IMG/VR virus record: IMGVR_UViG_3300045837_000032
Coordinates: 1 to 60,494 of that record
Length of the DNA: 60,494 nucleotides
Direction: 5' to 3' (one strand)
Source of the DNA: a virus
Taxonomy: Duplodnaviria > Caudoviricetes
Shown here one piece after another: positions 1 through 60,494 of this stretch. Numbering within the stretch: position 1 is the first letter of the stretch; the number at the start of each line of letters is the position of its first letter. The notes beneath the pieces were generated by a model. That model did no database searches and was not told the origin of the DNA. It was given only the letters and a program-made list of their open reading frames with translations. Position numbers and translations under genes: made by a program.

Positions 1-127
1 GTGCTCCTGTACGAGCGGTCGCTGACCGACCTGGGCCGGTTGCTGGTGGCCATTGGCCGGCTCAACCTGGACGACCGGCTGGCGCGGATAGATGACCGGC
101 TGGCGGACATCATCGTGCGGTCCGTGG
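1..127. repeat. Terminal direct repeat, copy 1 (circular assembly overlap)
   Basis: Bases 1-127 are identical to 60368-60494, and the repeat lies inside one ORF that continues across the join. Confidence 0.95.
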
Positions 128-219
128 ACGCCGGCCTGGTCGCGGCCGGCGTCCACACCGACGACATGGACCGCGTCCGGGCGGTGGTGGGCGCCCAGAT
201 ACGCCGGCTGTCGGCATGA
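1..219 (+). CDS. Terminase small subunit, 3' part
   Basis: In frame with the ORF starting at 59894; its stop overlaps the TerL start. Confidence 0.75.
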   Translation: MLLYERSLTDLGRLLVAIGRLNLDDRLARIDDRLADIIVRSVDAGLVAAGVHTDDMDRVRAVVGAQIRRLSA

Positions 220-1925
220 CCGGAGCACTGGTCCGGGCCGCCGACCGCCTGGAGGGCAAGGGAGACTCGCCCCGGTCTCGCCGGCTGCGACTGCTCACCG
301 AACACCCGACCACCACGGCCATGGCCAGCCACTTTGACTACCTGATCGTGGTGACGGACGCGCTGGTGGTGCTGGAGACCGCGCTGGAGGAGTGCGAGCG
401 CGGCGAGTCGGGCCGGCTGGTGTGTTCCATGCCTCCGCAGGAGGGCAAAACCACCTTGCTGCGCTGGTTCTGCGTCCGGCTGCTGATCAAGAACCCGGAT
501 CTGCGCATCGGGTACGTGTCCTACGCTGCCGCGCTGGCCCGCGCGTCCGGGCGCTACGTGCGCAACGTGTTCGAGAACTACAGCCTGGAGATCGGCCTGG
601 CCGTCGGCCACGACCGGTACGACGCCGGGGACTGGACGATCGAGGGTCACCGTGGCGGCATGGTGTCGGTGGGGGTCGGTGGCGCGCTGACCGGCCGGCC
701 GATCGACTTCCTGGTGGTGGATGATCCGCTGTCGGGCCAGAAGGACGCGGACAGTGTGAAGGTGCTGGCCGCACAAGAGGACTGGTGGCACTCCACGGCC
801 CGTACCCGACTGGCGCCCACCGCGTCCGCCGTGGTGACCCAGACCCGCTGGGTGGAGGCCGACCTGGCCGGTAACCGGATCGCGGAAGGCTGGCCCCAGG
901 TCAACATCCCGGCCGTGGCCGACGGCGAGACGCCCGACGCCCTGAACCGCGAGCGAGGTCGGTATCTGATCTCCACGCGTGGCCGCACGCCGGAGCAGTG
1001 GCAGGCCACCCGCAAGGAGGTGGGAGAGCGCGTCTGGGCCGCGCTGTACCAGGGCCGGCCGGCCCCCCTGGAGGGCGGGATCTTCCGACGTGAGTGGATC
1101 ACCCGGCATCGGATGACGGAGGTCCCGAAGCTTCGCAAGGTCATCACGGTGATCGACCCGGCCGACAACACCGGCAAGGGGGACGAGGCCGGCATCATCA
1201 CGGGCGGAGTCGGACACGATGGCCGGTTCTACATCCTGGCCGACGACTCCGGCCACATGACGGTGGAACGGTGGTTCCGCGTTGCGTTCTTGGCCGGCCT
1301 GCGCTGGGGTGCGTCGGAAGTCTGCTACGAGCGGTCGCTGTCGGGCCTGGCGCGGCGGGCCAAGGACGCCTGGCGCAACCTGCTGTCTGACGCCCGGACG
1401 CTGTACCGCATGGCGTTGCCGTTCGAGCCCCAGCGCACGCCGGAACTGTGGGACGAGGTGGACAGCCACGGCGTGGACCTGATCGCCCGGAACCGCATTC
1501 TGTACGAAGCTGCCGTGTACGTGTCCCGCGACGATGCGGACGCGGAGGAGATCCAGGCCGCCAAGGACCGGCTGGACGAGTTGTGGACCCTCGTCCCGGC
1601 GGTGCTGGCATTGCCGGAGACCGGCCTGCGAGTGCGCGCGATCCGGCCCGACGGCGACAAACAGCACCGCGCGCTGTTGGCCCAGCCGTTGTACGAGACC
1701 GGCAAGGTGAGCCACGTCGGCACGTTCCCGCTGTTGGAGCACACGCTGGTGACCTGGCAGGAGGGCCAGGACAGCCCGGACCGCATGGACGCGGACGTGT
1801 ACCTGTTGCTGGAGCTGGCGGCCCATTCCCAGCGCGCCCGCATGTCGGCCGCGTCCGGCCCGCGCATTCCCACCCACCCGAACAGCGGCATGATCCAGAG
1901 CCGGAATGGCTGGAGGCCACGGTGA
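216..1925 (+). CDS. terL: Terminase large subunit
   Basis: Walker A MPPQEGKT, Walker B LVVDDP, QTRW motif, nuclease motifs IDPA, DEAGII and DSPDRMDA. Confidence 0.95.
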   Translation: MTGALVRAADRLEGKGDSPRSRRLRLLTEHPTTTAMASHFDYLIVVTDALVVLETALEECERGESGRLVCSMPPQEGKTTLLRWFCVRLLIKNPDLRIGYVSYAAALARASGRYVRNVFENYSLEIGLAVGHDRYDAGDWTIEGHRGGMVSVGVGGALTGRPIDFLVVDDPLSGQKDADSVKVLAAQEDWWHSTARTRLAPTASAVVTQTRWVEADLAGNRIAEGWPQVNIPAVADGETPDALNRERGRYLISTRGRTPEQWQATRKEVGERVWAALYQGRPAPLEGGIFRREWITRHRMTEVPKLRKVITVIDPADNTGKGDEAGIITGGVGHDGRFYILADDSGHMTVERWFRVAFLAGLRWGASEVCYERSLSGLARRAKDAWRNLLSDARTLYRMALPFEPQRTPELWDEVDSHGVDLIARNRILYEAAVYVSRDDADAEEIQAAKDRLDELWTLVPAVLALPETGLRVRAIRPDGDKQHRALLAQPLYETGKVSHVGTFPLLEHTLVTWQEGQDSPDRMDADVYLLLELAAHSQRARMSAASGPRIPTHPNSGMIQSRNGWRPR

Positions 1926-2413
1926 GCCTGAACGGCGCCCTGGGCGGCCCTCCCCCGATCCGCAACCAGGTGCGCTCACTGCCCGTTCAGGTGGACTACA
2001 GCCCGCCGGGCGTGCCGGCGGGTCACTGGCGGGTCAGTACGCCGCTAGCGCGCGGCTGGGCGGCCGTGGTGGGCACTCCCGGTGAGTTGGCCCAGGCGCT
2101 GGTGGCTGCCGCGAACGAGGCCCAGATAGCCAGTTATGCGCGGTTTCAGGGCCAGCCCTATGACCTGGACGTGCTGACGGACGTGGTGCGGGGTGACCCG
2201 CTGGCGGAGGCCGCGCGCACGGTGGACTACCGCCGGAGGGTGCGCACGGACCAGCATCACCCGGCGGACTGGGTGCCGATGCCGGACGGCCGATGGCGGG
2301 CGCCGGGCGGGCGGATGTACCGGGCGGATTCGGGCGTGGTGCGCCGGGTGAAAGCTGCCCGAACACGACTGGGGATAGATTCGGCATTGTCACCCCCGGT
2401 TGATGCGGGGTAA
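1922..2413 (+). CDS. Hypothetical protein
   Basis: GTGA overlap with the terL stop; 3' part of track ORF 1448..2413. Confidence 0.6.
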   Translation: MSLNGALGGPPPIRNQVRSLPVQVDYSPPGVPAGHWRVSTPLARGWAAVVGTPGELAQALVAAANEAQIASYARFQGQPYDLDVLTDVVRGDPLAEAARTVDYRRRVRTDQHHPADWVPMPDGRWRAPGGRMYRADSGVVRRVKAARTRLGIDSALSPPVDAG

Positions 2414-2416
2414 CAT
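2387..2416 (+). promoter_or_regulatory. Conserved palindromic promoter/operator, copy 1 (leaderless)
   Basis: TTGTCA-18 nt-TAACAT, with ATG 6 nt downstream at 2423. Confidence 0.8.
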
Positions 2417-2422
2417 GCTGGT

Positions 2423-2581
2423 ATGAGTCGACACGGCAGAGGTAGGCGCGGCGGCACGTGGAAGCTGTTGGCCGTCATCGCGCTGGCGTTTCTGGCCATC
2501 AAGGCGTGCAGCTACAGCAACGCGACCACCCAGCTACAGCACAACCTCCCGCCCGGCTATCACGTGGTGGGTGCTCACTGA
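2423..2581 (+). CDS. Small membrane or lipoprotein-like protein (52 aa, not in the track)
   Basis: MSRHGRGRRGGTWKLLAVIALAFLAIKACSY...: basic N-terminus, hydrophobic stretch, then Cys; leaderless start. Confidence 0.6.
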   Translation: MSRHGRGRRGGTWKLLAVIALAFLAIKACSYSNATTQLQHNLPPGYHVVGAH

Positions 2582-4008
2582 TGAGCGACGAATCAGACGC
2601 AGAGGACCAGTGGGTGGCCATGCAGGATCAGGGTCGGAAGCTGGCGTACGGCCTGGAGGCGTTCCTGGACTGGTGGGACGCGAACCCGAATGATCACGAG
2701 TGGTTCAGGATCGAACACCCGGACCAGTGGCACCGCCTGATGGCCGTACAGATGATGATGGCTCCGCGCCGTGCCGATCGGTTCGATGACGAGATCAAGG
2801 CATACCTCCAGGCGATGGCTAACCGAATCGCCCGTTACCTGGGCGAAGACGACACGGACGCCTACCTGCTGGATGACACGCTGTACCGACTGGACACGCT
2901 CACCGGGCACGTGCCAGTTCGTGGCCAGATAGTGGACTTCCCGTGACAGAGCGCCTGGACGATGACGGCCGTTGCGTCGTCTCCGACCTGTTCCCGGACC
3001 AGTGCGCGTGTCCGGATCATCGCGGCGGTTCGTTGCCGGATGACGCGGACCCGCACGGCCAGGGCCTGGCATCGGCCAGGCGTGACCACGATGACCAGAC
3101 GCGGGACCAGTGGGGCAGCGCCATGTTCCTGGCCTCGTTCGGCGGCAAGTGCGGCTGGTGTGAGACCCCCTTTAAGGCAGGGGCCGGCGTGCGTTACGAC
3201 CAGGACGACCGGTTGGTCGGCCCGTGTTGCGCGGAGAACGATGTTCCGATCGACGGGCTGGGACTGTCCGATGTCTGATCAACTCGTGGCCCTGGCCGGC
3301 GGCCCGTACGACGGGCATTGGTACTGGCTGGCCGACTGGAACACCCGGCGCAGTTCAACCCAGGCGTTGCCGGACGTGCTGCTGTACCAGCCCACTGGCC
3401 AGATGGTGGACAACCCGAATCCGGCCTACGGCAAGGGTGAGGTTTGGCGCTACCGGTCGCCGGCCGGTGACGACTACCAGGAGCAGATCGTCACGCTGGC
3501 GTCCGGGTTCCGCGCGGTGGTGTGTCCACGGTGCGCCCGGCCGGCCCCGACGCTGATCGTGTTCAGCCTGGCGCACCGGGACGCACCGATCCGAGAGTGC
3601 CCGCGTTGCGCCTACCCGGCCCAGCGGTACCTGGGTGACTACGTGGAGACCATGCCGGAGCGCTACCTGGACTGGTACGAGGCGCACGAATACGAGGCCG
3701 TGGTGACAACCGATGACCACGAATGACAGCGAATGGTCAGAGATGGCCATGGCGCTGACCGACCGGTTCGGCCAGTTGGTGACCTGGTGCCGGGTGTTCG
3801 CCGTCGGCCAGCCCTGCTCAACGCCATGCGCGGACTGCCGGATGAGCGCGGCCGAACTCCAGAAGATCAAGCGCGATGGCGGACACATCAACGAAATGGG
3901 GGAAACGTGAACTCGAATGACTGGGCCGTGCTGCTAAGCGCCGTGGCCATTCTGATCTCCATTGTCTCGATCGTGCTCAACATCAAGATGCGGAGGGGCG
4001 GCCGATGA
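2581..4008 (+). other. Run of small overlapping hypothetical genes (2581-2946, 2943-3278, 3271-3726, 3713-3910, 3907-4008), several with CxxC motifs
   Basis: Stop/start overlaps and GC3-rich frames. Confidence 0.6.
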
Positions 4009-4616
4009 TGTGGCACGGACACTTGGCCATGGCAGTGGCCAGTGCGGAGGTCACCGAACCGCTGGCACCGCACCCGCTGGGGCCGGTCGCCTCCGTGGCG
4101 GCCTGGTGCGCCATCGTCGGCATCTGCGGACTGGCGTCGGATCTGGACCACCGGGACGGCAAGCTGTCCCACTCGCTGGGGCCGATCACGTGGGTGTTGT
4201 GCCGGCTGCTGATCAAGATCAGCAAGGCCGTCTACTTCATGACCAGGGGGCCGCGCGACTACCAGCACACGAACGGCCACCGGGCCTTCACGCATACCCC
4301 CGTGTTCGCCGTCCTGGCGGGCGCTGGAGCGTGGCTGGCCGTCCCGGCGCCGTACTCGTGGTTCGTCGGCCTCGCGGTCACCCAGGGAATCCTGGCGCAC
4401 CTGGCCGGGGACTGCTGCACGAACTCCGGCGTGCCGCTGCTGTGGCCAATCATGATCAAGGGTCGGCGGTGGGGCCACTACGGCATTCCGAAAGCTCTGC
4501 GGTTCGAGACGGGCGGACCAGTGGGGGAGCCGATCATGACGCTGGCCATGTACGGGCTGTGCGCCGTAGTGCCGATCGCCTGGCTGATGGTGGGCGTGCG
4601 GCTGTGGGCCGCGTAG
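4005..4616 (+). CDS. Membrane metal-dependent hydrolase (YdjM/LexA-binding-like)
   Basis: Motifs HGHL, SDLDH, GHRAFTHT, AHLAGD..TNSGVPLLWP; several hydrophobic segments. Confidence 0.8.
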   Translation: MMWHGHLAMAVASAEVTEPLAPHPLGPVASVAAWCAIVGICGLASDLDHRDGKLSHSLGPITWVLCRLLIKISKAVYFMTRGPRDYQHTNGHRAFTHTPVFAVLAGAGAWLAVPAPYSWFVGLAVTQGILAHLAGDCCTNSGVPLLWPIMIKGRRWGHYGIPKALRFETGGPVGEPIMTLAMYGLCAVVPIAWLMVGVRLWAA

Positions 4617-4633
4617 GACGAGGAGAGAAGATC

Positions 4634-5068
4634 ATGCCATTGAAGGACTACACCACGACGGTGGACACGCACCGAACCATCGGCGAGATCACCGGGATGC
4701 TGGTCAAGGCAGGCGCGGACGGAGTGGCCCAGGAGTACGAGGCAGGCCGCGTCAAGGCCCTCACGTTCGCGATCAAGCGCGGTTCCCTGGTGCTGACCTA
4801 CATCCTGCCGATCGACCCGGAGGCCGTCCGCAAGGTGTTGGCCGGCCAGCACGTCAAGGGCCAGTACCTGGATCTGGATCACTGCGAACGCGTGGCCTGG
4901 CGGATCGCCAAGGACTGGATCGCGGCCCAGTTGGCGTTCATCGAAACCGGCATGGTCAGTTTGACCCAGGTCATGCTGCCCTACCTCCGGGGCGATGGGG
5001 AGATGTACGAAACCCTCTACGACTGGTGGTGTGAGCAGCAACTACCGGCCCTGGAGGCGGGATCATGA
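4634..5068 (+). CDS. Phage hypothetical protein
   Basis: SD AGGAG upstream; MPLKDYTTTVD...RVAWRIAKDWIAAQLA. Confidence 0.7.
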   Translation: MPLKDYTTTVDTHRTIGEITGMLVKAGADGVAQEYEAGRVKALTFAIKRGSLVLTYILPIDPEAVRKVLAGQHVKGQYLDLDHCERVAWRIAKDWIAAQLAFIETGMVSLTQVMLPYLRGDGEMYETLYDWWCEQQLPALEAGS

Positions 5069-5616
5069 GCTGGGCGGCGCACGGGGTGGTGTTCGTGGAG
5101 CGGCCGATGCCGTCGGGCGTCGTGCTGGTGAACCTGTTCATTCCGGGCCTGCCGACCACCCAGGGCAGCAAGCGCCCGATGCCGATCTATCGCGGCAAGA
5201 AGGGCGCCAAGGTGTTCACCGGCAAGGTGGCCATGGTGGAGGAGATCAAGCACACGGCGACGTGGCGCGGGGACGTGCGGGACGCGCTGGGCAAGGCGTA
5301 CGAGGGCCGGCCGGCGTCGCCCAACGCCATGGCGGTGCGGCTGGAGTTCGTACTGCCCAGGCCGGCCAGCACACCGAAGACCCGGCCGACGCCGTTCGCG
5401 ACCAAGAAGAAACTGGACATCGACAAGATGACCAGGGCCATCTACGACGCTGTGACCTCCGCGTGCTGCGTCTGGGCCGATGACTGCCAGGTGGTCAGCG
5501 AGTACAACACCAAGCGCATCGCGGAGATCGGGGAGCCCACGGGCGTGCGGATCGTGATCGAGGATCTGGAGGCCGGTTGTGCCCCGGACGCAAGGGGGGT
5601 AACATCGTGGCTATGA
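5065..5616 (+). CDS. rusA: RusA-like Holliday junction resolvase
   Basis: PTTQGSK, WR, LDIDKMTRAIYDAVT and WADDCQVV match the RusA pattern. Confidence 0.85.
   Translation: MSWAAHGVVFVERPMPSGVVLVNLFIPGLPTTQGSKRPMPIYRGKKGAKVFTGKVAMVEEIKHTATWRGDVRDALGKAYEGRPASPNAMAVRLEFVLPRPASTPKTRPTPFATKKKLDIDKMTRAIYDAVTSACCVWADDCQVVSEYNTKRIAEIGEPTGVRIVIEDLEAGCAPDARGVTSWL
5577..5605 (+). promoter_or_regulatory. Conserved promoter/operator, copy 2 (leaderless)
   Basis: TTGTGC-17 nt-TAACAT; ATG at 5613. Confidence 0.8.
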
Positions 5617-5963
5617 CGCTGACCGACGCACCCAAGAAAATCACGGCCAAGCGCCAGGCGGTCATCGATCGTGTCCGGTGTGCGTTCGTCGGCTCCGACG
5701 GCTGGGTGTTCGTGCCCGGCGCCGGGTTCACGGTGCGCTGGAGTCAGCAGCGGGACACCCCCGGCTGGGTTCTGGCCGCCGGTACGACGTACTGGGGCCA
5801 GGAGACCTACAGCCAGCACGTGTTCGTGACGCTGATCGGTCGCCAGGACTCATTCAAGTGCCTGATCAGGATCTGCGCGGCGCCCTGGGCGGTGGCGCGC
5901 GACCAGGAGGTCACGCTGGCGCGGGCGCTGGAGATCCTGGACGCCCCGGCGAATGTGCTGTAA
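5613..5963 (+). CDS. Hypothetical protein
   Basis: Leaderless ATG after the promoter. Confidence 0.65.
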   Translation: MTLTDAPKKITAKRQAVIDRVRCAFVGSDGWVFVPGAGFTVRWSQQRDTPGWVLAAGTTYWGQETYSQHVFVTLIGRQDSFKCLIRICAAPWAVARDQEVTLARALEILDAPANVL

Positions 5964-5983
5964 CCCCTGACAAGGAGATCAAC

Positions 5984-6562
5984 ATGGCAGACCTGAACGA
6001 CACGGCGGCGGAGATCTCGCGACAGCTCCAGGCGCACGGTTTCGAGGACGACGGCGGTATCTACCAGGTGCTGGCACTCGTGGAGGAGGCCGGCGAAATG
6101 GTGGGCGCCTACCGGCGCTGGACGGGCCGGGCGCGGCGCACCGGCACGGAACAGGAGTTCCGCCTGGAGCTGGCGGACGTGGTGATCACGGCGTTCGTCA
6201 CGGCGGCGGAGCTGGCGGTCCGGCTGGACACGCCGGAGCTGTTCCTGGTGCCCCAGCCGCTGGAGCCGGCGGCGGCCTGGCCGAACGTGCTGCACACCCA
6301 GCAGTCGGTGAGCGTGTTCGTGGCGGCCTGGTTGGCGTCCTACTCGGACGTGTGGCTCCCACATCTCCAGCAGACGGTGGAACGGTCCTACCTGTTGGCC
6401 GGTGCGCTGGGGCTGGACCTGAACGCGGACATTCAGACCAAGCTGGACATCGTGTTCAACCGGGGATGGCGGGAGCTGGCCAAGGCCGGCCGGAAAGACG
6501 GCGTGGCCATCCTGCCGGACCCGGTGACGCGCACGGCCTGGCAGTCAGAGTTCGACCAGTGA
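5984..6562 (+). CDS. MazG-like nucleotide pyrophosphohydrolase
   Basis: LVEEAGE...ELADVVITA motif; SD AAGGAG. Confidence 0.8.
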   Translation: MADLNDTAAEISRQLQAHGFEDDGGIYQVLALVEEAGEMVGAYRRWTGRARRTGTEQEFRLELADVVITAFVTAAELAVRLDTPELFLVPQPLEPAAAWPNVLHTQQSVSVFVAAWLASYSDVWLPHLQQTVERSYLLAGALGLDLNADIQTKLDIVFNRGWRELAKAGRKDGVAILPDPVTRTAWQSEFDQ

Positions 6563-7070
6563 ACGCGCTGCTGTGCTCCAGGGGTGAGCACGTCGAACCC
6601 GTGCCGGCGGTCGCCGTGTTCCACTGGCCGGCGACGGACGCAACCCAGCCGGGGCTGTGTGCCGACTGCTTGAAGTGCTGCATCGGCACCTGCACCACCG
6701 CGCCCGTGGTGTTGGATGAGGAGTACGACGAACTGTGGTGTGGCCCGCACTGGACCGACTACTCCGAAGGTGAGTCCACGGATGGCCTGACGGAGATTGT
6801 CCTGGTGGACTCCGACCGGTTCCGCGAGATCACAGCGGCGGCTGACCCGAACGAGTACAGCGGTGCCGGCGTGCCCAGCGTGCCAGTGACACCGCCGGCC
6901 GATCCGATCGCCTGATGGCCGCCAACGACTACGCGGCGAGCGCGGAGCTAGTGGCCCGCAAGCTCCTGGCCGCGATCCTGGACCGGTGCACCTGCGAGGC
7001 CGGCCCGCATGACCTGACCGAACCGCACGACCCTGACTGTTCCCTCCAGAACACGGGCTACCTCACCTGA
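6559..7070 (+). other. Two small Cys-rich hypothetical genes (6559-6915, 6915-7070)
   Basis: Overlapping start/stop codons. Confidence 0.55.
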
Positions 7071-7086
7071 TCGACGGTGAGATCGG

Positions 7087-7120
7087 ACGCCGTGACCACT
7101 TCCCCTGGTCACGGCGTTTC
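7087..7120 (+). terminator. Intrinsic terminator
   Basis: ACGCCGTGACCA / TGGTCACGGCGT stem followed by T residues, after the last gene of the operon. Confidence 0.7.
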
Positions 7121-7149
7121 TGCTGGTCGCCGGTCTCAGGTCTCAGCCC

Positions 7150-7355
7150 CTCGCGCCTGCGTAGTTACGCGTGCGCGTGACGTGCGAGTGCGACGCGCGT
7201 AAGGCGCGTGACGTGCGCGCGGATGTGCGCCTGGGTGCCCGCGCGAGACTTGATCATTTTCGGGCGGCGAAGATCATTTGAAGATCATCCGGTGATCCAC
7301 TCAGTTGATCAGATGTCGATCACTTGTTGATCACTAATGGATCTTCAAAGATCGT
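7150..7355. repeat. Non-coding repeat locus: CG-alternating tract with a 14-bp direct repeat, plus a phased GATC array
   Basis: GCGCGTGACGTGCG at 7173 and 7204; GATC at 7252, 7272, 7283, 7294, 7307, 7318, 7329, 7340 and 7350. Confidence 0.85.
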
Positions 7356-7463
7356 CAAGAGGTGGCGTCATCAGTGGTCAACCAGGGCGGGTGCCGGGCC
7401 TCGCTGTAGGTGCAGGTCAGAGCTGTATCACTAGTCCGATCGGGTGGTGTCTCTCCGGAGGGG

Positions 7464-7492
7464 TGTTGCCCCGGTGCCAAGGGGGGTAACTT
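7464..7492 (+). promoter_or_regulatory. Conserved promoter/operator, copy 3 (variant)
   Basis: TGTTGCCCC...GGGGGGTAACTT. Confidence 0.65.
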
Positions 7493-7537
7493 AGGTCTCG
7501 CAAGGCCACCAGGAACCAACGAGATGCGGGAGACATC

Positions 7538-7702
7538 ATGACGGACCTGCCGGGCGTCGGACGGATCGCGGAGAAGGACGACATTGCCCCCGAGGGAACC
7601 GTGATCACCAGGCAGCACGTGATCGACTACCAGAACCGGTGCAACGCGGCGGCGGCCCGCCTGGGCCTGCCTCCCTCGTTCCCCAACGTCCCGAAGAACT
7701 GA
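7538..7702 (+). CDS. Small hypothetical protein (54 aa, not in the track)
   Basis: SD GGGAG; MTDLPGVGRIAEKDD... Confidence 0.55.
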   Translation: MTDLPGVGRIAEKDDIAPEGTVITRQHVIDYQNRCNAAAARLGLPPSFPNVPKN

Positions 7703-7814
7703 CCCAGACGCCCCTGCCGGCCGGCGGACGAGCCCCGGCCGGCAGGGAGCCCACCAGGAAGGACAGCCCGATGAACCGCACCGCCAAGATCTTGACCCGC
7801 GTGATCGGCCAGCC

Positions 7815-8231
7815 ATGACCACCTGGGAGATCCCGGTGCCGATGGTCGAGACGGACCGCCACGGGCGAGCGTGCCCGTGGACCCTCAACGACCGACCGCC
7901 CTGGACGACGCGTCGAATGCACGCTGCACGGATCAAGAGCGATGTGGCGTGGCGCGTGAAGCAGCAGAAGATCCCACCGCAGGACCACGTGACGGTGCAA
8001 CTGCACTACGCACCCGGCGACAACCGACGCCGGGACGCCGACAACCTTGTCGCCACGAGCAAACCAGCGGTCGACGCCCTCGTGCGGTCGGGCGTCGTGA
8101 GGGACGACTCGCCGCAGTACGTCACGCAACTCATGCCGACGATTCACGCCGGCAATCAGGAGCGGCGACTGTGGCTCGTCATCACCGACGATGCTCCGGG
8201 TGGCGTGCCCGACTACCGGGACACGCCATGA
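7815..8231 (+). CDS. Second RusA-like endonuclease
   Basis: RRRDADNL..KPAVDALVRSGVVRDDSPQYV. Confidence 0.8.
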   Translation: MTTWEIPVPMVETDRHGRACPWTLNDRPPWTTRRMHAARIKSDVAWRVKQQKIPPQDHVTVQLHYAPGDNRRRDADNLVATSKPAVDALVRSGVVRDDSPQYVTQLMPTIHAGNQERRLWLVITDDAPGGVPDYRDTP

Positions 8232-8292
8232 GCCCGCGTGCCGCTCGCGGCCTGTCGCCCAACCCGCTGACCCGCACGAACAGGAGCTGACC

Positions 8293-8706
8293 ATGAACAT
8301 CCGGACCACCACCTGGTCCACCGACCAGGCCAGCGATCTGGCGGCCTACCTCTACAACAACGCCATCCTGGACACCGTGTTCACGGCGATTCACCAGCGC
8401 ATGACGATCCAGAGCCACATGGACTTGTCCGGCTGGCACCTGTCCCGCGTGTTCACCGACCACGGCACGGTGTACCGGGCGGAGGTCAAGGTCACGTACA
8501 ACCAGGGCCAGTACGCCCGGCAGACCGCCGGCACGGTGGACGCCGGCCGCCGGTACATCATCCTGGACCACATCGGACAGCCGACGACCAGCGCGGACAC
8601 GCTGCACGAGGCCCTGGTCCGCGCGCTCCAGGAGCTGGTCCAGATCACCCCCGTGGAGTGGCCGGCCCGCTGGCCCTACGGCGAGTTCAGCAGCGTCAAC
8701 CGTTGA
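8293..8706 (+). CDS. Hypothetical protein
   Basis: SD CAGGAG; start at MNIRTTTW. Confidence 0.65.
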   Translation: MNIRTTTWSTDQASDLAAYLYNNAILDTVFTAIHQRMTIQSHMDLSGWHLSRVFTDHGTVYRAEVKVTYNQGQYARQTAGTVDAGRRYIILDHIGQPTTSADTLHEALVRALQELVQITPVEWPARWPYGEFSSVNR

Positions 8707-8760
8707 TCGACCGGCCCGGCCGTCGTTTTTCCCCCGGCGGCCGGGCCAGAAAGGCGTAAG

Positions 8761-8806
8761 CCCAGGTAACTGGCTATTGTGGCCCGCCATACAAGGGGGG
8801 TAACAT
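8761..8806 (+). promoter_or_regulatory. Conserved promoter/operator, copy 4, with upstream CCCAGGTAACTGG box
   Basis: TTGTGG-18 nt-TAACAT. Confidence 0.8.
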
Positions 8807-8850
8807 GGTGTCAACGGGGCAGGCCAGCCCCCCACCCGAAGGAGATCGAC

Positions 8851-9561
8851 ATGATGGACGCCACCGCCACGATCGTCACGGACACGCCGTGCTGGACGAT
8901 CGCGATTCGCCCGACCGAAACACGGGGGATCTTCCACCGCGTGGACCTGGCGCTGACCTGGTCGCAGGCCGTGGACCTGGCGGGCTACGTCCACACGCTG
9001 ACGCCGGAGGCCGCCGTGTGGTACGTGCCCAACCGCCAGGCGGAGCTGACCGGCTACGTCCACACCGATGACGTGCTGAATGTCATGGTCCACACGGGTG
9101 CCCGCATCCGGATCAAGGACGACGGTGTCCTCCCCTTCGACACCAACCCCCCGGCCTGCACCGCCGTGACCAGCCTGAACGATCTGACGGACGAGGTTGG
9201 CCGCGTCGTGGACGCCATGCGCACCCACAAGCTGGGCCAACTGGTCGAGTTCGACGCGCTGGGCGTGCACTACCGCACCAAGATCACGCGCGACAAGCGG
9301 ACGCTGGCCCGCGTGGAGACCCGGCCGACCGACGGCGCCAACCTGGAGGCCGTCGTCACGATCGAGATCAACCTGGGCCTGAACGGGCGCGGCTTCACGT
9401 CGGAGCACCGCATCCCCACCGCCAAGATGTTCCTGCTGGTCAGCGGTGCCGGCGGCGAACTGATCCAGGACTCCGACGACTACAACGTGGTACTGGCCAC
9501 CGCGCTGGTGCACCTGCGCCACGTGCCGGCCACGGTCCGCCGGATCGAGTGCTGGAACTGA
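8851..9561 (+). CDS. Hypothetical protein
   Basis: SD AAGGAG; start at MMDATAT. Confidence 0.65.
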   Translation: MMDATATIVTDTPCWTIAIRPTETRGIFHRVDLALTWSQAVDLAGYVHTLTPEAAVWYVPNRQAELTGYVHTDDVLNVMVHTGARIRIKDDGVLPFDTNPPACTAVTSLNDLTDEVGRVVDAMRTHKLGQLVEFDALGVHYRTKITRDKRTLARVETRPTDGANLEAVVTIEINLGLNGRGFTSEHRIPTAKMFLLVSGAGGELIQDSDDYNVVLATALVHLRHVPATVRRIECWN

Positions 9562-9641
9562 CCCAAGCTCCGCCCAGGCCCCCTGACATTCGCCGGGGCC
9601 TGGGCGGTATCGCGTGAGACCTGAGACAAGGAGACTCGATC

Positions 9642-9833
9642 ATGATCCGCCAGGAGCAGGTGAACCGCATCGTGCGGGCGGCCGATGAACTACGGGACGC
9701 GAGCCACGATCACTTCCACGCGTGCACGCCGGAGAACGACCGGGCCGTGAACAGGTGCGTGGCCGTCATGGACGCGCTGTTGCGCAACAGCACCCCGGCG
9801 GAGCTGGACGCGGCCGGGGTGGAAGTCGACTGA
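9642..9833 (+). CDS. Hypothetical protein
   Basis: SD AAGGAG. Confidence 0.6.
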   Translation: MIRQEQVNRIVRAADELRDASHDHFHACTPENDRAVNRCVAVMDALLRNSTPAELDAAGVEVD

Positions 9834-9844
9834 CCAGGAACAAT

Positions 9845-9880
9845 GCAACCCCCGGCCCTTTGCAGAGGTCCGGGGGTTGC
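9845..9880. terminator. Hairpin terminator between convergent operons
   Basis: GCAACCCCCGG / CCGGGGGTTGC inverted repeat. Confidence 0.7.
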
Positions 9881-9909
9881 TGCTGCCCGCTACGCCACTG
9901 GTCGTGATC

Positions 9910-11826
9910 CTACGCGGCCGGCTGACGGTCCGGGGCCGGGCCGGCGTGCCATGTGCCCTCGCGGCTGTGGGCATGGCCGGCGGCGGCCAGTTTGCGCAGG
10001 TGCCGGAACGCGGTCGCACGGGCCACGCCGGCACGTTCGGCCAGCTCCTGGGCGTTCGCCGGCCCGGCCATGAGCGCGGCCAGGATCGGGTTGTCCGGCC
10101 GAACCGGCGCCGGCACGACCATGCCGGCGGCCATAACCTCGTCCGTGGTGTCGGTGAGCGCGGCCCAGGCCGACGGCTCCAGAACGCGCATCCCGTCGGC
10201 CAGCACAGCATCAATGTGGGCGCGGCGGTCGCGCACGGACACCCGGTAGCCCTTCGCCGTCTCCGGCGTGTTGTGTTCGTCGTCCTGGAGCACGAACTGG
10301 CCTGGTCGCAGGCCCGTGCAACTCCAGCCCTGCCGGACCTGCTCCTTCCACAGCACCTTGTTGGCGTGCTGGTTCAGGCGCAGGCCGATGGTGGCCTTGA
10401 GCTGGGACTGGAGTTCCTTGGAGCCGGTGTCCGCGCGGGAACCGTTCTGCGCCAACAGGATCAGCCAGACACCCACCTTGCGACCACGCTTGCCGATGCG
10501 GCCCACCAGGGCCTGGTGTTCGCGGCCTACGTAGTTGTACTCACGGGTGGAGCGCGCGGCGGCCACGGCCACCCAGTCCGGGTACTCGTCAATGATCGCC
10601 ACCAGCCAGGGGTGCTCCGGGGCCGGCTCGATCGAGTCCCCGGCGTCGTCCGTGGCCTCTTTTGCCTGGCCCAGACGCTTTTCCCGATCTTCGATGACGG
10701 CCATCAGCCGCTGGAGCATGATCACCGTGGAGTCGTAGTCCTCCGCCAACGGCAGGGCGAAGCAGCGGCGCCACACACCCAGCGTGGCGCCGGAGGCCAT
10801 GTCCGACCCGACCAGCACCACGTCCCGGCAGGCCGTCAGCCAGATCAGCAGAGACTCCAGCAGCGTCGACTTGCCGGAGCCGGTCTGGCCGACCACCAGC
10901 AGGTGCTGGAGGGTCCACATCACGGCGGCCCCGGTGGCGTACAGGCCGATCTGGATACGCTTGCCCAGGCCAGCGAGGCTGATCGAGCCGGGAGCCGGCA
11001 TCGGGTGGGACAGCGCACCGCGCCACGGGTCACGGACCATGAACTGGAGGGTGATCCGGCTGCTGTTCGTGTCGTCCTCCGCCAAGCTCACGGCGCCACG
11101 GCGGAGCCGGTAGAACGACGTGATGTTAGGCAGGCAGTTGGCCACGTCCTCCAGGGTCGCACCGTGAGCCAGTCGCACGATGAGAGTGCAGAGACCGCGA
11201 CGGGTGCCGGTGGCCCCGACCACCTTGGAGTCCAGGAGCGGTTTCAGCTTCGTGTTGGTGGTGGCACCCTCCGCCAGCTTGCGCCACTTCCGTGCGTACC
11301 GGTCGGCCCGACCCGCGATCCGGATACGGCGGTGGTACCACCAGGTGCCACCGAACACGACGGTGCCACCCTGCCATCCGTAGGCGGTCCACTGGCTGGC
11401 ACCGGCACCGACCCGCAGTGCCAGCCAGCCCCCGATGAAGATCAGGACCAGTGCCAGGTAGATGCGCTCCGTCGGCCGGTCCAGCACACCCTTGCGGCCG
11501 GAGTCCATGGAGTCCGGTACCAGTGCCGTCACCACGCGGGCCACGCCCCGGGAGAGGTGAGGGCCGGCCAGTGCCAGTGCCAGACCGGCCGCCGGGAGTG
11601 CCAGTGCCACCGGCCACAGGTCCGGTGCCAGCGCCCGCCAGATCAGCGCCACGATCTCCAGGACCGTGGCCACCCACAGCGGTGCCAGTACCCGGCGCCA
11701 GCGCCAGGACAGCCGGCCGATCAGGCGCCCGATGGGCCGGAACACCCACCGCCACGCCGCGTAGATGGTCAGGCCGGTGACGACACCCTCCCCCAAGAGG
11801 TCGGCCAGCGGATGCCTGCGTGCCAC
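9910..11826 (-). CDS. traB: TraB-type FtsK/SpoIIIE conjugative DNA translocase
   Basis: N-terminal TM segments, Walker A GQTGSGKS, Walker B AIIDE, GRKVGVWLILLAQ and a C-terminal winged helix (AQELAERAGVARATAFRHLRKL). This is the architecture of actinomycete plasmid/AICE TraB. Confidence 0.85.
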   Translation of the reverse strand: MARRHPLADLLGEGVVTGLTIYAAWRWVFRPIGRLIGRLSWRWRRVLAPLWVATVLEIVALIWRALAPDLWPVALALPAAGLALALAGPHLSRGVARVVTALVPDSMDSGRKGVLDRPTERIYLALVLIFIGGWLALRVGAGASQWTAYGWQGGTVVFGGTWWYHRRIRIAGRADRYARKWRKLAEGATTNTKLKPLLDSKVVGATGTRRGLCTLIVRLAHGATLEDVANCLPNITSFYRLRRGAVSLAEDDTNSSRITLQFMVRDPWRGALSHPMPAPGSISLAGLGKRIQIGLYATGAAVMWTLQHLLVVGQTGSGKSTLLESLLIWLTACRDVVLVGSDMASGATLGVWRRCFALPLAEDYDSTVIMLQRLMAVIEDREKRLGQAKEATDDAGDSIEPAPEHPWLVAIIDEYPDWVAVAAARSTREYNYVGREHQALVGRIGKRGRKVGVWLILLAQNGSRADTGSKELQSQLKATIGLRLNQHANKVLWKEQVRQGWSCTGLRPGQFVLQDDEHNTPETAKGYRVSVRDRRAHIDAVLADGMRVLEPSAWAALTDTTDEVMAAGMVVPAPVRPDNPILAALMAGPANAQELAERAGVARATAFRHLRKLAAAGHAHSREGTWHAGPAPDRQPAA

Positions 11827-11827
11827 G

Positions 11828-12688
11828 TCAGGCTCCCTTCGCGAGATTGGCGATCTTGGTTGCGCGGCTGCTGCCGACGCCGAACTCCTGCATGACGCGG
11901 CGCCGGGACACGCGGTCCCACGTCCGCGCCATCTCCGCCAGCTCCGCGTCCGTCAGCTCCGACAGCGGCCCGGACGGGACTGTGGTCAGCCGGCGGCCAG
12001 TGGAGGCGGGGGAGACCTTGGCGCGGTCCCGCACTGGCACCGCCGGTACCTTGGTGCCGATCTCCGTCATGCTGATGGGTGCCATCACCAGGGTTCGTTC
12101 CGTGATGGACTCCGCTGGCACCGGTCGTGGTGTCGGTGCCACCTCTCGGACCGGTGCCGGCGTTGTAGGCGTAGGTGATACCGGGTCCACGGGGTGACGC
12201 GGTGCCGGTTGCGGTTCGGTCACGACTGGCACCGGTACCGCTGGATCGGCCGGTGCCGGTCGGTACTCCAGTGGTGGCCCTGGCACCGGTGCCAGGGCCG
12301 GTGCCAGTGCCGGCTCCGGCGCGCTGTGCTTGTGCAGGACCAGCAGCAGCCACGCGAGCATGGCCGGCGGGATGGCACCCAGGATGGCGGCCAGGACACC
12401 GGACGCCAGGTAGTGCCAACTGACGTTGCCCGCCAGAGACAGGCCGATGGCGGTCAGCGCCAGCGCACCGGCCGACCGCGCGGCCCGGCCGTGGCGCATC
12501 CACACGTCCATGGCGAACGCGGCCACCGCGTCCAGGGACAGCGGAAACAGCCAGTCCGTCCAGCCGAACCCGGCGCGGGCCGCGAGCGACTGGACGGACG
12601 TAAAGCTGATCACCGCTGTGGCGGACACGGTGATGAAGGCCAGCACACGGAGCCGGACGGTCCGCACGCGCCAGCTACTCACCTCCAT
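11828..12688 (-). CDS. DUF2637/Spd-like membrane spread protein with C-terminal HTH
   Basis: ISFTSVQSLAARAGF...LFPLSLD motif, about four TM segments, Pro-rich linker, C-terminal SRRRVMQEFGVGSSRATKI. Confidence 0.75.
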   Translation of the reverse strand: MEVSSWRVRTVRLRVLAFITVSATAVISFTSVQSLAARAGFGWTDWLFPLSLDAVAAFAMDVWMRHGRAARSAGALALTAIGLSLAGNVSWHYLASGVLAAILGAIPPAMLAWLLLVLHKHSAPEPALAPALAPVPGPPLEYRPAPADPAVPVPVVTEPQPAPRHPVDPVSPTPTTPAPVREVAPTPRPVPAESITERTLVMAPISMTEIGTKVPAVPVRDRAKVSPASTGRRLTTVPSGPLSELTDAELAEMARTWDRVSRRRVMQEFGVGSSRATKIANLAKGA

Positions 12689-12855
12689 GGCTCACCTCCG
12701 GAGAACCCGCGCAACCGCCGACGCCTCTCCAGCGGAATTCGGACCCAGGTCCAGATCACGTAGGCGCCGTACGCCCCGACGACCAGCCACCACTGTGACG
12801 CGCTGATTCCCACCGCCAGCGCGACGATCAAGCCAACAACCGGCCACAACCTCAT
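12679..12855 (-). CDS. Small membrane protein, first gene of the transfer operon
   Basis: MRLWPVVGLIVALAVG...; leaderless ATG 6 nt after a minus-strand TATGGT. Confidence 0.6.
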   Translation of the reverse strand: MRLWPVVGLIVALAVGISASQWWLVVGAYGAYVIWTWVRIPLERRRRLRGFSGGEPWR

Positions 12856-12861
12856 GCTGAT

Positions 12862-12897
12862 ACCATAGTGGTATCCCCCCAAAGTTTCGGGTAGCAT
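12862..12897. promoter_or_regulatory. Transfer-operon promoter overlapping a variant operator copy
   Basis: GTATCCCCCC-AAAGTTTC-GGGTAGCAT; candidate minus-strand -10 TATGGT. Confidence 0.55.
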
Positions 12898-12906
12898 CGG
12901 CGTCTG

Positions 12907-12952
12907 CCCAGGTGAATGGGGGTTGTGTTACCCGGTCAGTGGGGGGTAACAT
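12907..12952 (+). promoter_or_regulatory. Conserved promoter/operator, copy 5, with upstream CCCAGGTGAATGG box
   Basis: TTGTGT-18 nt-TAACAT; perfect TGTTACCC / GGGTAACA inverted repeat. Confidence 0.85.
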
Positions 12953-13017
12953 CGGAGATGTCAGAGAGCGGAGGGAACATCCTCTAGCCGGACGAGATCG
13001 ACGGGAGACGATCACAG

Positions 13018-14277
13018 ATGAGCACCATCGACACCTTGCGCCACGCCACCCTGGACGACATGATCAGCACCTTGCGCAGCCAGCAGGCCCGTAAGATCGA
13101 CCTGGTGATGCCGGCGTCCGCCATGCGGTTCCGGGACGGCAACCTCGTGGTGAAGGGCCTGGACTGGATTCTGGACGACAACGGCGCCACGGACCCCAAC
13201 GGCGTTTACACGCCCACCAAGCGCGCGGACCAGACCCTCTCCGACCGGCTCAACGTCCCGGGCGCCTACCTGACCCGGATGCGCAACGAGCGGCCCGACG
13301 TGTACGACTTCACCCTGAACCGGCTGGCCGGTGGCGTGCGCAAGGCCGACGGCACGATCGTCTACGAGGCCGACGGCCGCGACTTCCTGGCCCGCCTGTT
13401 CCGTGGCGACGACGGCCAGGGCGGAGTGCTTCGCGCCATGCTGTCCAACCGCTACGGCATCCAGGACAACCTGGACGTGCTGATGGCAGTCCTGGCCGGG
13501 ATCAACGCGGCCAGCGCGGAACGTGAAGCCCAGGGCCTGGAGGCACTGGACGTTCAGGTCCGGGACTGTGACCTCACCGACTCGCGGATGAACGTGTCCC
13601 TGTACTCGCCCCAGGTCAAGGCCATGGCGCCCAACCTGCTCCGGGCCTACCGCAACCCGTTCCAGGTGAATCCGGAGTTCGCCCAGGCGCGTGGCGGGGA
13701 CGCGGAGGTGGAGCACTGGCGCCGGATCGCGGAGCGCGAGGGCATGGCCTACGAGCGTGGCCAGGAGCCGGTGGTGTTCGCCGGGTTCCGCATCCGCAAC
13801 AGCGAGGTAGGCGACGGTGCCCGCTGCCTGACCCCGGACATCTGGGTGCGGATCTGCAAGAACGGCCTCACCCTGCCGCTGTTCGCGGACTGCAAGGCCC
13901 ACCTGGGCGCCCGCATGGAGGCCGGCGTGTGGAACGCGGAAGTCCAGACCAAGGAGACCGAACTGATCGTGGCCCAGGTCAAGCAGCGGGTCAGCGAGTG
14001 GCTGAACCCGACGTTCCTGGCCGACCGCATCAACGAGATCGAGGCCCTGGCGGGCAAGCCGGTGACGGAGCCCACCAAGAAGATCAAGGCCCTGGGCAAG
14101 ACGTTGAAGTGGTCGGACGCGGAGGCGGACGGCATCCTGGCGCACTTCACCACGGGCGGCCAGCTCACGGCGGCCGGTGTGGCGAACGCCATCACCTCGT
14201 TCAGCCAGACCCTGACCAACGCGGACCGCGCGTCCGACCTGGACGACCAGGCGGTCAAGGCCATGAGCCTGGTGTGA
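13018..14277 (+). CDS. DUF932-like phage/plasmid protein
   Basis: RAMLSNRY, GFRIRNSEVGDGA, VRICKNGL and H.G motifs with a helical C-terminus. Confidence 0.7.
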   Translation: MSTIDTLRHATLDDMISTLRSQQARKIDLVMPASAMRFRDGNLVVKGLDWILDDNGATDPNGVYTPTKRADQTLSDRLNVPGAYLTRMRNERPDVYDFTLNRLAGGVRKADGTIVYEADGRDFLARLFRGDDGQGGVLRAMLSNRYGIQDNLDVLMAVLAGINAASAEREAQGLEALDVQVRDCDLTDSRMNVSLYSPQVKAMAPNLLRAYRNPFQVNPEFAQARGGDAEVEHWRRIAEREGMAYERGQEPVVFAGFRIRNSEVGDGARCLTPDIWVRICKNGLTLPLFADCKAHLGARMEAGVWNAEVQTKETELIVAQVKQRVSEWLNPTFLADRINEIEALAGKPVTEPTKKIKALGKTLKWSDAEADGILAHFTTGGQLTAAGVANAITSFSQTLTNADRASDLDDQAVKAMSLV

Positions 14278-14283
14278 TAGACC

Positions 14284-14318
14284 GGCTGGCGGCCGGAGGT
14301 TCGGTCCGGCCGCCAGCC
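14284..14318 (+). other. Perfect 14-bp hairpin (processing or attenuation site) before the tRNA-like RNA
   Basis: GGCTGGCGGCCGGA-GGTTCGG-TCCGGCCGCCAGCC; no U-tract. Confidence 0.7.
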
Positions 14319-14322
14319 ACCT

Positions 14323-14406
14323 GGGGACGTAGCTCAATCGGCAGAGCACAGAGGCCGGCCGGCTACAACAGGACTGTGGTTCCGGGTTCGAGTCCCGGCG
14401 TCCCCC
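14323..14406 (+). ncRNA. tRNA-like RNA 1 with an expanded anticodon arm
   Basis: Acceptor stem GGGGACG/CGTCCCC, D arm GCTC-AATCGGCA-GAGC, T arm CCGGG-TTCGAGT-CCCGG; anticodon arm 11 nt longer than canonical. Confidence 0.8.
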
Positions 14407-14442
14407 CCGCGAGAGGTTATCCAACGACGGACGGAGATCGAC

Positions 14443-14619
14443 ATGGCGGAGCAGCGCGGCGGCAAGGTGACCAACATCGTGGAGGGTGCGGCCACCAATG
14501 TGACGCAGGTCGGCAACACCGACGGTGACGGCGGAGAGGTCACCAACATCGTGAACGGTGACGCCACGAACGTGTTCCAGGCGGGCACGATCACGGGTGG
14601 CGTGCACATCGGTCGGTAG
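14443..14619 (+). CDS. 58-aa two-repeat RHIM/BASS-like amyloid-motif protein (not in the track)
   Basis: SD GGAGA; MAEQRGGKVTNIVEGAATNVTQVGNTDGDGGEVTNIVNGDATNVFQAGTITGGVHIGR; GC3-rich codons. Confidence 0.75.
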   Translation: MAEQRGGKVTNIVEGAATNVTQVGNTDGDGGEVTNIVNGDATNVFQAGTITGGVHIGR

Positions 14620-14627
14620 CAAGAGCC

Positions 14628-14711
14628 GGGGATGTAGCTCAATCGGCAGAGCTGTGGCAGGCTGGCCAGCTTCTACGCCACGAGGTCCGGGTTCAAGCCC
14701 CGGCATCCCCC
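14628..14711 (+). ncRNA. tRNA-like RNA 2 with an expanded anticodon arm
   Basis: Acceptor stem GGGGATG/CATCCCC, same D arm as RNA 1, stem GTGGC/GCCAC closing 18 nt, T arm CCGGG-TTCAAGC-CCCGG. Confidence 0.8.
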
Positions 14712-14891
14712 CGAAGGGTGCCCGTGAGGGCTGCCACCGTGCACGGTCCGGCCGCTGCGCCACCGCTCACCGTACGGCCGCACCTGGGCCGGACACTATG
14801 GCGGGACGTGTGGGACGTGGAGGACAAGGCAGGACGTAAGGCTCGAACTCGGCGGGCGCGTCCACCCTCTGAAATGTCGTCTCCCGCGACA

Positions 14892-14944
14892 CGCCAAGGC
14901 CCCGGGACCGCTCACCACAGCGGTGGAACCCCGGGGCCTTGGCG
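14892..14944 (+). terminator. Long hairpin, probable terminator
   Basis: CGCCAAGGCCCCGGG ... CCCGGGGCCTTGGCG. Confidence 0.55.
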
Positions 14945-15059
14945 CTGTCCGGGCCACGGACGCGTGCCGTCGGCTGCCCATCGCGGCGACGCGGCCACGG
15001 TAGGCCAGGCCCGGGTGACGTGGATAGATCGTGGATTTTTGGTGGATCGAAAAAACCTC

Positions 15060-15089
15060 TTGTGGCCCCAGGCTTAAGGGGGGTAACAT
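15060..15089 (+). promoter_or_regulatory. Conserved promoter/operator, copy 6 (leaderless), with AT-rich upstream DNA
   Basis: TTGTGG-18 nt-TAACAT; ATG at 15097. Confidence 0.8.
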
Positions 15090-15096
15090 TGAACCC

Positions 15097-17777
15097 ATGC
15101 GGACGATCATCACCCCGAAGCAGCAGGCCGGTATCGAGGCCATCAACGCGGACCCGTTCGCGCTGGGCATTGCGCCCGTGACGCTGGACGCGCTGGTGCG
15201 CAAGGGGCTGGCCCGGGACCTGTCTGGCGGCAACCGCCTGCGGTACGAACTCACGCTGGCCGGGCGCCTGCTGCTTCCTGGCGTGGACGTGACCGCCCAC
15301 CAGTCCAGCGTGGCCCTGGCCGCGCCCGCGCTGTTCCCGACGACGGATGAGGACTTCTGATCATGACGAATCACCCGGACCCGAAGTTCACCGGTCACTA
15401 CACGGATCGGGACGCCACGCTGGACAGCGTCGTGCAACTGGACGTGATCAACGGCCGGGACGCGGTCTACATGACCACCCGTACGGAGCTGTTCGGCGGC
15501 ATGGTCAAGACGGAGGCCAGCGTCACTCTGGAACCGGCGGCTGCGGTGAAGCTCCGCGACCAGCTCACCACCATGGCCGTGTTCAACGAGTGGGAGCGTC
15601 CGGCGACGTTGCCACCGGGCATCAGGGCCAGCTTGTCCATCCTGGTCAACCAGGCGCATCAGGGCCTGGACTCCGGTCGCAACGAACAGGACGTTCTGGC
15701 CGATGTGCTGGCCAGCATCAACACCCTGCTGGGTGCGTCATGAGCGACTACCCGAATGGCGCGGACCAGGGCCGGATCGATGACCTGGCCGCCCGGCTCC
15801 GGCGGGCCTACAACGGCATGAACGGCGCCAACGACCAGTGGCGGCATGTTGCCTCCGTGGCGTACGTGCACATCGGCCGCGAGGTCACCAAGCTGACCGA
15901 CGCCCTGACCGCGCTGCACATCCGGGCCACGGAGCAGATCAACAACGAGGACGCGGACCGCCAGTACGTACTGGAGGGGTTGCTGGCCAGTATCGCGGCG
16001 CTGGCTGGGTTCAACGAGGACGAGGAGGGCTGACCCATGATCAAGGGTGTGCTGACGGAGCAGTTGATCCGCATGTTCGCCGTGGAGGGTGAGGGGCCGG
16101 TGGATCGGCCGCACTCCGCAACGCGCATCGTGGTGGACCGCGTGGAGATCACCTACGAGCGGACCACGGAACGCGGCTGGACCCCCAAGAAGATCCACAT
16201 CAAGGGCTGGCGGGCCAAGGCCGACGGGACGGCCGGCGGCCAGTTCCTGGAGGAACACTGGTACTACAACCCGTCGCCCGATCCGGCCGTGATGGGGAGC
16301 TGGGGCTACGCCATGCCGCCAGCCCTGTGGCTGACCGTGCTGGCCGCGAACACGTGCCCCGACGGGCCGGCCCTGGAGCCGGTGCCGGGTAGCGGAGAGG
16401 CCGCCGTGGACCTGGACGCGGTGGAGGGTTGACCGGTGGCCACTCTGCCGATCTCCGAAGAACGCCTGTTCACCTTCATGGTGGAGAACGAGGCGCCGGT
16501 CCGGCGTCACGGCGCCATGGACTTGATCGTGCCGAACTGGCTGGTGGTCACCTATTCCCAGCACACGGACCCGGATTACCGGCGCGCGTGGATCGTGCGG
16601 TGCGTGGAGGTCACGGGCTACCGCGCCAAGCGGGACGGATCGGCCGGCCAGACGGCGGCCCGCGCCACGTGGTGGAGTCCTGGTGCGCCGGAGTTCGAGC
16701 TGTGGCCGGAGTGGCTGGCCAAACTGATCACCGCGAACATGCCGATGTGATCATGGATGACCTACACCTGGTCCAGATCACGATCACGTGCCGTGGCTGT
16801 GGCGCGCGGTGGAAGACGTGGTGGACGGAGTCAGGAAACCAGCAGATGCCAGCATGTCCGGACTGTGTTCCGGGCCTGGAGTAGCGACAACCGATGACAA
16901 GGGAGTGATCACCATGGCGGATGCCAGATGGCAACCGCAGGGACCGCCGGCCCGTGGTGAACAGGTCACCACGGAGGCCGTACAGCGGGCCGTGAACATC
17001 ATCAAAGCCGACAACAAGGTCAGCCGCGAGGAGCGGCGCGCGGCCCGGAAGGCGGCACGGGCATGAGCGGTCCGAATGAGTTGGGCACGTACACACGGCG
17101 GCTGGTGGCCGATGTCAGTGCGGAGCTGGACCGGCGCCTGGCCGCGCTGGGCGAGATCCGCGACCGTGAGGCCACCTGGGCGGACTACCTCATGGCCCAG
17201 GCGTATGAGGCGCTGGGGCAGGCGGACGCGGCCAACGTGCGCACGGTGCTGATCGAGCTGGCCGCGACCGCGCTGGAGTGGGCGCGTGACATCGATCTGA
17301 CGGAGGCCGGCCACGGTACGCACGAGATCGTGTGCAGTGAGCCGGCACGGGCCACGCCACCGCCGGATCTGGCGTGGCCCGTGCCGGTCCGGCCCGGCGG
17401 ACCCGTTCACGGCGGGTTCCGCGTTGTCGACGGCGGGAACTATGACCAGCCGTGACCACGGCGGAGCGCACCGCGCTGATCATCATGACGGTGATCAGCG
17501 CGGTGATTCTCGTAGCCTCCGGGATCGCCTGGTGGACCGGGCGGTAACCATCCTGGTCGCGCATCCGGAAGCGCTGTACCGGCCGAACCCGCGCCATGGT
17601 CAGTGCCGCTGGCTGGGCTGTGACGAGGCCCCGACGGATCTGGCCGGCCCGTGGTGTTGGCGGCATCGGGCCTGGCACTACGCCAGGGTGCGCATCCGGG
17701 AGGACATGCGCCGGGCGGTGCTCCGCGAGGTCGGCACGCTGGCGCAACTGGGCCTGATACGGAGCGAGTACGTCTGA
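15097..17777 (+). other. Early operon of small hypothetical genes (15097-15360, 15363-15743, 15740-16033, 16037-16432, 16436-16750, 17063-17455, 17442-17777 and others)
   Basis: Tightly packed same-strand ORFs after the promoter. Confidence 0.6.
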
Positions 17778-17780
17778 CCG

Positions 17781-17809
17781 TTGTAACCCCCGCTGCCACC
17801 GGGTAACAT
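17781..17809 (+). promoter_or_regulatory. Conserved promoter/operator, copy 7
   Basis: TTGTAA-17 nt-TAACAT. Confidence 0.8.
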
Positions 17810-17974
17810 GGTCGCGTAACCACGGCAGAGGGAGACGACCATGGCGGACAACGAGCCGGTGACCAGGACGACGGACAGGGCTATCGACAAGGTGAACAAC
17901 CGGGTGGTCGGCAAGGCGGACAAGGACCCGAACGAGAAGCTGGCGGAGGCCATTCGGGCCACGAGGAGGACGCG

Positions 17975-18262
17975 GTGAGCGAGATCAACCCGGAGCTACG
18001 GGAACTGGCGGACAAGGCCCGTGCCTACCTGTCCAGCACGCTGTACCCGGCCGTGATGGGCGGCCTGGGCGTGTACTCGCTGCTGGAGCACATCGACAAC
18101 GGCCGACCGGTGGACGTGAAGACGGTCGCCACGGCCGTGATCGAGCACGCGGAGGCCGCCGGCTGGTCGCTGGCCCAGGATGCCAATGGCTTCTGGGAAG
18201 CCATCCCACCACCGGAGCGCATCTGGTCCGTGGAGATGGCGCCGGAGGCGAATGGGTCATGA
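17975..18262 (+). CDS. Hypothetical protein
   Basis: SD GAGGAGG; overlaps the next gene. Confidence 0.6.
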   Translation: MSEINPELRELADKARAYLSSTLYPAVMGGLGVYSLLEHIDNGRPVDVKTVATAVIEHAEAAGWSLAQDANGFWEAIPPPERIWSVEMAPEANGS

Positions 18263-18756
18263 CGTTGCTACCGGCCGATGCCAACGAGCTGGAGGCCCAG
18301 GAGCTGGCCGCGCTCCAGCTTTTCCTGCTGGAGCGCTCCGCCCGCGGGCCGCTGGTCGAACGGGTCCTGGTGGCCGGTAGCCGCAACTGGTCGCGGGTGC
18401 GCATCCTGCGCATGGCAATCCAGATGCTGCCCAGGACGGCGACGCTGGTCGAAGGGGACGCGGCCGGCGTGGACCGCGTCTCCGGGATCATGTGGCGTTC
18501 GCTGGGCGGCGCGGTGGAACCGCATCCGCTTCCGGAGCGCTGGTGGCTGGCCGGCCGGCGTATCCCGCTGGAGCGCAACCAGCACATGGTGGATCTTGGT
18601 GCTGACGTTGGCCTGTTCTTCCACCGCGACAACTCCGCCGGTACCGCGCACTGCCTCCGGGCCGCGCGTGAGGCCGGCATTCCCACGTTCGTGTTCACGC
18701 AAGGAGGCCCCGATGGGCGGAAAGTGGATCAACATGGAAGGCACTACCGACGGTAA
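18259..18756 (+). CDS. SLOG family (DUF2493/YspA-like) protein
   Basis: RVLVAGSRNW, EGDAAGVD, RNQHMVD, SAGTAHC. Confidence 0.8.
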   Translation: MTLLPADANELEAQELAALQLFLLERSARGPLVERVLVAGSRNWSRVRILRMAIQMLPRTATLVEGDAAGVDRVSGIMWRSLGGAVEPHPLPERWWLAGRRIPLERNQHMVDLGADVGLFFHRDNSAGTAHCLRAAREAGIPTFVFTQGGPDGRKVDQHGRHYRR

Positions 18757-21508
18757 GCATAACTGCCGGGTGCCCTTCATCCTGGGCGGCCCGTTCGGGC
18801 CGGGCGCGGGCGCGCTGTGGCAGTGCGATTGCGGCGACCAGTGGAAGGTGGTCACCGACCAGGACGACCGGACACCACCGCGCACGATGAAGCGCTGGGA
18901 ACGGGTCCAGGTGGAGCTGACCCGCGCGGACGTGCTCTCCCGTGTGCTGACGGTGCTGCCGGCCCACATCGGCACCGACGAACGCGGCCAGTGGTACGTG
19001 GAGCACACGCTGGCCGCGCTGGAGCGGTTGCACCTGGAGCAGTGGGCGGCCGGCGGCAAGGTGGCCAAGCGCGAACCGGCCAGTTAACGTCTGGCCTGCC
19101 GGGTCGACTTCCCCCCTCGCGATTCCGGCAGGCCAGACCCTCGTGTGAACCCCAGCGCACGGGGGTCTGGGTGGGAGGATGAGGACATGCCCGACACGGA
19201 TTCGATCTACACCTACGCATCCTGGTGGCCGGTGTCCGTTCTGCTGCCGGACCGGACCACGATCTGGCACCGCGTCCGCGTCTACGCCACCACCGCCGGC
19301 CTGGTGATCTACCGCCAGCGGCCGACCGGCCAGACCCCGGAGTGGGGCAGCCTCACGCCGGACTGGTTCTCTCCGGTGGACTACGCGGCGAACCCGCGCC
19401 CGGCCGCGTCCCAGCTTCCCGGCAGTTCGATCAGCCTGACCACACAGGACGGCCTGGTCACGATCACGTTCACGGGCGGCTGTGGGTGCGGCAACCCGCT
19501 GAAGACGTGGCGGCCGTCATTCAGCACCCGCGTGCAGGCGTGGCCGGCCAGCGCGGTACCAGCCTGATACCAACTCCCCCGACAGGAGACGATCATGGGT
19601 GAGCACTACACGGCGCCGGAGTTCACCGGCCTGTCGTGCGACAAGGCGAATTGCACTACGCGCAAAACCACGGACCCATTGCCGACATGGAGTAGCCGGC
19701 GGGAGGAGTTCGAGGCCCAGGCCGCCAGCGAGGGCTGGACGATCTGGGCCGGCAGGACGCGGCGCGTCTACTGCCCGGCACACAAGCCCCAGGACGGCCA
19801 CCGGATGCGCCTGGTGTCGAAGCTGCCGGCCCTGGCCTGCTCCTGTGACGCGACCGGCGCACCGGAGAACCCGCACCGGGACTACTGCGAGTTGAACCAT
19901 CCCCATCACCCGTGTGACCCGCGCACGTGCACACGGCACACCGTGACACCGGCAGGAGTGTGACCAGGCCATGGCAGAGCTGGATCAGGAGTTCGTGAAC
20001 AAACTGCTACACGGCGACCCGGCGGCGGAGGCGGAGAAGTACCGCCAGGCCCGGCTGCTGGAGCTGACGCCCCGGAACGAGGACGAGGCGCGGGCCGTGC
20101 TCAACGTCGCGCTGTCGTACCCGAACGTCCGGGACGAGATCATGGAGATGGCCCGCATGTTCCGCGCTGCCGCCGACTCCGCCCAGGCCATCGCGCGGGT
20201 GATCTCCGACCTTGACCGGTGCGAGCACGGCCGGCACGCCAAGGACTCCTGCCTCATGTGCCCCGGCGGCAAGTCGACCGGCAACCTGCTGCTGGAGCCG
20301 GGCCGGGTGATCGGCCACACCGTGCACGGCCGGCCGATCGTGGTTCCGGCGCCGGGGTTCGACTGGATGCAGCGTTCGAGCTGGATGGGCGACTGGCCGC
20401 CGGAGCCGGGAGTCCAGGAGTGAGCGGTCAACTGCTGTCGCCCGTCGACTACTGGCCAGACGGCCGGCTGTGCCCCTACGACGGGGCGACGCTGGCGGAG
20501 GTCCACCGGGCCATCGGCCAGGCGACGATGTTCGTCCACGTGGACGGAACGCGACACCAGGATGCGGTGGCCATGGCCGTCCAGCGGGTGGACGAGTGGG
20601 AGTGCCCGCAGTGCCACCACGCCCTGATCCCGATCAGTCGGAGGCGCTGGCGCAACTGGTTCCGCAAGACCATCTGGCGGGCCTGCGTCCGGCCGGGATG
20701 CGATTGGATGGAGCAGACCGGCGGACCCGCCGTCCGGTCGCGAGTCAACCCATGAGGGGCCGGAGATGACCTACCAGCAGGTACCCACGAAGTTCGAGGC
20801 GGAGCAGTTCACGGGGAGCAACTTTGACGCGTTCGTGGCCGCCGTGGACCCGGAAAACCTGCACAGCGTGACCCTGAACGACGACGGCACGGTCAGCTAC
20901 TACGGGCCGGCCGGCCAGTTCCTGATCAACCCCGGGGACTGGCTGATCAGCCAGGGCTACACAGGCACGTTCGCCGGCTGGAACGCCTACGGCGGTGCGG
21001 GCAACGTGCGACCGGATGATCAGTTCCAGACACAGTTCGTGGCGGTGTAGCGGTGAACGGCTGGACCGTGCCCCGGTTGCTGGCACCGCGCCTGACTTAC
21101 CGGGCGCGGTTCGGCCACTGGTGCGACCACCGGACCTACTACGCGGGTGCGCCGTGGAACGTGCCCGATGACGCGGACCTGGCCAGTGGACGCGTCGTCA
21201 GCGACGTGGACACGGACATGGTGCCGGTGAACCGTGGCTGGTCCGACTGGGAAATGATCGACCTGGGCCGCGCGAAGATCCGATCCTGTCGGCGGTGCGG
21301 CTACGTGGAGACGACGATGGGCCACCCGATGCGGGACATGGCCAAGGAGCTGGCCGACCGGCCGGCCATCCGTGGCGTTGGCGCGGTGCTCCTGGTCGTC
21401 GGCCTGTTGGCGCTGGTGGTGTGGCTCATGATCTGGGTGTTCCCGCTGTGGCTGGACGTGGCCATGTTCGTTGGTGCTGTGATCTTTGGCGGGAGCGTGC
21501 GGCGATGA
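18713..21508 (+). other. Run of hypothetical genes (18713-19087, 19187-19567, 19595-19963, 19971-20423, 20420-20755, 20766-21050, 21053-21508), many Cys/His-rich
   Basis: Contiguous ORFs with SD sites or start/stop overlaps. Confidence 0.6.
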
Positions 21509-21810
21509 CGGACCCGGATGACGAGGGCTGGACCGACCTGGGCCACGGCGTGAGCTGGTCGCCGTTGGTGGACCGGGATGGTGACCTGGTGGCCCTGCTG
21601 GAGCGCCACGACTGTGCGCCGGAGTCGCGCGGCGTCGGCTCGCTGCCCCTGCGCACGGAGGCCGGCATGAGGGCGTTCCCGGACGGCCCGCACTGGACCC
21701 TGGAGACCCAGGAGCCGATCACAATCACCCCGTCGGTGCGGTGCCGGACGTGCGGCAAGCACGGATGGATCAAAGGTGGAGAGTGGGTGCCGGCCAGTGA
21801 CTCCACGTGA
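21505..21810 (+). CDS. DUF6527-like small Zn protein
   Basis: TITPSVRCRTCGKHGWIKGGEW. Confidence 0.6.
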   Translation: MTDPDDEGWTDLGHGVSWSPLVDRDGDLVALLERHDCAPESRGVGSLPLRTEAGMRAFPDGPHWTLETQEPITITPSVRCRTCGKHGWIKGGEWVPASDST

Positions 21811-22018
21811 GTACGTCCCGGTGGTCCTGCCGCTGAACATCCTGATCCTGGGTGGGGCCGCGTTGGACAAGGCCGACCTCTACCAGTACGCCATGCTGTG
21901 CCTGACGCTCCTGGTGATCAATGCCCTGGTGGCGTTCCATGGCCTGCCCGCCGACGGAACGCCCGCAACTGACCATGACGGCTAGCCTGCGCTCCAGGCC
22001 GACCACCAGGAGGACACG

Positions 22019-22357
22019 ATGGCCCGCACCAACATCAACGCCGTTCCGTTCGCCGGCCAGTCCAGCGCGGACGTGTACGAGAGCATGGACCTGACCGGCG
22101 GCACGGCCACGGACGCGGTCAACGGCAACAGCACCGCCAACAACGGGAGCCTGTACCTGTTCGTGACCACGTCGGCGGCCGATGCCACCTTCACGATCCG
22201 CAAGCCGGAGCAGGCGGCCGGCCAGGTGGAGAACCTGGCCAACGGCGCCATTCGGATGTTGGGGCCGTTCCGCGTGGACATCTACGGTGACCACGTGGAG
22301 TGGACCGGCCTGGCCACCACCAAGGTGCTGCCGATCCAGATGGTCGAACTGACGTGA
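22019..22357 (+). CDS. Probable small virion protein (head decoration-like)
   Basis: Strong SD AGGAGG; MARTNIN..., D..NGN, GPF...IYG pattern; Thr/Ala/Asn-rich. Confidence 0.5.
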   Translation: MARTNINAVPFAGQSSADVYESMDLTGGTATDAVNGNSTANNGSLYLFVTTSAADATFTIRKPEQAAGQVENLANGAIRMLGPFRVDIYGDHVEWTGLATTKVLPIQMVELT

Positions 22358-22526
22358 GGCTGCTGGGCCGGCACATCGGCGGGGGTCACGGGCGCTGGCA
22401 CCGGTTCCAGGTCAAGCGCGGTGGTCGGGCCACGGTCTGGCCCTGGGTGCAGGTGCGGACGCCGGTCGGCTCGATCGTCATCGGCCGGACACGGCCACTG
22501 GATCACCCCAAGCTGGTGAGGCAGCG

Positions 22527-23084
22527 GTGAGCGAGCCAGTCAGGGAACCCCGGCCGGCGGATTTCGGCCTGGTGCGGATCAGGGGAGCATCGGGCGGCCT
22601 GATCCGGGTGGGCCAGTACCTGAACGAAGTGCGCTGGCGCACGCTGTTCGACCGCACGCTGTGGCGCAACGTCCAGCACGCGTTCGTCCTGGTGGACGAC
22701 AACATGGTGGTGGAGGCGGAGCCGGGCGGCGCGCGGCACGTCTCCCTGGACGAGTACAAGGACGAACAGGTTATCTGGTCGTACTGGGACCTGACCGACG
22801 ACCAGCGCGCGGCCATCGTGGCGGCGGCCATGAGCCTGATTGGCACGCCGTACAGCTTCCTGGACTACGGGTCTCTGGCGGCGCGGCGGCTGCACATCCC
22901 GATACCGGGCCTGCGCAAGTACATCCAGGACACCGGGCACATGATCTGTTCCCAGCTCACGGACGAGGCGTACCGGCTGGGCGGGCAGCAGATGTTCGCT
23001 GATCACCGTTGGGCCGGCGACGTGGACCCGCTGGAGCTGTACCCGGTGCTGGGTGGCCCGCTGATCGGTGAGGTGGCGGCCTGA
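22527..23084 (+). CDS. Permuted papain-like (NlpC/P60, YiiX-like) enzyme
   Basis: His (QHAFV) precedes Cys (MICSQL); IGTPYSF. Confidence 0.7.
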   Translation: MSEPVREPRPADFGLVRIRGASGGLIRVGQYLNEVRWRTLFDRTLWRNVQHAFVLVDDNMVVEAEPGGARHVSLDEYKDEQVIWSYWDLTDDQRAAIVAAAMSLIGTPYSFLDYGSLAARRLHIPIPGLRKYIQDTGHMICSQLTDEAYRLGGQQMFADHRWAGDVDPLELYPVLGGPLIGEVAA

Positions 23085-23253
23085 TGCCGTGGTGGGGCGT
23101 GACGTTGATCGCGGTGGGCGCGGCCGTGTTGGGGGGCTGGGTGGCCGTGCACTGGCTGGGCCGGCAGATGTACCGGAACATGTGATGGGACCAGGGTGGA
23201 TCAGGAGGGCCTGGGATGTTGGGTAGCGGGCTGACCCCAATCGCGAGGGTGGT

Positions 23254-23664
23254 ATGACGCAGGAATCGCCGTTTCCGGCGGAGCTGGCCGCGCTGGTGGC
23301 GTCGTGCACCTACCGGCCGGGCTGGCATCTCTGGCTGGATGACGACTACGACCGGGGCCAGGGCTGCGTGGGCATGACACTGATCATCGCCTGCACCGTG
23401 CCGGACACGTACAACCTGGACCACACGATCACGGTCCGGCACTTCTTCCCGGTGCCGGCGGCGGCCTACAACCGCGAGTCCTGGCAGCGGTGGCTGTTCG
23501 ATCAGCTTCTGCTGGTGGAGCAGCACGAGGCCATGGAGATGTTCCAGGTCGACGGCCAGCGGCCGTACGCACCCAACCACGGGCCGGGCTGGAACCCGTA
23601 CCTGATCACCACCGTGGCCAGCGACATGGACCGGCGGACCGACTTCCGGGGCGTCGTTTCGTGA
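23254..23664 (+). CDS. Phage hypothetical protein
   Basis: Clean ORF with VEQHEAMEMF..DG.RPYAPNHG. Confidence 0.65.
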   Translation: MTQESPFPAELAALVASCTYRPGWHLWLDDDYDRGQGCVGMTLIIACTVPDTYNLDHTITVRHFFPVPAAAYNRESWQRWLFDQLLLVEQHEAMEMFQVDGQRPYAPNHGPGWNPYLITTVASDMDRRTDFRGVVS

Positions 23665-23746
23665 ACTGGCCCTTGTTGATCGTGAACGCACCGATCGCGG
23701 CGCTGGGCCTCGTGTGGCTGTACGCCCAGATCCGGCGGTGGCCGGA

Positions 23747-24043
23747 GTGACCGATGACCTGATGTTCTGCCTGGCCGTGTTCCGGGCCACGCGGCTGCTC
23801 CAGCGCGATGACGTACCACCTCTGCCGGCCTGGCGGGCCGCGATCATGAACCGCCACGGCGCCAGCGTGTGGTCCAACCTGCTGGACTGCCCGTGGTGCC
23901 TGTCGGTCTGGGTGGCCGCCGGCCTGGCGCTGTTGCGGCTGGTCGCCCCGCGACTGGCCCGGCCGCTGATCGTCGTCCTGGCATCATCGGCCGTGTCCGG
24001 CCTGCTATCCGACGGCTGGGACCTGGTGACCGAACACGGCTAG
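23747..24043 (+). CDS. DUF1360-like membrane protein
   Basis: RATRLL..D and LLDCPWCLSVWVA; immediately upstream of the portal. Confidence 0.75.
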   Translation: MTDDLMFCLAVFRATRLLQRDDVPPLPAWRAAIMNRHGASVWSNLLDCPWCLSVWVAAGLALLRLVAPRLARPLIVVLASSAVSGLLSDGWDLVTEHG

Positions 24044-24052
24044 GAGGCGGTG

Positions 24053-26632
24053 ATGGGCTGGTTCGGCAACCGCACCAGACAGCCCAACGGGAAGCGCCTC
24101 CCCAGCTCCACCATGACGGCCGCCGGCTCCAGGATGGACCTCGCGGACCATGACATCATCCGGCAGATCGTCCGCACCAAGATGGGCTGGCAGACGCACG
24201 CCTGGGACTACCGGGATCTGATCGGTGAGCTGTCGGGCGCACTGCGGTTCCGGGCCAATGTCATCAGCAAGGTGGGCCTGACGATTGCCCAGGTGACCGA
24301 TGGTGACGACGTACCGGTGGACGCGGACAGCCCGCACGCCACTCTGGAGCCGGCGGTCCGCAAGGCGGCCCAGGACGCGTTGAACAAGCTGCCCTGGCGC
24401 TCCGGGTACATGTTCGGCGGCCTGCTGGATACCAACTTCTCCGTGGCTGGTGAGGCGTGGCTGCACGGCCTCCAGGACAAGGGCAAGGAGAAGTGGACCG
24501 TTCTGTCCACGGACGAGGTTCAGCCGCTGGGCGGTGGCTCGAACCTGGGCATCGTGGACCTGCCCGGCCAGCCGGCACGGCCGATCAACCCGAAGACGGA
24601 GGTTCTGATCCGGCTGTGGGTGCCGCATCCGCGTTTCAAGCGGCTGGCCGACAGCCCGATGCGCTCCTGCATCGACGTGTGCATGGACATCCTGCTGATC
24701 GGCCGGGAACTCCGCGCGGCGGCCCGGTCCCGTGTGGCGGCCAACGGCCTGCTGCTGGTGCCACACAGCCTCTCCATGGTTCGTCACGGACCGAACAGTG
24801 ACGAGGATCGGGACTTCCAAACGGAGCTAGAGGCCGCGCTGCTGGCCCCGATCACGAACGAGGGTGAACCGGGTTCGGTGGTCCCCATCGCGATCGAGGG
24901 GGATATCGAAGATCTGAAAGAGGTCCGGCACATCCAACTGGTGCGGGAAACGTCGGCGGACCTGAACGAGAAGCTGACCCGGTCCCTGACCCGGCTGGGC
25001 GAATCGATCGACGTACCCCCCACCGTGATGACGGGCCTCCAGGACACCAACCACTGGAACGCCTACGTGATCGACGCGACCACGTTCACCAACCACATCG
25101 AACCCGGTGTCCGGATCATGGTGGACTCGCTGACGGAGGGCTACCTGCGTCCCAGCCTGACCATGCCGACCACCCAGGGCGGCTACGGGCTGTCCGACGA
25201 TCAGGCCGCCACGGTGCAGGTGTGGTACGACGCCGGCAAGGTGGTGCAGAACGCCAACCGGGGGTCCGACGCCAAGGACGCGTACGACCGGCTGGCCATC
25301 GGCCCGAAATCACTGCGTGAGGCGCTGGGGTTCAACGACGGCGACGCGCCCACCACCGAAGAACTCATGACCATGATCGCAAGCAAGATCAGCGTAGATC
25401 CGGGCACGGCCGGCCAACTGGTTTCGCGAGTCCTGGGCATACCGGCCCCGCCGACGCCAGCGCCCACTCCGCCGGCACCCCGGCCGCAATTGCCGCCCGG
25501 CGAGTCCCCGCGCAACCCTGGTACCGGATCGGTACCAGTCGGCCAGCCCAACGCCCCGGACATCGGGGCTCGAACCGCGTCGGCCGCCATCGATGCCAGC
25601 CTGCGCATCGTGACCGCCGATCGGCTGGCCGCGATCGATGCCGCGCTGCTGGACCGGCTCACGACGGCCGCTGACGCGGCAATCCGGCGGGCGGTGGAGA
25701 AGGCTCAGGCGCGCATCCGGTCGGCCGCCCAGCACCATGTGAGCCGGCCGGAGCTGACCGCGCACGCCGATGACCTGGCCGCGTGGCTGGGTCCGGAGCG
25801 CGTGGCGGAGCTGGGTGTCCTGGAGGACGCGCTGCTGGCCGCCGCGTTCGACTACCTGGCGGAGAAGTTCGCGAAATGGACTGTTCAGGCCATCGGCCAG
25901 GCGGTGCGGGTGGTCGCGAACATGACGGCCATGCCGCTGACGGCCACGGCCGCGCTCACCCGCGCGATGACGGCCCGCGTGCCGGCCGCGTGGTCGCGTC
26001 TCCAGGCCGCGCTACACCAGCGCACCCTGAACGCCCTGTACGGCCGGACCGGGCAGGAGCAGCGCGGCGAGGCCACCGACGAACTGGTGCGACCCGGTGA
26101 CATCCGCACGGCGCTGGCCACGATCGGCGGCACGGATGCGGACGAGGGCGGCCGGTCGGCTACCTCCATCGGTGGAATCGGACTAGGCCAGGACGTGCTG
26201 GACACCGTGGAGCAGGTGGCCGGGCCGCCCATCGGCCTGATGTGGATCTACGGGCCGGAGCCACGGGACACGTTCGAGCCCCACCTACGGCTGGACGATC
26301 ACCGCTACGACAGCCCGACGGACCGCCGGCTCACCCCGCCGGCCGGATACGAATGGCTGGGTGCCTACATGCATCCCGGTGACCACGCCGGCTGTCGGTG
26401 CCACACCGCGCCGGCCTGGATCTTCCCGGAGAACGCGGCCAGCATGGACCCCGGCCTCCGGGACCTGATCACGCGGACCGTGTCCGCTGGCGAGTCGGCC
26501 GCCATGCGCAACGAACGCGCGCTGGCGGAGATGGACGACGCGGCCGGGCGCACTGGCACCACAGCCCAGCGGGCGCGCGACCAGGCCGACAGGGTGAAAC
26601 GACTACGTGACGAGTGGCTTGGTGCCGCGTGA
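24053..26632 (+). CDS. Portal protein fused to a MuF-like C-terminal domain
   Basis: AWDYRDLIGEL, IRLWVPHPR...ADSP, GLLLVP and NHWNA are typical of actinophage portals; Pro-rich linker; C-terminal HPGDHAGCRC. Confidence 0.85.
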   Translation: MGWFGNRTRQPNGKRLPSSTMTAAGSRMDLADHDIIRQIVRTKMGWQTHAWDYRDLIGELSGALRFRANVISKVGLTIAQVTDGDDVPVDADSPHATLEPAVRKAAQDALNKLPWRSGYMFGGLLDTNFSVAGEAWLHGLQDKGKEKWTVLSTDEVQPLGGGSNLGIVDLPGQPARPINPKTEVLIRLWVPHPRFKRLADSPMRSCIDVCMDILLIGRELRAAARSRVAANGLLLVPHSLSMVRHGPNSDEDRDFQTELEAALLAPITNEGEPGSVVPIAIEGDIEDLKEVRHIQLVRETSADLNEKLTRSLTRLGESIDVPPTVMTGLQDTNHWNAYVIDATTFTNHIEPGVRIMVDSLTEGYLRPSLTMPTTQGGYGLSDDQAATVQVWYDAGKVVQNANRGSDAKDAYDRLAIGPKSLREALGFNDGDAPTTEELMTMIASKISVDPGTAGQLVSRVLGIPAPPTPAPTPPAPRPQLPPGESPRNPGTGSVPVGQPNAPDIGARTASAAIDASLRIVTADRLAAIDAALLDRLTTAADAAIRRAVEKAQARIRSAAQHHVSRPELTAHADDLAAWLGPERVAELGVLEDALLAAAFDYLAEKFAKWTVQAIGQAVRVVANMTAMPLTATAALTRAMTARVPAAWSRLQAALHQRTLNALYGRTGQEQRGEATDELVRPGDIRTALATIGGTDADEGGRSATSIGGIGLGQDVLDTVEQVAGPPIGLMWIYGPEPRDTFEPHLRLDDHRYDSPTDRRLTPPAGYEWLGAYMHPGDHAGCRCHTAPAWIFPENAASMDPGLRDLITRTVSAGESAAMRNERALAEMDDAAGRTGTTAQRARDQADRVKRLRDEWLGAA

Positions 26633-26639
26633 GGAGGCA

Positions 26640-28535
26640 ATGGTGAGCGGCAAAGGAAAGGCAAAGGTCACGCCGGGTACCGGCGGTGTGGAAGTCAACG
26701 GCCTGAACTCCGACGGCCAACTCCCGCTGTTCTTCCCCGCGCTGGTGATCGAGGGCATGAGCACGTCGGACGGCCGCAACATCGGAGCGGGCGCGCTGGG
26801 CCATCGCGCGCTGCCGATCAGCATCCTGGCCCAGTGGCAGAACCCCGGCCAGCAGGGTGGCCACGCGGGCGCGGAGGTCATCGGCCACCTGACGGAGCTG
26901 ACCCGCGTTCCCGGCCCGGAGGTGGTCAGTCGGCAGACCGGAGCACCATTCCCGGAGGGCACATTCGTGTGGCAGGGCCGTGGTGTGGCCGACCCGGACA
27001 CCACGGGTGGGAAGCTGGTGCAGGCCGGCCACCTGCGTGGCAACTCCGTGGATCTCGCGGATGTTGACTATGACGAATCGTTCGCGGATGACGGAAAAGC
27101 CACGATCAACATCACGCGCGGCGAGATCGCGGCCACCACGCTGTGCCCCATCCCGGCGTTCGCGGACGCCTACGTGGAGGTGGTGGCGGACGAGGAGCCG
27201 GTGACGGCCGCCGACCTGGTCAACACCGACATGCTGGCGGAGCTGGACAGCGTGCTGGTGGCCGCCGGCTACGGGCCGGACGCGGCACGGCGGGCCGTCC
27301 AGTCGTTCATGGACCTGGTGGCCCATCCGCTGCCGCCGTGGCGGTCGGCGGAGCTGGGCGACACGTGCGGCGAGTGCTCCGCCCAGATCGATGGGGACGA
27401 GTGGACGGAAACCCAGAACGCGGACGGCACGATCACGTTCAGCCCGACCGTGGCCAAGCGGCGCCGGGCCTACGCGCGGGGCCTCGCGATCAAGGGCGAG
27501 AAGTCGGACGGGTCGGATGCCAGCTATCCGATCGAGAACCAGTCGGATCTGGACAAGGCGGCCGGCATGGTCGGCCTGGGGTCGGACTCGAACGGCAAGA
27601 TCCGGGCGCACATCAAGAAGGCGGCCCGCAAGCTGGGCCTGAAACTGCCACCCAGCCTCCAGGCGTCCGGTACGCCGGCCCTGCCCCCACTGGCCCTGTT
27701 CTCCGATCCCGGACTGACCGCCTACACCCCCGTGCGCGTCGGTGACCCTCGTCCCGACGGCCGCCGGGAGATCGTCGGCCACATCGGCCAGTGGAACGAC
27801 TGTCACGTCGGGTACACGAACACCTGCGTGCGGATGCCGCACAGCCGGGTGGACTACGCGCGGTTCGCCACGGGCGCGGCGCGGTGCGTGGACGAGACCG
27901 GCCAGACGCGTCTGGCGGCCGTCGGACCGCTGTCCATGTCCCGCAACCTGTCCAGCGGTGGCCACGCGCCCAGCACGCTGAACGAGGCGGACGCGGTGGC
28001 GTTCTACGACAACCACTGCACGGCCGTGGCCGACGTGGCGGTCGGTGAGGATGAGCACGGCGTGTGGATGCACGGCCTGACGCGGCCGGACGTGACGGAG
28101 GCGGACGTGGACCGCATCCTGGCCACGCCGCCGTCCGGGGACTGGCGCGGCTACCGGGGCAACCTGGAGCTGTGCGCCATCCTGCTGGTGCCCCGGCCCG
28201 GCTACGTCGTGCCGCGCGCCCGCGTCGCCTCCGGTGAGCTGGTCAGCCTGGTGGCCGCCGGTATCCCGGTGGGCCAGTTGGCCGGTGACGGAATCTCCGA
28301 ACAGGCCATCGTGACGGCCGTCAACAAGGCCCTGATCGCGTTCTTCGACCCGGACAACGACGGCGATATCGACCGGCCGATCGATCCGACGCTGGAACAG
28401 GGCGACGATGCCGGCCCCGGTGACCCGCCGAACAAGCCGGACATGGCCGCACGTCACCAGGCCGCACTCCTGGCCATCCGTCGGGGCGACGCGCTGGCCG
28501 CGCTGGACGCCGGCCCTTTCGATCCGGCCCGGTAG
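26640..28535 (+). CDS. Capsid maturation protease with inserted domain(s)
   Basis: EG.STSDGR, GHAGAEVIG, ATTLCPIPAF; inserted SYPIEN..DL..A module; C-terminal GHI, YDN and SGDWR motifs. Confidence 0.85.
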   Translation: MVSGKGKAKVTPGTGGVEVNGLNSDGQLPLFFPALVIEGMSTSDGRNIGAGALGHRALPISILAQWQNPGQQGGHAGAEVIGHLTELTRVPGPEVVSRQTGAPFPEGTFVWQGRGVADPDTTGGKLVQAGHLRGNSVDLADVDYDESFADDGKATINITRGEIAATTLCPIPAFADAYVEVVADEEPVTAADLVNTDMLAELDSVLVAAGYGPDAARRAVQSFMDLVAHPLPPWRSAELGDTCGECSAQIDGDEWTETQNADGTITFSPTVAKRRRAYARGLAIKGEKSDGSDASYPIENQSDLDKAAGMVGLGSDSNGKIRAHIKKAARKLGLKLPPSLQASGTPALPPLALFSDPGLTAYTPVRVGDPRPDGRREIVGHIGQWNDCHVGYTNTCVRMPHSRVDYARFATGAARCVDETGQTRLAAVGPLSMSRNLSSGGHAPSTLNEADAVAFYDNHCTAVADVAVGEDEHGVWMHGLTRPDVTEADVDRILATPPSGDWRGYRGNLELCAILLVPRPGYVVPRARVASGELVSLVAAGIPVGQLAGDGISEQAIVTAVNKALIAFFDPDNDGDIDRPIDPTLEQGDDAGPGDPPNKPDMAARHQAALLAIRRGDALAALDAGPFDPAR

Positions 28536-28564
28536 AACCGGGCGATCTGGCCAGCCGGCTGGAG

Positions 28565-28780
28565 GTGGGCCGGGGGTCGAAGCTGTGGCGCTACTGGATC
28601 GGCCCGAAGGGGTCGGCCCGGTACATGGGTGCCGCTCACCCGTGGACCAAGCTCCGTGATGAGCTGATCAAAGAGGGCGTTCCGGCGTCGCAGGCCGACG
28701 GCCTGGCCACCAACATCATGATGGCCACGCCGGCCGGTCGGGCGCTGTTCAAGGCGTACCACGGGAAGGGGAGGCACTGA
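28565..28780 (+). CDS. Small head-associated protein
   Basis: KLWRYWIGPKGSARY...HPWTKL; follows the protease. Confidence 0.55.
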   Translation: MGRGSKLWRYWIGPKGSARYMGAAHPWTKLRDELIKEGVPASQADGLATNIMMATPAGRALFKAYHGKGRH

Positions 28781-29763
28781 TGGACCAGCACACACTGAAC
28801 GTCTTGGCGCCGGTCGCCGGCATCCTGACCGGCCTGGGACTGTTGATCATTGGCGTGGCGCTGCTGGTCGCCAGCTACCCGCCAGACCTGACACAGCGAC
28901 CACGCCGGCCCGGCGTGCTGTTCGGATGGGTGGTGGTCCTGCTGTGTGGCGTGGCCGTCATCGTGCTGGCCGTGTTGCTGCTGATCGCGGCGCTGTAGGT
29001 GCCACCCGTCCGATGCCCCCGCATTCACGGCAGTACCGCACGCCCGCGTCCGTCGTGCTGCTGGCCCTCCAGGCGGTCGCGACCGGCCTGCATGTCGTCC
29101 CCAGCCTGGTCTATCCGCCGGCCAACGTCCGGACCACGACCCGCATCGTGGCGGAGATCAGTTCCCTGGGTCCGGTTTGGGTCCTCGTGTTCGGTGTGTC
29201 GTCCCTGGTCATGGGGGTGACACTGGCTATCGATCGAGGTCAGGCACATGCACACTTGATCTGTGCGGCGGTGTGGGTGATGTACGCCACCGGGCTGTGG
29301 ATCGGCTCCCTGGCCGTGGCGCCACACGGAACGGTGCTGTTCCCGGTGGTGGCCACGTTCGTGGTGATCTTCCACATGCTCCTGGCCGCCAGCTACAACG
29401 AGGACGCGGCCGGGCGGTCCAGGAGGTGACGCGGTGGAGACGATCGGCCCGCTGATCAGCGCCCTGGCTGCCCTGTTCTTCCTGATCTTCTCGGTTGTCG
29501 CGTTCATGGCGCGACGCTCGGAACGCCGGGCGTCCAACCTCGCGGCCATCCGGGAAACCAACATCGCCGCGTTGCGCTGGTCCTACGAGGTGCGCACCAA
29601 GGCGGCCATTCACGGGTGGGAACTGCCACCACTGCCTCGCGAGATGACGCCGGAGTACCTTACGGGCAGGGCCGAAGAAGGGGCCAATCCAGAGCTGGCC
29701 AAACTGGCGGATCTGGCCGCGCTTGCCGGCGGCGCGCTTCCCCGGCCCGGGGAGACGCCATGA
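28780..29763 (+). other. Three membrane proteins (28780-28998, about 29013-29429, 29434-29763), holin-like cluster
   Basis: About two, four and one predicted TM segments respectively. Confidence 0.55.
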
Positions 29764-30593
29764 CGCAGACCGAACAGCCCACGAGCGACCGCCGACGGCC
29801 GCCACGTCCGCCGACGCGCCAATACGGGTTCCTGATGGGGCTGTGGGCCGTGGCCGCCGCGCTGGTCGCGCTGGTCGTGGTGCTCTCGTTGGTGCTGTCC
29901 ACCCGCACCCAGAGCGCGACCGACAACGCCGGCCAGAACGCGGCGCTGGTCACGGCGGTCAAGAGCCAGGCCGCACCCCTGGCCGGGCAGGTGCAATCGG
30001 TGTGCAACTCCGGCGGCCAGGCCGCTGCCCAACTCGCGGCATCGGGCGCCTGCACCCAGGCCCAGAAGGTCCAGTCCGTGGTGGCCATCCCCGGTCCGTC
30101 CGGGCCTCCCGGACCCGGGCCGTCCCAGGCGGAGATCGACGGGGCCGTGAACCGGTATTTCGAGGCCCACCCGCTGCCGCCGGGCCAACTGCCACCGGTC
30201 AGCGAAGTGGCCGGTCTGGTCGCCAGCTACCTGGCCGCGAACCCGCCGGCGCCGGGCCAGAACGCCACACCCCAGATGGTGGCCGACGCGGTGACGAACT
30301 ACTGCACCGGGCACAACGGTTGTGCCGGGCCGGCCGGCCAGGACGCCACACCCGCGATGGTGGCCACGGCCGTGGCGGACTACTGCGGTGCGCACGCGAA
30401 CTGCCAGGGTCCGCAGGGCATCCCGGGCGAGAAAGGCGCGGACGGCCAGCCTGGGGCGACGGGTGCGCCGGGGGCGGACGGCAAGCCGCCGGCCACGTAC
30501 ACGGTGCTGGTTCCGGGGCTGGGCCGTGACCGGACGGAGACGTGCACGCGGACCAACACCGATGACGCGAATCCGTCCTACGCTTGCGCGTGA
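29760..30593 (+). CDS. Membrane-anchored protein with collagen-like G-X-Y repeats
   Basis: TM segment, GPSGPPGPGP, GPQGIPGEKGADGQPGATGAPGADG, duplicated ATPxMVAxAVxxYC. Confidence 0.75.
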   Translation: MTQTEQPTSDRRRPPRPPTRQYGFLMGLWAVAAALVALVVVLSLVLSTRTQSATDNAGQNAALVTAVKSQAAPLAGQVQSVCNSGGQAAAQLAASGACTQAQKVQSVVAIPGPSGPPGPGPSQAEIDGAVNRYFEAHPLPPGQLPPVSEVAGLVASYLAANPPAPGQNATPQMVADAVTNYCTGHNGCAGPAGQDATPAMVATAVADYCGAHANCQGPQGIPGEKGADGQPGATGAPGADGKPPATYTVLVPGLGRDRTETCTRTNTDDANPSYACA

Positions 30594-30677
30594 CGGTGGC
30601 CGGACTTCCACTGCCAGCCCACGGGCGCCGGATGCCGTGCCGGCTACCAGCGTAAGAGCATGACACCCGGCCATCGT

Positions 30678-30723
30678 CCCAGGTAAATGGCCATTGTCAC
30701 CCGATAGGCAACGGGGGTAACAT
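30678..30723 (+). promoter_or_regulatory. Conserved promoter/operator, copy 8 (leaderless), with CCCAGGTAAATGG box
   Basis: TTGTCA-18 nt-TAACAT; ATG at 30730. Confidence 0.85.
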
Positions 30724-30729
30724 GGTGGC

Positions 30730-31440
30730 ATGACCACGGAGAACGCCACCGAATCCCGCTACGCCGGCCCGCTACCGTTCGCCAAGCTTATCCACTCCAC
30801 GCTGAAATCCGCCGGCCTGGCCGACATGGACGTGCGGGTCACCAGCGGCCGGAAGAACACCTGGGTCCGCGTCAACTGGGACGAGGCCAACGACCGGTCG
30901 GAGGCCGTCCTGGCTGCCCTGCGCCCGCTGTGGAAGGACGGCCAGCGGCGCGTGAGCCTCGTCTGGTCGTGCCGCCGGGAGTGCACCGTGGTCATCCGTC
31001 GCAACGTGTGGCGCACGCTGGCGTCCATCTGATCAAGGGAGACGATCATGGCAGAGAAGCAGCCCAGTCAGGCGCAACAGGACGCCCTGATGGAGATCAT
31101 GTCCAGCGGGCACGGTATGAACGTGCGCCTGAACACGTTCGCCGCACTGGCCCGGCAGGGCTGGATCGTCGGCCGAGAGAAGGACGGCCCGCTCTACGCC
31201 AAGACGTGGCGGCGCCTCCAGGTCAGCGATGACATGGTCCGCTGGTTCAAGGAGCACAACCCGGAGCGGCTGGAGTTCCGGATTCACCTGCTGCATCAGA
31301 CGGCGGCCCAGTGGGACGCCCGGCCGTTCACCAAGAGCGTCATCAGTGATCGTTGGGTGGACCGGCGTCGGAACGTGTTACTGACGCCGGAGCAGGTGCT
31401 GGAGGCCGGCCTGGGTCGTCGGGAGTCAGTCCCAGCCTGA
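30730..31440 (+). other. Two hypothetical genes (30730-31032, 31048-31440)
   Basis: Leaderless start for the first; SD AAGGGAG for the second. Confidence 0.65.
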
Positions 31441-31635
31441 ACGCCCGGCGCCGGGCCAGGCCGACCGCGCGGCGTGCCGACTGCTGCCGGCGGAACTCGC
31501 GGACGTAGGCCCGGTGACGCTCCCGGGCGGTCGGTTCGCGCTGTTCGTTCATGATCCCATGATACGAGTGTGGCCCGCTGGCTTAGCACGCCAGCGGGCC
31601 ACAGCACGGAGAACGAACAACGGCAGGAGTACAGG

Positions 31636-32342
31636 CTAGCCCATCGGGCTGCCGCCGGCTGACGCCGGGTCGGCCGTGGCCGGGTCCACCTTGGCGGGTT
31701 CGGATGCTTCCACAGGTGTGGACACCGCTGGGGATGCCTGTGCGGCCGGCTGGTCGGCCTGCGGTGCAGGCGTCGGTGTCGGGGCCGGCGGGGGCGTCGG
31801 CACGGCGTTCTGGGCGGCCGTGACCGCCTCCTTGATCGTGGTGGCCCGCTGTTCGATTTCGGCCGCCAGGTCGGGACTGGGGTTGCCGTTGTTGATCTGC
31901 TGGTTCAGCACGCCGATCTGGGTTACCAGCGTGGACATCTCCTCCGAAATGCTGCTGATGGCGTTGTCCAGGTCACCCAGGGCCGTGGTTACCGCGTCCG
32001 TCATGATGTCGAACCTCCGTCCGATCCAGATGATGAGCTGGGCGAGATCGTCACGGGTGGCTGGTCTGCTTCCCCGCTGGGCTGTGCCGGTCCACCGGCC
32101 GGCGTAGGGTCCGCTTCCTGGCTGACCGGTGCTGGCTCGTTGAACACGGGCGCGCTGGCCGCGATCCCGGACGCTTGCTCCAGGTGTTGGACGATCGACA
32201 GGTGCGCCGGGTGTGAGTCGGTGCCGATCAGTTCGTCAATGTCCAGCGCGGCCTGTTTCAGAATGGCCACCATGCGCTCCGCGATCGTGCCGCCGGCTGT
32301 CACCAGGTGTTTCCACCTGTCCTCTATGTCGTTGAGTCCCAT
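31636..32342 (-). other. Two minus-strand hypothetical genes (32001-32342, 31636-32004), helical with Pro/Ala-rich tails
   Basis: Both preceded by GGAGG on the minus strand; ATGA overlap. Confidence 0.65.
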
Positions 32343-32355
32343 CCGTAACCTCCCG

Positions 32356-32385
32356 TTGTGTCCCCCCGTCGACCGGGGGTAACAT
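32356..32385 (+). promoter_or_regulatory. Conserved promoter/operator, copy 9
   Basis: TTGTGT-18 nt-TAACAT. Confidence 0.8.
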
Positions 32386-32415
32386 CGTCACACCGACGAC
32401 GGAGAGGACCACCGA

Positions 32416-34141
32416 ATGCTCCCCTTGATCGTGATCGGAGCGACCGAACCGATACGTGCCGCGCTGGAGCCATACGCCCAGGTGGGCCATATCGAGCACC
32501 ACCCTACGGCGGAGGATGCCCACCGCGCGCTGGGCGACTCCGGAACACCGTCGACACCGGCGGACACCGGTATCTGGCAGTGGTGCGTTCACGCGGCCTA
32601 CGGGCCGGAGGCGTACGGCCCGATCGTCGTTGGCGGTACACGACCGGGCACCGCCCGGCTGGCGCACTCCGGCCACACGCTGGTGCTGGGCTGGAATATC
32701 GATCCAGATCCAGGCGCACCGCGACGCGTGAGGGGCCAGCAGATCACCGGATCTGACCCGGACACGCTGCCCTGGCAGGTGGCCGTTGCGCTATCGGCGG
32801 ACCAGATCGTGGACCTGTCCAAACCGGCCGGCCTGCCGTTTCTGATCAGCTACCTGGAGTGGAAGTCCACGGGGGTGTGCCAGTCGTGATCGAACTACTG
32901 ATCCTGGTGCCGGTCGCCGGCCTGTTCATCCTGTCCATATCGGCCGGGATCGCCCTGGGGCACAAGATCAATCAGTGGAGGAGACGATGACCAGCCCGAC
33001 ACGCCAGCGTGCCACGCTGCACGTGCTGGCGCCCAGCATGAGCGCGGCCGTGAAGTGGGCGCCCACCGTCGGCCTGACGCGGGACATGTGGCTGTTCGTG
33101 CTCAACGCGGACACCCTGGCCGTGCTGGGGCCGCGTGATCACCTCGTCCTGGCACCTGACTGGGACCAGCGGCCCGGGAACCTGGCACTGCGGAACCTGG
33201 CCGTCCAGAAGGGCCTCCCGGTGCTGGCCACGGAGGCGGAGATCGTCCAGTGGCGCATGGACCAGCGCGGGCCGGCGTTCGAGGGACGCCACAATCCGGT
33301 GCTGGACCGCCCGGCCCTGGCCGGCGGGTTCCGCGTGCTGAAACCGGCCGCCAAGACGACGACGCGGCCACGGCGGACCCCTGGGCCGCGAGTGACGGCA
33401 CCCAAGGCGGCGCCCCAGCTTTCCAGCGAGGGCCTACCGCTGGCCCGGTGCGAGTTCTGCGGTGAGCCGATCGTCTGGGCGGAGACGCACCCGAACCCGA
33501 ACGCGCGCACGGCCAAGGGCCAGGAACCCAAGCTGGTGCCGATCGATCCGGAGCCGACGACCGACCCCCGGGCGCGGCTGGCGGTGACCACGAAGGAGGG
33601 CTGGCCGCGTCCGCGCGTCGGTGAGATGACCTACAACGCCATGCGGGGCTACCTGGATCGCGGCGGGAAGATCTACATCCAGCACGTCAAGACGTGTACC
33701 AAGGCCGACGACATGCGGCGCGGCATCGTGAACCGGCACACGAAACGGAAGTGACGCCATGCCCGTGGTGATCAGGGTCAAGCTCCGCGAGTACGTCACG
33801 GAGCAGGCAGCGGACGAGATCGCGGCGGAGTTGGAACGCCGGGAGGACGTGGCGGAAGCCAGCATGTCCTGGTCTGATCCGGCCCAGGCGTGGCGCGAGT
33901 CAGGCGCGGGGGTTTCCAGGTGAGCGCGAACAAGGCAACAGGAAACCCGGAGCGGTTCGAGGACGGGGCCGTGGCCGCGTGTGACACGCTGCACATGTGG
34001 GAGCCGGACCTGGGTGACACACCCGACGGTGACACGCTGGCCGCGTCCGACCTGGGCGAGAGTGCCGCCAAGGCGCGGCTGACGCTGGATGAACGGCTGG
34101 GTGCGCTGGCTGATTTCGCCGCGCTGTGGCGTACCGCGTAG
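32416..34141 (+). other. Hypothetical genes (32416-32889, about 32987-33754 with CxxC..HxxxC, 33759-33923, 33920-34141)
   Basis: SD sites and start/stop overlaps. Confidence 0.6.
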
Positions 34142-34145
34142 GCGC

Positions 34146-34175
34146 TTGCTGCCCGGTGGCCATGGGGGGTAACAT
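34146..34175 (+). promoter_or_regulatory. Conserved promoter/operator, copy 10 (leaderless)
   Basis: TTGCTG-18 nt-TAACAT; ATG at 34182. Confidence 0.8.
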
Positions 34176-34181
34176 GGCCTC

Positions 34182-34916
34182 ATGTCCAGCCGAATCGTCA
34201 ACGAGTGGGCTACTCTGCCGCTCCGGCACCTGTGGAAACCGATCATTGCCATGTTCCGGGCGTGGCCCCTCCGGGCGCGCGGACACCGGGCCTGGCGGCT
34301 GACCCTGGCCTACTGGCTGTTCGGCGGCTGGGCGATTGAGCTGTTGCTGTTGACGATCTACGTCTGGGCCGCACTGCTGTGGATCACTCTGGTGCTGGGC
34401 TGGCTGGTGTTCGGGATCACCCTGGGCCTAGCTCTGCGCCTGGTGTGGTTCCGCTGGCCACGAATCACCCCTGACAAGGAGCAGATCACCGATGCCGACG
34501 AAACAGACCAAGGACCAGATCAGTAGACGGGTCACGGAGCTGGGCGCCTCCGCCCAGGTGGCCAGCGCCATCACCGCCGTGCTGGACCTGAAACCGCCGA
34601 CCCGCCACCCGGACGACGACCCGGGGGAGTACGCGCTGCTCACGGAGGGCTGGCTGACGGCCATGGGTTCGGTGACCCGTGTCCTGGCCGACCGGCTGGA
34701 GGTTCGGACATGAAGATCAACTGGCTGGGCAGTAAGCACGCCTGGGACCGTGGCACCACCACCGTGGTCACCACACGGATGAGCGGCGGCAGTACCGGCG
34801 GCCGGCACCGGGCCGGCAAGGGCCTGCCCCGGTGCAAGTTCTGTCCCAAGGATGCCAAGCATTTGTCCAGTAACAACATCCCGGTGTGTGGCGCGCACGC
34901 GCACATGCTCCGATGA
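34182..34916 (+). other. Membrane protein (34182-34526) and two small genes (34492-34713, 34710-34916)
   Basis: Hydrophobic Trp-rich ORF; overlapping neighbours. Confidence 0.6.
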
Positions 34917-35076
34917 CTCCGCAACCCGCAACACAACCGCATCTCGATCACCCCGTCCGGCACACTCCAGGCCAGACGGGGTGACTCGCGTCGGAGGTCC
35001 CTAGGTCCGCCGGCCGTCGGTAGCCGTAGGCGCCCAATGCCCTGGCCGGAACTACGCGACCGAAGGGACACCAGCG

Positions 35077-36951
35077 GTGGACCGCATACTTGAGATCATC
35101 CGCGCACTCGCGGCGGCCGAAACCGATCGGGAACGCGCGGCCATTCAGGGGCAGCTTGCGGCGGAACTCCGCGCGGCCACGCCCGACGAACTCCAGGCAG
35201 CCCTGGCGGCCATCCGTGCGGAGGCCACCCAGTTGGCCACCCAGGAGGTCACGGAGGCCAACGTCCTGCTGCTGGAGCAGTTCGCGGCCGGCCAGCAGGC
35301 CATCACGGAGGCGCTGGCGGCCCGCAACGTCCAGGGTGACCTGGCGGCCCGACAGCAGGCCGCGCTGGGCCAGCTCGATAGCCAGGCGGCCAATGGTGAC
35401 GCGGGTGCCGGTGACGCCGGTTCCGGTGGCGACGGTAACGCGGCCGGCGACGGTACGCAGACCGCCAGTGGTGCGGCCAACGGCGACCAGGGCACCGGAG
35501 AAGGCGGCGCGGACAGCGGAGCCGGCCAGCAGGCTGGCGGTCAGCAGCGCAACCTGGGCGCCCTGGCGCGTGGTGACCAGAGCCCGGAGAACCGGGCCAG
35601 CCAGATCGGTGTCCGCGTGGTGGTGTCCGGCACAGTGCCGGGATTCACCCCCGGGACGGAGCTGGACCGCGCCACGCTGGCCCAGGCGTTCTCTCGGCTG
35701 GCCCAGGCCATCGACACGGGCGGAGCGCCCGGCCGGCACGACGTGGCCCACTACGAGTTCAGCTATCCGGCGGACCACACGCTGTCCGCCACGGACGCGC
35801 GGGCCAACCAGGAGCGCATCCAGGCCGCGACGAACCCCCAGGCGCTGGTGGCTGCCGCCCAGTCCGGTGGCTTGTGTCTGCCCCTGGAGGTCATCTACTC
35901 GATCAACGTGGTGGGCGTGACCGCCCGGCCGATCCGCGACGCGCTGACCCCGTTCCGGGTGGAGCGCGGCGGCATCCAGTACCGGTTGCCCTTCGACGCG
36001 CTCACCATGCCCCAGGGCCTGGGCGTCTGGGGCCAGGACAACGACCAGTCCGTGATCGTGTCGAACACGGGCGTGGTGACGTTCGAGGCCGGCAACGACA
36101 GCCAGGGCAACGCGTTCGGGCCGAAATCCTGCCTGGTGGTGGATTGCCCCGGCGTGGTGGAGGCGTCCATCTACTCCACGTACCTGTGCCTGGAGTTCGC
36201 GAACATGACCAGCCGGTTCGACACGGAATGGGTCGATGCCACCAACCAGGCCGCCCAGGTGGCCTGGGCACGGTTCGCGGAGAACCAGCTCCTGGCGCGC
36301 ATCCTCGCGGCCAGCAAGATCGTGTACTCCACCACCCAGTTCAGCGCGGTGCGGGACATGCTGTCCACCTACGACAAGGTGATCAGCTACTACCGCAACC
36401 GGCACCGCCTGGACGCCACGGTGCCCCTGCGCACGATCCTGCCCCAGTGGCTGATCGACATGTTGCGGACGGACATCGCCCGGATGATGAACACGACCGG
36501 TGACCCACAGGTCCAGTTCGCCGTGGCCCAGGCCAGCCTGGAATCGTGGTTCCGCACCCGCAACGTCAACGTCACCTGGCACCTGGACGGCCTGGCGGCC
36601 ACCGCTGCCCCCGTGGACGGTGTGGCAGTTCCCCAGCAGTTCTACAACACGCTGGTGTCCGGCCAGGCGGTGCCCGGCTGGCCCAACGCGGTGGACTCCG
36701 TGCTCTACCGCGAGGGTGACTGGCTGTTCCTGGACGGCGGCACGCTGGACATCGGCCTGGTGCGGGATTCCCAGCTCAACCTGCGCAACCGCTACCAGAC
36801 GTTCACGGAGACGTTCGAGGGCGTGGCGTTCCAGGGCCTGGAATCGCTCCGCGTGGTGCTGCCGCTGGTGCCCAACGGCGCCAGCTCCGGCACGATCGCC
36901 CCGCCGGCCACCACCGACGGCATGGCGGCCTACACGCTGGCTGGAGGCTGA
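35077..36951 (+). CDS. Major capsid (hexamer-type) protein with N-terminal scaffold-like coiled coil
   Basis: ALVAAA..GGLCLPLE..Y, RPIRDAL..F.VERGGIQY, KSCLVVDCP, FLDGGTLDIGLVRDS.LN..N.YQTF.ETFEGVA. Confidence 0.9.
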   Translation: MDRILEIIRALAAAETDRERAAIQGQLAAELRAATPDELQAALAAIRAEATQLATQEVTEANVLLLEQFAAGQQAITEALAARNVQGDLAARQQAALGQLDSQAANGDAGAGDAGSGGDGNAAGDGTQTASGAANGDQGTGEGGADSGAGQQAGGQQRNLGALARGDQSPENRASQIGVRVVVSGTVPGFTPGTELDRATLAQAFSRLAQAIDTGGAPGRHDVAHYEFSYPADHTLSATDARANQERIQAATNPQALVAAAQSGGLCLPLEVIYSINVVGVTARPIRDALTPFRVERGGIQYRLPFDALTMPQGLGVWGQDNDQSVIVSNTGVVTFEAGNDSQGNAFGPKSCLVVDCPGVVEASIYSTYLCLEFANMTSRFDTEWVDATNQAAQVAWARFAENQLLARILAASKIVYSTTQFSAVRDMLSTYDKVISYYRNRHRLDATVPLRTILPQWLIDMLRTDIARMMNTTGDPQVQFAVAQASLESWFRTRNVNVTWHLDGLAATAAPVDGVAVPQQFYNTLVSGQAVPGWPNAVDSVLYREGDWLFLDGGTLDIGLVRDSQLNLRNRYQTFTETFEGVAFQGLESLRVVLPLVPNGASSGTIAPPATTDGMAAYTLAGG

Positions 36952-37016
36952 TTCGCAGACACCGGCCGGGCGTGCCCACCGCGCCCGGCCGGTAACCAGC
37001 CACCAGGGAGGCGTCC

Positions 37017-37847
37017 ATGCTGTTCACCGAAGTACAACCGGTTCACGCGTCGTCCGTGCGCGCGGCCAACCTCCTGGCGTCCGCGCTGGACCCGGCGGAC
37101 TCTGGCGTGCGCTGGCAGGAGGGCATGGCGTGGCGGTCGGAGACCTGCCCGGCCTACCAGCCGGTGAACCCGTGCGTGGACCCGACCGACTTCCCGCCGG
37201 CCAGCACCGATGACGTGATCTATTACAAGCCGGCCGGGTTCCGGGTGTACGACGCGTGTTCCACGCGCAACGTGTCCATGGAGATCGCCCGGGTGGTCCG
37301 GCTGACGGACGCGGCCACCAGCTACGCCATGGCCAACGAGCTGTGGACCGGTGTCGGCACCAAGGCCAACCCGTACGACACGCCCACGGGCGGAACGGGC
37401 GTCACCAATGCCTACCTGGCCGGCACGACGGCGGAGACCATCACCACCACGGCCGCCGATCCGATGGAGGCACTGGGACTGCTGGAGGAGAACGCCCGAC
37501 GGCAGGCCGCCGGCCAACAGGTGTTCTTGCACGTGCCGCCCAGGATCACCACGCAACTGGGCGCCCAGCTCCGCCGGATCGGTAACACGATCTACACCCA
37601 GACGGATGCGATCGTGATCGCTGACCCCGGTTACCCGGGCACCGGTCCGGACGGCACCGATCCGGCCGCACCCGGCGTGTGGTGCTACGCAACCGGCCCG
37701 GTGGTCAAGCGGATGGACGCCATCGTGCCGATCAGCGAGGCCGCCGTGACCGTGGACCGGCGCACCAACCAGCGGACGATCTGGGCGGAACGCATGTTCG
37801 CCGTGACGTTTGACCCCTGCTGCCACTTCGCACTGTTGATCAGCTAG
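37017..37847 (+). CDS. Second capsid (pentamer-type) protein
   Basis: Follows the major capsid gene; RW..G, LWTG, GYPG, YATGPV, N.R...AER...V.FDPCC. Confidence 0.75.
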   Translation: MLFTEVQPVHASSVRAANLLASALDPADSGVRWQEGMAWRSETCPAYQPVNPCVDPTDFPPASTDDVIYYKPAGFRVYDACSTRNVSMEIARVVRLTDAATSYAMANELWTGVGTKANPYDTPTGGTGVTNAYLAGTTAETITTTAADPMEALGLLEENARRQAAGQQVFLHVPPRITTQLGAQLRRIGNTIYTQTDAIVIADPGYPGTGPDGTDPAAPGVWCYATGPVVKRMDAIVPISEAAVTVDRRTNQRTIWAERMFAVTFDPCCHFALLIS

Positions 37848-37856
37848 GAGACCGTG

Positions 37857-38783
37857 ATGACGTACGACGGTGCTGGAACCCTGTTCGCGCTGGGGTTGCG
37901 CGTCACCAAGCTGGACGCCACCGGCCTGCCGCTGGTCGGGGCCAACAACACCTATCTGACCGACGCCCTGGTCAAGATCGAGCTGGGGCTGGAGTACGAG
38001 GACGCCAAGGAAGTCGTCCAGCTCAACGGCGCCGGAATCGCCTGCGTCAACTACCAGGCCCCCTACACCCTGAAACGAGGCTCGATCGCCGGTCTCCAGT
38101 TCTGCCAGCCCGACCCCAACCTCCTGGCGTTCCTGCTGGGCGGTGACACGATCTCCGACTCCGCGATCCCGACGCCCAACCAGATCGGCTACCGGGCGCC
38201 CGTGGTGGGCGTGGAGGAGGTCCCGAACGGCGTATCGATCGAGGCGTGGAGCCGGGCCGTCATCGGTTCGGCCTACGCGCGCACGCTGCCGTTCCTGCAC
38301 TGGGTGATTCCCCAGTGCTACCTGACGCCCACCGGCTCCTGGGCGCTGGCCGGGGACGCGGCCATGCTGCCGGAGCTGACCGGCTACTCCGTGCAGAACC
38401 CGGCCTGGGGCAGCGGCCCGAACAACGACTGGGAATTTCCGTCGGACCGGGTGTGGCAGTACGTCCGCGAGGCCGCTACGCCCAATTTCGGCTCCGGCCT
38501 GACTGCCGTGGTGGCCCAGACGCCACCCACGTTGCTGTCCATCGCGGTGACGCCGGCCAACCCGTCGCTGGTGCACGGTGCCACCCGGCAGATGATGGCC
38601 ACCGGCTCGTACTCGAACCTGACCACCGCCGACCTGACGGCCACGGCGGGCTGGACATCGGGTACGCCGGCCGTGGCCACGGTGAACTCCACCGGCCTGG
38701 TCACGGCCGTGGCCGCCGGCAGTTCCGTCATCACGGCCACCGTCGGTGCCGTGTCCGGCAACACCACGATGACGATCACATGA
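37857..38783 (+). CDS. Major tail protein with C-terminal Ig-like (Big_2) domain
   Basis: LRVTKLD..G.P, NG.G..CV, W..GP; C-terminal SIAVTP...WTS..PAVATV...GLVTAVAAG...ITAT. Confidence 0.85.
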   Translation: MTYDGAGTLFALGLRVTKLDATGLPLVGANNTYLTDALVKIELGLEYEDAKEVVQLNGAGIACVNYQAPYTLKRGSIAGLQFCQPDPNLLAFLLGGDTISDSAIPTPNQIGYRAPVVGVEEVPNGVSIEAWSRAVIGSAYARTLPFLHWVIPQCYLTPTGSWALAGDAAMLPELTGYSVQNPAWGSGPNNDWEFPSDRVWQYVREAATPNFGSGLTAVVAQTPPTLLSIAVTPANPSLVHGATRQMMATGSYSNLTTADLTATAGWTSGTPAVATVNSTGLVTAVAAGSSVITATVGAVSGNTTMTIT

Positions 38784-39568
38784 GCACGCCGGTACAGCCG
38801 GCACCGCAGAGCAGCGAACTGTGTTCGGCCTGGGCCACCGTGGCCGACGTGCCGGAGCAGTTCCGGAGTAACGCGGCTGACGACCAGTGGACTCTGTGGC
38901 TCATGCTGGCGTCGGAAGTCATGTACAAATTGTCTGGTTCCCAGTGGTCCGGCGGTGGCTGCACCTACACGGCGGAGCTACGCGGCGCTCCGCCGGAGCC
39001 GGGTTCGGGCGCGTGGCCCTACTACCGGTCCTGGGGTCTGGCGCCCGCCGGGCCGGCGTACTGGTGGTGGAACAGCTTCCTGGGGTTCGCCTGGTTCCCC
39101 CAGTTCGTCGGGCCAGCACCGTCGGTGTACGCGGTCAAGCTGCCCCATGACGAGGTCACGGAGGTAACCCAGGTTCTGCTCAACGGAGAACCGTTCAGCT
39201 CCTGGCAACTGGTTCGCAAGTCCTGGATCGAGCGCACCGACGGCGACCGCTGGGGCAAGTCCACGGACACCACGCTGGTGACCTACACCTACGGCAATCC
39301 ACCGCCGGCCGGCGGGGTGAACTCCGTCGTTCAGCTTGCCGTGGAGATCATGAAGTGGCAGACGCAGGACAGCTCCTGTCGCCTGCCGAAACGGGTCACC
39401 AGCATCACGCGCCAGGGTGTCAGCCTCGCGGTGATCGACCCGATGAAGTTCTTCGACATCGGCCGGACCGGCGTCTACGAGATCGATCTGTGGCTGGTCA
39501 GCGTCAACCCGAAGGGCCGGCAACGGCGCGGACGCGTCTGGTCGCCGGACATCCCGGCCGCACGCTGA
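38780..39568 (+). CDS. Head-to-tail adaptor
   Basis: CRLPKRVTSITRQGVS, TG..EIDLWL..VNP, VWSPD. Confidence 0.8.
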   Translation: MSTPVQPAPQSSELCSAWATVADVPEQFRSNAADDQWTLWLMLASEVMYKLSGSQWSGGGCTYTAELRGAPPEPGSGAWPYYRSWGLAPAGPAYWWWNSFLGFAWFPQFVGPAPSVYAVKLPHDEVTEVTQVLLNGEPFSSWQLVRKSWIERTDGDRWGKSTDTTLVTYTYGNPPPAGGVNSVVQLAVEIMKWQTQDSSCRLPKRVTSITRQGVSLAVIDPMKFFDIGRTGVYEIDLWLVSVNPKGRQRRGRVWSPDIPAAR

Positions 39569-40193
39569 TGTTCGGCCACCTGTTCCCCAGCTTCGATGCC
39601 TGGTGGCCGAACATCTTCGCCTGGCTGATCCAGACCCCGGTGGTGGGCACGGTGGTGTGGCTGGCACACCGGGCCGGGGTTCGCCGGGTGGTGGCCGTGG
39701 TGCGGGACCTGCACAAGATCCACTTGGCGGAGATCCGCAAGGCGCACCAGAACCACGTCCAGCAGGTCCAGACGATGCTGGATGACCACCGCCGGGCGTT
39801 GGGACTTCCGGACACGCAAGGTGTCACGTCCGGCCAGGACGCGCCTACGCTGCCGTCATGACGCTGTCCCGACCGCACGACCCGTTCAGCCCGCACCGGG
39901 AGGCGCTGGACACCGTGTCCTCCCCTGCCGCGTGGCGCCAGCACCAGGTGGCCATCACTGCCGGCGGCCTGACCGTCACCAAGCTGGATGCCGACGGCAA
40001 GCCGACCCTGGAGGCGTTCACCAGCGCGGGACCGGTCACCCTGACGTTCGAGCCCCACCTGTTCGAACCGGGACCGGCCGTGGACGCGGTGATCGTGGAC
40101 GATCCGGACTCACCGGCCGCCAAGATGACCCAGCCACGCCAGCGGCGCGCGAGGGCACCGCGTAGGCGCACCCAGCCGAAGGGCAAGCTGTGA
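39568..40193 (+). other. Two small hypothetical genes (39568-39861 membrane, 39858-40193)
   Basis: Overlapping starts and stops within the tail operon. Confidence 0.55.
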
Positions 40194-40828
40194 GCCAACC
40201 GGCCACGCGGACCTACGAGGACTCCGCGCCCACCACGGGTATCGAACTGATCGCAGTGGCCCAGGGCATCCTGGCGGCCGTGGTGAACTACTTCACCGCC
40301 AACGGCGTACCACTGCCAGACCGGCAGTACATCGCGGCCGGCTCACCCCAGGTGATCGCCTGGGACTGTGAACAGCTCGTGGTGAGCCTGGCCGATATCG
40401 GCTGGGGCCGGAGTGTGGACGCCACCCAGTTGTCCCCCTCGTTCGGCAAGCAGGCCGGCATCAACGCCATGCGTCACGCCACGTTCGCCATCCAGCTTGT
40501 CCGGGCCACGCCCGTGGTGCAGGACGGCGCGGAGGCGCCCATCCTGCCCTCCGTTCAGGCCATGGCCGACGCCGGCCAGACCTTCCTGGTGGACGCCGGC
40601 CTGCTGTCCCAGGCGCTGGTCAACTTCGTGGCGTTCCCCAACGGCGTGCTGCCGATCGGGTGCAACGTCCAGGCGGGCGCCATCCAGCCGATCGGCCCGG
40701 AAGGTGGCCTGGTGGGACTGGAGGGATCGCTGGTGATGACGGCCGCGACCCTGGCCAGCGTGCCAGGGTCGGACGAACTGCCGCCCGGGTTCGGTATCCG
40801 CAACGGTTCACCCGGCGGGGGGCTGTGA
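40190..40828 (+). CDS. Tail terminator/completion-like protein
   Basis: AWDC.QL.V and GPEGG motifs; position in the tail operon. Confidence 0.65.
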   Translation: MSQPATRTYEDSAPTTGIELIAVAQGILAAVVNYFTANGVPLPDRQYIAAGSPQVIAWDCEQLVVSLADIGWGRSVDATQLSPSFGKQAGINAMRHATFAIQLVRATPVVQDGAEAPILPSVQAMADAGQTFLVDAGLLSQALVNFVAFPNGVLPIGCNVQAGAIQPIGPEGGLVGLEGSLVMTAATLASVPGSDELPPGFGIRNGSPGGGL

Positions 40829-41256
40829 TGGCGTCGGTTCAGGCGGTGGTGACCGGGCGCGTGGACGCGTCCCGGCTGACGTACTTCATCAACGATCTGC
40901 ACGGTCCGGTCCGGCGGGACCTGGCACGGCGGCAACTGAAAATGCGGGCCAGCATGATCAAGCGGTGCCCGCGCAAGACGGGGCTACTGGTCAGTACGAT
41001 CCGCAACGGGCCGGACGGCCGCACCGGCACTCGGCCCTACGTGGCGGTCACGGCCGGCCGCGACGGGGTGACCGACTACCTGGGATATCTGATCAAGGGC
41101 ACACGCACGCACGACGTGTATCCGATCCAGAACAGACCCAACGCCACCCTGCGGTTCATCTCCGGCGGGTTCGTCGTGTTCGCCAAGCACACCCAGCCAC
41201 GCGGCATCCGGGCCAACAACTTCATGATCGAGGCACTTCACGACGGGAGAGGGTGA
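40828..41256 (+). CDS. Neck protein (HK97 gp10-like)
   Basis: CPRKTGLL..TI, GTRTH, PRGIRANNFM..AL; basic protein. Confidence 0.7.
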   Translation: MASVQAVVTGRVDASRLTYFINDLHGPVRRDLARRQLKMRASMIKRCPRKTGLLVSTIRNGPDGRTGTRPYVAVTAGRDGVTDYLGYLIKGTRTHDVYPIQNRPNATLRFISGGFVVFAKHTQPRGIRANNFMIEALHDGRG

Positions 41257-41257
41257 C

Positions 41258-41746
41258 ATGGTCGCGGACGTGGTGGGCAAGGTCTACGACATTGACGAGG
41301 GTGACGACAGCCCCATCGTGCCATTCAACGTGGCGGTGCGGCGCCGTGGCGTGCGTGAGGTCCACTCGTTCCAGGCCCGGCCGGTGGCCGACGTGGGTTC
41401 CGCGCTGGCGTTCGCGGCCGGCGGCAACGAGGCGCACGCGGCCGTGAAGCTGTTGGCCCGGATGCTGGTGGACGATGACGGTGTCCCGTCGGCCTGGGCG
41501 TTCAACCCCCTGCCGGCCGACGCCGAATGCGCGTTCCCCAGCTTCGTGGCGCCCGACGGCGGCCGGCTACCGCTGGACCGCGCGGCGGAGTTCACCGACA
41601 TCAAGGCCGGATCGAGTCGGCGGCGGTGGAACTACCTCATGTACGAGGATGAGGACGTGGTGATCACCGCCCAGGTGCTGGTCCGCATCGTCCAGGACAT
41701 GGTGGAAGCGGCGGCCGGAAACCCTACGGCCGCGTCATCGTCCTAG
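41258..41746 (+). CDS. Tail assembly chaperone (short form)
   Basis: Upstream of the tape measure gene; slippery GGAAACCCT near the 3' end. Confidence 0.7.
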   Translation: MVADVVGKVYDIDEGDDSPIVPFNVAVRRRGVREVHSFQARPVADVGSALAFAAGGNEAHAAVKLLARMLVDDDGVPSAWAFNPLPADAECAFPSFVAPDGGRLPLDRAAEFTDIKAGSSRRRWNYLMYEDEDVVITAQVLVRIVQDMVEAAAGNPTAASSS

Positions 41747-42042
41747 CGGCGGTGGCGCGAAGCAGCCTGTACGGCCAGTACGTGCGCGGTCGGCTGGCCC
41801 TGGCCGGGCTGGACTCACGGACACCCGTAAGTACCTGGTGCGACGCGGTGTACGCCATCCTGGCCGACGCACCCCACGAGGTCCTGGAAAAGCTCCGGGA
41901 CCGCATGGTGGTGGCGGAGGCGACCGCCGACCCGGAGCGTGCCCGCGCAACGTGGGGCCTGCTACCGGATCACCAGGCCATGGCCGGCAACCTCGCTGAT
42001 GCGCCACCGCCGACCCAGGGGGAGGACGTAGTCCGGAGGTGA
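41258..42042 (+). CDS. Tail assembly chaperone long form via a -1 frameshift at 41717-41725
   Basis: The -1 frame is open from the slippery site through track ORF 41752..42042; A-AAC-CCT fits X-XXY-YYZ. Confidence 0.65.
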
Positions 42043-42046
42043 CCCC

Positions 42047-44635
42047 ATCGCCACGATCATCGGTGAGGCATCCATCCGGCTGATCGCGGAGGACTCCGGG
42101 CTGACGGCCCAGATCAACCGTGACCTGAACAACGCGTTCAAATCGGTCAATGTCACCAACGACCCGCTGGCGAAACTCCGCGCGGACGCCGTGTCCGCCC
42201 AGGAAGAACTGACGGCCGCGCGGGGGCTGGCCGCCCAGGCGGACGCGGACCTGACGGCGGCGGAAGCCAAGCTGGAGGCGGTCCGCGCCCGCGAGGTCCG
42301 GGACAGCCAGGAGTTGCCGGGCGCGGAGGAGGCGGTCCGCCGGGCACGCGAGGACGTGGCGGCGGCCACCAACCTGGTGACGGAGTCGGAGACCAAGCAC
42401 GCCAGTGCCGCCAAGAAGGTGTCTACCGCACTGGCCGACACGATCACCAAGACGGAGAAGGCCACCAAGGGCACCCAGAACAACAGGAAGCAGGCCGACA
42501 GCGCGGCCAAGTCGCTGGGGAACCTGGCCAGCCAGGCGGACCAGGTGTCCCGCTCGTTCGGCAACATGGTGACCCAGTTCGGCAACGCCGGCCCGGTGGC
42601 TGGCGCGGTACAGAGCAAGGTCGGCCTGATGGGCGCCGGGATCGTGGGAGCGATGGGGCCGGCGGCCGGGGCCATCCTGCTGGGTCCGGTGGCCGCGTTC
42701 GGCGCCCTGGGCGTGATCGCGGAGAAGTCGAACCCGAAGGTTCAGGCCGCGTTCACCGGCATGGCGAACGCGGCCAAGGGCACGCTGACCAAGGCGTTCC
42801 AGCCGATCGTGCCGGCCCTGGTGCAGATCGCCGGCCTGTTCCAGAAAACGATCTCCGGACTGGCTCCGGCGTTCCGTACGGCGGCCCAGGCCATCGGCCC
42901 GATGTTGACCATCTTGGCGCAGGGGTTCGCCGGATTCGCCCAGACGGTGGTTCCCGCGCTGGCCGGCCTGCTGACCAATCTGCAACCGGTCGTCCAGGCT
43001 CTGGCCAGCGGCCTGCAATCGATCGGCCACGGGCTGGTGGGCCTGTTCCAGAACCTGAACATCGGTTCCGCCGTGGAGGGGCTGAACCAGCTTTTCAACG
43101 CGGTGGGCAACATCCTGCCCACCGTCGGCAGTTTGATCTCCGCGCTGGCCCCGCTGGGTAACGCGATCTTGACGAACGTGCTGCCGCCGCTGGTGGACCT
43201 GATCAACCAACTGGTGGGCGCGCTGGCGCCCGTCATCCAGCAGATCGTCCCGATGGTCGCGCCGTTCGTTCAGGTGTTCGTCAACATCGCCCAGACCTTC
43301 CTGGCACTGGTCCAGGCGGTCGCGCCACTGATCCCCGCGTTCCTGTCCGTGGTCACGGCCATGCTGAACATGAACACCGTTCTGGAATCACTCCAGCCGC
43401 TGTTCCAGGAGGTGGCCAACGTCGCTCGCGCGATCATGCCGGGCCTAGCCCAACTCGCCTCACTGCTGGCCGGTGCGCTGTCCAAGGCGTTCGCCCAGGT
43501 GGTGACCGCGCTCCTACCGCTGGTGCCGATCCTGGGGCCGGTGCTCAACACGATCATTTCCAGCCTGGTCTCCGTGGTGCAGGCGCTGACCCCCAGCCTG
43601 TCCCTGCTGGCCGGCATGATCGCCCGGCTGTTGACTGCCGTGGCGCCCCTGCTGCCCCCGCTGGCCGACCTTGCGGGCGCGATCTTGACAACCTTGGCTC
43701 AGGTGCTGGTGGCCCTGCTGCCTGCCCTGAACCCGATCATCAGCGCGTTCGAGGCCGTGTTGCCCGCCGTGCTGCCGATCATCCCGCTGTTGACCCAGCT
43801 CATACAGTTGATCTCCGGCCTGGTCATCCCAGTGATCAATTCGCTGATTCCCGTGGTCACGGTCGTGTTCACGACCATAGCCAACGTGATCAAAGGTGCC
43901 CTCCAGGTGGTCCAGGGCATTATCCAGCTTGTCCTAGGGCTGATAACAGGCCACTGGTCGCAGGCCCTGAACGGTCTGAAAAACATCGCGCTGGGCATCT
44001 GGAACGCGATATCCAGTCTGTTCACGGGCGCGTTGCACGCCATCGTGGACGCGGTGGGTGCCGGGCTGTCCTCCATCGTGTCGTTCTTCGGCGGCCTGCT
44101 GGGCAAGATCCTGGGCGCCCTGGGTGACATCGGCTCGTGGCTGCTCAACGCCGGCAAGCAACTGATCCAGGGCCTGATCAACGGCATCGGTTCCATGGTC
44201 GGCAAGGCCCTGGACGCGGTGAAGCACATCGGATCGAGCATCCTGCACGGCATCGGCTCCGTGCTGGGCCTGGGAAGCCCGTCACGCATCACCCACCAGT
44301 ACGGCCGCTGGCTGGTTCAGGGCTTGGGAGACGGCATCCAGGCGGCCACCAAGCCGCTGCTGGAGCAGGTGGGCAGCGTGGCGGACCAGGTGGTGAAGTC
44401 CTTCCCGTCCACCCTTCCGGCGCCCACCCTCTCCACGCTGCCCAGCGCGACGGTGAACAGCCTCGTGGCACCGGTCACGGCCGGCGGTGGCGGGCCGGGC
44501 ACGCCGATGGACACCTACGCGGCCGTCAAGAAGGCCATCACCGACGGGATCACCGGCTGGAATGTCACCCTGTCCGGCAAGCAGGCGGCTACCGTGATCA
44601 ACCAGGTGAACAAGAAGGCGGCGGCCAACCGATGA
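42047..44635 (+). CDS. Tape measure protein (start probably ATC at 42047)
   Basis: Long Ala/Leu/Pro helical repeats; AGKQLIQGLINGI and LGLGSPSR motifs; N-terminus (M)ATIIGEASIRL after SD GGAGGT. Confidence 0.9.
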   Translation: MATIIGEASIRLIAEDSGLTAQINRDLNNAFKSVNVTNDPLAKLRADAVSAQEELTAARGLAAQADADLTAAEAKLEAVRAREVRDSQELPGAEEAVRRAREDVAAATNLVTESETKHASAAKKVSTALADTITKTEKATKGTQNNRKQADSAAKSLGNLASQADQVSRSFGNMVTQFGNAGPVAGAVQSKVGLMGAGIVGAMGPAAGAILLGPVAAFGALGVIAEKSNPKVQAAFTGMANAAKGTLTKAFQPIVPALVQIAGLFQKTISGLAPAFRTAAQAIGPMLTILAQGFAGFAQTVVPALAGLLTNLQPVVQALASGLQSIGHGLVGLFQNLNIGSAVEGLNQLFNAVGNILPTVGSLISALAPLGNAILTNVLPPLVDLINQLVGALAPVIQQIVPMVAPFVQVFVNIAQTFLALVQAVAPLIPAFLSVVTAMLNMNTVLESLQPLFQEVANVARAIMPGLAQLASLLAGALSKAFAQVVTALLPLVPILGPVLNTIISSLVSVVQALTPSLSLLAGMIARLLTAVAPLLPPLADLAGAILTTLAQVLVALLPALNPIISAFEAVLPAVLPIIPLLTQLIQLISGLVIPVINSLIPVVTVVFTTIANVIKGALQVVQGIIQLVLGLITGHWSQALNGLKNIALGIWNAISSLFTGALHAIVDAVGAGLSSIVSFFGGLLGKILGALGDIGSWLLNAGKQLIQGLINGIGSMVGKALDAVKHIGSSILHGIGSVLGLGSPSRITHQYGRWLVQGLGDGIQAATKPLLEQVGSVADQVVKSFPSTLPAPTLSTLPSATVNSLVAPVTAGGGGPGTPMDTYAAVKKAITDGITGWNVTLSGKQAATVINQVNKKAAANR

Positions 44636-45495
44636 GCACGACCCAGACCGGCCCCAGCGTCGTGTATATCGGCCCGCTGGGGCAGTTGATCGCCATCCAG
44701 GTGCCGCCGGAGGGCTACGACAACCCGGTCACGGAGCTGGGCGCACTCCACACCGGCCTGTCCGGCGCCCAGACGAAAGACGTGTTCGGATACAAGCGGA
44801 CGTTCACCATGCCGCTGGATGGCCTGGAGCCCCGGGCCTGGGCCTGGTTCGAAATGCTGTTCCGTCAGGCCGTGACCCCGCCGTACTACTGGCTGGACCC
44901 GCGTCGCCGGAACCGTCTCCGGGCATCGGTGTCCACCACGCTGTCCACCTACACCACGGCGACCGTGTTCACGCCCAGCAGCGGCACGGCGGTGGCCAGC
45001 GCCTCCAGCGCGCCGTTGCTGCCCTCCGGGAGCTACAGCACCCCGGCGCCCGATTTCGCGGTCACCTGGACGCCCACAGCGGCCGGGACGTTGCTGGGCG
45101 AGACGGCCCCGGTGCCGGTGATTCCCGGTGAACAGCTCTGCTTCTCCTGCTACGTCCTGGCCGGCTCACCGACGCTGGAGCTGGTGCCGTACAACTCCGC
45201 GCTGGTGGCTCAGCCGGTCCAGGCCGGCACCTCCGACGTGCCGGGCACGATCGACCGCAAGTACGTGATCTACGACGTGCCGGCGAACGGTTCGATCGTG
45301 GGTGTCCGGCCCCAGCTCCGCGCGGCGGCGGCCGGCACGTTCACCACCCTGGCCTGGCAGTTGTCCGACACCGCACTGCCGGAGCCCTGGGTGATGGGGG
45401 ACGGTGTGCCGAAATTCCTGGTGGATCAGATGCCCAGCCATGCGGAGTACCTGAACCGGTACACCAGCGGCTCGATCGTCTGCCCGGAGGTCTGA
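44632..45495 (+). CDS. Minor tail protein (distal tail-like)
   Basis: ATGA overlap with the tape measure stop; YIGPLG and LDP.RRN.L. Confidence 0.75.
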   Translation: MSTTQTGPSVVYIGPLGQLIAIQVPPEGYDNPVTELGALHTGLSGAQTKDVFGYKRTFTMPLDGLEPRAWAWFEMLFRQAVTPPYYWLDPRRRNRLRASVSTTLSTYTTATVFTPSSGTAVASASSAPLLPSGSYSTPAPDFAVTWTPTAAGTLLGETAPVPVIPGEQLCFSCYVLAGSPTLELVPYNSALVAQPVQAGTSDVPGTIDRKYVIYDVPANGSIVGVRPQLRAAAAGTFTTLAWQLSDTALPEPWVMGDGVPKFLVDQMPSHAEYLNRYTSGSIVCPEV

Positions 45496-48023
45496 TGCAA
45501 CTGGCCGGCAACGCTGCCCTGGCTGCCGCGCTGGCGCCGGGCCAGAAACGAAACTTCACCGTCTCGCTGAAATTCGACTGGGCGCGCAACGGCCTGTACG
45601 CGGACCCCAACTCCGACCTGTCCGGGCTGTTCGTCTCCGCCCAGGTGGACCGGCAGTTGGCCGGCCAGTTCCCGGACCAACTGGAGGTCACAGAGGGCTA
45701 CGTGGCGGCGGAGCTGGACATCGTCCTGGCCGGCTTGCTGCCCGCCGACGGCATCACGCCGGCCTGGAAAGCGTTCGGCCCCTACAGCGGGTCGTCCCTG
45801 TCCTCCATCAACTCGATCGGCACGCCGGTCACCCTGGATCTGATCGTGTCGACCTCGCTGGGACCGATCGCCATCCGGCAGTTCACCGGCTACCTCGCCG
45901 ACGCCCAGCCCGATCGGGCCAGCGGAGAGGTTTCGATCACCTGCTACGACGCGGCCACCGTTCTGGCCGCCCCGGTGACACTGCCGACCTGGGCGGCCGA
46001 CTACACCACGCGGACCCAGTTCCCCGGCAACCCGGATACGCCGGATTCCGGAACGGTCGCGCTGACCTGGGTCCTGGAGACGATCCTGCGCCGGAACGGG
46101 TACTACGTCGGGCCGGTGTGGCATCCCAACGTGGTGTGTGCCTGGACGCTGAACGGGTCTGCGCTGCCGGACATCGGCACGATCGCCATCGAAGATCGGT
46201 TCGTGAACGGCGTCTGGTCGTCGGGATACGGGGCCTACAACATCCCCCAGTTCACCCCGTCGGGCGCGGTGAGCGACGTGTACGGCACCGGCCAGTTCGG
46301 CGGGATGTGCTTCAAGGGAGCCACGAAGCTGCCCGCGCTGTCCGGCCGGGGGATCACCTACCTGTACGGCAACGCGCACGCGGCCAACAGCGGCGCGCTG
46401 TTCGGGGTGAACAGCTACGGGTCGGCCAACTCGAACCTGCTGGGGTTCGGCGCCTGGGTGCAGATCGACCCGACGCAGTCAGGCACCAGCTCCGCGACGA
46501 TCTATCTGGAGGAGGCCCATTTCAACTACTCCAGCGCCTCCACCACCGACCGGTTCCCCGCCTACATGATCGTCAATATCAACCAGGCCACGGGCGCCTA
46601 CGGTGCTCACGTCTACAACGAGGGCAACGGCACGTCCTGGACCTGGAACGGCCCGGCCAGCATGTCGGCCGGCTGGCACTACGTGAATTTCGTGGCCCAG
46701 TTCACCAGCGCCGGCATCACGGGCACGTTCATCGTGGACGGTGTCCAGACCCTCCAGAGCAACGGCGGCACGGCGGCGGCCGTCGGGGCGTTCACCTACT
46801 CCAACGATCTGACCAACACCAACCTGTGCCAGATCATCGCGCGGGGGCCGATGCAGTACGCCCAGGTCTACTACCAGGCCAACACGGCGCTGGCCGGCCA
46901 TGTGCAGCCCACCCGGACCCAGCCGAACCCGACGGCCGTCCTGGACCGCTCTATGACCAAGCTGACCTGGCTGCCGGACATCAACGCGGCCCCGTCCTGG
47001 GACACCCTGAAAGACGCCGTGGCGGCGGAGCTGGGCGCGCTGTACGTCACGGAGGCCGGCGTGGTCACGTTCGACTCACGGACCACGGTGACCGGCCGGC
47101 AACTCGCGGCCAACAGCGTGCTGACCTTGACCTTGGATCAGGTGGACAACATCTCGCCCCAGGCAACCCTGGCCAGTCTGGTCAACACCATGCCGTACTC
47201 CACCCAGAGCAAGCACGCGCTGAACCAGCAGGTGGCCTACGCGTCCGCCAGCTCCAGCCAGTACCAGGTGTCCGCGATCGTCGGCACGCTGTTCAAGAAC
47301 GTGCTCCAGTCCGGCGTCCAGTCCTACCGGCTGGGCGCCGTCTCCTGGCATCCCCAGGCGCAGGGGTACGGCAACCCGTCCAACCCGGGCGAGTTCGGCG
47401 GCGGCGGTCCGTCGGCCGGGTTCACCTACCGGGATTGGATGAACATCTACGGCCCGTCGTTCTGGTACGACGGGTTCACCGCGTACACGCCGGGTAGTTC
47501 GCCGGACCCGTCCACCCAGCCGACCGCCGGCACCGGCCTGAACTGCAACGTCCTGCTGCAATCGCCCGGCAATTTCCAGGACAGCCGGTACGCGACGCTC
47601 CAGTTGATCAACTCGAACAGTACGGGAACGCTGGAGTACGCGGTCAACGACTCGACCCCGTTCCTGCACATCGGCGGGTCCATCGTGATCGATGAGGGTA
47701 GCCAGTCCGCCAGCTATTCCGATGCGGCGTCGGTCGCGGCGCACGGCGTCCGGTCGCTGGACCTGGGTCAGTCGGACTGGCGCCAGGACCCCACCAGCGT
47801 CCAGGCCGTCGTGGTCTCCGTGGTGAACCAGACCAAGCAGCCCCAGCCCTACTTCCAATCGATCAACATCGTGGGTGATCCGCGCCTCCAGCTCCAGGAC
47901 GTGGTGACGATCACCGATCCCGGCGGCATGGGGTCCGCGATGTACGCCAGTGTGTTCGGGATCAAGCGGTCCATTGACCTGAAATCGGGCGTGACGGACC
48001 AGCTTGTGCTCCGCACGTTCTGA
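45495..48023 (+). CDS. Large minor tail protein (hub/receptor-binding, lectin-like beta region)
   Basis: FDWARNGLY N-terminus; GDPRLQL.DVV...DP C-terminus; Gly/Ser/Thr/Asn-rich. Confidence 0.8.
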   Translation: MQLAGNAALAAALAPGQKRNFTVSLKFDWARNGLYADPNSDLSGLFVSAQVDRQLAGQFPDQLEVTEGYVAAELDIVLAGLLPADGITPAWKAFGPYSGSSLSSINSIGTPVTLDLIVSTSLGPIAIRQFTGYLADAQPDRASGEVSITCYDAATVLAAPVTLPTWAADYTTRTQFPGNPDTPDSGTVALTWVLETILRRNGYYVGPVWHPNVVCAWTLNGSALPDIGTIAIEDRFVNGVWSSGYGAYNIPQFTPSGAVSDVYGTGQFGGMCFKGATKLPALSGRGITYLYGNAHAANSGALFGVNSYGSANSNLLGFGAWVQIDPTQSGTSSATIYLEEAHFNYSSASTTDRFPAYMIVNINQATGAYGAHVYNEGNGTSWTWNGPASMSAGWHYVNFVAQFTSAGITGTFIVDGVQTLQSNGGTAAAVGAFTYSNDLTNTNLCQIIARGPMQYAQVYYQANTALAGHVQPTRTQPNPTAVLDRSMTKLTWLPDINAAPSWDTLKDAVAAELGALYVTEAGVVTFDSRTTVTGRQLAANSVLTLTLDQVDNISPQATLASLVNTMPYSTQSKHALNQQVAYASASSSQYQVSAIVGTLFKNVLQSGVQSYRLGAVSWHPQAQGYGNPSNPGEFGGGGPSAGFTYRDWMNIYGPSFWYDGFTAYTPGSSPDPSTQPTAGTGLNCNVLLQSPGNFQDSRYATLQLINSNSTGTLEYAVNDSTPFLHIGGSIVIDEGSQSASYSDAASVAAHGVRSLDLGQSDWRQDPTSVQAVVVSVVNQTKQPQPYFQSINIVGDPRLQLQDVVTITDPGGMGSAMYASVFGIKRSIDLKSGVTDQLVLRTF

Positions 48024-48093
48024 CCGGGGTTACACTGGCGCTCGATCCGCGTACCGGGTCGCTGTGATCTCTCTCCATTGTCCGGCCGAACCC

Positions 48094-48495
48094 CTACCGC
48101 GATCCCCCAGGCGGTGGGGGTTCGCTCGTTGCGGGCAGCCACAGATATCCGTCCGTGTCCAGCAGCGTCCAGCGCTGCCCGAACAGCCACACCGGCACCA
48201 GCCGGGGCGAGTCGGCATCACGCACCAGGTAGCCGCGTGCGTAGGCCCAGGCCGGCGTGAGGTGAGCGGAGGGCCGGCGGAGGTTGTGGGCCGCGTGCGT
48301 GAGGGCCAGCACGTTGGCCAGGGTGTGTGTGTCGGACCGGTTCGTGCCGCCCATACCCTTGCGCCTGCGGTGATGCAGCGCCCAGTCACCGTCAGGGCCG
48401 CCCGGCAGGATCGTTCCGGTGATCTCGCACCGGCCGTTGGACCGCTGGTAGGCAGCGTGGCGGAGTGCTGTCAGGTCCGCGCGGATCGAGGTCAC
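48094..48495 (-). CDS. HNH-like endonuclease
   Basis: RSNGRCE, HHRRRKGMGG, NVLALTHAAHN, AYARGYLV; leaderless GTG 6 nt after a minus-strand TACAAT. Confidence 0.7.
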   Translation of the reverse strand: MTSIRADLTALRHAAYQRSNGRCEITGTILPGGPDGDWALHHRRRKGMGGTNRSDTHTLANVLALTHAAHNLRRPSAHLTPAWAYARGYLVRDADSPRLVPVWLFGQRWTLLDTDGYLWLPATSEPPPPGGSR

Positions 48496-48501
48496 CCGAC
48501 G

Positions 48502-48531
48502 ATTGTAACCCCCGTCTCGCTCGGGTAGCAT
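48502..48531. promoter_or_regulatory. Conserved promoter/operator, copy 11, bidirectional
   Basis: Plus strand: TTGTAA-17 nt-TAGCAT with ATG at 48539. Minus strand: TACAAT with GTG at 48495. Confidence 0.75.
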
Positions 48532-48538
48532 CATGGCC

Positions 48539-48964
48539 ATGAGCAAGACGACCCGGGCGGAGCTGACCAGGCTCGCCAAGATGTATACAGAACGGGCCAG
48601 GCCAGTTTTGAACGGCGCCGGGCCGGAGATCGAGGACCCCAGCTCCACGGAGATGGAGGTCCGCATCCGGACTGACCTGTATGACCAGGTGCTGACCATG
48701 GCCCGTGAAAACAACCAGACCCTGGCGGCCGTGGCGCGGGCCGTGTTGTTCCGTGCGGCGGCCAGGGCCAAGCCCAACCCGGAGCTGGCCGCCCGGCCAC
48801 GCCCGGAACTCCGGCCCTACAACCAGGACCGGCGTCGGTTGCGTGTCGCCGTGCCCACCGTGGCGTACGACGCGGCGGCCGACGCCATCCGCGAGTCCGG
48901 CCAGTCCATGACACGACTGGTGGAGGACGGCCTACGGGACTACGTCCGGCTGGGCCGGCTGTAG
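48539..48964 (+). CDS. Tandem ribbon-helix-helix DNA-binding protein
   Basis: Two strand-helix-helix units: MEVRIRTDLYDQVLTMARENNQTLAAVARAVL and LRVAVPTVAYDAAADAIRESGQSMTRLVEDGL. Confidence 0.65.
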   Translation: MSKTTRAELTRLAKMYTERARPVLNGAGPEIEDPSSTEMEVRIRTDLYDQVLTMARENNQTLAAVARAVLFRAAARAKPNPELAARPRPELRPYNQDRRRLRVAVPTVAYDAAADAIRESGQSMTRLVEDGLRDYVRLGRL

Positions 48965-48988
48965 CTGACAAGGAGAGAGGTCACAGCA

Positions 48989-50101
48989 ATGCCGAACACC
49001 CAGGACGAACCGATCCAGCGGCCGGCCGCCGTGCCGGCCATCTGGTCATCCATCATCGCGGTGATGGATGAGGTCACCAACGTGCCCAAAACGGGCGAGA
49101 TGAAGAACCGCAAGGGGGAAACCCAGTACCACTTCGTGCCGTCGTCGGAACTCCGGGCGCGCATCGGCCGGTCCTTCCGCAACCACGCCCTGATGCTCCA
49201 GTCCCGGGACATCACCGCGTCGTTCGAGGCCAAGCCGGTGTCCGGGGCGAACGGGTCCACCGTGTGGACCACCGCCCAGGTGACGCTGACCTACGTGTTC
49301 ACCAGCCTGGTGGACGGGTCCACGGTGGAGTTCGAGGCCGCTGGGGAAGGCCGCGACTCCTCCGACAAGGCGACCGCCAAGGCCATGACCATGGCCTTGA
49401 AGTCGGCCCTGTCCCAGGCGTTCATGCTGGCCACCGATGACGAGGACCCGGACGCCACGCGGCCGGAGGTGGTCCAGGAGGACCGTTACGCTCCCCCGCC
49501 ACCGGACAACCGCACCGATGCCCAACGGGCCGCCCAGGAGGCGTACGAGCGGCGCAAGGCGCAACTGGCGCAGGACACCCGACCGGAGCAGGCCACGCGC
49601 CTGACGACCCGCCAGCCCAGCGAGACCGACGAACAATACCTGGCCCGCCTGCGCGCGGAGCAGGCGCCCCAGGAGGACTACAACGCGGCCGTACGGCAGG
49701 CCAACCAGAACGGCCGGCCGGCACAGGTGCACCCCGCCCGGCCGACCCAGGCCGCCGAACCGGCCGGCGACCCGATGGCGGACGCGGAGCGGATGCTGAC
49801 CGACCGCCTGGGCGCGCGGCCCGTGGACGAGATCGGCCAGAAGCTGGTCACGGCCATCAGCGAGGCGACGCGCACGCGCATGGCCGGCGGCAAGCTGACC
49901 CCGAAGGACACGCAGCAGCGCCAGCGCGCGGGAGCGGCCGTCACGGCGGCGGTGAACGCCACGGACCTGGCGAAGCTGGACCGGATCATCCTCCAGGCGG
50001 AGGCGGAGGGCCTTCTCCAGCTCGTGATCGATGAGGACAAGATGGTGGCCGCGATGTTGAAGGCCATGCGGGACAGCCGGCTGGCCGGTGCATCGACATG
50101 A
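48989..50101 (+). CDS. ERF family single-strand annealing protein
   Basis: VPKTG, YHF, GEGRDSSDKATAKAMTMALK.AL...F...T.DEDPD. Confidence 0.85.
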   Translation: MPNTQDEPIQRPAAVPAIWSSIIAVMDEVTNVPKTGEMKNRKGETQYHFVPSSELRARIGRSFRNHALMLQSRDITASFEAKPVSGANGSTVWTTAQVTLTYVFTSLVDGSTVEFEAAGEGRDSSDKATAKAMTMALKSALSQAFMLATDDEDPDATRPEVVQEDRYAPPPPDNRTDAQRAAQEAYERRKAQLAQDTRPEQATRLTTRQPSETDEQYLARLRAEQAPQEDYNAAVRQANQNGRPAQVHPARPTQAAEPAGDPMADAERMLTDRLGARPVDEIGQKLVTAISEATRTRMAGGKLTPKDTQQRQRAGAAVTAAVNATDLAKLDRIILQAEAEGLLQLVIDEDKMVAAMLKAMRDSRLAGAST

Positions 50102-50925
50102 CCACCGGGTACAGCGTCCGCGATCTGATCAAGGACTGGTGGCCCGACCACCTGGGCTGTCTCACGTCCTACGGCGTCGGTCGTAAGGATCAGGAGCTGG
50201 GCGTGGTTTGCGGTTGCGGCGCGGTGCTGGGGTTCCCGGCGCAGTCGGACGAGTTCGCCGGCCCCAGTCGTCCGGAGCGCCAGGACCCGCCGGTCCCGGA
50301 CTCCGGGTTGTGGGGCAACAGCGGTGACGGCGACTCCGGCGCCGTGCCGACCGCCCAGGGTGGCGGCTACGACGATCCACCCTGGGACACCAGCGACGCG
50401 GCCAGCCCCATGGCCACGGAGCAACCGGTGGACGCCATTCCGGATGGCGTGGACGCGCTGGTGCCGACTGGCGGCGCCATGCCGGCCTCCGCCGTGGTGC
50501 CCACCGACCCGATCGAATCTCGCCTGGTCGCGATCGACCCGACCAGGATCTACACGTCCACCGATATCGAGCTGCAACTGGTCTCGATCGAGGCGCGACT
50601 GGAGGCCGGCCAGCTCTTTCAGCGCGTCTGGGAAATGCGGGCACTGGCCGCCAAGATCGCGTACACGCTGGCCTATGAGCAGGCCATCAGCGAGTCCGAT
50701 GCCCCATCGGCCGACCGGCGCAAGGCGGAGGCCACGCTGGCGTGCAGGGAGGAACTGGAGGCGAAGCTGACGGCGGAGACCATGGCCAAGGCCGTGGCCG
50801 ACACGATGCACAACCTCCGCTCCATGCTGTCGGGCTACCAGTCCATCGCGCGTTCCATCGGTGCCTCCATGTCGGTGGGCGGGATGGACCTGGACAATGC
50901 CCGGGAGCGCTACGCCCGGACATGA
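50098..50925 (+). CDS. Hypothetical protein with a C-terminal coiled coil
   Basis: ATGA overlap; LRSMLSGYQSI tail. Confidence 0.65.
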   Translation: MTTGYSVRDLIKDWWPDHLGCLTSYGVGRKDQELGVVCGCGAVLGFPAQSDEFAGPSRPERQDPPVPDSGLWGNSGDGDSGAVPTAQGGGYDDPPWDTSDAASPMATEQPVDAIPDGVDALVPTGGAMPASAVVPTDPIESRLVAIDPTRIYTSTDIELQLVSIEARLEAGQLFQRVWEMRALAAKIAYTLAYEQAISESDAPSADRRKAEATLACREELEAKLTAETMAKAVADTMHNLRSMLSGYQSIARSIGASMSVGGMDLDNARERYART

Positions 50926-50995
50926 CGCTGGCCGGCCGGGATCGCCGTCCAGCGTGAAGTTATTCGCACCACAACGAACAAGGAGAGAGCACACC

Positions 50996-51520
50996 ATGAT
51001 CGAGGATCAGTGTTTGACCATCGCCGGCACCGTCGGCAGTGACGTGGAGGTCCGTTTCACACCCAGCGGCGCGGCCGTGTGCAATTTCAGCGTGGCCGTC
51101 AACCACCGCAAGTACAACCGGTCCAGCGGCCAGTGGGAGGAGGCCGGCACCGACTGGTGGCGGATCAACTGCTGGCGTGCGCTGGCGGAGAACGTGGGGG
51201 AGAGCGTCCGCAAGGGTGACCGCGTGCTGGTGTACGGCAAGGTGGCCTCGCGGACCTTCGACGGCCGCGACGGACAGCGCGTCACCACGTGGGAGGTCAC
51301 GGCGGAGGAGGTGGCCCACTCCATGAAGTTCGCCACCACCGTCCAGAACCGTACCCAGCGCACCCAGGCCGGCGGCCAGGATGGCAACCAGCGTCCGCGT
51401 CCGCAGGGCCAGTACGGCGGCCGGAGCGGCACGGATGATGACCCCTGGGCCAGCCCGGACCCCGGATACGGCACCGGGGAGATCCTGTCTCGGGTGGCGG
51501 TGGACGATCCGCCGTTCTGA
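50996..51520 (+). CDS. ssb: Single-stranded DNA-binding protein
   Basis: RFTPSGAAVCNFSVAVN, WRALAENV.ES..KGDRVLVYG; C-terminal DDPPF. Confidence 0.95.
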   Translation: MIEDQCLTIAGTVGSDVEVRFTPSGAAVCNFSVAVNHRKYNRSSGQWEEAGTDWWRINCWRALAENVGESVRKGDRVLVYGKVASRTFDGRDGQRVTTWEVTAEEVAHSMKFATTVQNRTQRTQAGGQDGNQRPRPQGQYGGRSGTDDDPWASPDPGYGTGEILSRVAVDDPPF

Positions 51521-51564
51521 TAACCTCCAGTCTGCCCCCTCTTGGGAAGGGGGTAGGTTGCCAG

Positions 51565-51596
51565 GAACGCCCCATGTCGCGCACATGGGGCGTTCC
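51565..51596 (+). terminator. Hairpin terminator after ssb
   Basis: GAACGCCCCATGT / ACATGGGGCGTTC. Confidence 0.65.
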
Positions 51597-51609
51597 GCGT
51601 TCCCGCACC

Positions 51610-51639
51610 TTGTGTTACCCGAACGGCGGGGGGTAACAT
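51610..51639 (+). promoter_or_regulatory. Conserved promoter/operator, copy 12 (leaderless)
   Basis: TTGTGT-18 nt-TAACAT; perfect TGTTACCC / GGGTAACA; ATG at 51647. Confidence 0.85.
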
Positions 51640-51646
51640 CACCGGC

Positions 51647-53252
51647 ATGGCAACCAACACCCGGCCCATACTGCCCATCCACACGGTGGTGACGCGGCCG
51701 GACTACCAGCTCGTGATGTACGTGGTGGACGAACTGACCTGCGCCAGCACGGACCACTGTCCGCACTGCGTCCTGGAGGACAGCCGCGTCCAGGCCAACA
51801 TCTGGCTGCCGCTGGGCGACGGAACGCACGCGTTCGAGGAGTCCTGTCTGCCCTGTCTGATTCCGGTGCTGGACTCCGGTCCGTGGATCGACCGCACCCA
51901 ACCGATCACCGTGGAGGTGGCTCATGGCGCGACCCAGCGTCCATTCTGAGGACTATTCGATCACGCACCCGATCCAGTACGAGATGGGCCAGCGGGCCGC
52001 CAACGGCGTGCTGGACAAGGACCCCGGCGTGGCCCAGGTCAATTTCGAGGTGGCGGACACGATGTGGTCCGACGCCCCACCGCACGCGGACCCCGTGCTG
52101 ATGGCCATCCTGGCGGGTTACCGGGACACCATGCGCGAACACGCGGAGCGGGGGACCGACGCATGAGCATGTACCGGATCACCGTGGACCTGGACGACTT
52201 CACCACGCGGGAGGAGGCGGAGGAGGCCCGGCGCAAGATCCTGGCCATCAGCCAGGTGATCGGTGCTGACCTGGACAACATGGACCCCGACGACGACCCG
52301 GAGGTGTGACCATGTCCGATCAGTCCCTGGAGCTGGCCGGCGGTGCGCTGCCGGCCCCCAGCTCGATCCGCGCCCAGCTCCGGCGCCAACTCAACGAGGC
52401 CGTGGCCGTCGAACGCGCCCGGCGTGGAGAGGTTCGGCTACCGGAGGACGTGTGGCCGATGTTCCGTGCGCTGGCCCGCGTCACGGAGACGTGCGGCGAG
52501 TATGCACGGGCGTTCCAGGCCGCCGCCACGGAGGCCAACGCGGTAGCGGAAGAAGATCTGATCGAGGCCGTAGGCGAACAGGACGGGACGCCCAACCAGG
52601 GCATGACCGTGCCGGACGCGGACGGTGACGTGAAAGTCAGCCTGGACACGGCGAATGCCTACGAGTTCGACCGTGGCGCGCTGTTCAACGCCGTGGCCTA
52701 CGCGGTGCGCGCGGAGCACAGCGTGGTCGGCACGCTCGTGAAGATCATGGAGATGTACCCGGGTCACCTGGAACCGCAGGAGCTGGAGGACCGGGACGCC
52801 CAGGTGGACCAGTTCGTGGCACACCTGCTCCTGGCCGCCATGCGGACGCTGTGCGAGTTGGGCAAGTTCGAGCCCCAGATCACCAAGGTCAAGGCGTACG
52901 CGGCGCTGCTGGCCCGTGCCGGCGACGCTGACGACATCGTCGGCACGGTCACGTCCAGCACCCGCAAGCGCACGATCTACAAGGGCGTCAAGATCACGAG
53001 GGAGGCACCGAAGTGAGCACGGAGAAGCACAGCGAGACCTGGAACCAGGGTTGCCTGGTCAACGCGCTGGTGGAGATGGAGCGCATCCGCGCCATGCTGC
53101 ACGGCGTCACCGGCAACCTGACCCAGTCCCAGGTGACCTACATCCGGGGCCGGGCGGAGGCGGCGGCCACGGAGTTGCGCGACGTGCTGGACGCCCAGGA
53201 GCGCACCCAGGAGCTGTCGACCGCCACAGACCGTGACCACGTCGGTATGTGA
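51647..53252 (+). other. Hypothetical genes (51647-51949, 51924-52166, 52163-52309, 52306-53016, 53013-53252)
   Basis: Overlapping ORFs after the promoter. Confidence 0.6.
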
Positions 53253-53253
53253 C

Positions 53254-53544
53254 ATGGCGACCAGGCGCGGCACGACCAACAGCAACCGGCGCGGCAACGC
53301 GTCCGACCGGCGGGCACGCAAGTTGTGGCTGCTGACGGAGTACGGCGACGGGGTCACGGCAGAGTGCTCGCTGGCCGTGTCCAGCGATTGTCCAGGAACT
53401 GTCACGTTCGAGACCATGTCGGTGGATCGGATCGTGCCGGGGATCGAGGGCGGCACGTACGCACGAGGCAACATCCGGCCGGCGTGCTGCCCGTGCAACT
53501 CGCTGACCGGCGCCCGGCTGGCCCTGGCTCGGAGGGCGTCGTGA
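53254..53544 (+). CDS. HNH endonuclease
   Basis: VDRIVPG..GGTY.RGNIRPAC..CNS. Confidence 0.8.
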   Translation: MATRRGTTNSNRRGNASDRRARKLWLLTEYGDGVTAECSLAVSSDCPGTVTFETMSVDRIVPGIEGGTYARGNIRPACCPCNSLTGARLALARRAS

Positions 53545-54122
53545 CGCCCCAGGAGTTGCTGGCGTCGGCCCGCCGGCTCCAGCAACTGACCCGCCAGCTT
53601 GACCAGTCCAACCGGCCGACGGACTGGCAGCAGATCACGGCCGGCGTCCAGACGGAGGTCATGATCCTGGTGTCCGGTCTGACGGCCGCTGTAGAGGCCG
53701 TGGAGGCGTTGAGCGCGTCCGCCACGGCCAACCACACCGGCAAGGCCCGTCTGGACGCCAGGGAGACCAGCCAGCAGGCAGCGCGGGCCGTTTCCGTGCG
53801 GACGGGTTCCCAGCGCGGGCGCATCCTGGTGTACCTGCTCAACCAGGGAGCGCGGACGGACCCGGAGATCCAGCTGGATCTGGACATCCCGCCGTCGTCC
53901 CAGCGGCCCCGGCGGGTAGAACTGGTGGAGCTGGGCCTGGTCGGCCCGGCCGGGACCACGGTCCGTAACGGCCAGGAGTACACCTGCTGGGCGGTGACCC
54001 ATGACGGGTTCGCCGTTGCCCGGCGTCTGTCCAATGGCCAGAACGTGGTCACGGTGCCCACAATGGCATCAAACGGTCCGTCTACTGTAGACGAACCGGA
54101 GGGTGATGGAATGCTGTTTTGA
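53541..54122 (+). CDS. Winged-helix DNA-binding protein
   Basis: SQRGRILVYL...RTDPEI.......SSQRPRRVELVELGLV...W. Confidence 0.65.
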   Translation: MTPQELLASARRLQQLTRQLDQSNRPTDWQQITAGVQTEVMILVSGLTAAVEAVEALSASATANHTGKARLDARETSQQAARAVSVRTGSQRGRILVYLLNQGARTDPEIQLDLDIPPSSQRPRRVELVELGLVGPAGTTVRNGQEYTCWAVTHDGFAVARRLSNGQNVVTVPTMASNGPSTVDEPEGDGMLF

Positions 54123-54345
54123 TCATGGTGGCGGGGTTACGATCGCCGTCACGGTTACAAGATCGGGCGCCTGGTGTGTGAATCACTAGCCGTGATCACC
54201 AGGCGCCCGAATTGGCCCACTTACAACACTGGGGAGTGATGGGACCAGTGCGGAGTCTACCCACAGTGGCTCTCCACTAACGCGAAAGCCGGACGACGGC
54301 TAATCGTCCGGCTGGTTGCGCTCCCCCGACAGGAGCTGAATTCGC

Positions 54346-54582
54346 ATGACCACGGTATCAGTTCGACACCACGAACACATCTCCATCCCGGCGGACACGC
54401 TGGCCCACGAGGCGCTGGCGGAGGCCGGCCTACCGCTGCCGGCGTTTCCCGCGTCCGACCTTGACCGGGGTATGGCGCTGGCCGACCTGGCCCATTGCAT
54501 CATCGCGGCGTGGCCGCTGCTGACCTCCGATGACCGGCTGACCATGGCCGCTGCCCTGTACCCGGAAGGCGTGGCGGCATGA
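54346..54582 (+). CDS. Hypothetical protein
   Basis: SD CAGGAG; ATGA overlap with the initiator gene. Confidence 0.55.
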   Translation: MTTVSVRHHEHISIPADTLAHEALAEAGLPLPAFPASDLDRGMALADLAHCIIAAWPLLTSDDRLTMAAALYPEGVAA

Positions 54583-55334
54583 GTATCAAGATCATGACAC
54601 TGGTGTGGGACACGGATATCGGTCCCGCAACCAAGCGCCTCGTCCTGCTGGCCCTGGCCGACTCCGCCAATGACGAGGGTTCGTGCTTCCTGCTGATCTC
54701 CACGCTGGCCCGGAAGGCGTGCGCCGGGGAGAGCACCGTTCAGCGGGTGCTGGCGGAACTGGAGAATGAGGACAACCTGATCCGCCGGGAGTTCCGGGCC
54801 AACCGGAGCACGATCTTTCACCTGAACGTGGATGCCATCCGGTCCCGGATCGAGACGGGGTCTCAAATCGAGACCCCGTCCCCCCAGGATCGAGACCCCA
54901 GGGGGTCTCAAATCGAGACCCATAACCGTCCTTCACCCGTCAAAGAACCAACTACCGCGCCTGATGGCGCGGAGCAGCCCGAAGAACGCCCATCCTCTGG
55001 GCCGACGTTGCACGGGGTGGCACCGGCTGATGTTGCGGAGCTGACGATCAACCAACGGGCCACGAGGCTGGCCCAGAACCACTACGAACGGCTGGGCAAG
55101 ATGGGCAACGTGCCGGCCATGATGAAGATCGTCAAGAAGGCCCTGGAGCACGACTACACGGACGCGACGGTGGATCGCGCGTGCGCCTGGATCGCGGACC
55201 ACCAGTGGACGCTCACCGAAGAACGCCTGGCGAATACCCTTCGCGGCGGTCCGAAACCACCCAACGGCAGGCCGCCGGTCAACGGCCGGCCGATTGCTCG
55301 TACCGGCTCCGGAATGGAGATCCAGACCTCATGA
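54579..55334 (+). CDS. HTH replication initiator (lambda O-like arrangement)
   Basis: KRLVLLALADSANDEG.C......LARK....ESTVQRVL.ELE; internal iteron-like repeats; followed by the helicase gene. Confidence 0.8.
   Translation: MSIKIMTLVWDTDIGPATKRLVLLALADSANDEGSCFLLISTLARKACAGESTVQRVLAELENEDNLIRREFRANRSTIFHLNVDAIRSRIETGSQIETPSPQDRDPRGSQIETHNRPSPVKEPTTAPDGAEQPEERPSSGPTLHGVAPADVAELTINQRATRLAQNHYERLGKMGNVPAMMKIVKKALEHDYTDATVDRACAWIADHQWTLTEERLANTLRGGPKPPNGRPPVNGRPIARTGSGMEIQTS
54847..54921. repeat. Iteron-like repeats inside the initiator gene (candidate origin)
   Basis: GGGGTCTCAAATCGAGACCC at 54857 and 54902; ATCGAGAC four times. Confidence 0.75.
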
Positions 55335-56623
55335 GCATCAACGCGCACGATCTCCAGGCCGAACGCAGCCTGCTGGGTTGTCTGCTGCTGGGTTCCAAGA
55401 TCCCGGAGGTGGTGGCCGACTTCCTGGCCGTCCCGCCGGAGGCGTACTACAACGTCCGGCACACGGTGATCGCGTCGCTGATGCGGGACATGGTGGCTCG
55501 CCAGATCCCGGTGGACCCGATCACCGTGTACGCGGAGGCGTGCAAGCAGGGAATCGCCGGCCAGATCGGTGATGCGCCGTACCTGCACACGCTGATGGCA
55601 CTGGTTCCGACGGCGGCCAACTCCGGGTACTTCGCGGAGTGGCTGTGCGAGCTGTACGGCCGGCGTCGGCTCGCGGAGGAGATGATCCGACAGATCCAAC
55701 AGCTTGACCAGCTGTGGGAGAACGCGGACCGCACCGGCACGGCGGAGGCCGTGGCCCGGCTCCGTGCGGCCTGCGACGACGTGGCGGCCTACAGCGGGTG
55801 CGCCTCCGGCGAACGGGTCACCTACCTGGACGAGTTCCTGGAGCAGGACATCAGCTACGACTGGCTGATTCGGGGCCTGCTGGAGCGGCGCGACCGGCTG
55901 GTCATCACGGGAGATGAAGGGTTCGGCAAGTCGGAGCTGGCCGCCCAGATCGCGTGTTGCGCTGCCGCCGGAATCCACCCGTTCACCGGGGACGTGCTGG
56001 TGGAGGGCGGCCTACGGGTGGGCGTGGTGGACTGCGAGAACTCCACCAACCAGTCCCGGCGCCGGTACCTGCGGATGGTGGACGCGGTGAACAACCATCT
56101 GCGGATGCACCAGGCCCAGCCGGTGGACTGGCGCAAACAGATGGCGGTGGAGTTCCGCACGGAGGGCCTGGACCTGCTGTCCGGGCCGAACGTGGCGTGG
56201 CTGGAGCGCTGGATCAGCGTGGCCACGCCAGACATCCTGGTCATTGGGCCGCTCTACAAGCTGCACCGGGAGGACATCAACGGCGAGACGGCCGCGCGGG
56301 CGCTCACCGTGGAGCTGGACAGCCTCCGGGCGCGGCACAACGTCGCGATCATCACGGAGGCGCACGCCGGCCACGTGAAGGGCGACGACGGCAAGCGGCT
56401 GATGCGCCCGCGCGGGTCTTCGCTGTTCCTGGGCTGGCCGGAGTTCGGCATCGGCCTACGGCGCAACTCCGACAACCCGGAGGAGTACGCGGACGTGGTG
56501 GCGTGGCGCGGACACCGCGACGATGGTCGCCAGTGGCCGGCCCGGCTCTACAAGGCCCGCGCGGGCCTGATCCCGTGGCGGCCGTTCGAGGAGTATTACC
56601 GCCTGTTCGAGCCCCACGAGTAG
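55331..56623 (+). CDS. Replicative helicase (DnaB N-terminal domain plus RecA/AAA_25-type ATPase)
   Basis: HDLQAERSLLG.LL and PVDPITV; Walker A GDEGFGKS; VDCEN; RPRGSS...GWPEFG. Confidence 0.9.
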   Translation: MSINAHDLQAERSLLGCLLLGSKIPEVVADFLAVPPEAYYNVRHTVIASLMRDMVARQIPVDPITVYAEACKQGIAGQIGDAPYLHTLMALVPTAANSGYFAEWLCELYGRRRLAEEMIRQIQQLDQLWENADRTGTAEAVARLRAACDDVAAYSGCASGERVTYLDEFLEQDISYDWLIRGLLERRDRLVITGDEGFGKSELAAQIACCAAAGIHPFTGDVLVEGGLRVGVVDCENSTNQSRRRYLRMVDAVNNHLRMHQAQPVDWRKQMAVEFRTEGLDLLSGPNVAWLERWISVATPDILVIGPLYKLHREDINGETAARALTVELDSLRARHNVAIITEAHAGHVKGDDGKRLMRPRGSSLFLGWPEFGIGLRRNSDNPEEYADVVAWRGHRDDGRQWPARLYKARAGLIPWRPFEEYYRLFEPHE

Positions 56624-56662
56624 CTGGCCGACGTACCGTGAGGCTATCGAAGGGAGACGATC

Positions 56663-57562
56663 ATGACGGCGGCCGTCGGCGGGTTCCTGATTGACGGGAT
56701 CAACCACCCGACGGTGGACCAGGTCCGGGCGGCCAAGGCCATCGGGGTGATGCTCTACGGCGGCACGCCGGGGGACAGTCTGGGCAAGGACTTCACCGCT
56801 GGCCAGTACGCGGCCTACAAGCAGGCCGGACTGTTGACGCCGTTCATGTACGAGAACCGGGCGACGGACGCGACCGCCGACGCCCCCGCGATCGAATACC
56901 GGGACGGGGTGAACCACGCCAACGCGCTGATCGCGGACCTGCGGAACAAGGGCGTGGCCGACACGGAGCCGATCGAGTGCACCTGTGACGAACACCTGAC
57001 GGCGGCCCAGATCCCCCGGGCGCTCCAGTACCAGACGGGGTTCTACAACGCGGCCAAGGCCCAGTGGCACGGCGCGGTCGGCGGCTACGGGTTCCCGGAG
57101 TTCACGACGGCGATTCACGACGCGCACGTGGCGGACTGGCTGCACGGCTGTGGCCGGCAGTCCGACCAGCCGGCGTTCATCAACATCTGGCAGGACAACA
57201 ACAATACGATCTTTGTTGGTGGATCGAACGACGATGAGGACTGGGTCCGCACGCCGTTGCCGTTCGGAGGTGGAAACGTGGGAATCCTGGCACCTGACGA
57301 CGTGGCGGCTGTGGCCAACGCCGTGCTGTTCAACACCAAGATCGTCGGCCCATCCGGGGCGACGCAGTACAACGCCAACGACATGCTGTATTGGACAAAT
57401 CGGATCATCAACGGCTGGGACGCCATGGTGGCGGAGTTGACCGCGATCAAGACGGAGCTGGACGCTGTCCAGGCCGGCCAGCAGTCGGGCGTAGACCCGT
57501 CGGCCGCCATCGCCAAGATCGAGACGTTCTTGTCGTCGGTGAAGGTGGTCGCCGGCACGTGA
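56663..57562 (+). CDS. Endolysin (GH25-like/DUF1906 peptidoglycan hydrolase)
   Basis: GKDFT..QY..Y..AGL...FMYE, G..HA, CD, GGYG and WQ motifs; helical C-terminus; strong SD. Confidence 0.75.
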   Translation: MTAAVGGFLIDGINHPTVDQVRAAKAIGVMLYGGTPGDSLGKDFTAGQYAAYKQAGLLTPFMYENRATDATADAPAIEYRDGVNHANALIADLRNKGVADTEPIECTCDEHLTAAQIPRALQYQTGFYNAAKAQWHGAVGGYGFPEFTTAIHDAHVADWLHGCGRQSDQPAFINIWQDNNNTIFVGGSNDDEDWVRTPLPFGGGNVGILAPDDVAAVANAVLFNTKIVGPSGATQYNANDMLYWTNRIINGWDAMVAELTAIKTELDAVQAGQQSGVDPSAAIAKIETFLSSVKVVAGT

Positions 57563-57604
57563 TCGGCCCGCACGTAAGCCGGGCCGCGCTCTAGCGTCCC
57601 GGCC

Positions 57605-58153
57605 ATGGGTACGGTGACCAACACGCTGATCGACGGGGCTGGCCGGGGCCTGCGCAACGTGACCGTACGCATCCTGTTGATCGCTCCGCTGAACCCGTTC
57701 CTGCTCAACGGCACCGGGGAGATCCTGTCCCGGGTGGCGGTGGACACCGACCAGAACGGGGTCTGGTCGGTGGACCTGGTGCCCTCCAGTCAGCTCGATC
57801 AGACGAACGCGTACTACCTGGTGGACGAGAGCCAGGCGCCCGGCGGCCGACGCTGGGCCATCGTCGTGCCGGATGGTGCCGGCCCGTTCAACCTCCGGGA
57901 CCTGCTGGTGCCGACGCCACCCACCACGGACCCCAACGGGCCGTCCCCGGTGCGGAACGCGTCATTCCACTGGGAACAGGTCAACCCGGTGTCTATCTGG
58001 ACGATTCCGCACAACCTTGGTTTCTATCCCAACCTGCGCATTAAGGACACGGCCGGTGCCGACTGGTACGGCTGGTCGGTCACCGACGTGTCCGTGAACA
58101 GTCTCACCGTTGACCTGGGCGTATCGATGGCGGGCACCGCCGAACTGAGTTAG
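57605..58153 (+). CDS. Minor tail/fiber-associated protein
   Basis: DQNGVWSVDLVP; WTIPHNLGFYP; GTAELS. Confidence 0.65.
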   Translation: MGTVTNTLIDGAGRGLRNVTVRILLIAPLNPFLLNGTGEILSRVAVDTDQNGVWSVDLVPSSQLDQTNAYYLVDESQAPGGRRWAIVVPDGAGPFNLRDLLVPTPPTTDPNGPSPVRNASFHWEQVNPVSIWTIPHNLGFYPNLRIKDTAGADWYGWSVTDVSVNSLTVDLGVSMAGTAELS

Positions 58154-58163
58154 GGAGACCGTC

Positions 58164-59252
58164 ATGGTTGCCAATTTCGGCAAGCCCATTGACCTGCACC
58201 TGAACGAGATGCGCAATGCGGTGATCCAGAACCTGGGCGCGGACCCCGGCTCGCTGGTGGCCGGCCTGATGTGGTTCAACACCGTGTCCGGGCTGATGAA
58301 GTGGCACAACGGGTCAGCCGTGATCGATCCGCTGAACCGGTCCAACCACTCCGGAACGCAACTCGCGGCCACGATCTCCGATTTCACGGCCGCTGTCCAG
58401 GCCCTGCGCTGGGCGTCCATGACTGCCCCGAACGCGGCGGTCAACATGAACAGCCAGCAGTTCACCGGCCTGCCGGCCGCGTCCGGCAACGGCCAGGCCG
58501 TGGAGTACGCCCAGTTCAACACCGCGCTGGCCAACATCGCGACCGGCATGGACCTGAAAGAGACCCAGGCCCAGGTGGTCGCCACCGCCAACATCAACAC
58601 AGCCAGCCCCGGCGCCACGATCAGCGGCCACGCGATGGTGGCCAACGATCGCGTACTGCTGTCGGCCCAGACCACGGCCAGCCAGAACGGGCTGTGGGTA
58701 TGGAACGGGTCGGCCGTGGCCATGACGCGGGCTGCCGACGCCAACACCACCGGCTCGATCCTGGGCGGCACGATGGTGGTGGTGGGTGATCTGGACGCCA
58801 CCAACCCCAACACAGTCTGGATGCAGACGGCGACCGGCACCGGCACCAACGGCGCCATCACAATCGGCACCGACAACCAGACGTGGATCAGGGTGCTGTC
58901 CCCGGTCACCCTGACGGCCGGTAACGGCATCGCCATCGCGGCGGGCGTGATCTCCGCCGTGGTGGCCGCGTCCGGCGGTCTCACGGTCGGTGGCTCCGGT
59001 CTCGCCCTGGACACCACGATTGCGGTGCGCAAGTACAGCACGACGTTGACCGGCGACGGGACCACCACGTCCTGGACGATCACCCACAACCTGGGCAGCA
59101 ACAACCCGGATGTCAATGTGCGCATTGCCGGGGCGAAATGGGAGGTTGATGACCAGGTGGCCTCCGCCGGGGCGTCCACAACGCAGGTCATCATCGGGAT
59201 CTCCCCGGCCCCGGCCAACGGCATCGCGATTGCCGTATCGGTCCAAGCCTGA
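58164..59252 (+). CDS. Fiber-like virion protein
   Basis: RSNHSGTQLAATISDF, DRVLLSAQTTASQNGLWVWNG, AGNGI, ITHNLG. Confidence 0.75.
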   Translation: MVANFGKPIDLHLNEMRNAVIQNLGADPGSLVAGLMWFNTVSGLMKWHNGSAVIDPLNRSNHSGTQLAATISDFTAAVQALRWASMTAPNAAVNMNSQQFTGLPAASGNGQAVEYAQFNTALANIATGMDLKETQAQVVATANINTASPGATISGHAMVANDRVLLSAQTTASQNGLWVWNGSAVAMTRAADANTTGSILGGTMVVVGDLDATNPNTVWMQTATGTGTNGAITIGTDNQTWIRVLSPVTLTAGNGIAIAAGVISAVVAASGGLTVGGSGLALDTTIAVRKYSTTLTGDGTTTSWTITHNLGSNNPDVNVRIAGAKWEVDDQVASAGASTTQVIIGISPAPANGIAIAVSVQA

Positions 59253-59800
59253 TGGCCCGCAACTGGGGCACCACGGAGCTGATCCCAGACCCGACGGCCC
59301 TCCAGAACCCCGCCACGAAGAACTACGTAGACACCACGAAGTTGCAGCTTATCGGCGGGTACATGACCGATCAGTCCACCGCGACGATCCTGTCGGCGGG
59401 CGCCGCGACCAGTGAGACCGACCTGGGCACGCGGATGCGCTCCAACTCGATCAGCTTCCTGTCCGGGCACCTGTACTTGGCGTTGCTCAACATCAACGGT
59501 CAGCAGTCGACAGAGCCCGGCGACGCATGGGACTTCCGTCTCCGGATCGGCTCCGCCACCGGAACGCTGTTCGGCGGCGTGGTCCAGCTTGCCGCCGGTA
59601 GCACCTGGTCCAACCAGCCGACGTTCGCGATTCCGTGGCTGTGTGGTGCGAACGTGTCGGGCGCGATGTTCACGACGTACGTACGTGCGGCCGGCTCCGG
59701 AAACCTGTCTATCGGTGCCATGGGTTCCACCACCGGATCGTCCAGCCTGCTGGTGTTCGAGTGCGGTTCGGCCCAGTCCAGCGTGATCAACCACACCTGA
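59252..59800 (+). CDS. Minor virion/fiber tip protein
   Basis: PATKNYVD fiber motif; TGATG overlap. Confidence 0.65.
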   Translation: MARNWGTTELIPDPTALQNPATKNYVDTTKLQLIGGYMTDQSTATILSAGAATSETDLGTRMRSNSISFLSGHLYLALLNINGQQSTEPGDAWDFRLRIGSATGTLFGGVVQLAAGSTWSNQPTFAIPWLCGANVSGAMFTTYVRAAGSGNLSIGAMGSTTGSSSLLVFECGSAQSSVINHT

Positions 59801-59893
59801 TCAGGGTGAACGCAACTCGCCACGCTGGGCTATCTGGCTGACAGAGAGCTACCATTCGGCCATCCTGGTTGATCTTAGGTGGGGTGACCAGCG

Positions 59894-60494
59894 GTGGGTG
59901 ATGTCACGCGACTATCAGACCGGTCGCGTCCTGCGGATGAGACGGGCGCCTGTACGCACCCGTCCGAGCGTGACGCGCGGTACTGCCACGGGCGCAAGCG
60001 CCAGGGCGCCGGGTTGTGTCACCGGCCGGCCGGGGAGGGGACTCCGCACTCCGGCATCGGCCGCTGCAAGCGCCACGGGGGCAGCCTGCCCAACGTCGTC
60101 AAGCATGACCTGGCCGCCCTGGCGCACCAGCGGGCCACCAAGGAGCTGGCCCAGCTCAACGCCGACGCCACGCCCGTGGACAACCCGCTGGCCGTCCTGG
60201 CCTCGCTGGCCGGGGAGGCGGTGCGCTGGAAAGACATCCTGGCCGCGCACGTCGCGGAGCTGAACAGCCTGCGGTACACGGTGCGCCCGACGGTGCAGTG
60301 CCCGGAATGCGAACACACGTTCCGCCCGGAGCACGCGGTGGGCACCGGGGAGCAGATCCGGGGTGAAGTGCTCCTGTACGAGCGGTCGCTGACCGACCTG
60401 GGCCGGTTGCTGGTGGCCATTGGCCGGCTCAACCTGGACGACCGGCTGGCGCGGATAGATGACCGGCTGGCGGACATCATCGTGCGGTCCGTGG
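59894..60494 (+). CDS. Terminase small subunit, 5' part (continues across the join to base 219)
   Basis: GTG at 59894 opens a frame (MGDVTRLS...RYCHGRKR...GIGRCKRHGGSLP...) that runs into ORF 1..219. It has an HGGxSTG-like Zn motif and lies directly upstream of TerL with an ATGA overlap. Confidence 0.75.
   Translation, partial: MGDVTRLSDRSRPADETGACTHPSERDARYCHGRKRQGAGLCHRPAGEGTPHSGIGRCKRHGGSLPNVVKHDLAALAHQRATKELAQLNADATPVDNPLAVLASLAGEAVRWKDILAAHVAELNSLRYTVRPTVQCPECEHTFRPEHAVGTGEQIRGEVLLYERSLTDLGRLLVAIGRLNLDDRLARIDDRLADIIVRSV
60368..60494. repeat. Terminal direct repeat, copy 2
   Basis: Identical to 1-127; 127 nt is a common assembler k-mer length. Confidence 0.95.

Follow-up and report, generated by a model that had tools for sequence, protein, structure and literature searches.

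A predicted stand-alone protein of 58 aa, encoded by a complete phage genome, was found to consist almost entirely of two pseudo-repeats of a motif that also occurs in Actinomycetes genomes. The explanation that we prefer, and to which we give somewhat less than an even chance, is that the ORF is a real phage gene whose product carries two copies of an NB-ARC-TPR/Bell/PNP_UDP motif and may serve as a blocking cap, a reading that draws on sequence comparison and on analogy with known systems. The motifs called host motifs hereafter are those of the Actinomycetes genomes that were searched.

Phage Genome and Location of the ORF

The window, which is the whole stretch of DNA that was analysed, is an entire virus record of 60,494 bp with direct terminal repeats that is rated complete, and its features are collected in Table 1. 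The terminase gene lies ~22 kb from the portal gene, with roughly 35 genes between them, mostly small ones of unknown function. The 58-aa ORF is located between these two genes; its assignment to an early operon in the original prediction found no backing, as no promoter or terminator consensus was found and the genes of the terminase-portal region are of unknown timing. The only long minus-strand block found (9910-12688) holds the FtsK/SpoIIIE-like ATPase and, after it, a 286-aa protein that has hydrophobic stretches, an arrangement that we take to be reminiscent of the transfer genes of actinomycete conjugative elements. The 185-aa ORF upstream of the portal may be a protease-type or auxiliary gene, judging from its PHROG match.

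Table 1. Positions of the features detected in the window.
Feature	Position	Strand	Description
Terminase large subunit	216-1925		
Hydrolase-like gene	4005-4616		
FtsK/SpoIIIE-like ATPase	9910-11826	-	PHROG E 9.5e-16
GC-rich hairpin	14284-14318	+	14-bp perfect stem; 7 nt past the stop codon of the 419-aa gene (13018-14277) that precedes it; without U-tract
tRNA-like gene 1	14323-14408	+	Acceptor, D and T arms intact; 22-nt insert for the 7-nt anticodon loop; Rfam tRNA 50.5 bits
Shine-Dalgarno GGAG	14433-14436	+	6 nt before the ATG; read from the sequence
58-aa ORF	14443-14619 (stop included)	+	Stand-alone two-repeat protein with amyloid-signalling-type motif
Repeat 1 (aa 6-26)	14458-14520	+	Truncated motif copy without the I-x-G-G-V-H-x-G tail; carries Glu14
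Asp/Gly linker, repeat 2 and tail (aa 27-58)	14521-14616	+	Complete copy of the host effector/receptor motif
tRNA-like gene 2	14628-14712	+	18-nt insert for the anticodon loop; Rfam tRNA 49.1 bits
185-aa ORF	22527-23084		Enoyl-CoA hydratase/ClpP-like PHROG, E 5.8e-18; shortly before the portal
Portal	24050-26632		
Second portal/protease-like gene	26607-28535		PHROG: portal type and head-maturation protease family
Erf-like gene and DnaB-like helicase	49-57 kb		

The cultured relatives of the phage are distant, with best matches of 38% for the terminase and 41% for the 419-aa gene upstream of the ORF, and all of these matches are to phages of Actinomycetes except one cyanophage. DNA of the phage was found in soil and rhizosphere metagenome DNA runs, with no RNA run among them, and reads from four runs that were compared with the sequence yielded no variants, only short pieces that are identical or match by chance. 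Among 401 Actinomycetes genomes, the best match to the portal (36% identity, E 8.4e-94) lies in a genome that also bears the motif (G126), which is a weak hint, from sequence likeness, to the host range. The phage is likely a soil actinophage with filamentous Actinomycetes as hosts.

Evidence That the ORF Is a Gene

In this frame, no start codon lies between the preceding stop and the ATG at 14443. The GC content of the ORF at codon positions 1, 2 and 3 is 0.63, 0.46 and 0.86, as compared with 0.66-0.71, 0.44-0.59 and 0.83-0.95 in the five long genes of the window that served as the comparison set, and a crude selection of genes by GC3 retained it as one of 74 ORFs. Between repeat 1 (aa 6-26) and repeat 2 (aa 30-50), 14/21 residues and 46/63 bases are identical, the identity at codon positions 1, 2 and 3 being 18/21, 16/21 and 12/21, respectively; the differences are thus concentrated at the silent third position, which is the pattern expected of a translated duplication. 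The protein ends in ...ITGGVHIGR, and the peptide has no Pfam match at E<=1 and no match in any family library searched.

The original prediction had described an ORF with a good Shine-Dalgarno sequence, GC3-rich codons and two 21-aa pseudo-repeats, and each of these was found where it had been placed. Its proposal that the ORF is a plausible gene also held up, given the GGAG, the GC3 of 0.86, the third-position divergence and the existence of two-repeat homologues, and the ORF looks like a real small gene of the phage on these sequence grounds. That the frame is open merely by chance, in a spacer between tRNA-like genes, is most improbable: the ORF is short and without a match in any family library, as such a frame would be, but homologues of the same architecture exist with E down to 8.8e-11, and both the codon-position GC pattern, together with the Shine-Dalgarno sequence, and the concentration of the repeat divergence at third codon positions speak for translation.

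Hairpin and tRNA-Like Genes Flanking the ORF

The hairpin upstream of the ORF folds at -34.7 kcal/mol (z -5.21), with 0/200 shuffles folding as well, and it is likely a transcript boundary or a processing stem. The two tRNA-like genes, for which the Rfam tRNA gathering score is 29, leave 34 nt between the first of them and the ATG and 8 nt between the stop codon and the second. ARAGORN assigned them no anticodon ('tRNA-???' for gene 1), and they depart from true tRNAs in their loops of 22 and 18 nt, against 7 nt, and in the G3-C70 pair that both carry. A single compensatory change distinguishes the insert hairpins (GCY-GGCC-RGC) of the two genes, which are paralogous and both resemble tRNA-Ala(UGC) in their 5' half. 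Over its first 27 nt, tRNA-like gene 1 is 96% identical to host tRNA-Ala(UGC); in the comparison of this gene with host tRNAs, the tally of 79/121 includes six genomes flagged as unpublished, and the isotype was assigned from the unflagged genomes only. The G3-U70 pair is an identity element of tRNA-Ala and is present in the host tRNA-Ala, whereas the acceptor stems of both tRNA-like genes have G3-C70.

In elements of the mascRNA type, too, the acceptor, D and T arms of the cloverleaf are intact and a working anticodon loop is lacking, and the Rfam mascRNA-menRNA match was weak (23.1 bits, E 0.023) and below the gathering score. The phage flanks differ in being bacterial or phage elements that derive from or resemble tRNA-Ala, and their processing is putative. 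Cutting by RNase P/Z at the two elements may release a monocistronic mRNA of ~220 nt, and it is possible that the tRNA-like genes are processing signals or decoys for tRNA-targeting defences. They may also show that phages package small genes as separately processed transcripts. A search of the IMG/VR viral contigs with the exact insert pattern gave 40 matches, all of them due to chance, as none of these stretches overlaps a tRNA call; blastn of tRNA-like gene 1 against the GenBank phages gave no match.

Protein Family and Structure of the Two Repeats

A phmmer search of 1,835,955,588 representatives at E<=0.001 detected six proteins, namely the ORF product and five others of 57-85 aa with 46-59% identity (E 8.8e-11 to 4.5e-4). 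The five homologues have a common plan, in which a short N-terminus, repeat 1, an acidic/Gly linker and repeat 2 are followed by a tail of the form G-G-(V/I)-x-(L/I/F)-G. When these six proteins were combined into a profile, it added P0007 (111 aa as called, E 9.3e-9) and, among 692 candidates, weakly matched P0008 (E 0.029) and P0009 (E 0.21), so that the family comprises 7 proteins in 5.8 billion. One member, P0002, lies on a contig of 60,497 bp, close to the 60,494 bp of the phage, and the contigs of the other members are 839-5794 bp in length; phage-sized contigs are known for only 2/7 members. An Arg/Trp-rich C-terminal tail follows repeat 2 in P0006 and P0007, which suggests, from its composition, membrane or nucleic-acid binding in some relatives.

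Further searches did not enlarge this family. A search for near-length homologues with the single peptide recovered nothing but the peptide itself, and a profile search for longer homologues found none among 8000 scored candidates, which is weak evidence. The peptide had no tblastn match at E<=1 in the GenBank phages (50,697) or in plasmids, P0009 had none at E<=1 in the GenBank phages, and megablast of 13000-16000 matched no GenBank phage. No confirmed relative came from scanning IMG/VR with either the family alignment or the neighbouring gene, and the metagenome scans with query A4 and with P0007 gave no relatives. The check for homologues in phage genomes that had been put forward with the original prediction returned none in the GenBank phages and none confirmed in IMG/VR. 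The ESM Atlas gave leads of 0.82 for the peptide and of 0.94 for P0009, the latter with Actinomycetota clusters; in one of these, 10% of the members have PF20701.

The two repeats differ in a consistent way. With an HMM built from the host motifs alone, repeat 1 scored 6.2 bits, spanning model positions 3-23, and its tail is missing in 7/7 family members in the alignment. The position before the conserved Gly is acidic in repeat 1 of 6/7 members and basic in repeat 2 of 4/7; the same position is acidic in 0/21 host motifs, and in the phage protein it is occupied by Glu14 of repeat 1. The linker between the repeats is variable and acidic across the family, and repeat 2 with its tail measures 28-32 aa. 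The composition of the peptide is G 21, V 14, T 14, N 10, I 7, Q 5, K 1.7, P 0 and L 0%. AF2 predicts, with low confidence (pLDDT 53.7), an all-beta monomer whose two repeats have the same pattern of strands.

The Motif in Actinomycetes Genomes

Amyloid-motif NLR-like receptors are abundant in filamentous Actinomycetes. A relative of P0009 with 78% identity was present in a Pseudonocardiaceae MAG, and 401 Actinomycetes genomes centred on this MAG were searched with the phage-family profile at E<=0.01. Matches were obtained in 15/401 genomes at 18 places, 16 of which are real; the remaining two (L015 and L018) are unrelated large proteins and were dropped. Re-reading of the wider flanks of the 16 places yielded 21 motif segments, and the motif occupies three kinds of position, at the C-terminal end of short proteins, near the N-terminus of long proteins and after PNP_UDP_1. 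Among ten motif-bearing frames searched with Pfam, NB-ARC or AAA_16 with TPR directly follows the motif in four (L025, L026, L031 and L036), PNP_UDP_1 precedes it in three (L030, L032 and L037), and no Pfam family was found in three (L022, the 756-aa frame of L030, and L033). Short proteins with the motif at the C-terminus were found at L024-L029 and likewise at the locus of the Pseudonocardiaceae MAG (L002).

Four loci (L025, L026, L030 and L033) carry the motif in both of two adjacent genes; the pairs at L025 and L026 consist of an NB-ARC-TPR gene beside a short protein, and that at L030 of a PNP_UDP gene beside the 756-aa protein. The resemblance to motifs at the N-terminus of NLR-like proteins, which the original prediction had put forward without a search, was recovered, with profile matches that precede NB-ARC and TPR, end Bell-like proteins or follow PNP_UDP, and with the four sharing loci. 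At L034 (6001-7080), two motif-bearing frames overlap on opposite strands, so one of them is probably spurious; the next gene downstream at this locus (7202-8848) encodes a Spo0M-domain protein. PADLOC returned only generic TPR and PNP-effector matches.

The short host proteins are 105-135 aa in length and homologous to one another over their whole length, L026 and P0008 having 42% identity over 105 aa (E 1.3e-18), and they begin with M, an acidic residue (D/E) at position 2-3 and then a hydrophobic helix. P0008 and P0009 (117-119 aa) are helical in their N-terminal part and bear one motif at the C-terminus, the ending of which is like that of the phage protein, and in the AF2 model of P0009 five helices (pLDDT 84-92) are followed by a disordered motif. 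In the accessible part of Dyrka et al. 2020 (bioRxiv 10.1101/2020.01.06.895854), the Bell domain is described as ~120-140 aa with an N-terminal hydrophobic helix, an acidic residue at position 2-3 and a five-helix bundle; judged from sequence and predicted model, P0008, P0009 and L024-L029 have these features. No Pfam or NCBIfam model matched proteins of the P0008/P0009 type, and Foldseek with the P0009 model gave no match at E<=0.001. In a further fold search with this model, the highest Z was 5.7 and CARD domains reached 5.4-5.5, below the stated noise level for helical bundles.

At three loci (L002 6319-7455, L024 6375-7508 and L028 6687-7743), motif-bearing Bell-like proteins were found without an adjacent receptor gene; two of them directly precede a SpoU-type methylase gene, and the third lies upstream of the gene for a membrane protein of 233 aa. 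These Bell-like proteins are orphan effectors.

The phage protein might instead be a moron that serves the host or prophage, as the adaptor of a phage-borne exclusion system that plugs into a host receptor or effector and kills on superinfection. Defence genes are often phage-borne, as is generally known, and the cassette is insulated by the hairpin and the two tRNA-like elements, both of which would suit such a role. It is nevertheless very unlikely, since no integrase or repressor was recognised among the 30 ORFs scanned, no phage-encoded partner carries the motif, and 0/18 matched places in the 401 bacterial genomes hold a small two-repeat ORF.

Closeness of the Phage Motif to the Host Motifs

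Repeat 2 with its tail is identical to the C-terminus of P0009 at 18/28 positions (score 84), and its scores with the other 22 host motifs range from 39 to 79. By comparison, the four cognate host pairs are identical among themselves at 11/23, 16/25, 18/22 and 10/20 positions, with scores of 46-77, and the match between phage repeat 2 and P0009 is, by these alignments, as close as those of the cognate pairs. BLASTP of the phage protein against P0009 gave 22/40 identities (E 2e-8), with a 9-residue C-terminal end in common, and when P0009 was used as the query against the phage, only the 58-aa ORF was matched (E 2.1e-7). The HMM from the 21 host segments alone, run against 1251 six-frame phage segments, ranked the ORF best, with repeat 2 at 31.2 bits (E 8.9e-9), though this reciprocal match is partly circular because the host segments had been found with the phage profile. 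The same 1251 segments held no second motif-bearing phage ORF, the next best having E 0.2 and none exceeding 7.7 bits. The prediction of a complex between the peptide and residues 78-119 of P0009 scored 0.02.

These comparisons bear on the possibility that the protein is a self-assembling beta-solenoid with a role inside the phage, as a scaffold, decoration, condensate or regulator, and that it resembles host motifs through shared ancestry or convergence, without cross-talk. Such a role, which we consider fairly unlikely, would agree with a family of 7 proteins in 5.8 billion that has no member in the 50,697 GenBank phages and none confirmed in IMG/VR, with the capacity of G/N/V/T-rich beta-arch sequences to converge and with the AF2 strand pattern that recurs, at low confidence, in both repeats. 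It is harder to reconcile with 18/28 identities and the common 9-residue end with P0009, which are as high as between cognate partners, with the lack of any other phage segment above 7.7 bits in the host-only HMM, and with the location of the gene outside the structural module at 24-48 kb.

Proposed Function

In the preferred reading, that of a blocking cap, the complete repeat 2 would dock on the host motif in the manner of a cognate partner, and the truncated repeat 1, with its family-specific acidic residue and the acidic linker, would stack on repeat 2 in HET-s fashion. The resulting fibril end would be unable to template the next effector molecule, and during infection the peptide, as a cap or sink, would keep the death signal of the receptor from reaching the effector, working like the herpesvirus RHIM decoys without being a RHIM protein. 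A more specific form of this proposal, possible but doubtful in our judgement, is that the protein would be the first phage-encoded BASS-motif mimic, a one-and-a-half-rung cap whose complete repeat would be templated by the NB-ARC receptor or the effector of the host and whose truncated acidic repeat would then close the fibril end, which poisons prion-like death signalling and is carried in a mini-cassette with two anticodon-less tRNA-like elements.

However, the free aggregated motif activates the effector in the known systems (HET-S/[Het-s] and Bab/BASS11), as far as the accessible parts of the sources describe them, so blockade is not the default expectation and interference could equally mean activation. 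The closest host look-alikes (P0009 type: L002, L024 and L028) also do not adjoin an NLR gene, which counts against the cap model. The peptide may thus trigger rather than block, acting as a prion-like seed that converts a host Bell-like pore-former, for example to time or assist lysis. Because a free motif activates in known systems, we take this as a serious rival, albeit an unlikely one. According to the accessible part of Ibarlosa et al. 2024 (bioRxiv 10.1101/2024.11.07.622273), GFP-BASS11 aggregates together with Bab kill, and Agp peptide fibrils render Bab insoluble. The self-propagating HET-s domain likewise has two repeats joined by a flexible linker, again from partly accessible sources, and the Arg/Trp-rich tails of P0006 and P0007 could target membranes. 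What sets the phage protein apart from such a seed is that repeat 1 is truncated in 7/7 members and scores 6.2 against 31.2 bits for repeat 2, whereas HET-s has two complete rungs; in addition, lysis functions may already be supplied by the hydrolase-like gene, and early killing of the host would abort the infection.

Under the preferred cap reading, this is possibly the first phage protein that may interfere with amyloid death signalling. The statement in the original prediction that no phage example had been described agrees with our search of the full-text literature on amyloid signalling and phages, supplements being outside its scope, in which no phage-encoded motif was described. The word 'phage' is not mentioned in a 2026 review of amyloid signalling, and phage, virus and viral are not mentioned in a 2025 proteome-scale motif survey; 'decoy' and 'phage-encoded' are absent from the accessible part of Ibarlosa et al. 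2024 (bioRxiv 10.1101/2024.11.07.622273). If true, the proposal would provide indirect evidence that the amyloid-motif NLR-like systems of actinomycetes act against phages, and it would offer a natural 58-aa modulator, inhibitor or trigger, of prion-like signalling as an experimental handle. To our knowledge, phage defence by the NB-ARC/Bell systems of Actinomycetes has not been tested. The truncated-repeat design could also teach how functional amyloid is capped.

Comparison with Known Systems

The BASS motifs are described, in the accessible part of Dyrka et al. 2020 (bioRxiv 10.1101/2020.01.06.895854), as ~25 aa in length, enriched in Q/N/G/V/I and depleted in K/P/L, and repeat 2 with its tail has about this length and the peptide a composition of this kind. 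Like the motifs of the Bell/NLR-like pairs, the phage motif is ~25 aa, G/N/Q/V/I-rich and K/P/L-poor, and its two repeats compare with the two or three pseudo-repeats that effector-side motifs can form according to the same partly accessible source. The gene context of BASS was found for the host look-alikes (L025 and L026 with NB-ARC and TPR; L030 and L033) and not for the phage protein, which stands alone with no other phage ORF bearing the motif. Unlike BASS systems, the phage protein has neither an effector or receptor domain nor a partner gene, and its first repeat is truncated and acidic. The phage/host motif is of the BASS type, judged from its composition and gene contexts; motifs of this type signal through amyloid templating.

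The RHIM label of the original prediction was not sustained, as the peptide has no Pfam match at E<=1 and P0008 and P0009 show no RHIM at E<=10; Pfam RHIM was likewise absent at E<=10 from P0002, P0006 and P0007. The core tetrad of RHIM is (I/V)-Q-(I/V/L/C)-G, and the corresponding position reads T-Q-V-G in repeat 1, F-Q-A-G in repeat 2 and mostly V-Q-A-G/R in the host motifs, which is a partial fit. BASS3 was found through Pfam RHIM annotation, according to the accessible part of Dyrka et al. 2020.

The prion-forming domain of HET-s from Podospora anserina, which works with HET-S and NWD2, has two ~21-aa pseudo-repeats and a flexible linker as the phage protein does (PMC4518210, accessible part), and the phage peptide shows this arrangement of the HET-s-type beta-solenoid with 14/21 identical residues and an Asp/Gly linker. 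The opposite charges at equivalent repeat positions in 4/7 members of the phage family also recall HET-s. HET-s rungs are linked by inter-rung salt bridges. On the other hand, the rungs of HET-s are both complete and joined to a HeLo domain, unlike in the phage protein; no HET-s chain was present among the 27 rows at E<=10 in a PDB profile search. That search weakly matched BMC-H shell proteins (best E 0.0043), over 28-36 residues spanning the linker, and these matches were rejected because 58 aa cannot form the ~90-aa fold and nothing else supports it.

The Bab/Agp BASS11 abortive-infection system of E. coli, an amyloid-motif pair of effector and sensor, defends against phage according to the accessible part of Ibarlosa et al. 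2024 (bioRxiv 10.1101/2024.11.07.622273). Since amyloid-motif pairs of this sort can defend, a phage has reason to target such motifs, though Bab/Agp belongs to another motif family and another host and its sensor is not an NB-ARC protein.

The herpesvirus RHIM decoys (MCMV M45, HSV ICP6/ICP10 and VZV ORF20) prevent death signalling by forming hybrid fibrils, as described in the accessible part of PMC13506858. They are virus-encoded copies of a host amyloid motif, and the same working principle is proposed for the phage peptide. However, the herpesvirus decoys are large proteins with one RHIM that act on kinase-proximity signalling, while the phage protein is a stand-alone peptide of 58 aa without a RHIM match; and where the host output on the phage side would be the fold-templating of a pore-former, co-assembly might activate and not block, unlike in the herpesvirus case. 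If the preferred cap reading is true, viral amyloid mimicry, as known for the herpesvirus RHIM proteins, would extend to bacteriophages.
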